Shown here: piece after piece, positions 1 to 64,000 of the stretch | How positions within the stretch are numbered: the first letter of the stretch is position 1 | Layout: each line of letters opens with the position of its first letter | Source of the DNA: Bigelowiella natans CCMP2755 | Taxonomy: Eukaryota; Protista; Cercozoa | DNA: 64,000 nucleotides | Direction: 5' to 3' | NCBI GenBank assembly: GCA_000320545.1 | Contig: ADNK01000002.1 | Location: 62,001 to 126,000, forward strand | Made by a program: the position numbers and the translations under genes | Notes under the pieces: generated by a model | Told to the model about the DNA's origin: nothing | What the model saw: the letters and a program-made list of their open reading frames with translations, nothing else | The model's database searches: none

Positions 1-631
1 AAGAAGAGGCAGATGATATGGATTGGAGAATAATGAAGTATTCCAACAGGCTCTCAACGTATTCCTATTACCACTCAGACTATACTATTAATATGCTGTA
101 CTACTACGGTGAAACATGTTTAATGAAAATAAAGTGATGGTTATTCTCCACCGTCATAATTGATCGAGCGATTCTTTCATTCCTCTTCTTATTCCTCTTT
201 TAGGAAACAAGATGCAAAGGCTACAAAGGCGCTAAAACTAGAAGTAGTGCTTGCCACTATATAGATAATCAATAAGGATAACAACATAAACAACCATATT
301 TTTGGTATATAGGCTGAATTGAATAGGGCAAGAAAAGAGGCAAATACTTTGGTATGTAACTATCCCATTTCAGTATGTAATGGCTATACGATGAAGATTA
401 TATTTAATGATGATGATATTGATACAAAGTTGTTAGAAGGACAGTTAAGAACATATTTAATGATGATGATATTGATATACATTTGTTGTTGGAACGACAA
501 TTAAGTAATTACCTTTACTATGGACGATGATAGTAGTAGTAATATTCTACTTTTTAAGAAGAAGAAAAAGAAGAAGAACAAGAACAAGAGCATATATACT
601 ACTCAAATATAATTTTCCAATATGTGAATTG

Positions 632-670
<39 letters not shown>

Positions 671-1035
671 GCACACACATACGCACACACATTTATATAT
701 GCAATATACGTTCGTGGAGCACCGAAACTTGGTTATGATAATATTATCCATCATCATCCTCATAACCATCTCAAATTGTCGTAAAACTGCAGATTCGAAA
801 GCAAGCAATCTATGGAGGCATATCATATGACCAAAATCATCGTCTGGAAGAGCTGCAAAAATCAATTCCATTGAAAGAAGAACAACTTGAATGCTTTGTG
901 GCAGATCTAGAAGAGTCTATCGAGGTGTTTAACGTTTTTCAACGCACGCAACATACAACTAACTGCTACCGCAAATAGAGAAGATATTTGAGAAACATAG
1001 AGGGAAAGAGAAAGATTATTCCAACTTGCGAATAG
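1..1035 (+). CDS. 3' part of a coiled-coil protein resembling the central region of kanadaptin (SLC4A1AP); 5' end lies outside the window
   Basis: GT-AG exons <1-58, 204-243, 313-351, 793-924 and probably 979-1035 splice in frame to EEADDMDWRIMKYSNRLSTKQDAKATKALKLEAELNRARKEANTLIRKQAIYGGISYDQNHRLEELQKSIPLKEEQLECFVADLEESIE-RRYLRNIEGKRKIIPTCE*. The pattern W..Y...L..KQ...K...E...I..K...GG...Q...I...E.LE...L.ESI recalls plant/protist kanadaptin (from memory, not searched). Confidence 0.5.
402..507 (+). repeat. Two imperfect tandem copies (~54 bp) inside an intron
   Basis: atttaatgatgatgatattgata...ttgtt(a/g)gaa(g/c)gaca(g/a)ttaag occurs twice back to back. Confidence 0.7.
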
Positions 1036-1374
1036 TAATGTGCTACTGGTTACAGGGATGATGATGATGATGACAGCCCCTGCTCTATTCCTTTGTTATT
1101 TACACTGCAGCAGCAGCAAAATAAAATACCTTCAAAGATGTAAAGAGATGAAATGATTACATTCGTGCACAATGCAAGCATTTTTCTTATTTCCTATTCT
1201 TCTTCTTCTTCTTCTTCTTCTTCTTCTTCTTCAACTATTCCATGTTGATGCTATGATTGCCAATTTCTTGGTGAGATAAATTTATCAATTTAAAACCAGG
1301 CAAATCGCCATAAAAGAGAGAAAGAGAAATACAGAAAAGGCAAACAGAAGAAAAGGGGACAAGGAGATCTTGAG

Positions 1375-2713
1375 ATGGAATCATCATCATCATCATCATC
1401 ACCAACCAAGGAGGTATCCTTCATTTACGGAGGACGAAAACAACAAAGAAATCGATGCGGCAGTACTGGTTGTTCTCCACCCTTGATATTCATTTTGAAA
1501 TTTGTGATTCCTCTATTACTCCTTATAGTATTATGCGGCTGGAATCATGGTTATATTTTTATTTTCTCTCTCTTTTCCAAGAATTTCTAGTGATACTCCT
1601 TCCTTCATTACATCTCAATCATTCATATATGATGACTCGATTTGTCATCATCAGTTGACCATCCTTTGTTGTTTTATTGTAATTTATATGATGATAACAG
1701 ATGATAGCGAGGAGAGTGGAAGTGGCAGTTGTAGCTCTTCCACAAGTACCAGCCATCAAATATACAAAAACCGCATGGAAAAGCAAATGATGATAAGAAA
1801 TCAATATTCTCGCAACTTAAACACAAGATACGAGGATGGACAAACAGATGACCAGGAATCAAAACAAGATTATAATAAGGGGTACTACTGCAAATTTACT
1901 ATTCAAAGCAGAATAATCAGAACCTTTGTAATTTTTGGTATTTATGGAGTGTTGTTTTCACTTATACAATGCTTGATTGGTATGGAAATATCCTAACGTG
2001 ATTTCTATAAATCAAGATTAATTTTTATAATATCACGGAGCAATCCTCACAATCAAATTTTGGTATTATGATCAGGAAGAAGCATGGTTTGAAGGAGAAT
2101 AAGCTTGATGATCTTATGGTAATGAAAAAAAGCTAGAAAGTGGTGTATACTCTCGTCGCTATGCATATATGATGATTGTAGTGTAAATTGCAAAGGTAAT
2201 TGACCCACTCATTCGTTCTATTGTGATCTTACTTGTTGCTTCTCCTAATGTTTCTTCTTGTTCTTCTTCTAGTATGAACGTGAGGTTTTAATATTTTTGG
2301 AGAAACAACTGAACGAATCGCTTACAATCGAAGCAGCAGCAGTTATGAAGGCGCAACAGGAGCAGCTCCTTTCTCCCTCTTCAACAACAAATTTACCAGC
2401 ATCAGCAGAAGTAGCTGCGGCCGCCATTCAATCAGCAGTACTTGATAATAATGATGATGATCATCACATAAACAATGAGGAGGAGAAGGAGGAGGAGGGC
2501 CACGACGTTGATCCTATAGATGCATATATGAATAAAATCATCGTTTCATCGCCAACGAAAGAATCACGGGGGGGTAGAACAGCAGGGACTAGAGCTAGAG
2601 GAGGCAGCAACAACACTTCTACCAACACAAACTTGTTGAAGAATATTTGGAAGCGATTGAATGACGTCAAAGATAAACTGAATCACACACGGAACTTACT
2701 CAAAACCATGTAG
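1375..2713 (+). CDS. Hypothetical multi-exon membrane protein
   Basis: ATG 1375 opens MESSSSSSSPTKEV...FILKFVIPLLLLIVLCGWNH (hydrophobic helix). Further exons lie near 1701-1880, 1921-1979 and 2075-2118, and the last exon 2273-2713 (YEREVLIFLEKQLNESL...LNHTRNLLKTM*) follows a ttctag acceptor. Internal phase is not fully resolved. Confidence 0.5.
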
Positions 2714-3308
2714 TAGTAGTAGTAGTAGTAGTAGTAATAGTAGTTATTGACGTCGTACTGAATAATAATGATCATGATGATGTCATGGTAGTTGTTGATG
2801 TTCTCTCACGTTGGAAATGCCATTAACATTCATCTTGATTGTTTTATCATACATAATTTGAGCATACGAGATTAAAATGGAGAAATTTTAGTATCATGGT
2901 TTTTCGATGAAGGTCCTTTCAGTCGCCATCTAGATGCATCAGTAGAGTGCTATTTGTGTTGGTTCTGAATAACCTCATCTTCCTCCTTCTATTTACATCC
3001 CCACCCCGTTACTACTATCAATCAGGGATCCTCTTGGCTTCTACTCTGAAGCACCAGAATTAACACGAAAGATTCGCATAAAAGCGGTTGGATTTGACTA
3101 CACAATAGAAGGCAAAACAGGAGGTGTGGATGAAAAGATGATGATGATGATGATGATGATGATAATGATGATTGCTTCCATAGCTGCTGCTGCTGCTGCT
3201 GCTACTGATTTTGAAACCAAATAGCAAATCAGCTGCAGTAGAGCGTGCACGAGGAATCATATTTAAGCATGAAAGAACATTAAGATAGAACCTATCAATC
3301 CCAATATA

Positions 3309-3343
<35 letters not shown>

Positions 3344-3429
3344 CGACGACCACGACGATGACATTGATTCTCTATTGTTATTTGTGAAATAGAAAATAAA
3401 GACAGAACCAACCCCCATGTTTCCACTGG

Positions 3430-3924
3430 ATGATGCTCTGTTATCCTGCTGGTTTCATGCTGCTGCTGCTACTGCTGCTACAATTTGTATTCATGTCATC
3501 ATATATTATTATCACAACTACTACTACTACTGCTACTACTACTACTTCAGGAAATGGTGCCAACAGCAACGCCAACTTTATCGACGGCGATCACAGAGAT
3601 GATGATCATCATCATAGGAATGATGACTTGCTCGAATCGCACACCAACAGCTACGTGAATCGGTTTTGGAAAAGAAATAATCTTCTGCTGCAGCATTCAG
3701 AAATGAAACAAGTACCAGATGAAAATGATGAGAAGAAGGTGTTTATAATAGGCCTTTGCTCATTACTAAAAAATTGCATAATCACTAATTCTATGTATAT
3801 TTTTTTGCCTTGAGAGTGAAGAGTAATACATTGGTGCTAATTGAACAATGAATTCTTTTTCTTGAGAGAAAGAAGAGAGAGTGCAAGCAAGTAAGCAATA
3901 AAAATATATTATTTTGCAGTGGTT

Positions 3925-3981
<57 letters not shown>

Positions 3982-4024
3982 TGAGTGTGTGTGTGTGTTT
4001 GCGTTTGGTTCTAGGATCATCATT

Positions 4025-4059
<35 letters not shown>

Positions 4060-4862
4060 ATTTCACTGGATGCGATGATATCAGATCGTATCGGAGCAAC
4101 GTTTGCTATCACATCGATATTTAGAGCAAACTGAGGTTGTTGTTGTTGATGATGATGATGATGATGATGACGATGATGACGACGATGATATATGATGAGC
4201 TTTTGTCTATTTACATATTATATCAGTTGTTCAATTTTTGATGATGCTACAATGTACCACTTTAAATATGCTCCTTCTGCTTACCCTGCAAAATAAGGGG
4301 AAAGTAGAAGGGGGTGCGGGCTGAATATGGTTACAGCTGCCACGTAGTAACATTCAATGAAGAATATATATGCTGAGGAGAATGATAGTTGCATTTGTGC
4401 AAATAATGCCAATAATGATCATATTATTCACAGCAATTCAGTCATAAAACGCCCCTACCTACCCCCCTCTTGTTATTGATCAGTCGGCGCTGAGATTGTT
4501 CAGAGACTCTTCTATTGCTACTGCTACTAATCAAGCAGCTACTTTTGTAAACAATATTGACAATGAGAGACTCATGAGAAATCATCAGTTGCACGATCCA
4601 ATAAAAGATCACTTAAATTCGAGAAGAATAATAAGACTTAACAATGCTGCTGCTGCTTCCAAAGCTGGAGCCCACCAAAGGAATACAACTACAAGTCCCA
4701 CAGAAGGAGGAGGAGGAGGAGTGACCCTTGGCACACGAATCCAGCCAGAACAAATAGTAAATGATAACTATAATAATCAACAGGAGATCAAAGGCGGCCT
4801 TTATATTCCTAAAGTAGTAAAAATGATATTAATTAAATTAATGGAGCTGCTACTGTAAATAC

Positions 4863-4895
<33 letters not shown>

Positions 4896-5210
4896 ATTGA
4901 TAATGGTGGTGGTGATGATGATTTACACCGTTGTTGTTTTAGTTGAATGTAGTAGTATTTTGAGTGTTTATCTTCGTGCTTTGTCTATCGTTGACTAGGA
5001 GATGGTTGACAAATATGATCCTTATCCCACTGGAAATGATGATGATAATAATGATGACGGCAATGAAGGGGCTATTGTCGGAAGGACCAAGAATAACAAC
5101 AAAATGGTGGTAGTTAGTTAGTGAATCGGTGTTCAGCGGGGGAAATTTTTAACTCATTTGATGACTCCTCATACTGCTCCTATTTGCAAGATTCAAAATA
5201 ATATATGTGA

Positions 5211-5250
<40 letters not shown>

Positions 5251-5824
5251 TATTTACATATTAGACTGGTGGCGCTATTATCGATGACGACGATGATGAA
5301 CATGAGCAAGAAATGGACGAAGAACAACAGGTAGTAGCAGCTATCCTATCCTATAGCCCTGCTCGTGATAATGGTTGTGGTGGTAAACATAATTATGATG
5401 CTGTAAGTGAAAGATGATAGAGCGTATTTATCATCGTCATCATAATCATTATTGTCATTAGGAGCAGCTCAGGCAGCAAGTTGAACAAGAATTGGAGATT
5501 TTATCTCGCCCTTTCAGTAATCCCACGGAACGTGAAGAACAACAAAGTGATAATCTACCAAAAGCTGATTCTTCATATTTTAATGAGATGCCGAAGAAGA
5601 ATGAACAAAAGACTACTATGGGGATAGGGGCAGCAACAGCAGCGATACAAGGAAAGGCGTCGTCGATTGTGAGGGACAATAGAATTGCTGCAGCAGAAAT
5701 GAAGATGATGAAAATGGAGAAAGAGGAAGAAGAGGAAGAATCTGCATACCTGAAGGTAGTAGTTGTTGTAGTAGTTAGTGGCAGTCTAATCAATACTCGA
5801 TGATAATGATAATGATAATGATGA

Positions 5825-5855
<31 letters not shown>

Positions 5856-5972
5856 CGGAGTGACCATTTTAATTATAATAATTGTAGCAGCAACTTGTCA
5901 TGTTGTGATGATGTCGTAGTAGTAGTGGTGGTAGCTTAGAAGGTTGTTCTTCATCCTTTAGTAGGTAGCAGC

Positions 5973-6003
<31 letters not shown>

Positions 6004-6800
6004 AGAGGAGGAGGAGGAGGAGGAGGAGTGTCAAAAGAAGATTATTTTTATCAACAACTTATTACACCTTATTGTGGTAGTGTGTACCATACATATAGTG
6101 TTCTTTGTTGTCATATATTGTACTGACTAACATTTGTGGTCATTCATAATATTTTTAATTTTCTGTAGTTCAAATCAGAGTATGCAGAAGAAGATGCTTT
6201 ATTGAAAACGTGAGTAGCAACTATGTACTGTCGTTTTATCTATTGATTATTCGAAAAGCGATTAGAGTATTCCACGTTGTTTATTACAAGCACATGCAGT
6301 TGCCACTTGTTGCTATATCATCGCACAAGCATTCATCCTCATTTGTCACATGTTGTATATATAGCACTAAGTCCATATTTTGCTTCTGTTCTCTTCCATG
6401 CTGCTTAGGGAGATACAAACCCCGGAGGGACTCAAAGGATTGGGAATATCCAGCATCAAAGATATTTTGTATGATATAATAATAAGGCTGCTGCAACATT
6501 AACTTACTGTTCCAAATATTTCTATCTCATTGTAGGGGTATGAGGCTACAACCAAAGATTCAACTCAAAAGCATGCATAGGGAATTGTATGATCGAAGCC
6601 TAAGACCAGACAAGCATGTGTACAGGCATGGTTTAGAGGTCATTGAGAGATTGATATTAAATAAAGGAAGAAGAAGAAAAAAGCTGATATTCAACCTGTT
6701 TGTTGAATGTGCAATTACCTCATTGTTCTTGTATGTGCACAACTAGGACCAAGAAATATATGACCAAGTGTTTGCCAGGCCACGAAGATGATTGGAATGA
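3430..6800 (+). CDS. Hypothetical low-complexity protein with an N-terminal signal/anchor; 3' end uncertain
   Basis: MMLCYPAGFMLLLLLLLQFVFMSSYIII leader, then exon-like blocks flanked by GT/AG at ~4484-4813, 4999-5106, 5266-5330, 5462-5755, 6169-6209, 6411-6470 and 6536-6638. No recognisable domain. Confidence 0.4.
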
Positions 6801-6989
6801 TCAATACAGCGAAAGTTTGAATGCGGATGAACGCATGTGCTCTACCGATTCTCCATTCGAAATGACAATTTGTGTCACATTGTTAGCAGCACAATTTGCC
6901 CTGGTCCCTCGTTCTGAACATGTCATTCTGCCTGGAGCAATGATGAAATCTGGCATGCATAATTTTCTGTTTCAAATGTTCAAAATCTA

Positions 6990-8460
6990 GTGAACATGCA
7001 GATTGCTGGATGCATGTGCGCTGGGTTTCCTTGGCAATCTGATCTGTCTAGCTGTGTGCATTTTTCATTCGATTTTGATTGTCTAGTTGTGTGCTTTCTA
7101 GCTTTGCATCACCTAGTCATGCGTCAATGAAAAACGTTGCAGAGTGTTACACATAGCAAGGCACAACATGCTAGCATGCTGGCATGCAATTTCTCTTGCT
7201 GCACGCTTGAATTGTCCCAACGTGCATGTGCACACACAACAGGAAGGAGCTCAACTGATGTGCACACGTGCACAGACACACTTCACGTCTGGATGTGTGC
7301 AGCAACCAAGCAAGAGAACTGGAATGAGCTAGCCAGCACCAGAGTGGGGTGGATTGGTCAAGGAAAGTGGCTCGATGTGTCACAGGTGCCCCCAGCTAGC
7401 CTGGCATCGTTGATGATGGACATGCACACGCATGGTGAACAGTGCGAGCGTGCAACCGTCTGAACACGTGCCTGCACGTGATGTCCAGATCTGGAGTGAT
7501 GCTGTGGCATACCTGTCCAGCTAGCTAGCTGTGCCCAGCTAGCCAGTCTAGCAGTGCGGGCGTGCCAGCGTGCCACGCTGCACATTCCGATCCAGATTTG
7601 GTTGGACGGCTTGATCAGACCAGCTAGCCAAGCCAGCACGAGAGCACTGGAGCAGTGCACGTGTCAGCACGCACCAGCTAGCTAGCTAGCTAGCTGGCCA
7701 GGGCGCCTGCTGCTAGGAGTCACCCAGTCACGTTGCGCGTTGCGTTGACGTGTTCGGGCGCGACCACGTTGGCACGGAAGTGCACCCTGTGCACACGGAG
7801 ACTGCACACTGGCACAAGTGGTGTGTTTTGTTTCGCTTGACGCGAGCGCCAGAGCGTGCTGGCGTGCACCACTGAGTCCACCGCTGGACCTAGCTAGCTA
7901 GCCAGCTGGAGACCGCTCTGGCGCTCCAGTTTTGGTGCGCTGTGATGCAAAACGAACACGTTTGCTAGTTTGGTGGTTGTTCAGTTGTGACGTGCACGCC
8001 AGCTTTGGTCATGGTTCCATCGAGTTTCGCTGGTTCGGACGCCCGCAGCCTTGGCAGTTGCTTGTTTGCACTTTTTTTTTCCAAAATCTCCTCCAGAGCT
8101 GCAGCCATCGATTTCAAATCGTTCTTGCACACCCGTGTTGAGCAATGAACTCGAAGGTGCAAAAGTCTGACCGAAGTGCTCGATCAGCACGTCCTGCTTT
8201 TCCCACAGACCTGAAAGTTGTCTGAAAGTTCAACGCTGGAATGCCCCGGGTGAACGTGAATGGGTGAACGAATGAAGCTTTTTCAATGCACAAGAAAAAG
8301 AGAAATCTGGAAAGGAGATTGTCGCGATTGGTTGATCATGTTCCAAAGTTTCAAAGAACCCTTTCGATCATGCTCACCATCGAGGTGCAACTGAGATGGT
8401 CCCTGGGAGACACTTTCTGTGCTGCCTCAAATCAGCTCTGCATTTTCTTGAACAATTGCA
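6990..8460. other. TpA-depleted, CTAG-retaining intergenic tract 1
   Basis: Manual count for 7156-8460: one TA outside CTAG (7510) against about 17 CTAG. Rich in CA/TG, with (GCTA)n runs. Confidence 0.9.
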
Positions 8461-8703
8461 TAAATCCCGGGATTGAGAGAGATTTAATGGAAATACCATC
8501 AAGCTGACACCTCTTTCTGCTGCTTCTGTGCACACGCGTGTGAATCAATCTGCGGAACAAGGGCGACGATTGTTCCTTCTTTGCGACATGATGATTGTGT
8601 TGTCGCAGAAGCAGGATGCACCATGATCTTTTTCACCAGCACAACTTTGGCAAATCTACCCCTACATAGACAGGCAGGGCAGACAGCCAGGCAGGCAGAA
8701 AAA

Positions 8704-10606
8704 ATGGGAAACGGTGTGCACCTTCGGAACAAGTACAAAAAGAAAGGGACCCTTGGAGCAGGGGCTTCTGCTAGGGTGTGGCTAGTTGAGGACAAGAAGA
8801 CGAAACACCTTCTCTACGCTGCAAAATCAATTCCAAAGGTGCACATAGGTGCATTACACATGATGTTCATTGTGAAGGATGTGTCAAACTGTGAAACTTG
8901 GTTAACCCAGGCAACCTTGAACAACGATGAACGAGATTTGGTTGAACAAGAAATTAAGATCCTAAAATCGATAAACCACAAGCACTGCTGCAAGCTCATA
9001 GAAGCATTTGAAAGTGAAAAGAAAATTTATATAATTCAGGTTTGTAGATCTAGAGATAGTTCTTTGTAAAATATATGTTGCTACATGGACACACTTATGA
9101 ATTTCTTTCCTATTTTAAAGGAATTAATGAGAGGTCCGACTCTCTTCGATAGATTCCTTCAAAGTTCTACCGAAGATATTACTGAATGGCATGTTGCTGC
9201 AGTTGTACAGAAAATTGCCAAGGCGTTGCACTACCTACACAGTAAGGTAGACGACTGACTGCAGATTTTGTATTACCTGCATTAATACTTTCTAACTCAG
9301 GGAATCATTCACCGAGACTTAAAACCCCAAAACATCATGTTTGCACTAGTAAGAATAAAATGTCACTTTCTTCTATATGGCATTGTGATCTGGGCAATAA
9401 CAATCGGTATTAATGTGCTTTTAGCCCTCCCACAAAGACCGTGCGATGAACTCACTAAAAATCCTTGACTTCGGGTATCATTTTGAGTACTTATCTTCCA
9501 GATTACTTCATGATGAAATCCTTGCGTGTTATATCAGATTTGCGAAGAAATTAACCAAAAAATTCACTCATTCCTCGCGAGGAACCCCCCAATATGTTGC
9601 TCCTGAGGTTGTTTTTAAGAACGATAAAAACAAAATCGAATACGGAACCGGGTAATTGCTTTATCTCTTTTATCTATCACTTTTCGGATGTACTAGAATT
9701 CACCACTTTCACAATTTGTCAGCTGTGATATGTGGTCACTTGGAGTGATCATCTATGAGCTCATGAGTGGAATCTCGCCATTTGAACGCAGAAATACACT
9801 TCCTGCCTTTTTTAAACATGTAAGAAACTTACATGATTCGATGGTTTTCTCTTAGTCATCCATATTAGGTAAGAAAAACAGAAATTCGATTCCCACGAAG
9901 ATATTGGGAGGGAACCTCAAAGGAGGTTCAGCAACTTGTGCTAGGCTTAATGGAAAAAGATCCGTCGAAAAGACTAACAGCTGAGGAGGTATAGTTGCAA
10001 TTGTGTTTACTAAGAAATGTAACATATTGCGTCAATCAAAGGTAATCAAGCATCCATGGGTTGCAAAACATTGTGAGGAATATGAAATCTCCATGACGTC
10101 TCGGCACACGAACAAATATCGCGAATTTAGCAGTAACAACAATCGGGGACGACAAGTCAAAGCCTTGGTGAGACCTTACTTCATAAAATTGTCATTTAAG
10201 TGTGCTTTCTTGCTTTCTTGTAGTCGATCTGCAGAGTTAAGCACTTGATAAATTTCTACGTATAATGTTGATCATGACACTCAAAACTCAAAACAGATCG
10301 CTGTCGATAAGTTTCGAAGAACTGCTAGGGATCTAATCCGTATAGGACGATGGGTAAATACGACCTCTACCATTCCTGCTAAATCACTTCTTCTTGATAA
10401 GGTGAATGATCCCCCCTTTTTTTATAAATACAATTTAGCGTGAGTCCGTAGACACGTTGCTGAAAGGGGTCACAGAGTCTGGACTTGATATAGATCTGAA
10501 AACAATCATCTTCAAAAATTTGGACGATGTTCGGCAATTTCTATGGCATAGCAACACTGCCCAAAGCACATCCTCCGGAGAGTACGATGATAGCGAGAAC
10601 ACCTAG
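8704..10606 (+). CDS. Ser/Thr protein kinase, CAMK group, 11 exons
   Basis: Exons 8704-8838, 8911-9039, 9121-9246, 9301-9348, 9425-9474, 9538-9651, 9723-9819, 9869-9988, 10042-~10167, ~10297-10401 and 10439-10606 give LGAGASARV, YAAK, EQEIKIL, HRDLKPQN, DFG, GTPQYVAPE, DMWSLGVIIYELMSG and DPSKRLTAEEVIKHPW. All catalytic motifs are intact. Confidence 0.93.
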
Positions 10607-10739
10607 TTCCTAATCTTGAAAAAGGATCCCAATCTTAATTGGATGGAGTCACTCCATTCTATTTCAAAGAGTTTCCAAAGCTGTTTCATTGTTCTCATCA
10701 CGTCGTGTCAACATGTATAGCGCATATCATTCTCTTGAA

Positions 10740-12230
10740 AATCATTTCCTCAATTTTGCTTGACACAGCGCGACACATCTAGACATGCATGCATGAATGT
10801 CAAGTCAACACCGCGTGTGGGTTGTGTGAGTGCATCATTTTTCAATCTTCCATTTTTTTTCTGCACAGTGCACATCCGCATGCATCATCATGACAATCAC
10901 CAGCACCTTTAGACCTGTTTTAGCCCCGCTAGCTAGCTAGCCGCTAGCCCGATCGATCACTGCATTCTTGCATTGCAAACAAACATGGCATTCCAACTGT
11001 GACAAAAGCGCAAACGCACTAGCGCAGTGCTAGAGCAGAACGGCCGGTGTGCATGTGCGGCAAATTCAGCAGTCTGGCTAGCTGGCAGTCTAGCAGTCTA
11101 GCAGTGCCAGCTAGCCAGACTAGCAGAGCTAGCTAGCTCTAGAGCTAGCAGAGTGCAACACACACTGGCACTTTCGAATTGCTGGAGCAACAGCATGCAT
11201 TTGAAAGAATGTGCTTCACATCATTCATTCATTTCCTCATTCATTTGAGTCAGCACACCTGCTAGCCTGGACACTCCGATGCTCCTTTCAGGTTCCCTCC
11301 TTCCATGAACCAACCAGGTTGTCAAGTGTCACGCATAGGCGCCAGCACGCTGGCTAGCCAGCTAGCTGCTAGCTGGCACGCTAGCACGGGACGTCCAGAC
11401 GTGGCAACCAGTCCATTTCCCCAATGAGTGGATTCGTGGAGGAGTGTGGAAGAGTTGGCACACTTCATGGTGAAATGCCCACGTGCTCTGCCACAACGTT
11501 CACGTGTTCGCATTGTCTGGTTGTGCCAATTGAGTTGTGTGCACCTTGAACCTTGAACCTGAATCATTCGTTTGCTCATTTTTCAATCAAGAGCTCATCC
11601 ACACATCCTCCCCGTTGAACACTGAACATTGAACTGAGCATTGATGCAAAACAACGTGCGCAAGAACCACATGCTGCATGCCAGCATGGGCGCCTGCAAA
11701 CAAAAATCATTGCGAGGACAATGAACAATGAGAACAATGAGAACAATGATGAAAAACCACACTTCCAAAGTGTGACAAGACACTTGCAATGATGTGCGAA
11801 ATGCAGTGCCTCGAACTGGCTTCAGCTAGTCAGTGAGCACTGACTAGCAAACTAGCGGGATTCATGCAAATTGGCACGTACCAAACATTGAATGCATCAC
11901 AACTAGCAGCCAAATGACGACGACGCAAAGCATCCATCCTGAGCAGGAACTTCCTGACAGCTACGTCCACACGGAGATCAACGTTGGGGACAACCGAGGG
12001 GGCGCCGAGCAAGACTCTGGTCTTGACAGAGTCGGGGGCATCAAAAAATGAAGAGCAAGCAGGAGATGCAGGGCCGAGAGCTGCTCTGATGCCGGAGAAC
12101 AATTGAATTCTCACAGCATTCAAGTGAGCACAATGATGGATGAGGTGGTCAACACTTTGAACAAGCAAGCAGCTTGCCACAAAAGGAAAATTGATTCAAA
12201 AAATCATTTTGAATTTGCTGAAAAGTGTCC
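10740..12230. other. TpA-depleted, CTAG-retaining intergenic tract 2
   Basis: About 5 non-CTAG TA in ~1.5 kb (10910, 10921, 11336, 11879, 11962), against more than 20 CTAG, many in GCTAGCTAG runs. Confidence 0.9.
11718..11814 (+). repeat. Dispersed repeat family A, copy 1 (homologous to 63781-63870)
   Basis: (acaatga)n-gaacaatgat...ttccaaa.tg..acaagaca.ttgca.tg...cgaaa.gcagtgcctcga is shared with 63781-63870. Confidence 0.8.
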
Positions 12231-12389
12231 TGTATTTCTACTTGACGACACAAGATCCTGGTGAGAAAAAGTACAAAAACATTAAGAACAAGAATCAACA
12301 ACGGTCTTATTACCTACCGCCCTTGTTCTACTTCTGCAAGCTAGTAAAGGAGGAGGAGGAGGAATTACCTCTTGCTACAGCAGGGAAAG

Positions 12390-14809
12390 ATGAGCGAGGG
12401 AACGGAAGGAGGAGGTCACGGAAGAAGGAGATTCTCTCAGGATAAACTTCAATGCGCTGAACCCGCTGATGCTGCTGCTTTAGTGCGGGCATATATAAGA
12501 AAGTTACACGAGGAGGAGATTTACGAGATTGACATCCCCCCGATACCTGCTTCAATCATATCATCTTGCCAGTCCGACCAGAAATCCTGCGAGATAGTAT
12601 TTGCTGCAATGGACTCTGATGACCTACGGAAAGTCTTACAGCACGGTAGATCCTTATTCACGCTGAGATTGAGAAGAAGCCTCAATGAATTCTTTGTAGG
12701 AATCCTGTACCGGGGAAAAGTGACCATTCTTGTTTGTTTGCTGAAGAAAGCAGAGAATATACGGTATTATTTCATAACATTATTCCAACTATATAATCAC
12801 TACTATATTCGTGTTCTTCTTATCCCAAAGTTCACATTTGACACGACGACAGGCAACTTTCCAATGTGTATAAGCATTTCCAATATCTTGGTATTTACGG
12901 AGAAGACTCAATAAAGAGCACCATCCTCACCGGAGCCCTCATACAGGCTATTGATCTCTTAGTCAACAGATTTCGTGGTAAAAGCGAATATCCGTTGGTA
13001 TTGATAGACACCCTCGACTTCATCTTATGGCTTCTTGAGTCTCCTAGTGGGGCAGAGGGGAGAGAAGGAGGAGCAATTGAAAGCAAAGGAGAAGGGGAGG
13101 CGGCTGGTTTCAAGATTACCGACAGTGTGACTACCACTAGTCTGGTGGATTTTCTCTTAAATGAAATAAAGGAGGTTTATAACGAGTACTTCCCTGTGAA
13201 GGGTGGGCTGAAAGCTTCGGCTGCTATACTGATTAGGTTGCTCAACATCTTGCAAGGATTGTCTTTTTCAGATAGTACTGGATATCCCTTGAACGAATTG
13301 TTAGAAAAATCTCTGAATGTCTTAAATACTTTTCTTCGAGTCCTTTTGGGTGCGATAAGTGGAGCGCATAAAAGCTTTTGGGTTCTTCAGAAGGGAGGAG
13401 GGAAAGTAGTGGGAGAGGGTGAGGATGATGCGGAAGTGGGAGCAGCAGTAACAATACAGGATCAGTCGATTTTAGTGTCTACTCGGAACAGCTTGCTGGG
13501 CACATTGTGTGGGTTAATAACGAATGTCTTACGAGCGAGTGTGTTCGAATCTTCTTCTCCATCAATTGAAGAGAAGCAGCCCAACATGATGATGTCAGGG
13601 AAGTTGGGGATCAACCTCATCGCACTTCTTAAATTCAGCTTGGAGTACAAGGAGGTTGCTGGCTAAGCAGCTAAAAAACAGCAGTATAGATCTATTGGCA
13701 GATGATATTTTCTTTTTACGTTGTTATGTTGCTTATTCGCAGGTACCTGAATCGCTGATGAATTGTTTGAGGACAGTTCTTCTCTACTTTAATCGGGAAA
13801 GAGACGGGAAATTAGAAACACAAGTAGTAGTAGTAGTAGTAGTAATAGTAGTAATAATAGTCATGTTTCTCCCTTTTTACTTCACTCACAAGCCATCTTC
13901 CTTTCCTCTTTCTCCTCTTCCTCTTTCTTCTCATCATTAGACAATGCTTGAATTACTTCAAGCTATTCAAGACGAGAATCTTAAGACCCAAAAGGTGCAC
14001 TACTACTACTATTACTCCTACTACTACAACAACAACTACATAACAAGTATTTCGAAGCCTAATGCTGATAGCACGACGAATGGGTAGTACATACATACTT
14101 ACGCAGCAAAGTAATCACTGACTGGCCTGTGCATCATAATCCACCTTTGGTAACAATTATAATGATAAAATAATCCAAACTACTACTATCAATAACTTTC
14201 ACTCAAAAGGTCGCCTTGGCAGCGGATTATGTTTCACAGTGGCTTCTTCATTCACGACCACCAATTCGTTTAAAACTCAAAGTGCTTGACACCGTAAGAA
14301 AAGTGATGAAGAAAAGACATAAGATGTTCCGTAGAGGCAAAATCGAAGCTCGGGCGCATTATGTGTTGGTTGCGAGCCTATCAAGAGTAGTGCATGGTGT
14401 TGTCCTGGGTGCTATAGACATCTCTGAGGTGCTAAGGAGCGTCGATGGTAAGGAGCTGTTGCTGGAAAATTTACGTCAGCTTCGAAAGGCTTGCAAGGCT
14501 CATCAGGTACATTTATTATGGATGTATGATGATGATGATGATGACGATTGTGATGACAACGACGGAAGAAGATAACCTACGATGATATCCACCTCCTTAA
14601 TGATAAAGCATTGCTGCTACTGCTTATGTTACCTCTTGTTGTTGTTGTTGTTGTTATCAGAGATATTCACTGTTACTTGTTGTTGTTATGATGAGAGATA
14701 TGCACTGTTACCTCTTCTGTTGCTGTTCTTGTTATGATTAGAGATACGCGCTGGTGGTGGGTCTGGCTGCTAGAATGGTAGAAGATCCCATACTCGTTAA
14801 CAGCATCTT

Positions 14810-14841
<32 letters not shown>

Positions 14842-14886
14842 TAGCGGAGATTCTGGAGGACATATTACACAGTTGTAGTAGTAGTG

Positions 14887-14919
<33 letters not shown>

Positions 14920-17900
14920 ATAGCAAGGATATCAAGGACGAAGAACAATCTACTAGGGAAAATGATGGTAGCTGTACCAGCAGTAGAACAAACAGCGATG
15001 GCACTTGTAAAAAAGAGCATCATCACCAGCATCATCATCATGAGAATCATCTATATGAGACTCTGGTAGAATTACTACGGCTGTTTAAAAACCTTACTTC
15101 TTACCAAAGCAAGGATCTTACACGAAGACTCATCCAGAATTCTTGTTTTAGAAATTTGTTCGTTATTTGTGCACATATGGTACAACAGCAGAAGAAGGCA
15201 GACACGATGGAGAGCAGGATTACATTGCTCCTCCTCCCTCCAGAGAACCAATGTAATCGAATTCTTTCACAATATGATGATGAATACCCGGATCTCAGCA
15301 AAGCTCTCGGACAAATAATGGCTAGACGACAGAATGAAGAAAAAGAAGAAGAAACGAATGATGATGATGATGATGATGAATACGGCGAAGAAGAAGACAT
15401 GAAAGTGCTACAACTACTACCTCGATTGGGATGTTTCAGGGAGTTGATCTCCTTCATTGCTTCTTCTTCCGAACAAAAGCAGCAGCACTTAGAATCTCTT
15501 CTCCTTGATGATGATATTAATACTAAACACAGTAATATTACTGATAATGCTGCCGCCCTTGGCCGACGACGATATCAAAGAAGAGAGGTTGCTATACTAC
15601 AATTCTTAGCAAAGCACATACTACGCAATCTGGATCGATTGTACCCGGAGCTCCCTGCAGCTTTTTCACTCATGATAGGCGGTACTACGGCTGCTGCTCC
15701 AGAAATGGGAACCTCGAAGAAGAGGGAAGAGAAGGAGGAGGAGGAGGAGGAGGAGGAGGAGGAAGAAGAGAAGATCCTATTTGAGATGATGCCTCCGATT
15801 TTAACGGAGAGGGATCTTTATATTTCTACGCCGGTGGCTCCTAAAAGGTTGGAAAATATTCGAAATATTGCAATTCATCGCCAATTATTCGTTCAGTTTT
15901 ATGAGGAGAAAGAGGAGAAAAATCAACTCAGAAAGCAGCAAAAGGAGGAGGGGAAAGATAAAGAGTTGGACGAGGACACTGTAACAGCAACACATAATGA
16001 TAAAGAGAAGAAGAAAGGGGATAATAATGATGATGATGATGATGAGGATGATGTAAAAATGAGGAGTTGGAAAGATGATGGAGATAGTCAAGTCAATACG
16101 GAAGAAGCAAACAACGATGGGCTGGATCATAATAAGGACAACAATCAAGAGAAACATCAACAAATTACGACAACTGGGCTTGATATTCCTAGCAGCCACC
16201 AATCAGAGGATGACGAAAGAGCGGAAAGGAAGAAACATAGTAGTAGTAGCAGTAGCAGCAGCAGTAAGGGAGGACAGAAGAAGGAGGGAGATCTGAAGAG
16301 TACTAGTACTACTACTACTAGTAGTAGTAGTGCACAAAGCAAACAGCCTCGCAGACCACCTGCTGCTGCTGCTGCTGCCAATTTAAATGAAACCGATGTT
16401 GGTATATATGATAATGATGAATCATATAAGAAAAGTTTTTCTTTCAAAGACGTACACAGCGAACTTCTGATGAAGAGGAAGAGAGTAAGAAGGGGCAAAA
16501 AGAGGAATTCTATACTAAGTAACACTAATCCTCTCGCGCTCGATTTAGTCGAAAATGAAGGAGAGGGAAAAGGGCGCAGCACCTCCTTCTCTATTTTGCT
16601 TTCATCGATACCTAAGGATTTTGATCCAGCCAGACGTTTGTATCTTGAGGACACTCGGTTCGCACTTGTGAGGCCATTTCACCACGAAAACCCTCCCACT
16701 ACCAAACAATCCTTCGATGATTGGGCAAAGACAAATTTTAGGGGTAAAAAGAAGAATTTCTTCAGCTCAAAGAAACTCAAGGTGGTGCCTGAGTATCAAA
16801 ATACAGAAATTCAAAAGCGTATTCTCAAGAAACTCCAAGCTGAACTCACTCACCAGGATATGGGAGCGATGAATGATCTCGCACGCATATTCTTCAAGCT
16901 GCTCATGAGCTTTCAAAGTGACGCCCCCTCTGTTCGATGTCCAAGTGAGAAGATAGAGGATATTCAGAGAAACAAGAAAAAGAAGGGGTGGACGAAACAC
17001 CACTCTATGCAAATCACAGATGAGATCTTTGCGCAGATATTGAAGCAAACGAGAGGTGAAGTTGGTAATAATCAACTCCGTAATGGGTTTATCGTTCTAG
17101 CTTTGGCCTGTGCTCAAGGTCTTCGTCCTTCTTCTACTTCTTCCAATGATTTGGAACAATGTGTTAGGCACCATATATGGGATGTGTACCATCAAAATGA
17201 GCAGGATTTCTTGTTGCAAATACTATGCCGCTGCGCTTGGAATGCACTAAATCAGAAGAACCCAAACTATAGCCTCCTCAAGATTGCGAAGATCATCGAC
17301 GAGACAGTGGAGAGGGAGAGGAAATTTTTAATTTTCTTCAAAGTATTCATGAAAAACAAGTATCGTGACATCGTAGAACTCCTTGATGGCGACAACGAAC
17401 GCCATATAGTCAAGACTGGGCTTTTGTATAAGCGGAGCAGTAGCAGGGGGAGAGGGGATGGCAAAATCTCAATAGTAGGAGGAGGAGGAGGAGAGATCAT
17501 GAGGAGTAATAGAAATAATCCAACCGGGGTAGCCACCAGTCAATTTCACCTAAGAAACTTCAAAATTGCGATTGAGGACACCGAATATTCGCATGTTCCC
17601 CAACCACAGTGCGTTCTTACCTACACCAGCCTCGCTGATAGGGGGAGGAAGAAGATCAAAAGCTACGCAATCCAACGCAACGACTTGAATTTCAAACTTA
17701 AAAGCACAGAGGACAACAAGAATCATTGGAAAGTAATCTACGTTGAAAAAAAAAATCTAGAAACAAACATTAAAGAAACTTTCGAGATAAAAGGTGAAAC
17801 AGACGAGGAAACGCTGAAATGGTTCAAATTTGCGAAGAATGCTGCTTCGATTGCACACGGACGGAGATTGATTAGGAGAAGATTGGGCAAAGAATTAGAA

Positions 17901-18551
17901 ATTCCATACCACAAACTCCCATCAAAGGGTAACAGTGGGGGTCTTGGATGGGATCTTACACAGCTTCTACACTCGGAAACAATGCTTCTTGAGTTGTTGG
18001 CTAAAGGAAGGTTTGGGGGACATCTTTCCTTTGAAGAGGACAAACATGTTGATATTGAGCAAGTCGGAGTACTTGTAATTAGGATTACATCATCATCATC
18101 GTCATCTTCAGAGGATATCAGGATTGATGTACCACCATATCGATCAGTGATCATAGGGTATGGCCAAAGAGCTCGTATACCGATCTGCGGTACACATCTC
18201 AGGAAACGCAACGAGGATTTCAGCAAGAAAATATTAATAGAATACAAGGGAGAGAAAAGAAAGTTCTGGACTGTAGCTCAAGTTGTAGATGAAATCATTT
18301 CCAAGGGCAAACGAGAGGAGGAGGAGGAGGAGGAGGAGAGTAGTGGTCATGACACCAAAGATGGATCCCATCGTACGACATTACGATTCAAGCTATTTCA
18401 TAAGAATTTGGGTCTTCAATTGCAGTGGATTTCTGGTACAAGAGTCCGCAATTTTGAGAGGCCTGAAGTTGATTATGGTGGTGCTGCAGTAGTAGTAGAC
18501 CACAAATCAAGAAAGAATATTCAAAAAGAACAAGAAGAGAAAGCTCGTAAA

Positions 18552-18586
<35 letters not shown>

Positions 18587-19730
18587 GTTAGAGAGGGAAC
18601 GAAAGAAGAGAAAAGAAGAGAGTGTTGCCAGATCTTCGCCCCCTCCATTCTTCTCATCACAGGACGCTAATGAGGTTGAGTTGAAGCGAGGGGAACACAC
18701 AAAGTTCATGTCTCGAAAAGTTGGGTGGCAAGGAGGCATTGTTACCGACTACTTCACCTCACCTCATGCTGATGCTGGTAAGTGGTTTCAAATTGAAGTC
18801 TCCAAAAAAAGTGATATAGAAGATATGGAAGTGTACGCATTTGACCGTACCAACACTGCCTTCGGAGGAGATGGCACTGCAACAACAAGAGTTGTTAAGA
18901 TTTCTCAAGAAAAGACTCTATATAAATACTTTTCGAGGTACCAGTATTTCTCTCGCCAATCATCATCTGATTTCTCCACAAGCAAGACTATACGGGTTTT
19001 ATTCACAGTATCGTTCATTGCTTCTGACCTCCACGGAACTCTTAATAAGATTCGTCGCTCGATATCAACATTTTGTGGCATGGAAGAATCTGAAGTGAGA
19101 GTACTTGATGCGGAGTTAGGATACGTGCACTTAGAAGTGGTGTTCCAACAGGAGGGTGAATACCAAAAGGCTGTGGATTTATTTCACAGACTAGCTGAAC
19201 CAAATACTTTCTCAAATCTCTTCCAAGGCTTCTTCAATGAAAGCCATCATCGTCTTCTTGATGTGTCCAATGTACAACTCATCAAACACAAAAGCATAAA
19301 AATGCCCTTACCCCGTCTATCGAATAAATCTCTGCGAAGAATAAAGAATAATAACAAGACGGGTGATAAAGCAACTCAAGGTAGGGGTGGTGCTTCAGAT
19401 GATATTATAAGTTCAAATACCGAGAATATCAACCAATTATCGAAGCTACTGCTTTTGGGGCATTACGACGATGCAAAGATAAACTCAGGTAAGAGAAGAG
19501 GATCAAAGAGGAAGTCGAGGAGGCGTGTGATGAAAAATCGAGAAAACCAGACAGTAGCTGAAAACAAAAATCTCGTCCACATGCTAGGATTTGTGCAAGA
19601 GGTAACCATATATATATTGATTCTATTATAATTTTTTCCTTCGTTAGGACGAAAGTCTGATTGATGATTATTGCAGGCTTTGGAAAAGCACTGTGACAAG
19701 CTTGAAACTACTAAGAAGCAAGTGGGTTAA
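12390..19730 (+). CDS. Very large (~2,200 aa) protein: divergent RhoGAP-like N-terminus, helical region, MyTH4 domain, PH domain
   Basis: ATG 12390, several exons, one 4,860-nt exon (14742-19601) and last exon 19677-19730 (ALEKHCDKLETTKKQVG*). MyTH4 signature QITDEIFAQILKQT...RNGFIVLALACAQGLRPS (~16780-17250). PH signature IVKTGLLYKR...FEIKGETDEETLKWFKFAKNA (~17400-17845). ADAAALVRAYIRKL...PPIP weakly resembles RhoGAP. Confidence 0.8.
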
Positions 19731-19889
19731 GCTGCTGGATATATAATAGCGTTGATGGGCAAAAGCTTCCTTGATTCATCCGAATCGCTTGCCCCTGCTA
19801 GGAATAATTAACGATGTTTTGAAATTATTACAGATCGATATAGTTCCTATTACTACCATCGCAATGAAAGAGTAGTAACGCAAGTATAT

Positions 19890-21000
19890 GTCTAGATGTC
19901 CCCACGTCCCGCGCAGCAGACTATGTAGCTAGCAGCGAATCTATTGCATGATAGCCGCGTAGTTGCTAAGGTCAGTGTTGCACACGACTAAAAATTAACA
20001 TAGCGCTGCATCTTCTTCACGCCACTCTAGCACTGTGCATCACAACGTGTACGATGCATGTCAACACACAATGACATCGGCTATTTGCTAGCTAGCTTGC
20101 AGACACATCGCACATGCAACATTGTACATGCACACTACTAGACTTGCACTGCTAGACTGCTGTGCTGATTGATTTGCATGATGAATGGATATCCGATGCA
20201 AACAGAGCAACGCACATGAAGACTCTCGGGTTCACTCGTAGTTCACTCCCTGCTAGCCTGTCTCGGATCACTGGAGACAGTAGACAGGCTCAACCTGCCT
20301 AGTGTTGCTACATCATGCTAGCATGCGTGGCTGGCAACATTGGCAATTTCAAATTTTCGAGAGGACTGTGCTAGTGTGCACTGCAGCCGAAGCTTAGCAC
20401 GCACGATGCGCAGTCCAGCAGTGTGCAATGTCATCGAAGATTTGGATCATTTGCTTTCTTGACCATTGCCACGCCACACGTCACCGCTTGAGGAACCAGC
20501 TCACTGCCACAGCAATGCGCGACGACAAAACAAAAAGATTGACATCTCTAGATCTGATGAGAAGGAACTGCAGCGCGAAATGCGCGACATTGCAGACCGA
20601 AACAACATGCATTTGATTGCATGAAACACATCATGGCGGAGACCAATAGATTCGACATTACATGCGCTGTGGCCGCTCGCTGCATTGCTAGATTGCACAG
20701 CTACATGAGGATGACCATTGAACAAATTTAATTGATCAACTACATTCTTCTTGTACTAGCACAATTTCCAGTGTATTGACAACGGACATCGTATGCTCTT
20801 GCACTATGCATTCAATCTATCCACTCGCCATCATGATGATAACGCTACAAAAGTGGTCAGCACATCGCGTGATGTTGATATCGCTACATGTATGTGTACG
20901 CTGATATACGATAACAACGACGAGGCACAACATAAGCGCTGTAGCCGCTGCTTTGCATAGCTACATCAGGATGACCATTGAAAGGATTTAACCACTTCAT
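19890..21000. other. Partially TpA-depleted tract between convergent gene ends
   Basis: 20400-20645 has no TA except one CTAG; the flanks keep some TA. Rich in gcatgc/tgca/ctag. Confidence 0.7.
20661..20993 (+). repeat. Dispersed repeat family B, two copies (20661-20734 and 20931-20993)
   Basis: Core gcgctgtRgccgct...ttgcaYagctacatSaggatgaccattgaa is present twice; a third copy is inverted at 28582-28645. Confidence 0.85.
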
Positions 21001-21081
21001 TATATCCGTCTAACGATAACAACGAAGTCAGGAGTATTTCATTTTGATGACCAGCATTATAACTAGATAACCACATCTCGG

Positions 21082-21118
<37 letters not shown>

Positions 21119-21122
21119 GTCA

Positions 21123-22471
21123 TCATGTGCACGGTTTGTTTGTAGACCGCTCTATGACTTCGGAAGGCCTTACAAATGAATAAGTATCCTCTCCATCCCA
21201 CACTATCGTCATTCGTTTTTTATCGATCTCTGTCAGTTGGGAGGTGAAAAGCATTTCAAAATGGAAGAAGCTAAAACATAGTATTCCATGATTGGGGGCT
21301 GCTTTGGAGCATGCATTTTTCCAATGATAAAATTGCTCTAACTACTCTATTCTGTGATATAGTGTCGTTACGTCAATTGTTTTGCAGATGTGTATTATTC
21401 ACCTAAGATTCTTCCAGGGTATTTGCTCCCATCTTCCCACGTTGCAATAACAGTAGTTCCTACCGAGCACTACAGAGGGAGGAGGAGGCAAAACAGTAGA
21501 ATCGTATCATCCCGTTAGATTTTGTTGCGGCTGCTTGTCTGTTAGCGTTTTTCGCCATCACAACCACAATTCTTAGTTAGTACAGAGACGATCACCGCTG
21601 ATGTTCTTTTCCTCTTCTCCTTCTTCTTCTTCTTCTTCTTCTCTTTTTTCACTTTCAGATGGCTTTTCATTGGGATTCCTGTGTTAGGCAAATTAGCAGC
21701 GGCTAACGACTGTAACCAATTATGATGATGATTATAACCACAAATGTTTGATCCAAGCAATAGAGTACGACGACGACGACGATGATGACGACCACGAAAT
21801 TACTTGCATTGTCCGACTCCTTTAAACGGCCTAACATAAACTCTTCATATGCATCGGAGTGCATGTCTTTAGGCTGGACATCTGAACCATAATTTCTGAC
21901 AACATGACAACAATCACACACCAGAATGATGATAATAATAATAGTATTAATAATAACAATATATGTGTTAACAGAAGAAGTGTAAGAGCTTTGCTCGGTG
22001 AAACGCAAATGAATTATGACTAATGTTGAGATAAATTTCGCATAAACATCATCTCGTCCACGGCTCCATGATTTCTTCATGTTTTCAACGAATGCTACAA
22101 ACATGTTGTTGTTGTTGTTGTAGTATTTGTGTGCAGCAGCAGCAGCACAATGTGATTCATTCGATCTAGTAGTAATAGTACCTAAGCTGAACAACAAGCG
22201 GTGGTTCAAGCACGTAGCTTCTAGGATCAACAACAGCCTCTTCTATCTGTAGTTTCAATGTAGTATCATCACCATCATATATCATCATCATCATCATCAT
22301 CATCATTATGTATCTTCCTCCTCACCACCATCTTCATCATCACGCATGCATACCTTGTTAGCATCAAATCCCTTTGGAGGATTGGAACTAAAACAAACAA
22401 TCAATCGATGATGAATGTATGTCGTCATGAGATCGTTGAAGAGAACGAAAGAAAACAAGAGATTCTAACGG

Positions 22472-22508
<37 letters not shown>

Positions 22509-22648
22509 TGTGTGGAAAAGCATACTAGTGTAAGGAAGTAAGTAAATGTTCTCACAACAAACTTTACAGCTGTCGTCTATTTGTTTGTTTCTGGCTACTT
22601 CTGGTAAAGTGATGAAGTGATGAAAGTCATGATGAAACTACTAAAAGC

Positions 22649-22679
<31 letters not shown>

Positions 22680-23131
22680 CCCTGGAGGCTTGTTCAGGGA
22701 CTGAAATGCTACGAAGCTCGTCATATGAGTGTCTACCTGTTGTTTGTGATCATTACCGATATACTCACAATTGTAGTATCCTCATCCATCCGCTATCATT
22801 TTTATTAGCTATAATGATTACCTGGAAATAAAGCGGTATTGTGACTTGAAGAAGACGCTTTGCTGCCTCGTAGTTAACAATATATGCAACTGTAGTTCTG
22901 GTGTCGGCGTTTGCATATTGCACACCAAGACCTACAAAACCTGATCATGATGAAGATGATGGAGATGATGAAGATGATGATGGAGATGATGAAGATGATG
23001 ACCGCGCCACATTATAATCATCATCATGCATGTTCTTTGTCACAATAATAATAATAATAATAACCTTGGTCTGGATGCCAGAATACCCCATCTTTTACAT
23101 TGAGATGGGCAAGATAAATCACACCCCTTAA

Positions 23132-23163
<32 letters not shown>

Positions 23164-23788
23164 TTTCCAGAAGCAACAGCAGCGTAAGCATCACCTCCTT
23201 GTCACGTTTAGTATAACGATGATACACAAAGTACACAAAGCACACACTCTCTCTCTCTCCTATCGAAAAAGTGCGGTGATATGTTCTTCTTCTCCAAAGC
23301 AGTAACAGCAGCAGCAGGTTGTTTTTAATGACGGAGAATTATACTACTACTACTTTTACTACTACTACTACTACCAATCATCTGGAACATGAGATATTCT
23401 GGCTTCTAAATCCTAGAGTCAGCAGCACAATACAAGTAGCGACATTAATACAAGAAAGATGATAAATCAAACAAGATGAAGCTACAACTGTATATCCTTG
23501 ATGATGATGATGATGATGATGTACTACTACTACCTGTCGAAAGTTGTGAGAGAAATGTGCATCGTCTTCAAGTACGAGGACTCTTTGTAGCTTTTCAGAT
23601 ACAATTCGCCTCCAGATATTAATATGTGATAAAGCACATCCTAGTGCTCCGCGTGTCAAATCATGTCCAAACACGAGCTCATCTGACCAAAGGAATGGTA
23701 ATCAGCTCATTAGGATGTACACATCCATCATAACTGAGCAAGTAGAATAAAACATGATCATTGGTGCCTGTGCTTTGAAATAGTGGCC

Positions 23789-23819
<31 letters not shown>

Positions 23820-25253
23820 CCCTTACTCAGTTGAGTCAGTGATTCATAAGCGTGATTTGAGATTGTTGCAGGCTGCTTTTCCCCATTCTCGCCACTACTT
23901 CCTTCTTGACGCAAAGCTTCTAAATCAATCTATTTTGACGATGATTAAAATTGAATATTAAAGCAAGGTCGGACGAAGAGTCGTTTGTGTTGTTTTGGAA
24001 ATAAGAGACATCTGTCTTAGGAGAAAGCACAGGTACTAGGATGGATGACCGACTTAAATTATAAGGATAAACCACCACACTATTATGACTAAAGTCCTGT
24101 TGAATGCCTATTATCAACCTTGCTCCCATCCACAGCAGATATTCTCTCAACATATTTCATCAAGTCAATGCGCTTCAACTCCTTACGAATGTGCCTATAA
24201 ATCGTGATCACAAAAATATCCACACACCAACCAGAACACCAAGGTAAATTGTAACAAAGTCAACATCGTCATAATATGTAGAGCAGATTGTAAGAAATTG
24301 AACATCATCATATTATCAAGAGCAGTAGCAACCTCCAACGATCTTTTCGCTTATCCAGATTGATGACGAATATTTTGTCAAAAGGTAGTTTTTCTCCTCC
24401 TCCTCCTCCTCCTCCTCCTCCTCCCTTCTCTTGTTCCTTCTTGTAAGAAGCACTCTGTTCTGGTGGTTCTGAATGGCTTGCTGTTTTTTGGCCTCCCCCT
24501 CTTTCTCCTTCTCTTCCTTCCCCTCCTCCTCCTCCTCCTCCTCGATCACCATTATGTCCACGACCTCGCTCACGATTACCGTGAAGATCACCGCGCCGCG
24601 TTCTCACCGGGATTTTAAGAGGATATAAACAATGCTCTTTAGTATCATCATCATCATCATCATCGTATTGAGGAACATGGAACAGTGAGCAAAGAAGAGG
24701 ATCGGGCCCGTCATAGATTCTCAACTCAAATCCTTGAGATAATAAGCCTCCATAGCATTCCCACGTTCCGTACGTTTGCCCATAGAATCTTTCGAGACAC
24801 ATGCGAGTGGGGGATGATTTCCAAAACTTGGAGCGGATAGAAGTAATGTAAGTATGTGAAGCTTTAGAATCATGATGATGATGATGATGATGATCGCCTT
24901 GGACATGAGCATCTCTCTTGAGAGACCAAAGCTGTGGGCCGCTCGATGAGTTGCTGTATTTCATGCATATGCTTTATCAGTTTTATGCGGAATTTAAGAA
25001 TAATTAATTACCATGGGCGAATTGAAACCGGTAGCCGTGGAGAGTCGGCGCTCAAACAGAGATTCTTGGAAACATTGATGCGCAAAAGCACAGAAGCGGT
25101 TGTTGTGTCTACAGATGCTGAGATTGCGATGAAGACGATCACCATGTAAAGGAACTCACATCTTGATTTCCCAGAAAATATCTTTTTAACTGTCGCTTGC
25201 CTTTTCCTCCGATATTGTATTTTCAAATCTGAACTCCATTCAGTTGCATCCAT
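21123..25253 (-). CDS. Type II membrane glycosyltransferase family 25 with a ricin-B lectin N-domain and a C-terminal Tudor-like domain
   Basis: ATG 25253 and TM FLYMVIVFIAISA. Ricin-type repeats NLCLSADSPRLPVSIRPCNSSSGPQLW and MCLERFYGQTYGTWECYGGLLSQGF. GT25 motifs KIFVINLDKRKDRW, ERISAVDG, LTRGALGCALSHINIWRRIV, VLVLEDDA, TTVAYIVNYEAAKRLL. The last exons splice in frame to CSVGTTVIATWEDGSKYPGRILEIDKKRMTIVWDGEDTYSFVRPSEV, stop at 21123. Confidence 0.85.
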
Positions 25254-25950
25254 CCTCGTGCTGGAGGGGGATAGATCAAACTAAATTCAGATTACCCTTT
25301 TACAATGTGCGACAATGAAGTCATTGACGCTATGAGATAACACAACGAAACTATCGGGAAAATGATGATTCTTGAAATAAAGAGGTAGATTCACCTTAGT
25401 TTGGCATGTCATCTCACCATCTTCACATCCGCCAAAAAGTAGGTTCTTCCAGCAGCAAGAAGCTTCAATAATATCAATGGGGGGTATTCACGTGGCTCTG
25501 TCTTCACCTACCCTCGAACAGTTTGGACATGATTTTGGTGCCATTTTTACCTAAGATATGAATACGATCCAACAATTTCTGCAAAAAGGAACATGTGCGC
25601 GCACACAAAACCTTTGGTACCGGTGAAATATCGCATTGATAATTGTCTGGATTTCGTGCCATATTTTAACAAATAAATGAACATAATGCAAAATCCCCCT
25701 TCTTGGAGTTTGGGGTTGGCAGCGTTAGGATTTCCTCGTAAGATCGGCAATCTTCTTAGCTTTCATGTTGGTTTGAAAAAATCCCTGATATTTATCTTTT
25801 TTTAGCTCCAACATCGTAAATTATTGCCATAAGTGCAGAGTAATTTGAATAAATTAATCACTTGAAGCGTGGAGAAAGTCTCACTCTCACATCGTCAACG
25901 CGTTAACCCAACCCCCCCAAAGAGCACAACGTTCCAATCACACTGCTTGC

Positions 25951-26340
25951 ATGATTCGAGCTGCACTTCAACGACTTGGAAACTTCTCTACGAAAAACCT
26001 TCGTAGTCATTATCCCCGAAATCCTCCATCTCATCGTCAGTGCCATTTTCTGTCCCCGAAAAGGATGCACCCTGAGTCCCAGGTATCGGCGCGCGCGCGT
26101 GTAAAAAGTGTCTTGGAAACTGAGCTGTGAGTAGAGCTAGAGAGATACTGATTACGTTTATTATTGGTAGACATTCAATTCTTATCGGACTTTACCAGCA
26201 TTACTCTCCTCAATCGCTTTGTGCGCCTTCGCGGGTGCTACGCCTCTACTTAAAACCATTTTCCAGGACAAAGACGACTTGTGGATGTCGTGGTACGACG
26301 CCATTCTGCAAACTCATCAACAACGTTACTTTGTCCTTGA
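25951..26340 (+). CDS. Possible small (~89 aa) three-exon protein with a mitochondrial-presequence-like start
   Basis: MIRAALQRLGNFSTKNLRSHYPR...ESQ|TFNSYRTLPALLSSIALCAFA|GQRRLVDVVVRR...* using GT-AG introns 26083-26170 and ~26235-26266. No homology recognised. Confidence 0.3.
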
Positions 26341-26844
26341 AGAGCCCCAAAAAAATTAGGCAGCTTATATTTAATAGTTAGAATATATTTATTAATAAGA
26401 ACATGACACAGCCCTTGCGCTCCGGGAAATCTACGTTGAGATGCCAAACTTCTCAGCAATAAGAATTCGACGTCAAATTGTACAGAGCACAGTCCTGACT
26501 CAATAAAAGTGTACATAGAAATGAAGCAAAATCAATCACTAAAGCTATACTGAAAATGTCAAAAATTAATCGTGGCTCTCGAGTTACAGCTGATTGTTTA
26601 CAGACGAAACAAAGTGAAGAAAAATGAGCGGCGAAATGGACTGCATCATTTCACGTTTTGTCTGATGGAGAAACCATGAAAATCAAGATCAATAATGAAT
26701 AAGTCAAATCATGAAAGTTGTTAAGCATCGAGAAGCAACTAGTAAGAATGTCAACATGGAAATCCTGGAGACTGTGATTGTCTTCACGATCGGCAACGAA
26801 AGATTTCAATGGTGCTGCTGTGTGCAGTTTTTTAGCACGTAGAA

Positions 26845-28950
26845 ACATTTTTTCAAGTGCATGAATGGTTCAAATTCATGTCAGTGATGATCGAAAAGAA
26901 TCGATGTGCACACATGAATGATCGTTTCTAGGCAACGCCTTGCTGAACAATGCATGCAGCATCGTGTGCAATGTGATGCATCACCTGGTAGCACGTCTGG
27001 GGGCACCAGACGCACAGATCTAGACCTGGATGCCTGCAAGTGGAGCATTGGGAATCATCACGTGCAGCCTGTGGGTCGGCAGCTAGCAGCAGTCCATGCC
27101 AGTCTAGCAGTGCTAGCAGTGGTCATCTAGGCACGCCAGCATGCTTGTGATCTCTGGATCTGGTCATGACGATCCCGCCGACGCACGTGCAGCATCGCAG
27201 ACGCAAACAACAACATGCTAGCTGTCATGCCAAACTGAGCGAGCGTGGACACGAGAGATGGGTCGATCCACAGGCGATGTGAGTCACAAAGCGTGTGTGT
27301 TTGAACTCTGATCACGTGCAACTTGCTCTGCACATTGTCGTGCTGCTCCACAGCTAGACAGCTCAGACAGCTCAGACAGGCCGAAATGCCGAACTGGCGA
27401 AGCACTTCGAATTTGTGTCGAACGCGCTTTGGAACCATCGAGAACTCACTCAGAAACTCCCGACAGTTTTGTCCAGGCGAGTCCACCTCAGTTCCGTGCG
27501 CGTCAAGTCTTCGGTTCCGAATCGGACTCCCACAGCTAGCACAGCTAGACAGGTGACCTCCACGCGTGTCTCGATGGACGTTCGTCCGGCGGCACTCAGT
27601 TCTCCCTGGCTCCTGTGGTTCTGACACGTTTGGACGTCGTCAAGAGGGTCATTGTCACTTTTTTTGTTGTTGCACCATCGTTCTTGTTGTCATTGTGGTT
27701 GTTCGGACAGACAGTGCAACACCTCCCTCAACCAGTCAAGCCCGAAGGACAACACCCACGTGGCAGGCAGGTCTGGCAGGTGCTCTGTTCACAAGTCTGC
27801 GATGCACTTCACCTCGTTGGGCTTCGAGCTTCGAGAGTTCCGTGAGACTCGTGCCTTGCTGTCATCCTTTTCCAACGTCCCCGCGTTGTGTCCCATTTGG
27901 GGCACTTTCACCCTGGAAAAGGACACCCCATTCACAGCAGCGTCTCTCTGTTGACGTGCCTTTTGCCGTTCGGTCAGCGGTGGGGAAAGCTAGAAAGGGT
28001 CTTTTGTCCCGCCACGCCAGCACGGTGTCGCGTGCTGGCGTGTGGTCATCCCACGTGAGTGCATCGAAGTCTTCAGTGATCGAACGTCAAGTGCGTGCGA
28101 ACATCATCCTGGAGGGTTTCACCTCGGAGAAGACTCTGGACCGTGCTGGCGTGCAAGTTGCACGACGTTGCCACTTTGCTCCTTCCCACTTGCTTCGCAA
28201 CGCGACGTTCGTTTTCGTGGTTTCTCACGACGATCCTTTCAATTGCTCCAATGGAAACACTTCTTTCCTTCTTGCTTTCTTTCTTCTCTCTTGGCTTTTG
28301 CTGCCACTTCGCACTGTTGTTCGTTCCTGCATTTGTCACGTGTTGCACCTTGGTTTGTCCGCGCGCGTTGCCGCACAAGTGACGTCACCAGCAGCACGAG
28401 CAAGCTGCAGGAGGGTCTTCATTCAGGTGCAATGAACGCTCCTCCTTTTTCCCCTTTTGAAACTTGGCACACGGGACAGCAGAGTGATGTGACGTCACTG
28501 CACTTTCACGAGGCAGGCTGGTAGGTGCTTTGACTGGCTGAGTCTCGCTGGCTCGACTTGCAAGACGGTGCAGTGAAACAACAATTGCACTTTTTCATTG
28601 GTCATCCCAATGTGGCTGTGCAATGCCACGGCCACAACGCTGATGTTGCATCCACTTGTTTCCGTTGTGATGTCGTTCACGCTTGCAAACGATTGTTCTT
28701 GTTGCACCCCATTCGTTGTCACTTTGTTCCAAAACGTCACGAATCCTCCACTGAACAGACCACGTTGCTTCGTGAAGGTGAGGCTGTCAAGCTGGATGTG
28801 CCTCAAACAAGAAAAACAGAAGGAGAGAAAGAGGCACAAAGGAGTGGGGCGTGAAGCAATCGCAGCGTTGTGAAGGTTGTGGGCAAACAAACAAACGTGA
28901 TGATGGACAATGCTCCTCTTCCTCAACTTGCACGCACTCAAATGACTCAC
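26845..28950. other. TpA-depleted, CTAG-retaining intergenic tract 3 (most extreme)
   Basis: Only two non-CTAG TA found in 2.1 kb (GTAG at ~26989 and ~28522). Confidence 0.92.
28582..28645 (-). repeat. Dispersed repeat family B, inverted copy 3
   Basis: Reverse complement catcagcgttgtggccgtggcattgcacagccacattgggatgaccaatgaaaaagtgcaattg aligns with 20661-20734 and 20931-20993. Confidence 0.8.
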
Positions 28951-29159
28951 TACATCGCATCGATGTTATTGTCGCACCTTGCAAAATACCTGCATTACAG
29001 ACTTCATCCTGCAAAAACCGGCCAACACCCACACGCGATTCGGCCTGATGGAGGGCAAGCAGGCCCCAGCGGTACTTCTCCAGATACACCTCCTTCTCTC
29101 ATAAATTAAGGTTCACCTGTCTGCTGCTTTATGTATTTGTAATATGTTAATACTAGGGG

Positions 29160-29557
29160 ATGAGTCTGGAGGACATTGATGCGCAAGAGGCCGCCATGAA
29201 CCGAGAGGTAAGATGATCAACATCAGGATTAGAAAGGGTCTTTGAATGAAAATATTGCGACAATGGTAAGGTAATGGGCCTTGATATTGCCAACGAATTA
29301 AGCGGCGAGCTGGATATCAACATGGCGGAGATTGATTTCAGGTTCAGCAAATCTTGTTTATTATCTTGACGGTGCATGTCAAATATTCTTGTGCGATGAT
29401 GGCATTTCAACCATAACATTGCCAACGATCACAGTGAGGTGGACGACGATCTCAAAAAGTTTCAAGAAGATGAAATAGTAAAGGTTATTACGTTTTCAAC
29501 CAAAAGAAATTATGTTAAAATGCAGAAGAAGACGTGATGGAAGAATCCTCATTATCA

Positions 29558-29589
<32 letters not shown>

Positions 29590-30370
29590 CCATCATCATT
29601 ATCATGATTACTAATATTCCAGGATGCATTGCAAAGAGGAGTGGATCTTGGAAACTATGCAAGACAAATTGAGAGTCAATTACGAGGAACTGAAAAGGTA
29701 GTGGTGGTGATTAATGATGATGAGAATTATTAGAGCTTGTTCATTCCTAAGATAGCAGCAGCTGCAGGGTTATGTATGTATGTGTCTCTGAACCCCTTAT
29801 TATTCCCCTAATAATATGGCAGTAAATTATTCATTGCTGGAGTAGTAGGTCAAACATGATTATCTATTTGAATATTAGGACAGTGTTGGGGATTACATGA
29901 AGAACAGCACGGATGTTGCCGGTTTTTTAGATAATTAAATACACACTGATAATGATCCGATCATCATCTTAAAATAATACTGTTACTTAGTCGATGATTA
30001 CATTATTATGTAATCATGTCGATCGTCATCATCTTTCAATGATGGTTATCTTCGCAACAATACTACAGATCTCCACCTCTCGATAAAGTCATGCGACAGC
30101 GTGTTGGAACGTATGGAACATATGCTAACAAAGTTCCAAGATGATTTAGGGAAAGTATCTAGTGAAATTAAACACCTCCAGGTCTGCCTGCACCTTTCTT
30201 CCACCTAGCAGCAGCAGCAGCAAACGACAGTAGTAGTAGTAGTAGTTATAACTGAAATTCTTATAGCACTATATCCGAACAACATGAGATACTACTATTA
30301 ACTGCTTGGTGATACTACTACATCGTAGGATAAGAGCATGACCATGAGGGTCAAATTGAAGAATCGCAAG

Positions 30371-30402
<32 letters not shown>

Positions 30403-31710
30403 GTCTTTGTTAAGTAGTAATAGTAGTAGTAGTCGGAAAATAATGATGAGAAATGACTGAAGGGTGTGAATGAGGATATTCCTCTTTAACTAGTAGTTGT
30501 ACGTGTTGTTCAGACTGTACACAAGGACTTAGATACATACGTCAAACGGATTTATGTGTCGCCATCTCTGATTCAGAGCATATACGAGGCGGAAATCAAA
30601 GATCAGTATGAACAACCATGATCTCCTGCTGAGAAATGATGATGATGATGATGATAATGATGATGATAATGAGTGTGCAGTAATTCATTGAACGTATTTT
30701 GTAGGTACATCTCAAATCTGCAAGAATTGGATGAGAAAATCCAATATTTGAATCGATTAGGCAAGGAAGGGAGGCTTGATAAGGTAGCACTAGTAGCAGT
30801 CTTGCTTCATCTTCCAGTAGGAGGAATCAAACGTAAAGCATCATCATCGTCATTGGGCACTAAAAACAGCTGCTGTGTATGTAATTAAAAAACATGATCA
30901 GGCTGCAAAAGATATGGTCCCTCTTTGTCAACGAGCACAAGTAATAATACTACTACAAACGACGAACCATATTGAATTATCATAAGAATAAGAAGAATAG
31001 AATAGAGAAGAATTATTACAACTAACTCCCTCCCGTCGTACGTCTTTTAAATGCTGCTGCTGCTGCTGTTACGAAGGTCAAAGCTGTGTCACGTATCCGT
31101 GATTTCTTGTTAAAGAAGATCTATTTGTTGAAAAAACCTCAAACAAATATCCAGGTTGGCTGATTGATTCACACTTATGATCAAACATGGAATTATATTA
31201 CACACGCACGACTACCTATGCCCCTTTCCTCCCCCCTTCTCACACGCACACGCTCTTTATTCACCGCTTACATAGAACAGCATGCGATAAATATTTTATT
31301 TGTAGATGATGAATATTTTCGCCTCATCATCATCACCATCATCGTCACCACCAGTAGCAGCGCCCTCCTCACCTTATCTTCTCTTGCAATTTCTCATCAG
31401 ATCAAACAAAACTTGCTCTTGCGATTCAAGTATCTGTATATATTTTGCCGTAAGCATGCACCAACAACCGCAGAAGAGATTCAAACGGTGGTGATGGAAC
31501 TGTAGTAGTAGTAGTAGTAGTAGTAGTAAGTAAGTAATAGCAGTAATAGTAGTAATAGCATGCCATGGTAATAGTAGTAGTGTGCAAGTAATAGTTGCAT
31601 TCAAGTTTCCCATTACCAGCAATGGAGGCTGTTTCTGTATTTCAGATTTAATTGTTTAAACATCAATAATACTATTTTATATTGTGTATTTGCTAATGCT
31701 ATACTCCTCG

Positions 31711-31746
<36 letters not shown>

Positions 31747-33111
31747 CGCTATTACTATTACTATTACTATTACTAGTATTGCATATTGCAAAATTTGATG
31801 TGGTTGCTTTGGTATTATGAAGCTTGTATCACATATTATATTAAGGATGAATAGGTCAGATACATCAGCACGATCATCATGATCAACATTGCGCGCGCGT
31901 GTGTGTGTGTGTCTAAATGAATTATTAGGTGTATATTGACACTATCAAAAAGATTTATACTTCGCACTTCAAACTGGTGCACTGCCTTCATTGTGATACA
32001 TCGATACGATTCTTGGATACGATTCTTGAACAACGACAGCATTTCATCATTCATACCTGCTTCTCCTCCTCCTCCTCCTCCTCCTCCTCCTCCTCCTCCT
32101 TCTGCACTAAATCAAGTGGATGCTGATGAGCATTATATGACGATTGTTTCAAGTTTTGTTGTATTATGTAAAATATGAACGATATCTAACTCTACCACCA
32201 CCACCACCACAGTACCTCAACTCCCTGATGAAGCTACGAGCTTCTTCTGTGGTAACCAAAGGGGATCTTCTAGGTAGTTATCATTGTCATCATCATCATT
32301 ATCATCATCATATCAATTTACTATTCTTATCATTGTTAAGGGCTAGATGAGGCAAAATCAGGAGGGATGTTCTCTCTCCGAAAGGTAGTAGGTGCTGCTG
32401 CTGTTGTGTGTGTTTTTGATGATGATGATGATGATGATGATGGAGAGAGGGTACGAAGAGATCAAGCCCACCACGTGCTACTACTCTACTACTACTGCTA
32501 CTACTATTACAATCTGTGATGATGTTGTAGTGCGTGTAAATATATTATAAGAATACCATGGTCTAGGTGGGTAGGAAATCTCATTCTGTGTTGTTGTTGT
32601 TGTTGTTTTACATTATACCTACTGCTGCTACTCCTCCTCCTCCTCCACCACCACCTCCTCCTCCCTGAAAAGAGCAAACTCCATCTCGAACGAGTTTTCA
32701 TGCTGGGTAGTACGTACTACTATCACTGCACAAACAATTAGCATACATCATCATAATTATTAAAATAGTCTGCGTGTCAAACATACATAATAACACACAA
32801 CGTCGTAGTAGCACTAGTAGTAGTGTTGATTCTAGAATATATTATCAGTGTGTGCCTGCAGCTATTGCTACTGCTTTTTTTACCTTGACACTCCTCTTTC
32901 ACATATTATTCTTTCTTCGGATTGATGGTGTTTGGTAGTTGATATTGATATGTCTGATATTGATGCTGATTCATGGTCTAATTCCTCTTTCTTTCTCTTC
33001 TTCAAGGAAATCGTGATGCCATCCTGTCAAATATTGACAAGCCTCCCATTATTTACCATACAGCTGCAAAACGAGGACATAAGTAACTATAAGATACATT
33101 TGCCGCTAATT

Positions 33112-33147
<36 letters not shown>

Positions 33148-33870
33148 AATATCCGAGTACTATAAGAATAACGACGAACCCTAATGAATAATGTCCAGAA
33201 AGAGCCCACGAATCGCAGTTTTTCTCGATAGGTTGGTGTGAGTTGTACCAGATGATGATAATCGTACTTGTACTTGTTTTTAGATTCCCCTACCAAGAGA
33301 TATTCCGCACCACCCACAGACTGCTCATGGATACGGTATGATTATAGATCACGATGATGAGAAGAACAAGAAGAAGAAGGAGGAGGAGGAGAGAACGATG
33401 ACTTGTCATGTCACAACTACTTTAGCCATTATCATCATCATCATCATCATCATCATCTTCTTCTTCTTCTTCTTCATTATAATACTCTTGTTTGCACCAT
33501 TATTAACTCATAACTTAGGCAACGACTGAAACAGCTTTTATAGCCGATTTTTTTACTGATAGTGATGCTAAGATATCCGGGGTAGGAGGAGACGCTAGGG
33601 TACAATACCTACCATAATTATGTAGGAGGAGGAGGATAACTATATAAATAGATGATGCTGATTATGAGGAAGAGAGGGGGAGGAAGATAATATATCTGAA
33701 TAATGTTACCTAATGATCCAATGACTAACTACTATCAACATCATCATTATCATCATCATCACCATCATCATATTTTTAGTGGGCTGCCAAACAGGAAATG
33801 ATTCTCTTTGAAAGCATTTTCAACAAAACAACATCGTTGTTCATTGAGGTAGCAAGGAGCAAACCATGTA

Positions 33871-33905
<35 letters not shown>

Positions 33906-33948
33906 TGTGTTCCCCTCCATCCACATGTAATAGAGATAACCGAAGTGA

Positions 33949-33982
<34 letters not shown>

Positions 33983-34531
33983 GGTGGTAGTAAAAATGTG
34001 TCAGCCAACAAAGTGTTTGGCAGATGTGTGTGGATTATAATCTTATCAATGCAGCAATCATGTGTCGCTCATGATCATCATCTCTTTTAACGACGATGAT
34101 GATGATGATGATGACTAAGGATCAACATCACTGATATACCAACCATCTTCTACTGCAGCATCATAATTCAGCATCTAGAAGACAGTACTTATGAAAAACC
34201 ATCATCATCATCATCATCATGATCATATTCTGTTCTATTACTTGTACGACATAATATACTCAGAATCTTGAGCAGTATTTATCCAAAACCTACGACTGTC
34301 TAGGTAGTAGTAGTAGTAATAGTAATAGTAGTAGTACTCAAGCAGCAGCAGCAGCGGGAGGAGGAGGAGGAGGAGGAGTATTAACCGTGTCTTCCCTCCA
34401 TCGTTGATATAATGATCAATAAATAAATAAATACCACACCAAAGATTAGTAGTAGCATCAACACTACAACATGGAATTTTGCTCTTAACTTCCTCCTCCT
34501 CCTCCTCCTCCTCCTCCTATACATTACTACT

Positions 34532-34565
<34 letters not shown>

Positions 34566-34899
34566 GCTACTACCCAGAGCTGCTGATTCTTGTCCGTGTC
34601 GTCAGCTTGCATACACAGGTACATATACTACAATAATGCTGTATTATTAGTGTCATTATTATTATTTTTATTATAACTACTACAACGACTACAACTGCTA
34701 CTTGGTTCTAGATGATGAGACAGCGGCAGACGGAGTGCTTGGATATGTTTTTTGATCGGATCAACATGCTACTTTGGCCTAGGTGCTGCTCTCAGTACAA
34801 TATCTAATTATTTATATGGGTGCTCCTTTATAGGAAGGGAGGATGGTGATATACACCAACATTCTAGTAGAATGCTATTTGTGTTTCTATGTCCATCTG

Positions 34900-34931
<32 letters not shown>

Positions 34932-36791
34932 GTTATCGTCAATTATTATGACTATATACTACTACTTTATCAACAACAGATTCAAAGTTGTTCTTGACTC
35001 TCATCTTGCAAGCATAAAGTAGTAGTAGCAGTAGGTAGTAGTAGGTGCTGTATATAGGGGTATGTGAGAAGAAGAAAACATGGTTGATCGTGATAATGAT
35101 GATGCTCTGAATGAATGCATGAATGAATGATATCCTTTGTGGGGACCTCTATTATTAACTACTACTCCTATTATCACTACCATCAACCAGGAACATCCGT
35201 ACAAACTCTGTTGTTTCGAGGGGTGATATGTCGCCTTTCTTCTTATCTCCAAGATATGCTGAATTTGCCTCTGGTAGTAAGTAAGTAGGAGCAGTTGTTG
35301 TTGTTGTTGTTGTTGTCGTTGTAGTAGTAGCAGTAGGAGGAGGAGGAGGAGGAGGAGTAGAAGGCAATGTATTATGTGAAAATGATAGAATTGCTACGGG
35401 GAAACGTGCAAGTGTTGTGTAATCATAGAATCATCATCATCAACTTCATCATCATCACCATCATTTTCTTCTTCTTTTTTTCTTCTCTTCTCTTTAATGT
35501 ATTGCTGGATGATGTACTACTACCGCTACCAGGGAATCGATATCCTCAGCAAAGAATATCAAGACTCAATCATCACTTCCAACATGGGTTGTTGCATTGA
35601 TATGTTTATACACAACTACTAAAATAACTCGTCATTCCCCCCCCCCCCCCCTCTCTCTCTCTCTTAGATGTATGTTGTCTTGTGATATCACCAACCAAAT
35701 GTGTGCTCAGATAGTGATGATCGTAATGATATTGAAAGATGACGATGTTGACGTTGGTGTGCGAGTACAACTGAGCTGCGCTATTGCTGCTGCTATGGAT
35801 TGATGATACTAGGACGAATACGGGAAGCTGTGGGGAAACTTCTAGAAACTCTGGCGGTGCGAGTAGGATCTGACTCGAAAAGGACAGAAATTGTGTTCTT
35901 AATTAACAATTATGACACGATTCTCAAGGTATAAAAACTAGGCGGTCAGTTTGATTAGATGATGATGATGATGATGATGATGATTTTTGGAAACAATCGA
36001 ATCGTTGAAGATATGGAAATGCATCGGTACATTTTTGGTTGTTTGATTAGGTATTTGATGACAAAAACCTCGAATCTGAAACAGCGAAAAGCTTCAAAGA
36101 AAAGTTGCACAACCAAGTAGCTAAATATGTTGAGGTAGTACACCACACATTTATACTACTACTACTACTACTACTACTACTACATCCACGTGCAAACATC
36201 TCCCTCTTCCTCCTCTTTTTCAATGGCCTTTTCGCTATCACGATCCTCCTCCTCGTCATCTTCGTCAATATGAGATCTAGAGATATGTGCTTCATCGTCA
36301 GAAGTCATATCAATATGTCACAATAAGATTCCTTACTTCTTTCTCTGTGCTGCCTTGATAATAGATGGAATTAAGGAACTGTTTCTCTAAGTTAATTGAG
36401 TTTGTAAGGAGCTCTGAGCAGAAGGTAGTAGTAGTAGTAGTAGTAGTAGTAGCAGTAGTGAGTACCTAGCTGCTGCTACTGGTGGGGGTGGTGCACGGAT
36501 ATGGATCGATCACAATTCCCAATAAAGGCAGCAATTAGATGATAATAATAATAATGATATTAATAAGAATAATAATGCATGTTCGTTACACCTATATCTG
36601 ATGGGAAGTATGATGTTTTTTCTTGATCTTCTTCATCATCATCTTCTACTTCATCACTTCAGGTAGCAGAGGCCGTTGACAAGAAGATCAAGATGCCAAC
36701 ACTAGTAAGAACACGTCAATTTTCAACTGCTTATAGTTGTCTGTTTATTCATCTAATCGATTGGTTCGCATTGAATTACTATTTACTACCA

Positions 36792-36836
<45 letters not shown>

Positions 36837-37684
36837 AATATATATATCAAAGTAGCACTAGCAGCAGCAGCTATTATTTATAACACCACTATTTGAACAT
36901 GCACATCATTATCGTGATCGTTTTCTCTACTACGTGTGGTTGTTGTAGGATCTCGAAACAGGGGCGGAAATAGTTCGTTCATTCCGACAAGGGTAATAAT
37001 ACGTTACTATGCCATCATAAATGCTGCTGCTGCTTTCTTCCGCACACACATAAAAACTTTAGAAGGTTAGTGCTTGAATTGTTGGCCTTTCCAACAGCAT
37101 TTCGAGCAGCAGCATCTTGGCTATGGTGCTGCTGCTACGATTGTTTATTATCCCACCAGCAGCTATCTTATCATCACCTATTCCTTTTCTTTATCTCCTT
37201 CAGCTGGCAAAACAAAGTCGCCCAGATTGATCTGCACGTTAATTCGGATTTCTCTTCCAGGAACACTGGACACGAGGTAGTATTAGTAATTAAGTCAGCA
37301 ATATCTAACATAATTTTGTTAAAACGATTTTGTATCGTGAATTCTGTGTATCATCATCATAAATCCTGTTTCCAAAGTGTGTTGGCATCCATTTATATCA
37401 CAGGGTACCGGGAAAGCTTCGGAGATTTTAAAGCAAATATTGATCCAGCTTGTCCTCTACTACCAACGGCTTCAGGTGCTGCTTCTAAGTCGTGCATATG
37501 TTCTTGTTTCTCACTTGCTCCTCCCTTATGGTGCTTGAGAGTTGTTGTTGTTGTTGTTGTTGTTGTTGTCACCTTTCAGGAGGTTGTGAAGAAGTGCTAC
37601 CGTCGATCTCCATCTTTCATGAAGGATCTCGTACCTATTCCTACAATAATGCATGAGATTAAAAAGTATGGAAGCAGCCGGTAA
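29160..37684 (+). CDS. VPS52: Vacuolar protein sorting 52 (GARP/EARP tethering complex subunit), about 30 small exons
   Basis: Spliced peptides EVDDDLKKFQEDEIVK-DALQRGVDLGNYARQIE, DLHLSIKSCDSVLERMEHMLTKFQDDLGKVSSEIKHLQ-DKSMTMRVKLKNRK, KAVSRIRDFLLKKIYLLKKPQTNIQ, FLINNYDTIL and LVPIPTIMHEIKKY* are characteristic of Vps52. The start ATG at 29160 is inferred. Confidence 0.93.
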
Positions 37685-37829
37685 ATACCTTGATCGCTTT
37701 TCAACGTTTATAGGATGGAATTGCTGTACTTTCTAACCGCAATACCGTGTCATTATTAGTTGAGCATAGAAATTAGGACATATTAAAACATCAAAGTGTA
37801 TTCTAAACAGTGACATACATGACATCAGT

Positions 37830-38400
37830 TAGTTATAGATTATCAGCCCGCATGATGCGCGCGACAAAGCTGGTGCTGAGCGAGCAATAGAGAGCACAAA
37901 CTGTATGTTTTGCAAAGTATTCAGCCGGTCCAACGTTGAAACCCATCACATTGTTCCAGCGTGCATGTAGCAGACTAAGACTAATAAATATACGCATTTG
38001 ATCAATAAGCGCTACAGCAGCGTAACTCTAGAACTAGCTTAGATGAAGCTTACTTGTGGTGTCACCGTAAGAATTGCCTTGCTACTCCCTCTTTAGCTCA
38101 TTGTGACACCAGGCCATCTAGCCATCCCTACTAGATGCAAGCATGCTAGACTTGGCGCATCGAACTGTTGTCATGTGCAGATCGATACATGCGCAGTTGT
38201 GCATACATGTTGACGTACTTGTTGAATGGGCTTGCACACACACACACACACGCCAATCGTATCATTTCTGCTGCTCACATGATTGTCATTGAATAGGTAA
38301 GTAACAATACAAACAAATGCTATGCCACTTGCTACGATGCTTTGCTGATATTGTAAATGAACAGCCCTCATGCACATAGCACTGACAGTTTGTATGGCTG
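37830..38400. other. Weakly TpA-depleted, RY-alternating tract between the convergent VPS52 and SEC8 ends
   Basis: Clusters of gcatgc, ctag and tgca (e.g. 38117-38250), with TA reduced but not absent. Confidence 0.5.
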
Positions 38401-38512
38401 GATTAACTCAGCAAGATTCACAGAAATATGTTCTACATAACTCATAATATGATTTTATATGATTGATGGAGTGTATCCTCCATTGCCCGTCATCATCATT
38501 GCTACATCACTT

Positions 38513-39291
38513 TCACATATCAGCAGCGTTATTTGCTCTGTAAGCCTTTGTGATAGCCTCATACTCCGTTTGAGAGAATTTCTTTGGATTTTCATGGCGA
38601 AATTGTTCTTGATCTTCCAAAGACATATTGATGAGCTCAAAGTAGCTTCTTGCACGATCAAAACAACTGCCAGAGCTCTTCACAATGTTGGTGAGATTTT
38701 GTTGTAGAGCATATAGATTTCTAGTAATCTGGAGAACTCCGTCCCTATGATAATACAGATGAAGGAGAAGAAGAATGACTATTGTTACCAGCTCAAATAA
38801 TAAGATATTGTGATTATGTTTATTCGCTGCTCTTATTGAGTTAGAAGCAGTAGCAACACACACACGCACACACATACGCACACACACACATACGCACACA
38901 CGCAATCACACTTACCTTGTAATTCGTCGATGAGCGATAAGCGGAAGCGTACGGATCATTATCGAGCACATTAGTTGGTCAAGTCCAGAGAAAACATATC
39001 GGACTTTCTCTTCATCAAGATACTTGCATATTGCATCTTCAATGCCAGTCAAATCTCTGCAAAAGAAGAGGAAAAGGATGTTGATGTGGATGATGACTGT
39101 TCTCAAGCGACAGGTAACAACGTGCATCATCACAATATGATATGTTTGTGACAAGAAGACAAGTACTTGTTTAACTCAACAACGAAAGCTTCAGGTTGCA
39201 GGGACTCGTCTTTGAGTGCATAGCTGAACAACGAGAAGATAATAAACAACACACGTCACGACTCATAACAGACGACGACATGAGATGCTGT

Positions 39292-39322
<31 letters not shown>

Positions 39323-39824
39323 CTCAAAAATATGGTATTTATAGGATAGATAGTATCTGTCGTTCGTATGTATGTTGTACTGTCATCATATTACTCTGCC
39401 TTCGCCATAGCTGCAAGATGGAAAAAACAATGCATCTGCACCTCCACTCGCAAGGTAAACAAGCATCTGTGTAGTAATAGTAGTAGTAGTAGTAGTAGTA
39501 GTAGTAGCAGCAGCAGTAGTAACAATGTACAAGAGTCAGATGCAGTAGTAGTAGTAGTAGTAGTAGTAGTAGTTGTAGTAGTGGTAGTAGAGTAAACATC
39601 AATTACGGTGGCATGGTAGGTAGATAGTCGCAAGTTCGCAACAACAACAATAATAACAACAACAACAGTGGATTGATTGATTGATTAATTCCTTTATTGA
39701 TTCTTACTCATGTCCTCTACTAGTGCTCAACTACCTCTCTGCCAACTGCTGAAATCTCTGAGCTACTTGATACGTTTTTCTTTCGACCATTCCTGCTGTT
39801 CCTATGGTAGTAGTACAACCTTGC

Positions 39825-39859
<35 letters not shown>

Positions 39860-40402
39860 TAATATCAAAATAACTAATACTGTACTACAACTACTAGTAG
39901 TAGTATTTGCATAAGGTGCAGATAGAAATCGGCCAATCCTTATTCTTACATGAAGCGTAACGAGTGAGTAGTAGTAGTGGTAGTAGTAGTAGTAGTACCC
40001 TTAAGTTTGCTTTCTGTGGAGGTTCCTCCTCCTCCCCCCCCCCCTCCTCGGTAGAATCGTCGACTCCCGCTACCTTGTCCAGAGTTATTACTGCTGACGT
40101 TGTGATATCTAAGAAGAACAACAAGAAGAAGACGAACAACAAAGACAAAGAGAGAGAGAGAGAGAGAGAGAGAGGGGGAGAGAGTAACGAGTTGTTGTTA
40201 TTGATCGGTAAAAAGCACCAACAACAACTATGACTGTCGCCACTCAGTATACTACTACTTATTATTCAAATATTACTGTCTTCTGCAGATGAATGAACGT
40301 CGAGACGAAAATGTTTTCCTGTCGCTCTAATAATAATAATTCAAATAAATGCAACACAACATCATCATCAAATCACGGAGGATAAGAATCCAATGGTACA
40401 TA

Positions 40403-40448
<46 letters not shown>

Positions 40449-40554
40449 TAATTGATATCCATGTTCGTATGCGTGTGTTTGTCGTCGGGACAGTATGTAT
40501 GTACTACCTGATGATTATGATATGCGCCCAATGACAATTTCCCTCCTCCTCCTC

Positions 40555-40589
<35 letters not shown>

Positions 40590-40864
40590 TTTTTCTTCTG
40601 GATGAACAATGAACCTCCCATTGATGAGAGAGAGCGAGACACCCAATGCATAGATTCACACAACATAGCCACCGTATCCCTGCAGAACAACAACAACAAC
40701 AACAACAATGACAATGAAACATGAACAACGAACATCACGATGATGATGATGATGATGATACTACCAGTTATCCCAGAGAAGCTGTTCCCGTGTCAATTCA
40801 ATATGCTGCATGTATCTGTAAGTAGGTAAGTAGCAGCACCATCAGCGAACAACACGTGATATAA

Positions 40865-40926
<62 letters not shown>

Positions 40927-41222
40927 ATATATATATATACATATGAGCACCAGAGAAATCAGGAATCAACTGGTAGCCAACAGTTGTGAGTTGTTAAGGT
41001 AGTTATTAGGGTGTGAAGAATAAGAAGAACAAGTAGAATAATAATAATAATAATGAGATTCGAATATGATTCGTACAGTATGTAGAAGTGCTGGCTTTCT
41101 TTCTTGAAGGTTTCTCTTGAATCTGAGAGCTTCTTGCCTTTGGGGACAGGACTTCCAAGTAATCGTTGAGTGCGTGAATCTTCACGGTATATTTGAAGAA
41201 ACGCTGGATCGCCGAGAACCTA

Positions 41223-41255
<33 letters not shown>

Positions 41256-42319
41256 CATCACCATTACTAACTAACATCACCAACAAAGGATGATGGGAAA
41301 TGATCTCCTCTATCTCACTACTACTACTACTACCACTACCACTACTCTTAATCTTTAGATAAATTACTTAGGCTAGAATAGGAAAGAATAAGAAGAATAA
41401 GAATATGAAGAGCTGGTGAACATACACACACACACACACCGTAGATGAATATAGTTTGGACGACAGCTGTTGTTTCAGTCTTTCCTCGCAATGCTGATGG
41501 TATCTGAGCACGTTAACAAGGTAAAATAAAGCCTGTGTCTGGATATTAAACGGGGGGGGGAGGGGGGTGCTAGATAGATATGTTCTTCTACGGATTTGAT
41601 TCTTCTTTCATTCTCTCTTCTTCTTCTATTAGACACACATGATGACCACCGCCATCATGATCATCATATCGTCGTATGTAATATAGCAAGTACACTATTA
41701 CTACTACTACTACCTACCTACCCCTACTACCTTTGGCATGCCAACTCTACTACCCGGACGTATTCCTCCACAGAAAAAGGTAAAGAGAGCATATCTCTGT
41801 TGTTATTGTTGTATTAGTAGTTGGAACAAAGAATCAAACAAACAAACAAACGACCAACATAGCAATCTGTCATGCTGATGAGAGAATGCAGTTGATAAGT
41901 GACTAACAGTACAGTTCCACTACTATATGCACCTCATCAGGTCTTGCACAAGTCTCGAAAACCTGCGATTATTATTGGATAGATGTAGGATAAGTTTCTT
42001 CTTCTTCTTCTTCTTCTTTATTGATACTACCCATGTAAATCACTGATAAAATTTATTAAACACCCTCTTCCCCTTCCCCTTCCCCCTCCCTTCCCTTTAC
42101 TGACTGTATAGAACTGTGAACAATGACGGGGGGTACGTCGCCCACCGCATTGACCACCGAGGAGATGTTGCAGTGCTCCGTTTCGATTGGTTTGAAGCTT
42201 GCAGTGTCGCAGAGAATACGGGTAATAAACTGTGGTGATGGTTGTGATATGTAACGATGATCAGGGAACAACAAGAAAATCACAATAAGCGCCATCATGA
42301 TTATCATCATCATCATGTC

Positions 42320-42372
<53 letters not shown>

Positions 42373-42632
42373 CCTTGTGCGTGTCAGCTTGTACCCTTGG
42401 AATGAACTCCCTTCTTATGAAACTGTTCATGAATTGCCTCAAGGGAGGACTTACTTCCGTGCTGGAATCCTCTTCTTCAATCATAGATTGGGCCTGAATA
42501 ACATTAACAACAACGACAACAATACCAAAAATAATAAATCAAAAAAGAGGTGTTAATATCAACGTCATTATGTGCCTAACCACCTCGTCTTTATATCTCA
42601 CAACGAACAACGATCTAGTGTTTACCACATCT

Positions 42633-42672
<40 letters not shown>

Positions 42673-43006
42673 GTATGTATGTATTATATCGTCGCAACAA
42701 CTACCTGATCCATAAACGTGACTACTCTCCGGTAACAAGCCGTCACATGGTAAGGAGATGCCTTTGTTGTTGTTGTTGTTGTTGTTGATAATAATAGCAA
42801 CAACATCGTCAATATTCTACTCATTTTCTCTATCTCCCACTATCTATGGAATACTACGACGTTGAGTTTTTCACCAAAATCATGAGGGAATAATACATTG
42901 CTATCATCATCATCATCATCAGGAGGAGGAGGAGGAGGAAGAGGCATACTAACTAACCTCTATCCATTGAGGGTGTTGCGTCGTTACGCCTGTTGTTTAC
43001 AACGTC

Positions 43007-43041
<35 letters not shown>

Positions 43042-43633
43042 TGTAGGTAGCAGTGAGGAGAAGGAGGAGGAGGAGGAGGAGGAGAGACAAAGTGGGGGAC
43101 TATAACGTACTTTTCATCGCACACAACTGCAACAATTACAACTACAACTACTACTATTGCAAATATTAATCTTTATTATTGTATTATCGTGACGTTTAGT
43201 GAATAATAGCACCTTTTTTCTCCTTCCTTTCCTCATCAGCATACATAATCATGTGCCTTCTTCTTCCTCCTTCATTCCTACCCTCGTTTGGATTTTCCCT
43301 TGCCAATGCAGCAACACTCGGAATATCAGAATGCTCAAACCGGAAGTCAAATAGCAGTTCCCTGATCAAAGAATAATAATAATAATAATAATGTGTGATT
43401 ATTGGGAAATAGATGAGTAGTAGTTGCATCATTGCTAGCAACAACACCATTCTTTCATTAAGCAAATATTAACCAAATAATTTACATTTAGAGTTAGTCG
43501 TCACAAATATCACATATGAGAATATAATGTAATATATTGAGAGGCGGGGAGGGGGGAGGGGAGAGAGAGATGAAGAAGTACAACTACCCTTTGATATCTG
43601 ATTCCTTCTTCGCCTCTTCAGCTGTGGTAACAG

Positions 43634-43676
<43 letters not shown>

Positions 43677-43971
43677 TATCAATCTTAAATCGAATCATCA
43701 TCATCACCACACAAAAATGTAGTACAATCGGAAGTAATCATTTACTCATCATTTTCTTCATGTTGTTTGCTTCCGTGTTATAGGAGTACTCAATCCATTT
43801 CACATCAAATGTCTCGACTACTATTACTACTACTACTACTACTGCTGCTACTATTACTACTACTACTGCTACTACTACTACTTGTGGCCAATGTCACGCC
43901 TGCTTCTTCAGTTTTCTTCACCTTACATATTGTATTTCAAGACAATAATAATGGAAATTTTAAAAAGATAA

Positions 43972-44003
<32 letters not shown>

Positions 44004-45391
44004 CTGTGAGTGTGAGTGTGTGTGTGTAAATCGGTTAGCATATTTTGTCATAGTTTTCTTAATCATCCTTCCCAGGAGAACATTATAAGCTCTATTATCT
44101 CCTTTGTACCTTCCAATATGTCCTCAGCATTTCCTTCAATTTCGCTTGCATAGCTTCCCAAACGAATCTGATAAATAAAGGTGAAGAAAATGTCGATCAT
44201 GATAGAAATATACTAATACAATGATGGTTCTACGATGACGATACGATGTAAATATGATAAAGCATAGTATAAACACGCTGTCTTTTTAGTTTTAATATCA
44301 TGCACCATCGTCATTTTTTTGTACCACTAATATTTAGAATAGGTGTTGAATAATATTGTGATTCTTGTTCATGATATAAGACGCAGGGACGAATTCACAA
44401 GCTCTGCAACAAGCAAAACTTGTTGTTTTCTGCTGCTAAACAATGATGACAACCAACACACACCTTGCATTCATTGTGTCTTCTTCCCTTACTTTTGTTG
44501 TTTGCTTTTTCATCCTAAAGACAGCAGATAAAAATACTTACTGGCTACTGGCACTCATCATCTGTCTACTACTGGAATGATTTCGAATAAATATATGAGT
44601 GAGCACACAATATAGGAGAACATCTTGATGTACTTACTGTTGGTGCAAATTTCGCCTTCGGGATCCCATCATCAAATCCGATGTATTTATACGTCCAAAT
44701 AAGGTATCGTCCTCCTTTTTAACGAATCAACGAATGAACAAACGACTCCTCTATTTCAATCCTTCTTCCTACTACCATAAAATATATTTATTATTGAGAT
44801 GTTAAAACATACATCTTCGTCCTCGTCATTATCATCGTCGTCCTCCTAATAAGGTGTAAAGGTTGTATGTGCTTATTGATTCATAATGATGATGATGCTC
44901 GATAATATATAATGTAGCAATCACAGCTGCAGCATCATCAGCAGCAACAAGGATAATGAATGACCGCTTCCTTCTCCATAGCCTCCCTTCTGGCCTTGGC
45001 TTCGTGTTCCTTTCTCATTACGGCTACATGCACCAAAAGGGTAAGGGTGGTGGTGGGTTAACATCAGGCGGTGGTCGTTTCTAAGGCGTCTGATGCGACG
45101 CTGCTGATAGATTTTATCGCTACTCGTTGGTTTATTATCATTAATATTATTATTACTATTATTATTACCCCAGACGTTAATTTGATTCTGCAGCACACTC
45201 GTAAAACGTTGAAACACAGAGTTCATCAATTCCATCAACCTCTGCTCAGATCTGCTTTCGATGATATAACAACAGTCATAGCCATAAAATCAAAACAATA
45301 TGGATCTTCTGGCATACAACGCACCTAGCTATCACCGTCATCACACACAAACACACACACACACACACACACGCACACACACGCACACACT

Positions 45392-45425
<34 letters not shown>

Positions 45426-45605
45426 GGTACTAGGCATACAAACTGAAGATGGATGGTGTAACGACATCATTTGGAACATTCATTGATCGGCGACACCGTT
45501 CGTTTTTAGTCACTCACTCAGTTGAGTCACTCACTCACCACCACACATTCTATTTTGCGTCTTCCTTCAACATTTTTTTGGGTTTTCCAAAGAGATTTGA
45601 ACGTA

Positions 45606-45639
<34 letters not shown>

Positions 45640-48461
45640 GCTACTACTATTATTACTGTTGTAAGGAGTTGAACAGATGTCCTGAGCTTGTTGCTGCTGC
45701 TGCTACTCCTGCAGTACCACGTGAGCTACTACTACCATTCGTTGTCGTCGTCATCATCATCATATTATCCCAAGGATCATCCGCCACCACTCCCACTACA
45801 CCCAATTCACGACTGGATGATGATGGCCGTTTTTGCGAATACCTGTGATGATAGTAGTGTGCTGTTGATAGCGCTGTTTCAAACAGCAGGAAGAAGAACA
45901 ATAATAATAGCTGCTGGGAAAGTACAATTGGCAGCTGTTGCAACTGAACATCGTTGTCTAAATCCTCATATCATCTATCAAGTTTAATGCTAACTGACTT
46001 TTTTTGGAGGTTCTCTGCCTCCGCATCGATTATGTGTTGCAACTCGTTATGAACCTGCAGGGATGGGGATGGGATGGAATGAAATAACGAGGTGGATAAT
46101 CATCAATGGAATTACGAATTACTACCCTATTTCTTAGAGCTGATTGACAGGAGGGCAGCCTTCCCAACTGAACGAAAAGAAGAAACAATTAAATCAATGT
46201 TTCACGAGTAATACATACTACGGATTGAACCTTCGAGAGCGACTCGATAACAATATCAATAAGCAATGCTGAATTTCCTTCCGGATTTCCAAGGTACCTA
46301 ATATTCGCATAAGTAAGAATCTTAGTAAGGTCCAACCAACGACCATGAAGAATCGAACGCTTCAATGCAAGCCAAAGTGTGCGAACTAGTAGCTAATAAG
46401 AAGATTACGTGTCGGATTTCTCTTCTTTCAGCAACTCAAGAATCTTTTTCTCCTCCTCCTCGTTTTCGTTGTCTGGAGGCTGCTGAGATTCCTCGTACGA
46501 CAGAAAATTACCGCCTTTGGTGCTATTATTTCCTGCTCCTCCATCGCGGAATGGGGAGAACTTGTCTGCGCCTCGAGGCTCGAAGTACTATAACCAATAT
46601 GATATCATTTCCAAAATAATGGTAGGTGCTATTTTTATTATGGAAGTGTTGATGCCAATATACCAGTGCTACCCTTAGTAATTTTATTACTTCTGCTACT
46701 ACTGTTAATAATAATAATAATACTTGCTTCTCCTTTTCCATAGATGGTATTGCTACTGTCAGTATCGACTAAAACTACAATTATACCCTTTCAGAATTCC
46801 TGAATGATCCTCCCCTCTTGGTAAAACTGCCATCCTTCTCATCGCCACCTTCAATCGAACATTAAGAATGTAGCATAGTGATTTAATTCAAAACAAGACC
46901 GAGACATCAAACTTGTTCTATATTGCTATCATTTATTTAGAAAAGTGAGAGCATCAACCTCCCCTCATACTGCCGTGGAAGCTTGAGCCAGGCCGACTAT
47001 TATTATGTGAACTACTATTTCGATGGTTACTGACGCTTGTGCTAATTCCATCTGAGAGAGTGTTTATGAGAAGATACAGCATCATCATAGTTATTAATCA
47101 AATAGACTTCATACGAGTTTATCAGCATACCAGATGCTGGAACTGTGATATCATTGCGATCTTCCGTCTCTGAGTAAATATGCTTATGCAAGTGGTCAAT
47201 TAGCATTTCCTGGATTGCGTTTCTCTGAGTGAGCATGTGCTGCCTTATCTGAACAATAACAACAACGCACGACGTTATCGAGATGCAGGCTGCTGCCAAT
47301 AAAACAGAAACGTGAAGAATCGAAATTGCACAATCACTGGTTTTTACATCGTCTAGAGCCCCAAAACTGCCGAGATCATCGGCAAGGAGTAGCGAAAGGG
47401 TATGGATAACAAGCTGCACAGCGTGTAGATACCTAATAAACCACAATCCTTAGGGGACACAGAATGTCTAATCGTCTTCGTGATGATATAACATCGTATG
47501 TACATCTTATAATGAACCAGTATAGCAAACTCAATAAATGTAGATAGTGTTTATTTACTGTTTCCGTGCCAAGAATTGCTCCACTTGTTTCGGGACACCA
47601 ACGACATATTCCACTTTGTCAAGAATTGCCTTGGGAAAGAGAGATAGAGATGATGAGAGTAAGAACAAATTCTCAAGTTGGCCAAAGAATCATTTCTTCG
47701 TTCCCACCAGAATCTTTTCTAGCCTCTTGTTTTCTAGATGTCTCTCTCGGAGCGAATCGGGTTTTGTAACCTGTGTTGAAGTTGTCTTAAAATTTGTAAG
47801 TTCACAAATAATTTGATGCGAAATAATACCAGAATCCGGCGACTCTGCTTTAAGTTTTCCAGAAGATTATCCACCTTCCTTTGCGTACCTCCAAACCGAG
47901 ATAGAATCTGGCTAAATGAAGACGTTGCCGTGTTGAAGCCTTCCCGAGAGAACAATAAAAAGGACGGAAATAGGTCAGATTGCACCGAATGTTACAACAC
48001 AATGGAAGAACCTTTGGTGTAGACATCCAGGATCAAATCAACAATCTTATCTATCGACGATTCCCTGATAGAAAATAATGCATTCGTGTGTGACCAGAAA
48101 ACATTACATAGCATGATATCTGCGAGTAATTTCGTGCATATTTGCAAAATTAGCTCTCTTTTGAACAAATTGCCGTATCTAGGCACTCTCAGCGCATTCC
48201 AGATTAGACTAACATGACTCGCAAAATTTCTTTGTCTCACCATTTTTTCAGCTTTCTCTCATTCTCCTTCCAATACTTGAAGGGGTTAAAATTATGCTCG
48301 CTTTGAAACTCCTCCTGTGTTATGTGGTGCCGTTAAAAACATGGGTAAGCATACTCGAGGCAACCGACCGGGTAGTTTTTCGACAGAGTATTAATCTTTT
48401 TCATATCGAGCGTCCCTCCAGGAAGGCTCATCCGGCTCTTCATCCGACTTCGATTGCTCAT
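38513..48461 (-). CDS. SEC8: Exocyst complex component Sec8 (EXOC4), many exons
   Basis: Spliced peptides EEFQSEHNFNPF, DVYTKGFNTATSSFSQI, ILDKVEYVVGVPKQVEQFLARKQYLHAV, LIDHLHKHIYS, NPEGNSALLIDIVIESLSKLGRL, and C-terminal GVLQITRNLYALQQNLTNI...FDRARSYFEL, stop at 38513. ATG 48461 (MSNRSRM) is inferred. Confidence 0.9.
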
Positions 48462-48721
48462 CTTTCAATGGTGTCTTTTCCTCCCCACTGTGTCCCAACA
48501 GTCATCTTAGGCCGACCGTGGTGTTTTAATTCCCACACATACTTCAAGTTCCAACGAACTCAATACACATATCTTATACAAGGTTGTATGTAGTTTCATC
48601 AGGAAAAATAGAAGTTAGTATATTGTGGACCTGAGGGTGGGTCAAAAAACAACGAGAGCGCTGAGGAATAATAGCTCGACCCTGATCGCACTGAACCAAT
48701 CTCGAGAATCTGATTTGTCAG

Positions 48722-50034
48722 ATGGAGAAGGACGGAAGGGATATACCATCTGCGACAACACATTGTACATGTCTTACCCTTTAAATGTCAATCATGCTCT
48801 TCTGTAAGGAAAAATAAGCTATGTACTCAAACTTCCACTTGCAAAACACGAGCAGGGTTGCTTCTTCGTATTCTGGTGTGCCCCGCTCATCCATTTGAGG
48901 CATACTAACTATATAATACAGGGCTATCATAAGCTCATTATCATTGGTTGTAAAGCGGCATATTGCCGTGGTGGCACACAATGTCTTCCAAAAGTCCCAT
49001 CGATCAGCTGAATCCACGTAATAATAAAAATTTTCGACTTCGTATGGAGTTTTGTTTCAATAACTCTATTGTATTTTTTCATAGCAGAACAACCCACAGA
49101 CCATGTGGTTCTTGTTCACATTATTTAACCTGCAACCAGTTGCCCTGCTATTTGAATGTGAACATTCTTTTTAAAATGAATGATCCACATGTATTTTGCC
49201 AGGAGATAGCGAACAGGCTAATGGAGACCAAAAATTTGGAGAAATTAGAAACACAAGTAGAACCTGATTGAAATTGAAGCACAAATAATCGTTATCTATC
49301 TACATCTTTAAAAAACTATCTTTGTTATTTCAGCCATTGAACGCGACACGATAGATACGATTGTGAGTAAGCAGGAAGCTACAGCTGTGGGTAAAGCAGA
49401 AGCTAAAGAACACAAAATTTTGAAAAAACTTGTCAATAAAAGCTACATCCAATTCCCTAACAAATAACTCACATGCAGCAATACAAACCCGAGCTGGGGA
49501 TGCTAAAGAGGATACATCTGTAGAAGAAGCAGGTGCAAAATATGAAAATAATTAAAAAATGGTAAAATCCTAAAAGCACGCCTCACCATTTGAATAATTT
49601 CTTATTGTGTTCCATTTGACTTATTTCTGAATGTGTTCCAGAGGAGAAAGAATACCAGGGGGAAACCACCGAAGAAGAAGCAAAAACAAGTCTATCTGTT
49701 AGAGGCATTGAAAGATTGCAGAGAACAGTGTACGTATTCGCTTTTCTCAGTCTTCTGCCATATCACTAATGATTTATCATCTGAAGGTTGGAAGACCTTC
49801 ACATATCCAGCAAAATGCTACATGATTTCAATGAATTCTCAAGGGAGAAAATCGGTGATGCAAAGAAAGTATCAGTGAAATACTGTAAACGCATCCGCAA
49901 GATTCGAGAGTTATTATATAAGACTTTTGAAAAGATAAGGTTGAGAACAGAATTTCATTTCAATTCGTATCAATCTTACATATTTCTATTTTGACAGGAT
50001 TTTGAAGGATAAAATTAAAAAAATGGATTCGTAA
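48722..50034 (+). CDS. KxDL-domain protein (KXD1/BORCS4-like BORC subunit); start uncertain
   Basis: The final exons give LEDLHISSKMLHDFNEFSREKIGDAKKVSVKYCKRIRKIRELLYKTFEKIR-ILKDKIKKMDS*, matching the KxDL family pattern L...N.ML..FN..S...L...MK.DL..IF.RIR.LK.KL. The KxDL tetrapeptide itself has diverged to RELL. Confidence 0.6.
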
Positions 50035-50199
50035 TTCGTCTTGGTAAGATTCTTACAAGTTCGTAATTTCTATATTGTTTACAATATATTGTACGAATTA
50101 TGCGAAAGCAAGCGCCAGGACTCATGAAACAAAGTAAAATGAAACCAGTATCATAGGTGTAATTATATTTTGCTAAATATTCGGCGAGTGTCGAAAACA

Positions 50200-50900
50200 T
50201 CGAGGGGCGGGCACGTGCATTTTTTTTAAACGGACGCGGGTGTGCGTGGCGTACCGCGTACGATCCAGCTATGTCACCGCAATATTTACACCTAATAAAA
50301 TGTGTGTTCTGCATGCCCAGAATTTTGTATTCGCATAAAATTCTGTCTCATGTGGTAGCGCGCGATACCATTGAAATTATACAGTCATTATACCATGCTA
50401 CCGTAGACGCCCCATGTGTCATGTAGTCATGTACATACACATGATGTGTGTGCATGCATGCCCGTTTAGTTGTTTGACTGATCGACGTTACGTTGCATGT
50501 AAAGATCGTCTCGCTGTGCTTTGCTACTTGCAGTGGATGCACCTAGCAATGCAATGGCGCTATAGGGCGTGTACACGCTAGCAAGCGCGCAGCTAGTATT
50601 AGCCATACATGTAGCGTGTTTTGCATAAACATATCTTAAGCTAGCCAGACGCTTTCTAGTAGACCGTGCCATCTAGACATGTGCAATTCTTCTCGTGCGC
50701 ATGTGCGTTCTCATATCTACTCATGCCATTCTTCTAGTATATTGTACAGCATGCATGCTTGACAGACTAGCAGACCTATTATACTATGAGCGCATGGGTG
50801 TGCAATGACGCGTATTGCTAGACTGTACGTAGTACTGATTCGACGAGTGATCGAAAAGTGCAGCAATTTCTAGGCATTCATATTCGATACACAATAGCCA
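50200..50900. other. RY-alternating, CTAG/GCATGC-rich tract between the convergent KxDL and DCP1 ends
   Basis: Same word usage as the depleted tracts (gctag, gcatgc, gtgtgcatgcatg), but many TA remain. Confidence 0.45.
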
Positions 50901-51126
50901 GCTTGCTTACTTTATTAGATCTTACCCATCGATGAGTTAAAAATAAATAAACGTTTACCAGCGCTCAATGTAGCATTATATATGGTTAGAATCGCAGCAT
51001 CCCTTAATTTAGTTGCGCACGGGTTCGTGCCTTACAGCTGCATACAATAGTCCACAAATAATTATATTGTGCTACATCAGATGACCAACACACATAAGAT
51101 CCTTTAAGGTTGCACGAAGATTTAAG

Positions 51127-52577
51127 CTAGGTCGTTGAAGAACCAGAAAATACAAGGTACTTCGCATAAACAGCATCGAATACTTCCGGATCCTGTCGAA
51201 ATACCGCATCAAACCGTGGTGGAAGTTGTGATCAATATTAACATTGGCTAACCTCGACCAGAGAATGAAGAAAATCTCGCAATTTTTGCTTGGACATTAA
51301 TCTAGAAGCTGAAAGTCTACCCACATTAGGCTTAGGCGTTCTGCTTTCGAGAAGATTCTACAAGGTGAATGGTTGGATGAGAACATTAAACGAATTGAAT
51401 AATTGAAGTTGACAATACCGACACTCCGTCCTCTTTCCCATCAACAGCGAGGAACTAAACATCCACAAATCTTAGGTTTGAATCTATGTTAATCAATGAT
51501 TTGAGTACCAAATCATCATCTTCTTCCTCCTCGTGGAAGATTTGCCGAACATTCCTACTCTCTGTATGACTCATCTTCCCAGGCATTGAAATATCTAAGA
51601 GATCATCGGGGGAAAGTAGCTGCAAAGAAAAGAATTTATTCAAAAAATTTCAACATGACTGGAAACGTATGGTTCAAAAAATGTAGTCCATATGCACTGA
51701 TTACCACATCTGGTTCCGTTGCTGATAAAGGTGAACAGTTCGGAGAAGATGATGCAACGACTTCTGGCTTTTTGGAAGATGCTAAAGGACGAGTATTTTT
51801 CGGTTTCTGATGTCTATGCTTTCTGTCGGAGTGTTTTAGGCCTGCACAATGTACTTCAGAAGAAGAGCGAGAATGGTATCATGTAATTGAGACTTATCAA
51901 TGACCTGCTTGTTTCATTCCATCTCGACTTGAACGGGGAGCAGTAGCGGATAACCTTATTTGCAAGACTTATGAATGATAAACGTGTGATTGAATAAAGT
52001 TCATACCGGACAATGAGATCGTAACATGCTTTTTGATCCTCAAGATCGTAGAACCAAAATGCAAAGACTTTGCCCCCCTTTCTCGATTCAACGTAGACAA
52101 AGCTGGAAAGTATTCCACAAATCAGCCCCAGTTTATCATTAGAGGCATTCTTAAATACGATTTAATACTTTGTATTTGATTCAATCGTCATGTTCGGCAC
52201 AATATCCTGAAATAGAAAGTAATATTTTAAGAGGTATGATAAAAGAACAGATTGCGAATATGTAGGACCAGTTCGAAGTTATCCAGGCTTTTCCGGTTTA
52301 GGATTATGATTTTATTCTTTGGTGCTGATGGAGACTCAGGAGATCTCTCAACTATGAATAGCGGTCCCCCCACTTCTGAGTTTTTCTAAATTCAAGTACA
52401 CCATCAAACAAACATTGGGCGTTTGCTCTAAGAAATACGTACCCATTGCATTGCTTCAGATAGTTCGTAAGCTGCTGTAAACTTAATACAGAGGAGAAGA
52501 TTTTTAAGACGGGGGTCGTGCCTCCTTAATGTTTTGAGCACTTGCGTGTGGGTTTGGGCAGGTGCCGCTGCTGCCAT
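51127..52577 (-). CDS. DCP1: mRNA decapping enzyme regulatory subunit Dcp1
   Basis: EVH1 domain VLKTLRRHDPRLKNLL...QW-KNSEVGGPLFIVERS...IIILNRKSLDNF...KVFAFWFYDLEDQKACY, and C-terminal trimerisation helix LMSKQKLRDFLHSLVE-DPEVFDAVYAKYL*. Confidence 0.88.
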
Positions 52578-53107
52578 GATTTGATTTGGGCAGCAGGCAG
52601 GCAGGCAGGCAGAGTTTGGTAGGATGTGTCGATAGTTGTCAATTTGAGAAGTACTATTTTCCTTGTAGGTGTAGTAGTAGTAATAGATCTATGTATCTTC
52701 CAAATTTGTACTATTATTACACCTGAGAAAAACCAAACGACTATTATTCTTATTTCTTTTCTTCTTCGTCCTCTTCCATCTTTTCCTCCTCTTCATAATC
52801 TTCCTCCTGTCTTTCTTGTATTTTAGGATATATCCTGCAGGATATTTGAACTATTTTTTCGCTGCAATCGGATGATATTTATCACATACGACATCTGATT
52901 ATATTGTCGAGCACTACAAAATCCCGTTTCATCTCTAGTATCGAGTTGCGTACGCCCCTTGAAGCGAAATAACCAAGGTAAGATCCAGATCCAGAGAAGC
53001 ACATTTACCCTTAAGGCCTCATTTCGGTCGAGAGACATTTAACATAACGTTACATCTTTCCAGTAATTTACCAGCTGCAAATTTTTGTTACCTTGTTAGC
53101 CTTCATC

Positions 53108-53716
53108 ATGGCGACACAGCAGAAAGAACAAAAGACCAATATGAGTCAGCTTCTCCCGCTAGGTCATACTATATCATCGTAATTCATAATGTGCTGTTGC
53201 GAAACTTGGTTAAAATCTTTGAGCGCTGATGGACCGGAAGAAATTCCTCACTGAAGAAACCAATTTTCAATATTCAGCTTTTTACGATTTCAACCAGCAA
53301 TGATAAACCCCATCATTCTAACATGCAGTATTTAATGGAGTGTTTTACGCTGATTTCTACTTAGAACTGATTGATAAGTGTATCGGAGAAAAGATATGGA
53401 TCATAATGAAGGTAGAATACAAGCTCAATGGCTTTGTTGCCGAAGTTAATTACGAACTGTATTGTTTTTTTTTAAAAAAGGGAGATAAAGAGCTTACTGG
53501 CACTTTGCGCGGATTCGATGCATACGTGAACATGGTGTTAGATGATGTTACGGAGTACGATTTTGCTGAAGAAGGAAAAAAAGTTACAAAGCTAGATTCT
53601 ATCCTCCTCAATGGGAACAACGTATCATTAGTAAGTCAACTATTTTTCATTTGAATTCCATTGTGTGACGCATTGTTTTACAGATGGTTCCAGGAGGAAA
53701 ACCTGAAGAGAAATAG
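53108..53716 (+). CDS. LSM5: Sm-like protein LSm5
   Basis: Four exons give [60 protein letters not shown]...[24 protein letters not shown]. Confidence 0.96.
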
Positions 53717-53899
53717 TTTGCTGTATTCTCTTAATATTTTAAAATCGGTGCAATTAATATCGAATAAACGTGCACATAGTGTGTTAATGATGAAAGGTGC
53801 ATGCTCATCCTTATACGATTTTGCACAATTAACATAAATGGTATTTGAATATGACGCTGCATGGGCTCTGCTGTAGGATATGTAGTGTCTATAACTTCT

Positions 53900-54490
53900 A
53901 CTAAAAGAACTGCTTTCGGTTGCCCGTGCGCACAATAAGAAGGCTACATGCTATGCGAACAACAACACATAAAATGATGTATATTCGCAGTCTAGCAGTG
54001 CTGTGTGTGCATGCATGTAATCATTATTGCAGCTTACTGTGAGATTATCACATACCATACCTAGCTAGATAGTTCTAAATGTTAGACTTACCTGTGTACG
54101 TAACATAACACCAGTTTTAGCATAAGATTACACTACTACAGATATAATATATACGTATGTCTATTGTTTACCGTGTAGCTTCACTATTTCATCATCTTTG
54201 TTTGTGCTGGGCATTTAAATTTGTGGTCTGCGCAGCTATCTAGCTGTGATAATGATATGCTAGCTGTGTCGTGCTATGAATGGGCACAGCACTGCGCGCG
54301 CATATGTAAGACGGATACGATGTAATTGATCGATTAAGTGTGTGCATCTCTTGCAAACTATCCACATGCTGCGAGGCTAGGTATGCACATGCACTAGATG
54401 CAGCATATTTCGAGAAGTAGCATCCTCTTCAAACACACTTGAAAAGCATTAACGCTTGCGATACACACTGGCACACATCTGTCTTGCATT
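53900..54490. other. RY-alternating, CTAG-rich tract between the convergent LSM5 and monooxygenase ends
   Basis: gtgtgtgcatgcatg, ctagctag, gcactgcgcgcgcatatg, gcacatgcactagatgc; TA loss is only partial. Confidence 0.45.
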
Positions 54491-54531
54491 GAGATAATTA
54501 ATTAGAACTATTATTGCGTCTAGCTAATATA

Positions 54532-55454
54532 TTACACTTTGGGTGTCGCACCCTTGAGAAACACTTGTTCAGCAACTCCCAGCTTTCCGGTGGCATAAAA
54601 GAATGCATCCCTGATTGAGGGCAGAAAATTAATTTTTTGCATTGCATAGATAGACCCATAAAGTAAGTGTTATTTGTATTAGTATATGCTTTTAGCCCAA
54701 GCTTGATGCAACCTTTCGCATTCAGAGAGGGAAAAGCAATCTGTCTATACAACGACTCAAATTCAAGACACTCTATTGTAAAATTGCTTCCATTTCTCGG
54801 CGGGGCTCGATCAAATACCTCACAAATCCAGGAAGAACGATTCCTGTGTCTTTTGAGACTGAAGAATCTCCAGCCGTCTCAAGTATTCCCAAAAGTCTAT
54901 CATTAACATTATTACGGATTAAGGAATTCGGAATTTTAAACTAAATAAGCAAAGGGAACGAGCCTCAGCTTATTTTTGAGTTTGTGCAGTAGCATGCAAT
55001 CCATACTATTCGACACCACCTTAATCTAGTAGTGAATTTATACATAGATGATACTACCTTGATTCAAGCTGTATCAATGTCGTGGGAATTTTCCGCTGTT
55101 TCTCATAGGCGTCTAAAAGCAAAAATTTAGACATTTGTTAACATTGAGGAGAGATGCAGCCGAGCGTAGAATGTTGGCAGGAGGAGCCGCATAATTAGGC
55201 TTTCTCTCTTTCACTACCTAAAGCGTTTTTCACAGTCGAGAAACGGCCTTTTTTTAGATCAGCTAACCTGATATTGATAATGAACAACGGTGATACATGC
55301 TGATGGTGGTACTATCTGTATGACAATGGTGGTAATGGTGGTGATGGTGGTTATAATGATGATGTGATAATGTTTGGGTAAAAGTGAAGGAAGCAAGCTT
55401 GAGATAAATAGTAGAAAAGGTTCTGCTGCATGATAAACTTTACAACTACCACTG

Positions 55455-55488
<34 letters not shown>

Positions 55489-55769
55489 AATTCCCCCCCT
55501 GCTGTTCAATAGTAATATTTCTGTTCTATCTCTCACAACTGCTGAAAGGGGAAAGTACGTCGTCATTATACAAACATGTAATAATGAGACGATAAAGAAC
55601 TTGTTGATCAAATTATTGCGCTCTCCCCTCTACTACTATTACTACTACTACTACTACTACTACTTTGATGCCAACGAATACGCGTCTTGAATTGCCTGAT
55701 TTGCACCCTGGCCTACCACCAATCATTTTACAGAATAGTAGCAGCAGCAGCACCACCAGCATTAATGTT

Positions 55770-55808
<39 letters not shown>

Positions 55809-58800
55809 CTCTCTCTCACACACCAAATGTAATTGTTTGTTCATGCAAAATATTTGCGGTAACATGAAAAGATATATATTCATGCGAAGTTGTTACCAAG
55901 GAACGGTGGCATTGCATGTGCAGCATCTCCAATTAATACGACATTCCCTGAATGTGATTACGAACAATTCTGTTTGCTGGCTTTCCCTCTCTTTCTCTCA
56001 CTCTCTTCTCTCTTTCTCTCACTCTCTTCTCTCTTTGTCTCTCCTCATGTTTCTCTCTTTCGATAACTGAGGTTTGAAAATGGATAAATATGATGAGTGC
56101 ATATATTTAGAGATATTGCTAGCTTGATTCTCCTACTACCTGATTCAGATGTCCACGGCTGAAGAGAAGGGTAATAGTAAACTCCAACGTCAAAAAACCG
56201 ATCACATCTTTGTGCTAAGTCTACAACCTTGGTAGTCATATTATCATATGTACATGTGGTATGATTATATGAATTTGAAATGATGACGATGACACTGCTT
56301 ATGATAACGATTGCAGTGCGAAAGAGAAAAGGCTCTGTACCTATTACTATATTGGTACGATCTATCCTTGTGCGACGAGTGGTTTATGAATTATCATCAG
56401 ATTACTCGAATGTAAATGCATAATATCCTAGTACGATTACATACTTCTTGGGGATTATTCGTTTGCTTCAGACGATCAACACACATCTTCTTCACCTCAC
56501 CCGTGTCCCAATTAGAGTTCTGATTCGAGAAATTATCAAACACATACGTGCAGCAGCATGTGATTTTCAAGACCCAACTATTCACAACTTCCAGATCATA
56601 TGCATATACACCACAAATCGTAGTGCGTGCGTGCGTGAGAGCTACCGATCGATTGATGGATGGGGGCATAGCATAGTATTAACGATATGCTGCTGCTGCT
56701 GCTGCCGCTACTACTACTGCTACCTCATTGTCATTTTCGTCGCGAAATACTAATGCAATCATCTCAAATGGCTCTGAGTTTAATCCCCGGTATTGAGCAG
56801 TGAGTGCATAAGTGCCATCACCAAACCATTGATGAATCTCGCCATCCTAGGTAGTAGAAGTAGTAGTATCATAATGATATATCTCTCCATCCTAGGTAGT
56901 AGAAGTAGTAGTAGTAATAGTAGTAGTAGTAGTTGCAGCAGTAGTATCATGTTGCCATGTCCACACACGCTATAAAAGACATTACATACTTCCAGCGAAA
57001 GAAACGAAGAGGAAGATAAAGAAGAACACACACACTGCGAACACATATGCAATCCTACTCACACAGATAAATGACGACCGATCATCGGTGACCAACTAAG
57101 ACTGTTACTACTTACGTTTCCTCTGTTCCATCCCTTTGCAACACCAAATTGAATGCGGATGTTTGAGTATTCTGCTTTTCGACTGTGACGAAGAACCTGA
57201 CGATTGATTTTTTAAAAAAAGGTGTAAATTAAAGACTATGCTGAGATTAAGTTTTGGAACGATTCTGTCGGTTTGTGCTTTGGTGCTTCGGCGCTAACAT
57301 TGTATCCCCCTCTCCTCCCCATTTCCTATAATTACCACTGTTCAGCCATGACTAGCACAAAGGCATACATCCTTCTTCCAACTTCATTCACGACTACACA
57401 GAGCTAAAATACACCTCTTGCTTGACTTTCGAGCGAATACCATCTGCCCCAATCAACTGGATGATGATGAGGAGGAGGAGGAGGGGGGGGGGGAGAGTCA
57501 AACATTACTTGACTTAGCAGGTGTCTCAAGATACGGCATCAGCAGCCAGTAGCACCAGCAGTAACAAGCACCAAGCACTAATAAGCAGCAGAGGATCTTA
57601 ACCACTACCATCACAAAAAACCACACATCCGTAACGTGCAGGAGATAATACCAAATCAAAGTCCTTTGTTGTGCCGTCTTCAAAAGTGCATTTCACAGCA
57701 CCATTCTCATTGTCATTGCACTCGGAGACATGCACCAATGTCTTTCCTAGCACTATGCTTTCCTGGAAGAACAAAAATGTTTTTTCTTCTTATGTCAGTC
57801 GCTAAACATGGGGTAGAAAGCACAACACGTGTTATCGTACACCTCTCGTTTGGTGTTCTTTCCGTCACTTTATCGTTGTTCTCAATTATGATCGGTGTAG
57901 TAACTCTCAGGTAAGTTATCTTCTATGTTTACTATTACGCTAGGAATTGAATCAGCAAGAAGACGCTGCAGGCTATCCCTGTAACAGATGTTGTGCATAA
58001 TGATGATGCATGGATGAATGGTGAGATATTAATATGGCGACAAATAGTGGGTAGTAGTGATGATGACTATAATGAGTATAATTATGGGAAATGGTACTGG
58101 TGGAAATGGTCGTGGTAGTCGTGATGATGAGGTTGTTGTTGTTGTTGTTATTGATGGAGAGGATGGATACTATTAAAAGTGTCTGAATAAGGCAGTAGTG
58201 TCCTCGCATTTATAATGTTTGTGTAAGTACGATGACGACACTTTATGATGACAGAAAAAGTGGGAGGAGGCTTGTTGGGCACCTCATAATTGTAAAGACC
58301 ATCGGTGTGCCTTCAAACATGAGACTCGGTTCTTTTGAAGCTATGTCTTGAATATCAAGACTTAATAGCTTCGTACCTCTTACCTACATATTTTAGTGCA
58401 GGCACATTATTATATAGTTTTAGAATGCTGATCATGCGATATTGATTGTCAAAAGAACAACTAATATATTATTTCCAATTACTGTGCGCGATAAAATTGA
58501 CTTAACAGGCAATCCTGCCTCTTTGACTTCTTTCCCCAAACCCTGGCAAAAGAAAACACTTGTCACTGCTGTCAAAATGAGACTTCATCATCCTATTAAT
58601 TTTACCATCTTGGCAAGTACAGCAGCTCCACCGTTTAGCTGAAGCCCTCCTCCTAAATTAGGCTGCAGCGCGTTTGATCTGTAAACAATTTATGCGAATG
58701 TTGTTGCCAGATTATTTTTACTGTAAACAATTTATGCGAATGTTGTTGCTAAATTATTTTTACTGCCGCTGCATCAAAGTGTCACCCGCAACATGCGTGC

Positions 58801-59137
58801 AAAATATTAACAACCTATCGAAGACCAGAACTTCTTCCGCTCCAGTGTCTAAATATTGCAGTGCTCTTGCCATGGAGAGTCCGGCAGGCCCAGAACCGAT
58901 AATGCCAATTCTTTTTGGCACCCCAGCATGCACAGAAACATCACGTCGTCCTTCTCCACGTCGTCGTCGGCTATGACGATTTGGAATTGAGAGCGACGAA
59001 ATCTGTCTGGTTACAGATGATCGTAAGATCCTATTTTGTTTGCTTGAAGACAAAGAAATGGTGAGGAAGATGAGAAAGAGGATCATCATCGTGCCAATCC
59101 ACACATTTGATGTGGAGTGGCGACGACGGGGATCCAT
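54532..59137 (-). CDS. FAD-dependent monooxygenase (FAD_binding_3; zeaxanthin-epoxidase/aromatic-hydroxylase-like) with a bipartite plastid leader
   Basis: Leader: hydrophobic MMILFLIFLTISL plus an R/S-rich stretch. Motifs IGIIGSGPAGLSMA, GGGLQLNGG, DGIRS, VVLIGDAAHAMPPFL-GQGANQAIQDAY and YEKQRK. Last exon DAFFYATGKLGVAEQVFLKGATPKV* ends at 54532. Confidence 0.88.
58679..58762 (+). repeat. 42-bp tandem duplication covering the 3' splice site of monooxygenase intron 1
   Basis: ctgtaaacaatttatgcgaatgttgttgc(ca g/ta a)attattttta occurs twice with two mismatches. Confidence 0.9.
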
Positions 59138-59518
59138 GGATTGTGAGACAGGACTTGAGAATTTACATTACGACAATAGAATTTCAATGTCGCTGATATA
59201 AAATCCCAGTACATCATATCTGACTTCAGTGATTTGAGAAAACCTGGTGATTTCTATGGGTTTTCTCCGTCGTTTGGTGCACTGCGACAAGCAACAAAAT
59301 ATAGGAATGCTGTGACCTCAAAACCCGTATCACTCCATTCCTGCGTGTTGTGTGCTGCGACATTCTTTGCCTAAAATTGGCAATGGGAGGATGGAGGTAG
59401 TAGACAATCTCATCTCTCGAGTAATATACTAGCAATCACCCCATACCTCTAAACATGATTCTGGTCTGAAAGTTCGCTATTATTAAAGATCAAACAAAAA
59501 ACAAAAACCTCGGACTCA

Positions 59519-62261
59519 ATGGTGATGAAGAATCTTAAGCTATCAGAGCGCGAGTCACTTCGGAAAGCATGCGACCTCGCACCTGGAGAGGTTATACTGC
59601 GGATATCTTTAAAAGTTTTTTTAAAGCCACAGATCTTTCTTGTCATAACCCTTTTCACTAGGATATAAGATATTTCAGCAACATTTGGAAAGTTTCGAAA
59701 AGAGGAAAGCAAAAGAAGAGGTCGTTCTTGGTATCATCAAAGGCAGTATATACAACTTCTGAAAGGTAAAGATGGTATTATCAAATTTATTTGCTAATTA
59801 TTACTTGATAAAGAGTGTGTTTGTATACGTATTCAATGTTTGCTCCGAAATTAAGTCTCATTTTCTGACTTCATGCATTTTTTGATATGAAGGATGATTG
59901 GCGGAACTAAACTTTGCCGAAAGATCCCTCTAGAGAAAATTCAGCTAGTAAGACGATGATGTTTGAGCTATCAATTATACATAGTGGCTGGGCAGTGATT
60001 GTCAAGGCATTTTCACATATATCTCCGCTTTCTTCTTTTCTTCTTCTTCTACTCCTTCATCAGCTTCTACTACTGCTGCTACTAACACAGGTGTTCGTGT
60101 CCCTCACAACGAATGAGTTCGTCATTCATGTCAGAGAGGAGTACGACACTCGCATTTCCAGCCTCTTTGATGAAGAAGCTTTGATTGGCTATTGCGCAAA
60201 TATTGAAATCTTCTTTACCAAAATAGATTCGACACCAAGTTCTACCACGAAGACTACAGTCGTATCGTAAAAGGTTGTTATAACATGTCCTATTTTTTGT
60301 TTCTTCTTGTTCATTGCTATTGTTCTTGTCCATATGCAGTGATCCAAGATGCATACGAGGAACTTGCCAAGATGAGGGACATGTTATCGGGGGGGTTGTA
60401 TTATGCAGTAGTAGTATTAGTAGTAGCATGGGAAATAGTAGTAACAGTAGCATTAGAAGAAGAGTTGTGTTTATATGACAAGCAGGAGTCGCAGCAGTTA
60501 TAAGTGAGTAAGTTGGAGCCGGCAAATTACTGAAACTTAATCCGTTATCATTGCACTAGATGTTTTTACCAGCTTTGTTACGTCGAATACGCCAAATATC
60601 ATCACTCTGTCATCCTTAATAGCATCACCATCATTGTTGTCGTCGTCAGCTTCATAGTCCACTGTCATAGTCCTCCATTTTTCTACTTCTTCTGAATATT
60701 TTCCACCTTTTAGACCAACGGTGATGATGATCGATGTGGACGCCAGCGAAATAGACCACTTCATGGTTCGAAGGGAGGTACAAAAACAAGAGGAAGAACA
60801 ACAACGAAGAGAGGAGGAGGACCTGGAGTTTTTCTACAATTGTTACAGCCTAACCACCTTCTCTTCCCCTCTCCCTCTCCCGATGTTTTAAACAGAACAC
60901 CGAGGACGAAATTCGAGGAATCGAAGCTGCTATATACTTATACATTCATCGTCCTCGTACATTGATGATAAGGGTATCTATATTCCATATTTATATGCTG
61001 ACTTAGCTGCCGACTTTGCGACTGCTGCTACCATCTCTTCCTCCACAGTCTCTCATTCTTCCTCCCCTTACTCTTCTATTGCAAAAAATTTGACATGCTT
61101 CCCTCATTTGAACCTCCTCACATCTTTGGGCTGCTGCTGCTGTGCATCTACGGATCGCTTCTCAAGTTACCAGTAATGAAACATGCAGCAGATATCGTGT
61201 TGGATGGAGTTCGAATTCGATCAGTAGTGGCGGGAAGGTAGTATAGTAGACAAACACCACAAGTATCAGATTGCTACCATGAGGGAAATTGAAAAGAGGG
61301 GAAAGACAAGGTTTAGAGAACATTCAAGTTATTTGTAGTTGTTGAATCTCCTCTTTCTCCCTTGCTTCATGTTACACATAATACGTAGCACCGCTGATAA
61401 AGCCGGACTGAAGAAGGGCATGATTATCCAAGAAATAGAAGGAAAAGTTCTCGATTTGAAGATGAGCGGAACAAAAGTTCACGTAATGGATTATTGAGAA
61501 ATGATGAATCTGAGCTGATTAATTTATCTAAATGATCTAAACAGAGTTTTTTTGCTATAAGAATCATGAGTATTTGCACTCTTCATCATCAAATCCCGCT
61601 ATAATGTCATAATAAACATAAAAAGGCAATCCTCAACGATGCGCTGGCGTGGGCAATCAAGAAAGAATGCGATGATATCTTGAGGATAAAAGTTCACGAC
61701 ACCGTAAGATGAAGAAGAAACACAATAATTATCAAAAATTAGTCGTCCCCTGATCCACAATAAATGAAAGTGGGCTTCTTTGATCAAATATGGCAATTGA
61801 TATGTCTATTATGCATTTAAATAAGCTAGCTACCATAAGTATGTGCGACTTCTGAATATAAACACATTTTCTTCAACGGCTGAATATATTAGGACTGGGG
61901 GGGATGTAGCAGTAGCAGCCAAACAGTAGTATTACCACCACATCTTTTCAAATTAAAGGGAGGAGGAGGAAAGAGAGAAGCAGTGGTATCATCTACTGCT
62001 GATACTTCCTCTACATCGTGCTCATCGCCTGGGATCATTGCAACAACTTCAGTGCCAGCAAGTACTACGACCATGACCAAAATGACGACGACGACGACCA
62101 AGACTACAATGTCAACGATGAATTCTTATGTAGTTTCCCCTACTATGAATTCATTTTCGCAGTCTTATTCATCATGCAGTGAGATTAAGTCGTCCCCACA
62201 CCAGTCTACGACCAATGGTGCAATAGTAGGGAAAGGATCTCTACAGAAGGACCATCGCTAA
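59519..62261 (+). CDS. Protein with a myosin-I TH1-like PH domain followed by a PDZ domain and a Ser/Thr-rich tail
   Basis: Spliced FSNIWKVSKRGKQKKRSFLVSSKAVY...LCRKIPLEKIQL-VFVSLTTNEFVIHVREEYDTRISS (TH1 pattern), then DGVRIRSVVAGS-TADKAGLKKGMIIQEIEG (PDZ pattern). Last exon 61893-62261. Confidence 0.75.
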
Positions 62262-62349
62262 GACATCCCATAACTTAGTCAGATGTGCAAAGTAGATGCT
62301 CTGGAAGCATCAGGACAGTGTTGAGATTTCAGAATTGTGTACTTGTTCG

Positions 62350-64000
62350 AAAGCGTGAGTTCCTTTCTGACAAAATTCATGCCCACAAGCATCCTGTTCA
62401 TGCCCACATTTAGACACATGTTCATGCATGGCACATCTGATTGATCACCTAGTTGCCCATTCGAAGATGATCATTGCTGAACTACGCGCATGTGGTCTCT
62501 AGAGTCTAGATGATGGTCGCTGCAAGCCATTTGTGAGCACACAATCAAATTAGCCTCGTATGACAGGACCACCATTCAGGCTAGCAGGTGTGCTGTCATT
62601 TGTGTCAGGCATGCGAACATGCCTAGATGTCTTCAGGCGAGACGAAGATGCAGGTGTCTAGCTGTAGCAAGCTGGAATTGTTGATGTTTCAGTTCATCAC
62701 ATCTAGACATGCAGATGAACACATCTAGATCTGCTCTAGTGCTAGCTAGCTAGACCCATTCACTGCGCGCACTGGCGCATGCTGGCATGGCAAGATGAGG
62801 TTTCACCATCATCTCTAGATCTGTTGCAACAACAATGATCTGGACAATGTGGCACATTTTGGCACAACTAGACAACACCAGATCGAGCAGACAATGTTCA
62901 TTGCTCCATGCTTGACATCACTCACGTGAGCTGTCTAGCTGTGTCTAGCTAGCTAGTCTAGCAGCAGTGTGCGTGGTGCGCATCAATGTGTTGTGCCACA
63001 CCAATCTAGCTAGCTAGCTAGCTGGTGATTTCCATGCGAACGACTCGGGATGTCTGTCTTCGATCTGGACATCGATCTCACACTAGCTAGCTTGCGCTCG
63101 AGCGTGAGCAAAAGTGTCCAGACGTCTGCACATCTAGACATGCAAGACAAGACTCATCCAAGGACACTTCGTTGTGTGTGCATCATTGCACGATCTAGCC
63201 CGGTAGCGACAAAAACAAAAAAGTGTGACACACTCGGCACTTGTTCACCACAGAAAAGAAACGTGTCAAACAGCAAAACTCAACAAGCTAGCAAGGCTAG
63301 CTGTGGCCAGAGGGTTCACTGCCACGCCAGCACGCGCATTGCCCCATTGGCCCAACTAGCCAACTGCTGCTTCCATCTTGCTTGCCAGCTTGCTTGCTTG
63401 GCTCAGTCTGGCAGTCTCGGTGCTGTGAAGCTCCAGAGCTGTTTTTGTTGTCGCTTTTGACCACATGCTATGTGTCATCCAATGAACGAACGCTTCCCCC
63501 CTTGTGAGCGCCTGATGTGCGCTCCCTCCTCGAACCTGGGAATGTTTGACATCGAACATTGCGACAACTTCGCACTGCCAGACTGGCACAGTCTAGCAGT
63601 CGCTGAGTGTGCATGTGTGCGTGCACGCAGCACCACTCTGAAACTCTGGAACAAACGTTCACGTCTAGACGTGCACGATGCAAGTGAACAATGAAACAAT
63701 GAAACAATGACAATGAACCTGGAAACGTGAACAAACGTGAACGAACGAACGGGTGAATGCCAGAGTGAATGAACAAGTGAACAATGAACAATGAACAATG
63801 AACAATGATGATGAACTACATTTCCAAAATGCAACAAGACATTTGCAGTGCACGAAACGCAGTGCCTCGAGCCAAACCTGGCGAGGTCCAATTTTGGGCA
63901 TGTCATGACGCCATGACAATGCTGCAACACTCGCTACGAACGCGTGTTGGCTCATGCATGAAGTGAAACAAAAAGGAACCAAGAATGGCATTCTAGCCAC
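62350..64000. other. TpA-depleted, CTAG-retaining tract 4 (runs off the window end)
   Basis: 62670-64000 has four non-CTAG TA (~63204, 63469, 63817, 63935) and about 25 CTAG. Confidence 0.9.
63781..63870 (+). repeat. Dispersed repeat family A, copy 2
   Basis: Aligns with 11718-11814 and is preceded by an (atgaaca)n 7-mer array. Confidence 0.8.

Follow-up and report, generated by a model that had tools for sequence, protein, structure and literature searches.

The dinucleotide TA is scarce in several stretches of intergenic DNA in this part of the Bigelowiella natans genome, and where it remains it is nearly always found at the centre of the tetranucleotide CTAG. What has removed TA from these places, and why should CTAG have been left? 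A first-pass annotation of the sequence proposed an enzyme that disfavours one flanking base on each strand of its target, such that half-sites decay slowly and the palindrome most slowly of all. We have examined the question over the complete stretch of 64 000 nucleotides, here called the window.

Genes of the window

The window has a bulk GC content near 0.40 and is dense in trinucleotide microsatellites (172 Tandem Repeats Finder rows). RNA contigs, taken from runs presumed to be RNA together with one raw RNA run, were aligned to the window and reveal closely packed genes with short GT..AG introns of 53–235 nt. Gene A (8705..10606 on the forward strand, with its ATG at 8705 and stop at about 10604) encodes a protein kinase in 10 exons, defined by the GT..AG joints of the contigs, by translation and by a match to Pkinase. 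It is followed by gene B, a long gene with its ATG at 12390 that includes an exon of 1625 codons, as seen from RNA contigs and translation; an Atlas search with the 1625-residue open reading frame of this exon gave no match, and residues 600–1625 gave no homologue. Genes D (44.1–50.4 kb) and E (50.9–52.6 kb), defined by RNA contigs, lie on the minus strand, and an LSM gene begins at 53.38 kb (RNA contigs and a Pfam scan of open reading frames). No Rfam family reaches its gathering score in the window; the only sub-threshold matches are snoRNA-like and lie over a (CAT)n run, with none in the spacer between genes A and B that is designated T2 below. A search of the window for tRNA found none.

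Tracts lacking TA

We define the tracts by the gaps between successive TA dinucleotides that are not part of CTAG, for which the spacing averages 15 bp. Of these gaps the eleven longest (1533, 951, 543, 539, 429, 415, 356, 348, 271, 265 and 252 bp) are confined to five places, outside which the longest gap in the window is 132 bp. The four principal tracts, T1 through T4, sum to 6757 bp and contain 106 TA, of which 88 are within CTAG and 18 in other contexts.

T1 (6961..8657) is intergenic, directly upstream of the kinase gene A. It contains 28 TA compared with 99.7 expected, 22 of them in CTAG, with rho values of 0.28 for TA and 1.62 for CA+TG. A TATA-like sequence CATAAAT (8459–8465) is found at its proximal edge, and the tract ends where the transcripts of gene A start. 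RNA-contig depth is 0–19 in the tract cores compared with 57–208 in gene A. T2 (10726..12233) fills the spacer between genes A and B, running from about 120 bp past the stop codon of the former to about 160 bp short of the ATG of the latter, and contains the CTAG-rich core at 10900–11400. It has 30 TA where 98.1 are expected, including 25 CTAG (rho 0.31 and 1.65). T3 (26841..28951) is the most strongly purged, with 13 TA (115.7 expected), 11 of them in CTAG, and rho values of 0.11 and 1.52; it includes the gap of 1533 bp that lacks any TA outside CTAG. A predicted ATG at 29161, which would be followed by the GT start of an intron, lies about 210 bp beyond the end of T3. T4 (62560..64000) is truncated by the end of the window and has 35 TA (91.4 expected), 30 of them CTAG, with rho values of 0.38 and 1.68; RNA depth is low over 62677–63343.

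Two further spacers provide points of reference. T5, downstream of gene B at about 19980–20700, is only half purged; its 25 TA (46.8 expected) comprise 11 CTAG, 9 half-sites, by which we mean NTAG or CTAN, and 5 others, and its rho for CA+TG is 1.70. IG4 (50376..50895), bounded by the 5′ end of gene D on one side and the 3′ end of gene E on the other, is CTAG-rich yet unpurged, with 49 TA (39.6 expected), 10 CTAG and a single CCAG/CTGG. We take IG4 as a model for the state before the purge. Purging is not universal among spacers, as rho for TA is 1.24 in IG4 and 0.85 in IG5 (52639–53382).

How are the tracts related to each other? Comparison of tract with tract by blastn, both plain and with TA collapsed, returns only short matches of 20–101 bp, and thus the tracts do not represent copies of a single element. 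A check for foreign origin gives a mixed picture. None of the 18 open reading frames wholly inside tracts (141 were scanned) has a Pfam match, so that no viral or transposon domain is found among them. A homologue search with the longest of these (292 residues, in T3) returns nothing, and the open reading frames of the metagenome loci L002 and L003 have no match in Pfam. Yet multi-copy elements are present in T2/T4 and in T3. Some of the short pieces that the tracts share are multi-copy elements with very high and variant-rich RNA-contig depth, at 11688–12204, 20477–20993 and 63344–64000. Two variants in RNA runs, one changing A to G in the CTAG at 11905 and the other T to C in the CTAC at 11962, lie inside the first of these stretches and were for that reason left out of the analysis.

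Replacement of TA by CA and TG

Within the tracts the observed/expected ratios are 0.26 for TA, 1.60 for CA, 1.62 for TG and 0.72 for CG, compared with 0.85, 1.20, 1.22 and 0.72 outside. The ratio for AA in the tracts is 1.08 and that for AT is 0.83, while GC content is 0.51 compared with 0.40 outside. TA alone is depleted and CA and TG are raised, and thus the loss is specific to TA and is offset by the gain of CA and TG. If CTAG is set aside the drop is about 28-fold, from 74.8 TA per kb outside to 2.7 per kb in the tracts. The counts of CA and TG are close to equal in each tract bar T2 (179 versus 133), and the two are intermixed within every 300-bp block, indicating that both strands are targeted. 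The bodies of genes behave differently; rho for TA is 0.85 in the introns and 0.62 in the exons of gene A, and 0.76 in the introns of gene E. Since the introns keep their TA, the targeting is regional and spares gene bodies, introns included. These data support the conclusion that the tracts have lost their TA to a process directed at this dinucleotide.

Some general explanations fit poorly. GC-biased gene conversion is unlikely, as AA and AT stand at 1.08 and 0.83 in the tracts and TA alone is lost. Editing of RNA from one strand followed by retro-insertion is also unlikely, given the mixture of CA and TG in every 300-bp block. The raised CpG of a CpG island is absent, the ratio being 0.72 both within and outside the tracts.

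The replacement can be seen directly in a repeat of about 100 nt. A purged copy is found inside T3 (28555..28660, forward strand), and was aligned to five copies that have not been purged, two of them from the window (20675–20775 and 20905–21030, both on the minus strand) and three from the metagenome loci L001–L003. There are six sites where at least three of the five unpurged copies have TA, and at all six (a small sample) the T3 copy reads CA or TG. The changes, given as aligned words, are TTAT to GCAA, GTAA to GTGA, TTAA to TTGC, GTAG to GTGG, CTAC to CCAC and TAA to TGA. Of these, GTGG from GTAG and CCAC from CTAC are the products predicted if C before T is protective. At one paralog site CTAA or TTAA has become CTGA, which contradicts that rule.

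CTAG as the most resistant context

The first-pass annotation observed that nearly all the residual TA is in CTAG, and this is borne out, at 20 of 23 TA in 10900–11400 and 88 of 106 across the four tracts; the run gctagccagctagctgctagctggc that it quoted is present at 11352–11377. Outside the tracts only 139 of 4419 TA are in CTAG (binomial P about 3e-113). The remaining NTAN words in T1–T4 are GTAG (4), CTAC (3), ATAG, TTAG and ATAC (2 each) and ATAA, CTAT, GTAC, TTAA and TTAC (1 each), with zero occurrences of the other five.

CTAG is in fact more abundant than survival alone would explain. Its number is 3.3 times the expectation from composition in the tracts, and 0.68 of it outside, and thus protection alone is insufficient to account for it. 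Much of the CTAG is part of a longer word: GCTAGC provides 41 of the 88, and GCTAG or CTAGC is found in 72. Enrichment in the tracts is 20.8-fold for AGCTAG and 30-fold for GCTAGC. The same (A)GCTAG(C) words fill the unpurged IG4, with 10 CTAG in 520 bp, and an unpurged stretch of the metagenome locus L002 has 11 CTAG in 200 bp. The ancestral sequence was therefore already rich in CTAG, so that the abundance of CTAG is in part inherited and much of its excess derives from that ancestry. CTAG lacking the longer word numbers 16 in the tracts, or 2.37 per kb compared with 1.36 per kb outside. The evidence thus supports CTAG as by far the most resistant TA context, also outside the longer motif.

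The excess does not derive from a single (GCTA)n-bearing family, the outcome that the annotation had named beforehand as fatal to its reading. Period-4 arrays, exemplified by the pure (AGCT)5 at 7676..7695 identified by Tandem Repeats Finder, contain only 26 of the 88 CTAG, leaving 62 elsewhere, and the tracts share only the short matches described above.

CTAG is resistant but not immune, and partially decays to CCAG and CTGG. The density of CCAG+CTGG is 15.0 per kb in the tracts and 4.2 per kb outside, a 3.54-fold increase, whereas CA and TG in other contexts increase 1.24- to 1.38-fold. GCCAGC/GCTGGC is enriched 20.6-fold. The share of CTAG left intact, CTAG/(CTAG+CCAG+CTGG), is 0.91 in IG4, 0.73 in T5, 0.60 in T4, 0.57 in T2, 0.37 in T1 and 0.31 in T3, dropping as the density of TA outside CTAG goes from 75 to 0.9 per kb; a stronger purge correspondingly goes with a larger share of CCAG/CTGG (Spearman 0.83, n = 6, P = 0.04). 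Taken with the 10:1 ratio in IG4, this gives the direction as CTAG to CCAG/CTGG, which are decay products and not precursors. The regeneration of CTAG from CCAG/CTGG that the annotation had entertained thus runs the wrong way, and its description of CTAG as protected needs tempering, since we estimate that 30–55% of the ancestral CTAG in each tract has already become CCAG/CTGG. When the CTAG arrays of T1 and T4 are aligned, CCAG and CCAA in T1 stand opposite CTAG in T4; these are low-complexity runs, of doubtful homology, and the alignment is given no weight.

An estimate of relative decay can be made by assuming ancestral densities, from the sequence outside the tracts and from IG4, of 47.8 per kb for other TA, 27.0 per kb for half-sites and about 18–27 per kb for CTAG. 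On that assumed ancestry survival is about 1.9% for other TA, 6.6% for half-sites and 49–73% for CTAG, and the decay rate of CTAG would be 0.08–0.18 of that in ordinary contexts.

Survival of half-sites

Does a single favourable flank suffice to retard the loss? The annotation held that about ten of a dozen survivors outside CTAG are half-sites. Each of the sites that it quoted is correct, namely TTAG at 10910 and 10921, ATAG at 11336, CTAC at 11962, 63817 and 63935, GTAG at 26989, 28522 and 63204, and CTAT at 63469. It missed six sites in T1, GTAC at 11879 and GTAG at 62665, so that the survivors number 18 and not a dozen with the boundaries used here. The annotation thus overstated the half-site share, which is 12 of the 18. 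In T5 the proportion is 9 of 14, giving 21 of 32 for T1–T5 combined.

The significance of these proportions depends on the baseline chosen, which is 0.361 outside the tracts, 0.407 (48 of 118) across five stretches that are rich in CTAG and unpurged, or 0.287 if the survivors are fresh transitions. For 12 of 18 these baselines give P = 0.008, 0.023 and 0.0009 in turn, and for 21 of 32 P ranges from 0.0007 to 0.008. In two partly purged metagenome segments half-sites are 3 of 10 and 13 of 21 of the TA outside CTAG. A model in which one flank on each strand acts additively predicts 17–21 surviving half-sites compared with the 12 seen (P(≤12) 0.02–0.12); it gives the right order for the half-sites, and over-predicts them. 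GCTA or TAGC is kept by 8 of the 12, and some half-sites may be CTAG words that have lost a flank by ordinary mutation. As to which flank protects, the products CCAH+DTGG are raised 1.24-fold and CTGH+DCAG 1.38-fold, from which we draw no clear difference. The half-site effect is likely to be real but modest, judged from 18–32 sites and an assumed ancestral composition.

Origin of the resistance of CTAG

Our preferred reading, held tentatively and at slightly short of even confidence, is that CTAG survives through the intrinsic flank specificity of a TA-directed mutator. Both strands of the four intergenic tracts have had TA changed to CA or TG, and the mutator would act several-fold more slowly when C precedes T, equivalent to G after A on the other strand. 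The flank on each strand would act separately, such that loss is slowest at the palindrome, at an estimated 0.08–0.18 of the rate in other contexts, and intermediate at half-sites. We infer a process of the same kind as the live TpA hypermutation of B. natans discussed below, possibly adenine deamination on DNA; a thymine-modifying route in its place is conceivable. We choose intrinsic specificity because it explains together the retention of all flavours of CTAG, the graded decay and the excess of half-sites. The enzyme of the annotation, with its one disfavoured flank per strand, retains a moderate enrichment of half-sites and a model of the right order in its favour, although such specificity is not separable from the effects of a mark, a bound protein or selection.

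A fuller statement can be made with more reserve, as something possible rather than probable. The mutator could read at least four bases, with C before T blocking each strand independently, so that CTAG decays 6- to 12-fold more slowly and half-sites are intermediate. This would argue against an ADAR-like enzyme that prefers UAG and would offer a direct assay by which to name the enzyme, and the process would also rewrite native spacers beside expressed host genes, and not only viral inserts.

The strongest of the alternatives is that the mutator attacks all TA alike, and that CTAG is kept either by selection as the cis-element (A)GCTAG(C), or by array expansion as the (AGCT)n microsatellite. 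Selection at a binding site is plausible, given that 72 of the 88 CTAG lie in (A)GCTAG(C) words (GCTAGC itself in 41, AGCTAG enriched 20.8-fold) upstream of expressed genes, genes A and B being directly downstream of tracts, and that these words already fill the unpurged IG4. The 26 CTAG in slippage-prone arrays could similarly be regenerated there. Both observations count against intrinsic specificity. Yet an estimated 30–55% of CTAG has decayed regardless, retention is complete for CTAG that is not part of the longer word, 62 of the 88 are outside arrays, and selection for a palindrome predicts no excess of half-sites; we consider this explanation unlikely, though not negligible. A literature search for AGCTAGCT returned rice cis-element papers and one Plasmodium paper on conserved intergenic sequence, and one combining CTAG, TpA and promoter returned nothing relevant.

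Less probable again is that CTAG is shielded, beforehand or after the fact, whether by CTAG-specific methylation (N6-methyladenine would block deamination), by a bound protein or by a repair of the lesion that is sequence-specific. Estimated survival is 59% for CTAG, 6.6% for half-sites and 1.9% for other TA; the gain from half-site to full site is thus far larger than that below it, as would be expected if only the whole palindrome were recognised. A factor that reads CTAG would leave the excess of half-sites unexplained, however, and CTAG decays in step with the purge; the sequence gives no sign of modification.

Finally, it is very improbable that selection, in the absence of hypermutation, has kept the tracts poor in TA as native promoter islands, or that cytosine deamination has produced new CTAG from CCAG/CTGG: the tracts do stop 50–250 bp before start codons, beside TATA-like boxes, and the 18 open reading frames within them (of 141 scanned) are free of viral and transposon domains, but the repeat paralogs show TA changed to CA or TG at 6 of 6 sites, the spacers IG4 and IG5 have normal TA, CpG is not raised (0.72 in and out), transitions at the CA/TG of the tracts would give only 7.4% CTAG compared with the 83% observed, and the unpurged IG4 has 10 CTAG and 1 CCAG/CTGG. 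Promoter islands containing a site for a GCTAGC-binding factor were our own early main reading, dropped once the paralogs showed the change of TA to CA or TG.

Relationship to known systems

How does the purge compare with processes described elsewhere? The closest is in B. natans itself, where the main text of a recent preprint (Mettrop et al., bioRxiv 10.64898/2026.01.13.699255) describes a local hypermutation specific to TpA, which becomes CpA or TpG on either strand. According to that text the live targets are a giant-virus insert of 186 kb and a virophage insert of 25 kb, the mutation rate is raised about 1000-fold in live lines, with 231 de novo TpA mutations in mutation-accumulation lines, and adenine deamination by a homologue of ADAT2 is proposed, with an ADAT2/ADAT3 pair named as the candidate. 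The cut-offs given there are Rho TpA ≤ 0.43 with Rho CpA+TpG ≥ 1.52, and T1 through T4 all fall within them, at 0.28/1.62, 0.31/1.65, 0.11/1.52 and 0.38/1.68. The genome scan of the preprint requires at least three consecutive 1-kb windows, for which our tracts, at 1.4–2.1 kb, are too short, the full length of T4 extending beyond the window. A change of A:T to G:C at TpA only is seen at 6 of 6 repeat sites (a small sample), and CpG is at the same observed/expected ratio inside and outside the tracts.

As in the hypermutation described in that text, the loss of TpA is coupled to a gain of CpA+TpG in sharply local blocks, and the rest of the genome is ordinary. Unlike the targets that it describes, the tracts here fill spacers beside expressed host genes and lack a viral or transposon domain. 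Its main text contains no instance of CTAG, ‘flanking’ or ‘tetranucleotide’, and a context effect is absent there. Thus the process itself is already in print, while the CTAG and half-site context is new relative to that main text. A literature search for further TpA hypermutation returned the same preprint only.

TpA-directed hypermutation of chosen DNA therefore has one report so far, the 2026 preprint. Specificity at the level of the tetranucleotide, if true, would be the first biochemical handle on the enzyme and would discriminate between candidate deaminases, and the existing set of 231 de novo mutations would allow it to be checked. Old purged DNA would become recognisable to annotators by TA that survives only as CTAG, with CCAG/CTGG in excess beside it. 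The tracts further demonstrate that entire spacers adjoining expressed genes can be taken up by the process, a point relevant to its role, whether as a defence against foreign DNA or as a feature of a chromatin state.

The repeat-induced point mutation (RIP) of ascomycete fungi converts CpA to TpA, enriching TA and lowering GC content. The likeness lies in regional, dinucleotide-specific transitions that rewrite chosen DNA and spare the neighbouring genes. In outcome, however, the tracts are its mirror image. They show neither an excess of TpA nor a lower GC content, with a TA ratio of 0.26 compared with 0.85 outside, and GC rising from 0.40 to 0.51.

ADAR favours G on the 3′ side of the edited A, and the substrates of ADAT include U-A-G anticodon loops. 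The tracts resemble the action of ADAR and ADAT/TadA in the A-to-G outcome and in the requirement for T/U 5′ to the target, so that the 5′ T fits an ADAR-like activity. The preference for a 3′ G is opposite to the survival of CTAG, and the strand-resolved products are raised 1.24- versus 1.38-fold. Neither the ADAR nor the ADAT preference predicts TAG within CTAG as the most resistant context, and in the case of ADAR this counts against intrinsic flank specificity.

In enterobacteria CTAG is scarce and CCAG/CTGG are in excess, which is attributed to very-short-patch repair. There, as here, CTAG and CCAG/CTGG are linked by single transitions. The enterobacterial case is a genome-wide bias of bacterial mismatch repair against CTAG, whereas in the tracts of B. 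natans CTAG is the context that survives best.

A transcribed element in two purged tracts

Two of the intergenic tracts from which TA has been purged, T2 and T4, have in common an element of about 100 nt that is multi-copy and transcribed. It lies at the gene-proximal tract end, at 11718-11818 in T2 and 63781-63874 in T4, the two being 80-85% alike, and (GAACAATGA)n is found ahead of it (11723-11749 and 63680-63805). RNA-contig depth over the element is very high, reaching ~4000, and rich in variants. The first mate of the raw RNA reads falls mainly on the minus strand. An Rfam search with the element gave no match.

Variants in the RNA data also occur at surviving TA sites. At 11905, within a CTAG, three of eight raw RNA reads have A>G. 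The surviving CTAC at 11962 has T>C in 8 of 12 raw reads and throughout the contig depth of two runs, and in that at 63817-63818 A>G is present in RNA runs (variant position 63818). Each is a TA to TG or CA change. Since every site is within a multi-copy stretch, it is possible that these variants stem from paralogs.

Tract edges and the DNA outside the tracts

An identical TATA-like word, CATAAAT, stands at or slightly past the gene-proximal edge of both T1 (8459-8465) and T3 (29100-29106). TA content is back to normal around this word and downstream; the core promoter may escape the purge, or selection may keep it. Small CTAG clusters at 54040-54420 (six CTAG) and 38010-38160 (five) are surrounded by DNA of normal TA content, as in the unpurged CTAG-rich spacer IG4.

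Short trinucleotide microsatellites are abundant outside the tracts, in genes and spacers alike (172 TRF rows in the window), the main classes there being ATC/GAT and ACT/AGT (e.g. 39471-39594, 22265-22342 and 43817-43882). They are the likely cause of the excess of GTAG and CTAC outside the tracts, 1.9 times expectation. No period-3 arrays in T1-T3 are among the TRF rows listed.

Three long RNA-contig joints (15041 to 17474, 45704 to 58131 and 45763 to 60035) are probably assembly jumps between microsatellites. Their ends are non-canonical (GA..AT, AC..GA and AT..TT), the shorter-side anchor of each has only 20-23 letters, and splicing is an unlikely source.

In one expressed gene a single exon spans 1625 codons (14742-19628, plus strand); its sole domain match, to MyTH4, is below threshold. 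For residues 600-1625, none of the scored candidates was a homologue at E <= 0.001.

A repeat shared with metagenome contigs

Another repeat is ~100 nt long and has TTCAATGGTCATCC as its conserved core; its copies lie at 20675-20775 and 20905-21030 (minus strand), and at 28555-28660. It is also present in three metagenome contigs: L001 (60-140 and 365-445), L002 (200-300) and L003 (~930-1030). The L002 copy is flanked by an unpurged CTAG array on one side and a TA-free stretch on the other. In L001 the repeat forms an inverted pair ~250 bp apart, an arrangement in the sequence that suggests a small mobile element.

What the first reader, a model, noticed from the sequence alone, without database searches (positions are those of the whole stretch)
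19731..21122. The signature marks DNA downstream of gene 3' ends, never divergent promoters
Seen: all four convergent gaps (19.7-21.1, 37.7-38.5, 50.0-51.1, 53.7-54.5 kb) carry the CTAG/GCATGC/RY-rich composition with partial TA loss. The four extreme tracts also begin just after a predicted stop codon, although two of those gene ends are uncertain. The head-to-head gaps (25.3-25.9, 48.5-48.7, 52.6-53.1, 59.1-59.5 kb) look ordinary, and the short tandem gaps at 1.0-1.4 and 2.7-3.4 kb lack the signature. Established: kinetoplastid base J, a modified T, marks convergent termination regions. Inference: the mutagenic mark may be tied to termination zones or untranscribed chromatin rather than to repeats alone.
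Basis: partly seen in the sequence, partly recalled or inferred. Interest (0 to 1): 0.72.

Follow-up and report, generated by a model that had tools for sequence, protein, structure and literature searches.

The report
TA-erased spacer DNA behind genes
Untranscribed DNA behind genes in this chlorarachniophyte-like marine alga carries an odd CTAG- and CATG-rich make-up, and in five places has lost nearly every TA step except inside CTAG. This likely reflects the TA-to-CA/TG hypermutation recently reported in Bigelowiella natans acting on repeat-derived spacer DNA, not a mark of gene ends.

Summary
The composition is real, but it is two things. (1) An unbiased scan for purine/pyrimidine alternation picks out all four convergent gaps plus the starts of tracts T1 and T3. 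The convergent gaps show alternation 0.59-0.65 and CTAG 6-17 per kb. The four head-to-head gaps show 0.45-0.50 and 0-2.5 per kb, at similar lengths. (2) True TA loss is confined to four tracts (6961-8460, 10726-12232, 26841-28950, 62412-64000) and one core inside the focal gap (20396-20647). Three of the four convergent gaps have no TA loss (TA o/e 0.92-1.12, window 0.81). In the four tracts, 91 of 109 surviving TAs sit in CTAG.

Copies of one tract module on marine metagenome contigs keep TA where the window copies carry CA or TG. That shows TpA->CpA/TpG change directly. A 2026 preprint describes this process in Bigelowiella natans, and the nearest named homologue of a window kinase is chlorarachniophyte.

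Three of the four tracts lie in tandem gaps and run to about 210-245 bp before the next putative start codon. The mutation therefore does not avoid promoter-side DNA. The link to gene orientation rests on 4 against 4 gaps, several with unverified neighbours. Verdict: new loci of a known process, with CTAG sparing as a possibly new detail. A termination-zone mark is not supported.

The parts
19731..21122 (.). Focal gap G1, between the stop of a + gene (19729-19731) and an ORF-inferred - gene. RY-alternating, CTAG/CATG/TGCA-rich.
   Evidence: RNA depth 0-2.4 in 20005-20671 where the DNA run has depth 654.
20396..20647 (.). TA-erased core inside G1. No non-CTAG TA for 251 bp; 20310-20646 holds one.
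20928..20983 (-). Module shared with tract T3 (28593-28648, opposite strand). This copy keeps its TAs.
   Evidence: At 4 TA columns in G1, T3 has TG x2, CA x1, GA x1.
6961..8460 (.). Tract T1, TA-erased, in a tandem (+ +) gap. It ends 243 bp before the kinase ATG (8704).
   Evidence: 3 non-CTAG TAs in 1500 bp. TA o/e 0.30 and CA/TG 1.63. ATG.
10726..12232 (.). Tract T2, TA-erased. It starts about 120 bp after the kinase stop (10604-10606).
   Evidence: 5 non-CTAG TAs. High-copy stretch at 12034-12114 (table 3).
11716..11826 (+). Repeat module M1 in T2: (GAACAATGA)n plus about 60 bp.
26841..28950 (.). Tract T3, TA-erased. It fills the space from the end of the upstream transcript to about 209 bp before the next putative ATG (29160).
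   Evidence: 2 non-CTAG TAs in 2110 bp. RNA depth 0 in 27342-28675 with DNA depth about 100. Upstream stop at 26357.
62412..64000 (.). Tract T4, TA-erased. It starts about 150 bp after a + ORF stop (62259-62261) and runs off the window.
   Evidence: 8 non-CTAG TAs. TA o/e 0.40.
63779..64000 (+). Repeat module M1 and its continuation in T4. Matches four metagenome contigs at 90-98% identity.
37829..38348 (.). Convergent spacer G2, RNA-free. Signature present without TA loss.
50318..50894 (.). Convergent spacer G3, RNA-free. Strongest RY alternation (0.65-0.69). TA o/e 1.19.
53851..54447 (.). Spacer G4, after the + LSM gene (stop 53714-53716). Right neighbour unverified. TA o/e 1.10.
53987..54001 (+). 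Exact copy of the 15-mer GCAGTCTAGCAGTGC. Other copies with 0-1 mismatch: 7543 +, 11093 +, 20146 -, 27099 +.
   Evidence: 17 matches at up to 3 mismatches against 1.31 expected, all inside signature regions.
52600..53100 (.). Head-to-head gap used as control, with both neighbours verified by splice joints. Ordinary make-up.

Best explanation
Four 1.5-2.1 kb tracts and one short core in this window have lost almost all TpA except in CTAG. This is likely the product of the TpA->CpA/TpG hypermutation reported in Bigelowiella natans, acting on repeat- and microsatellite-derived, untranscribed spacer DNA.

The wider 'signature' has two layers.

Layer 1 (shown): the RNA-free DNA behind gene 3' ends is a special sequence class. 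It holds (CTAG)n arrays and isolated CTAGs, complex purine/pyrimidine-alternating runs built of TG, CA, CG and TA steps (hence CATG, TGCA, GCATGC), a recurring 15-mer GCAGTCTAGCAGTGC, and short modules shared between regions.

Layer 2 (shown as a pattern, and directly for two modules): in some of these regions every TA outside CTAG has become CA or TG, on both strands alike. This raises GC to about 0.5-0.55 and opens spurious reading frames.

Inferred:
- The enzyme needs a flank that CTAG lacks on both strands. For example it may not act on A in CTA, or on A in TAG. CTAG is the only TA context protected on both strands under either rule.
- The placement behind genes, and the absence from head-to-head gaps, reflects where such junk-like repeat DNA inserts or is tolerated. 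The mutator then acts on silent DNA up to the edges of transcripts.
- It is not a mark laid down by termination.
For: TA loss: the 15 longest intervals without non-CTAG TA (up to 1532 bp, mean spacing 14.9 bp) all lie in T1-T4 or the G1 core. Tract TA o/e is 0.15-0.40 and CA/TG o/e 1.53-1.72, against 0.81 and 1.25 for the window. Three 1-kb windows meet the preprint's own cut-offs (cut-offs).

Direction of change: at the 7 alignable columns where the metagenome copies carry TA, T4 has CA x4, TG x1, TA x2. At the 5 well-aligned such columns, T2 has TG x3, CA x2. T4 against the other copies shows ts:tv of 13:1, 11:0, 8:0 and 2:0, with 8/13, 6/11, 5/8 and 2/2 transitions at TA<->CA/TG. T3 against G1 gives the same direction.

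CTAG sparing: 91 of 109 tract TAs are CTAG, 65 of them isolated. CTAG density in tracts relative to unmutated gaps is 1.17. The other nine contexts are 0-0.11, and half-site contexts (0.05-0.11) exceed the rest (0-0.036). Fisher p = 3e-35.

Repeat nature: the 15-mer gives 17 hits against 1.31 expected, all in signature regions. M1 lies on four different metagenome contigs. A high-copy stretch lies at 12034-12114.

Silence: RNA depth is 0 across 27342-28675 and 0-2.4 across 20005-20671, where DNA runs cover.

Known process: preprint 10.64898/2026.01.13.699255 (abstract, Results, Discussion and one Methods section read).

Taxon: the nearest named homologue of the window kinase is from the chlorarachniophyte Amorphochlora amoebiformis, at 61% identity.
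Against: No tool names the window's organism; Bigelowiella is inferred.

No viral or transposon protein domain was found in any tract ORF: 245 ORFs of 70 aa or more were scanned, and M1 had no match in viral contigs. 'Foreign' origin is therefore unshown.

The long TA-free parts of T1 and T3 are single-copy by k-mer depth and share no detectable homology with each other or with the metagenome repeat. They could be native intergenic or promoter DNA, which would favour a chromatin-directed reading.

Tract edges coincide with transcript ends, not with identifiable repeat ends.

In this window all 4 convergent gaps and 0 of 4 divergent gaps carry layer 1. Tolerance of junk explains this only loosely.

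CTAG could instead be kept by selection or regenerated by slippage: 26 of the 91 are in arrays, CCAG+CTGG is raised 3-fold, and one CTAG->CTGG change is seen in T4.
Confidence: 0.6

Rival explanations
1. One reading: a mutagenic DNA mark (a modified T, like base J) would be laid down on termination zones or untranscribed chromatin. Gene topology, not repeat identity, would then decide where TA is lost.
For: All eight regions start at or near a 3' end, and none lies in the four head-to-head gaps. T3 begins at the end of the upstream RNA contigs, about 480 bp after the stop codon, and ends shortly before the next gene. The RNA-free zones match the odd DNA to within about 20-110 bp. The long TA-free parts are single-copy.
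Against: TA loss is absent in 3 of 4 convergent gaps. The large tracts are in tandem gaps and reach promoter-side DNA. Tract modules belong to dispersed repeats whose other copies keep TA. CA and TG gains are symmetric in 4 of 5 regions. The genes here are single spliced units, not polycistrons. The sample is 4 against 4 gaps, with several neighbours unverified.
Confidence: 0.2
2. Functional spacer element: the CTAG-rich DNA with the 15-mer would be a terminator, boundary or topoisomerase-site element kept by selection behind genes. Its make-up, including the retained CTAG, would be selected and not mutational.
For: The 15-mer recurs in 7 of 8 regions. Of the five copies with 0-1 mismatch, four are in sense and close to the upstream gene. 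CTAG survives where all other TAs are lost. The four extreme tracts share the same order of parts on the + strand.
Against: G2 lacks the motif. The metagenome copies of M1 lack it too. Homology between regions is short and patchy. No large inverted repeats and no RNA family were found. The tandem gaps in 38-48 kb show no such DNA in the scan, apart from one repeat artefact. Orientation counts are too few for a test.
Confidence: 0.12
3. No special process: decayed alternating microsatellites plus GC-biased gene conversion, or chance composition.
For: The window is very rich in microsatellites, including (TA)n, (CA)n and (CTAG)n. The preprint gives the genome's ordinary spectrum as Ts/Tv = 7, which would preserve an alternating skeleton. 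CG steps make up 14-19% of steps in alternating runs, and a strictly TpA-limited process cannot make them.
Against: Gene conversion would deplete AA, TT and AT as well, yet only TA is lost and CTAG is kept. TA-free intervals of 950-1532 bp, against a mean spacing of 14.9 bp, are far beyond chance. Independent copies show the same TA turned into CA in one and TG in the other.
Confidence: 0.05

Closest known systems
TpA hypermutation of integrated NCLDV and virophage DNA in Bigelowiella natans (Mettrop et al., bioRxiv 10.64898/2026.01.13.699255, 2026)
   Same: Only TpA is changed, to CpA or TpG. TA is depleted and CA+TG enriched. The preprint's NCLDV target is transcriptionally silent and single-copy. 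The window is from a chlorarachniophyte-like marine organism.
   Different: The tracts here are 1.5-2.1 kb, below the preprint's cluster rule of three 1-kb windows. They sit between ordinary host genes. They show no viral or transposon protein domain. Erosion is near saturation (TA o/e 0.15-0.40 against 0.45 for the NCLDV). The text I read does not mention CTAG, flanking context, microsatellites or gene orientation (0 hits for context, tetranucleotide, palindrom, microsatellite). Its figures and supplements were not visible to me.
Repeat-induced point mutation (RIP) of Neurospora and other fungi
   Same: A transition-only hypermutation with a dinucleotide target that wears down repeated or foreign DNA.
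   Different: Opposite polarity. RIP turns CpA into TpA and raises TA and AT content (recalled knowledge). Here TA is erased and GC rises.
Base J at kinetoplastid transcription termination regions
   Same: The TA-containing target is compatible.
   Different: No modification can be read from sequence. The genes here are monocistronic and spliced. TA loss is missing from most convergent gaps. No mutational footprint of J is known to me.
ADAR or ADAT-type adenosine deamination (the enzyme class the preprint proposes)
   Same: A>G with a 5' T/U preference.
   Different: ADAR is said to favour a 3' G (recalled knowledge). Here TAG/CTA half-sites are the slowest to be lost and CTAG is spared. The substrate here would be genomic DNA.
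TpA-erasing hypermutation of transposons in diatom-like genomes
   Same: TA rewritten to TG or CA in silent repeat DNA, with survivors biased by flank, CTAG among them.
   Different: Those notes report TTAA-type survivors as well. Here TTAA is 0 of 109 survivors. They concern other genomes, and I did not test them.

Membership tests
TpA->CpA/TpG hypermutated region (Bigelowiella natans type) | TpA depletion (Rho_TpA <= 0.43) together with CpA+TpG enrichment (Rho >= 1.52) | tested here: met
   1-kb windows 11001, 28001 and 63001 meet both cut-offs; 8001 and 27001 meet the TA cut-off only. Whole tracts: TA 0.15-0.40, CA/TG 1.53-1.72. Cut-offs.
TpA->CpA/TpG hypermutated region (Bigelowiella natans type) | The changes are A>G / T>C transitions falling on TpA | tested here: met
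   Alignment A1: TA in the metagenome copies corresponds to CA or TG in T4 (5 of 7 columns) and T2 (5 of 5). ts:tv is 13:1, 11:0, 8:0 and 2:0. T3 against G1 agrees.
TpA->CpA/TpG hypermutated region (Bigelowiella natans type) | Cluster of at least three consecutive 1-kb windows meeting both cut-offs | tested here: not met
   No three consecutive windows qualify. The tracts are 1.5-2.1 kb. This is a size rule of the survey, not of the process.
TpA->CpA/TpG hypermutated region (Bigelowiella natans type) | Target of foreign (viral or transposon) origin | tested here: inconclusive
   Dispersed-repeat modules are present. No viral or TE Pfam domain in 245 ORFs. No match in viral contigs.
TpA->CpA/TpG hypermutated region (Bigelowiella natans type) | Raised de novo mutation rate in mutation-accumulation lines | not testable with these tools
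   One DNA run matches 24903-29020 with 0 differences, but hardly any TA is left there to mutate.
TpA->CpA/TpG hypermutated region (Bigelowiella natans type) | Host is Bigelowiella natans | tested here: inconclusive
   No genome is held. The nearest named homologue is from the chlorarachniophyte Amorphochlora amoebiformis at 61% identity. Small shares occur in marine RNA runs.
Base J-marked termination region | Glucosylated hydroxymethyl-uracil present in the DNA | not testable with these tools
   Sequence alone cannot show it.
Base J-marked termination region | Lies at the ends of polycistronic units or convergent strand-switch regions | tested here: not met
   The genes are single spliced units. 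TA loss is in 1 of 4 convergent gaps and 3 tandem gaps.
Fungal RIP | CpA>TpA change with TpA excess in repeats | tested here: not met
   TA is erased, not gained.

The most novel reading that the evidence does not exclude
The TpA mutator of this alga is steered by chromatin or transcription state, not by foreignness. It erases TA across whole untranscribed spacers between host genes, up to the transcript edges. It has a three-base specificity that leaves CTAG untouched. The CTAG-rich spacer DNA with its conserved 15-mer is a mutator-proof element that marks the ends of genes.
Probability: 0.2. Interest if true: 0.75.

Novelty: new member of a known kind. Interest (0 to 1): 0.45.

Why it matters
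A TA-erasing mutator was described only in 2026, from two large viral inserts. These small tracts between ordinary genes suggest it also shapes ordinary intergenic DNA, at a scale the published 3-kb survey would miss.

The CTAG sparing, if it reflects enzyme specificity, is a fingerprint for finding the enzyme. It can be checked at once against the published de novo mutation list.

There is also a warning for annotators: TA loss removes TAA and TAG stops. T3 shows 24 ORFs of 60 aa or more in 2.2 kb, so some 'unannotated genes' in such regions may be spurious.

The separate contrast in make-up between convergent and divergent spacers is worth a genome-wide test.

Tried and rejected
- Whole-genome test of orientation: no genome is held for this window, so only this window could be classified.
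- Codon-bias gene map: too noisy to place all genes. I used it only as weak support for strands.
- Pfam on all 245 ORFs of 70 aa or more: GT25 and LSM pass their cut-offs, Pkinase and MyTH4 fall just below, and nothing lies in the tracts.
- Homologue searches: P0001 region 640-1240 gave none. ORF 54501-54878(-) gave none among 1.84 billion representatives, so the right neighbour of G4 stays unverified.
- Protein atlas on the kinase: no useful taxon.
- Viral origin of module M1: 0 matches in viral contigs.
- Homology of T1, T3 and G1-G4 to the 1-kb metagenome repeat (L001/L004): none above shuffles; only T2 matches.
- Full-length homology among tracts with a transition-tolerant aligner: only short modules. 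Control-to-control scores were inflated by microsatellites.
- Large inverted repeats or hairpins in the four gaps: none.
- Rfam and tRNA scans: none.
- Which flank protects CTAG (C at -2 or G at +1): product counts lean weakly towards C at -2, but the gaps are not true ancestors of the tracts. I treat this as a lead only.
- Strand asymmetry of CA against TG, as an R-loop or transcription-coupled process would give: none in T1, T3, T4 and the G1 core; mild in T2 (p = 0.011).
- The 15-mer in the metagenome loci: absent.
- Possible fifth convergent gap near 31.0-31.6 kb: three GCATGC and no CTAG, strands unverified. Left out of the counts.
- RNA-free parts outside the joints and contig ends named above are not used as evidence.
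Full report
WHAT THE WINDOW IS. It is eukaryotic DNA of about 41% GC, with GT-AG introns shown by RNA contigs. It is unusually rich in microsatellites, with 172 TRF rows. No whole genome is held. The stretch occurs in DNA and RNA runs of one coded organism, with small shares in marine metatranscriptomes. The nearest named homologue of the window's kinase exon is a protein of the chlorarachniophyte Amorphochlora amoebiformis, at 61% identity. The organism is therefore a chlorarachniophyte or close to one. Bigelowiella natans is likely but not shown.

In 500-bp bins the window has four extreme regions: about 7-8.5, 10.5-12, 26.5-29 and 62.5-64 kb. There GC is 0.47-0.60, TA o/e 0-0.4, and CTAG reaches 17 per 500 bp. 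Milder regions lie at about 20-21, 38, 50-51 and 54 kb.

A blind scan for purine/pyrimidine alternation (300-bp windows, dinucleotide arrays masked) returns these long hits: T1 (7087-7892), the focal gap (19915-21040), the start of T3 (26953-27257), 37850-38426, 50204-50956 and 53851-54447. It also returns two trinucleotide-repeat artefacts.

The four convergent gaps have alternation 0.59-0.65, CTAG 6-17 per kb and 30-66 alternating palindromic 4-mers per kb. The four head-to-head gaps have 0.45-0.50, 0-2.5 and 5-17. Per kb, CATG, TGCA, CTAG, GCGC and CGCG are 3.5- to 10-fold above the rest of the window.

RNA contigs end at 37779-37828 and 38349-38416, and at 50313-50317 and 50895-50897. CT..AC joints prove the right-hand genes are on the - strand. 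RNA depth is 0-2.4 in 20005-20671, where a DNA run has cover. The odd DNA is thus the RNA-free spacer between the RNA contig ends. Divergent gaps of 500-760 bp are as long as the convergent RNA-free cores (520-577 bp), so length is not the cause here.

The 15 longest intervals without a non-CTAG TA all lie in the four extreme tracts or in one core of the focal gap, 20396-20647.

THE TA-ERASED TRACTS. Their edges are sharp:
- T1, 6961-8460: 3 non-CTAG TAs.
- T2, 10726-12232: 5.
- T3, 26841-28950: 2.
- T4, 62412 to the window end: 8.

The window average is one per 14.9 bp.

In these 6,706 bp, 91 of 109 TAs sit in CTAG, and 65 of the 91 are isolated, outside any (CTAG)n array. Relative to the unmutated gaps, CTAG density is 1.17. 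Each of the nine other NTAN contexts is at 0-0.11. Contexts holding a CTA/TAG half-site are at 0.05-0.11 and the rest at 0-0.036. CCAG and CTGG, the transition products of CTAG, are raised about 3-fold, so CTAG is slowed, not immune.

CA and TG are gained equally in T1, T3, T4 and the G1 core.

The tracts hold no Pfam domain, no Rfam family and no tRNA. T3 shows 24 open frames of 60 aa or more on both strands, as expected when TAA and TAG cannot occur. RNA depth is 0 in 27342-28675, at single-copy DNA depth.

DIRECT EVIDENCE OF THE MUTATION. T2 and T4 share a module, M1: (GAACAATGA)n plus about 60 bp, 80% identical, with 20 transitions to 2 transversions in a transition-lenient alignment.

A pattern from it found four marine metagenome contigs, 90-98% identical to T4 and with different flanks. 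Two of them share a further 830 bp at 91% identity. M1 is therefore part of a dispersed repeat.

In the alignment there are 7 alignable columns where the metagenome copies carry TA. There T4 has CA four times, TG once and TA twice. At the 5 well-aligned such columns, T2 has TG three times and CA twice, often the opposite product at the same site.

T4 differs from the other copies by 13:1, 11:0, 8:0 and 2:0 transitions to transversions, most of them at TA<->CA/TG.

A second module links T3 to the focal gap on the opposite strand. Where the gap copy has TA, T3 has TG, TG, CA and GA, and never the reverse. Part of T2 (12034-12114) is a high-copy repeat by DNA depth.

A 15-mer, GCAGTCTAGCAGTGC, occurs 17 times at up to 3 mismatches, against 1.31 expected. 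All copies lie inside seven of the eight signature regions.

WHAT IS KNOWN. A full-text search led to Mettrop et al. 2026 (bioRxiv 10.64898/2026.01.13.699255). I read its abstract, Results, Discussion and the dinucleotide Methods. In Bigelowiella natans mutation-accumulation lines, 230 of 231 mutations in the two regions, an integrated giant virus and a virophage, are A>G or T>C on TpA. The rate is about 1000-fold above background. Genome-wide, 124 clusters of three or more 1-kb windows are TA-poor and CA+TG-rich. An ADAT2-like adenosine deaminase is proposed.

The tracts here meet the compositional cut-offs and show the same change, but they are shorter than that survey's cluster rule. A second search found no other paper on hypermutation in this alga.

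Earlier unchecked notes of this scan report a like process in diatom-like genomes, with survivors in TTAA and CTAG. Here TTAA is fully lost.

DOES GENE ORIENTATION MATTER? For TA loss, the window gives no support. The five erased places are three tandem (+ +) gaps, one gap cut by the window end, and one core in a convergent gap.

T1 ends 243 bp before the kinase ATG. T3 ends about 209 bp before the next putative ATG. Promoter-side DNA is therefore erased too.

T3 starts at the end of the upstream RNA contigs (26906-26909), about 480 bp after the stop at 26357. That fits either 'untranscribed DNA is the target' or 'the repeat-bearing DNA begins where the transcript ends'.

For the unmutated spacer make-up, the contrast of 4 of 4 convergent against 0 of 4 divergent gaps is real in this window. 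At best it gives p = 0.029. Several neighbours are unverified (and ORF-only strands). A possible fifth convergent gap near 31.0-31.6 kb shows only a faint signature.

MECHANISM. Shown: TA-only transitions on both strands in silent, partly repeat-derived spacer DNA, with CTAG surviving.

Inferred: the same mutator as in B. natans. A one-flank rule (no action on A in CTA, or none on A in TAG) would protect both strands only in CTAG and one strand in the half-site contexts, which matches the graded survival. Product counts lean weakly to 'C two bases before the A protects'.

The alternating CATG/TGCA/GCATGC runs look like alternating microsatellite skeletons reworked by transitions. TG and CA make up 68-80% of steps in alternating runs. 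CG steps make up 14-19%, which a strictly TpA process cannot make, so ordinary transitions must also contribute.

Whether T or A is the chemically altered base cannot be told from sequence.

VERDICT. The termination-zone reading is at most partly supported. The finding is best filed as new, small loci of a recently described hypermutation, with CTAG sparing and the convergent-spacer make-up as leads worth a genome-wide test.

Noticed in passing
window 26900-29100: TA loss removes TAA and TAG stops, so T3 shows 24 ORFs of 60 aa or more in all frames, none with a Pfam hit or RNA cover. Gene predictors may call spurious genes in such tracts.
   Followed up: partly
window 14742-19631 (+): A single 1629-codon open frame with a weak MyTH4 match (25.3 bits, below cut-off) and many homopolymer runs. 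No homologue was found for residues 640-1240.
   Followed up: partly
window 12034-12114: DNA-run depth is about 50 times the local level, with several fixed differences from the window copy. This is a high-copy repeat inside the far end of tract T2.
   Followed up: no
L003 1-1565: A 32% GC metagenome contig joins a phage-type lysozyme and a 3TM holin to the M1 module at its end. It may be a chimeric assembly or a real junction.
   Followed up: no
L002 1-1618: M1 lies about 240 bp upstream of, and divergent from, a methyltransferase-domain ORF. In that copy the module is on a 5' side, not behind a gene.
   Followed up: no
window 50444-50461 and 54002-54019: Two convergent gaps share nearly the same alternating run, TGTGTGTGCATGCATG.
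   Followed up: no
window 31000-31600: Possible fifth convergent gap, with three GCATGC, alternating CACACGCAC runs and no CTAG. The strands of its neighbours are unverified.
   Followed up: partly
window, whole: Trinucleotide and dinucleotide microsatellites are extremely dense (172 TRF rows in 64 kb), many of them inside apparent coding sequence.
   Followed up: no
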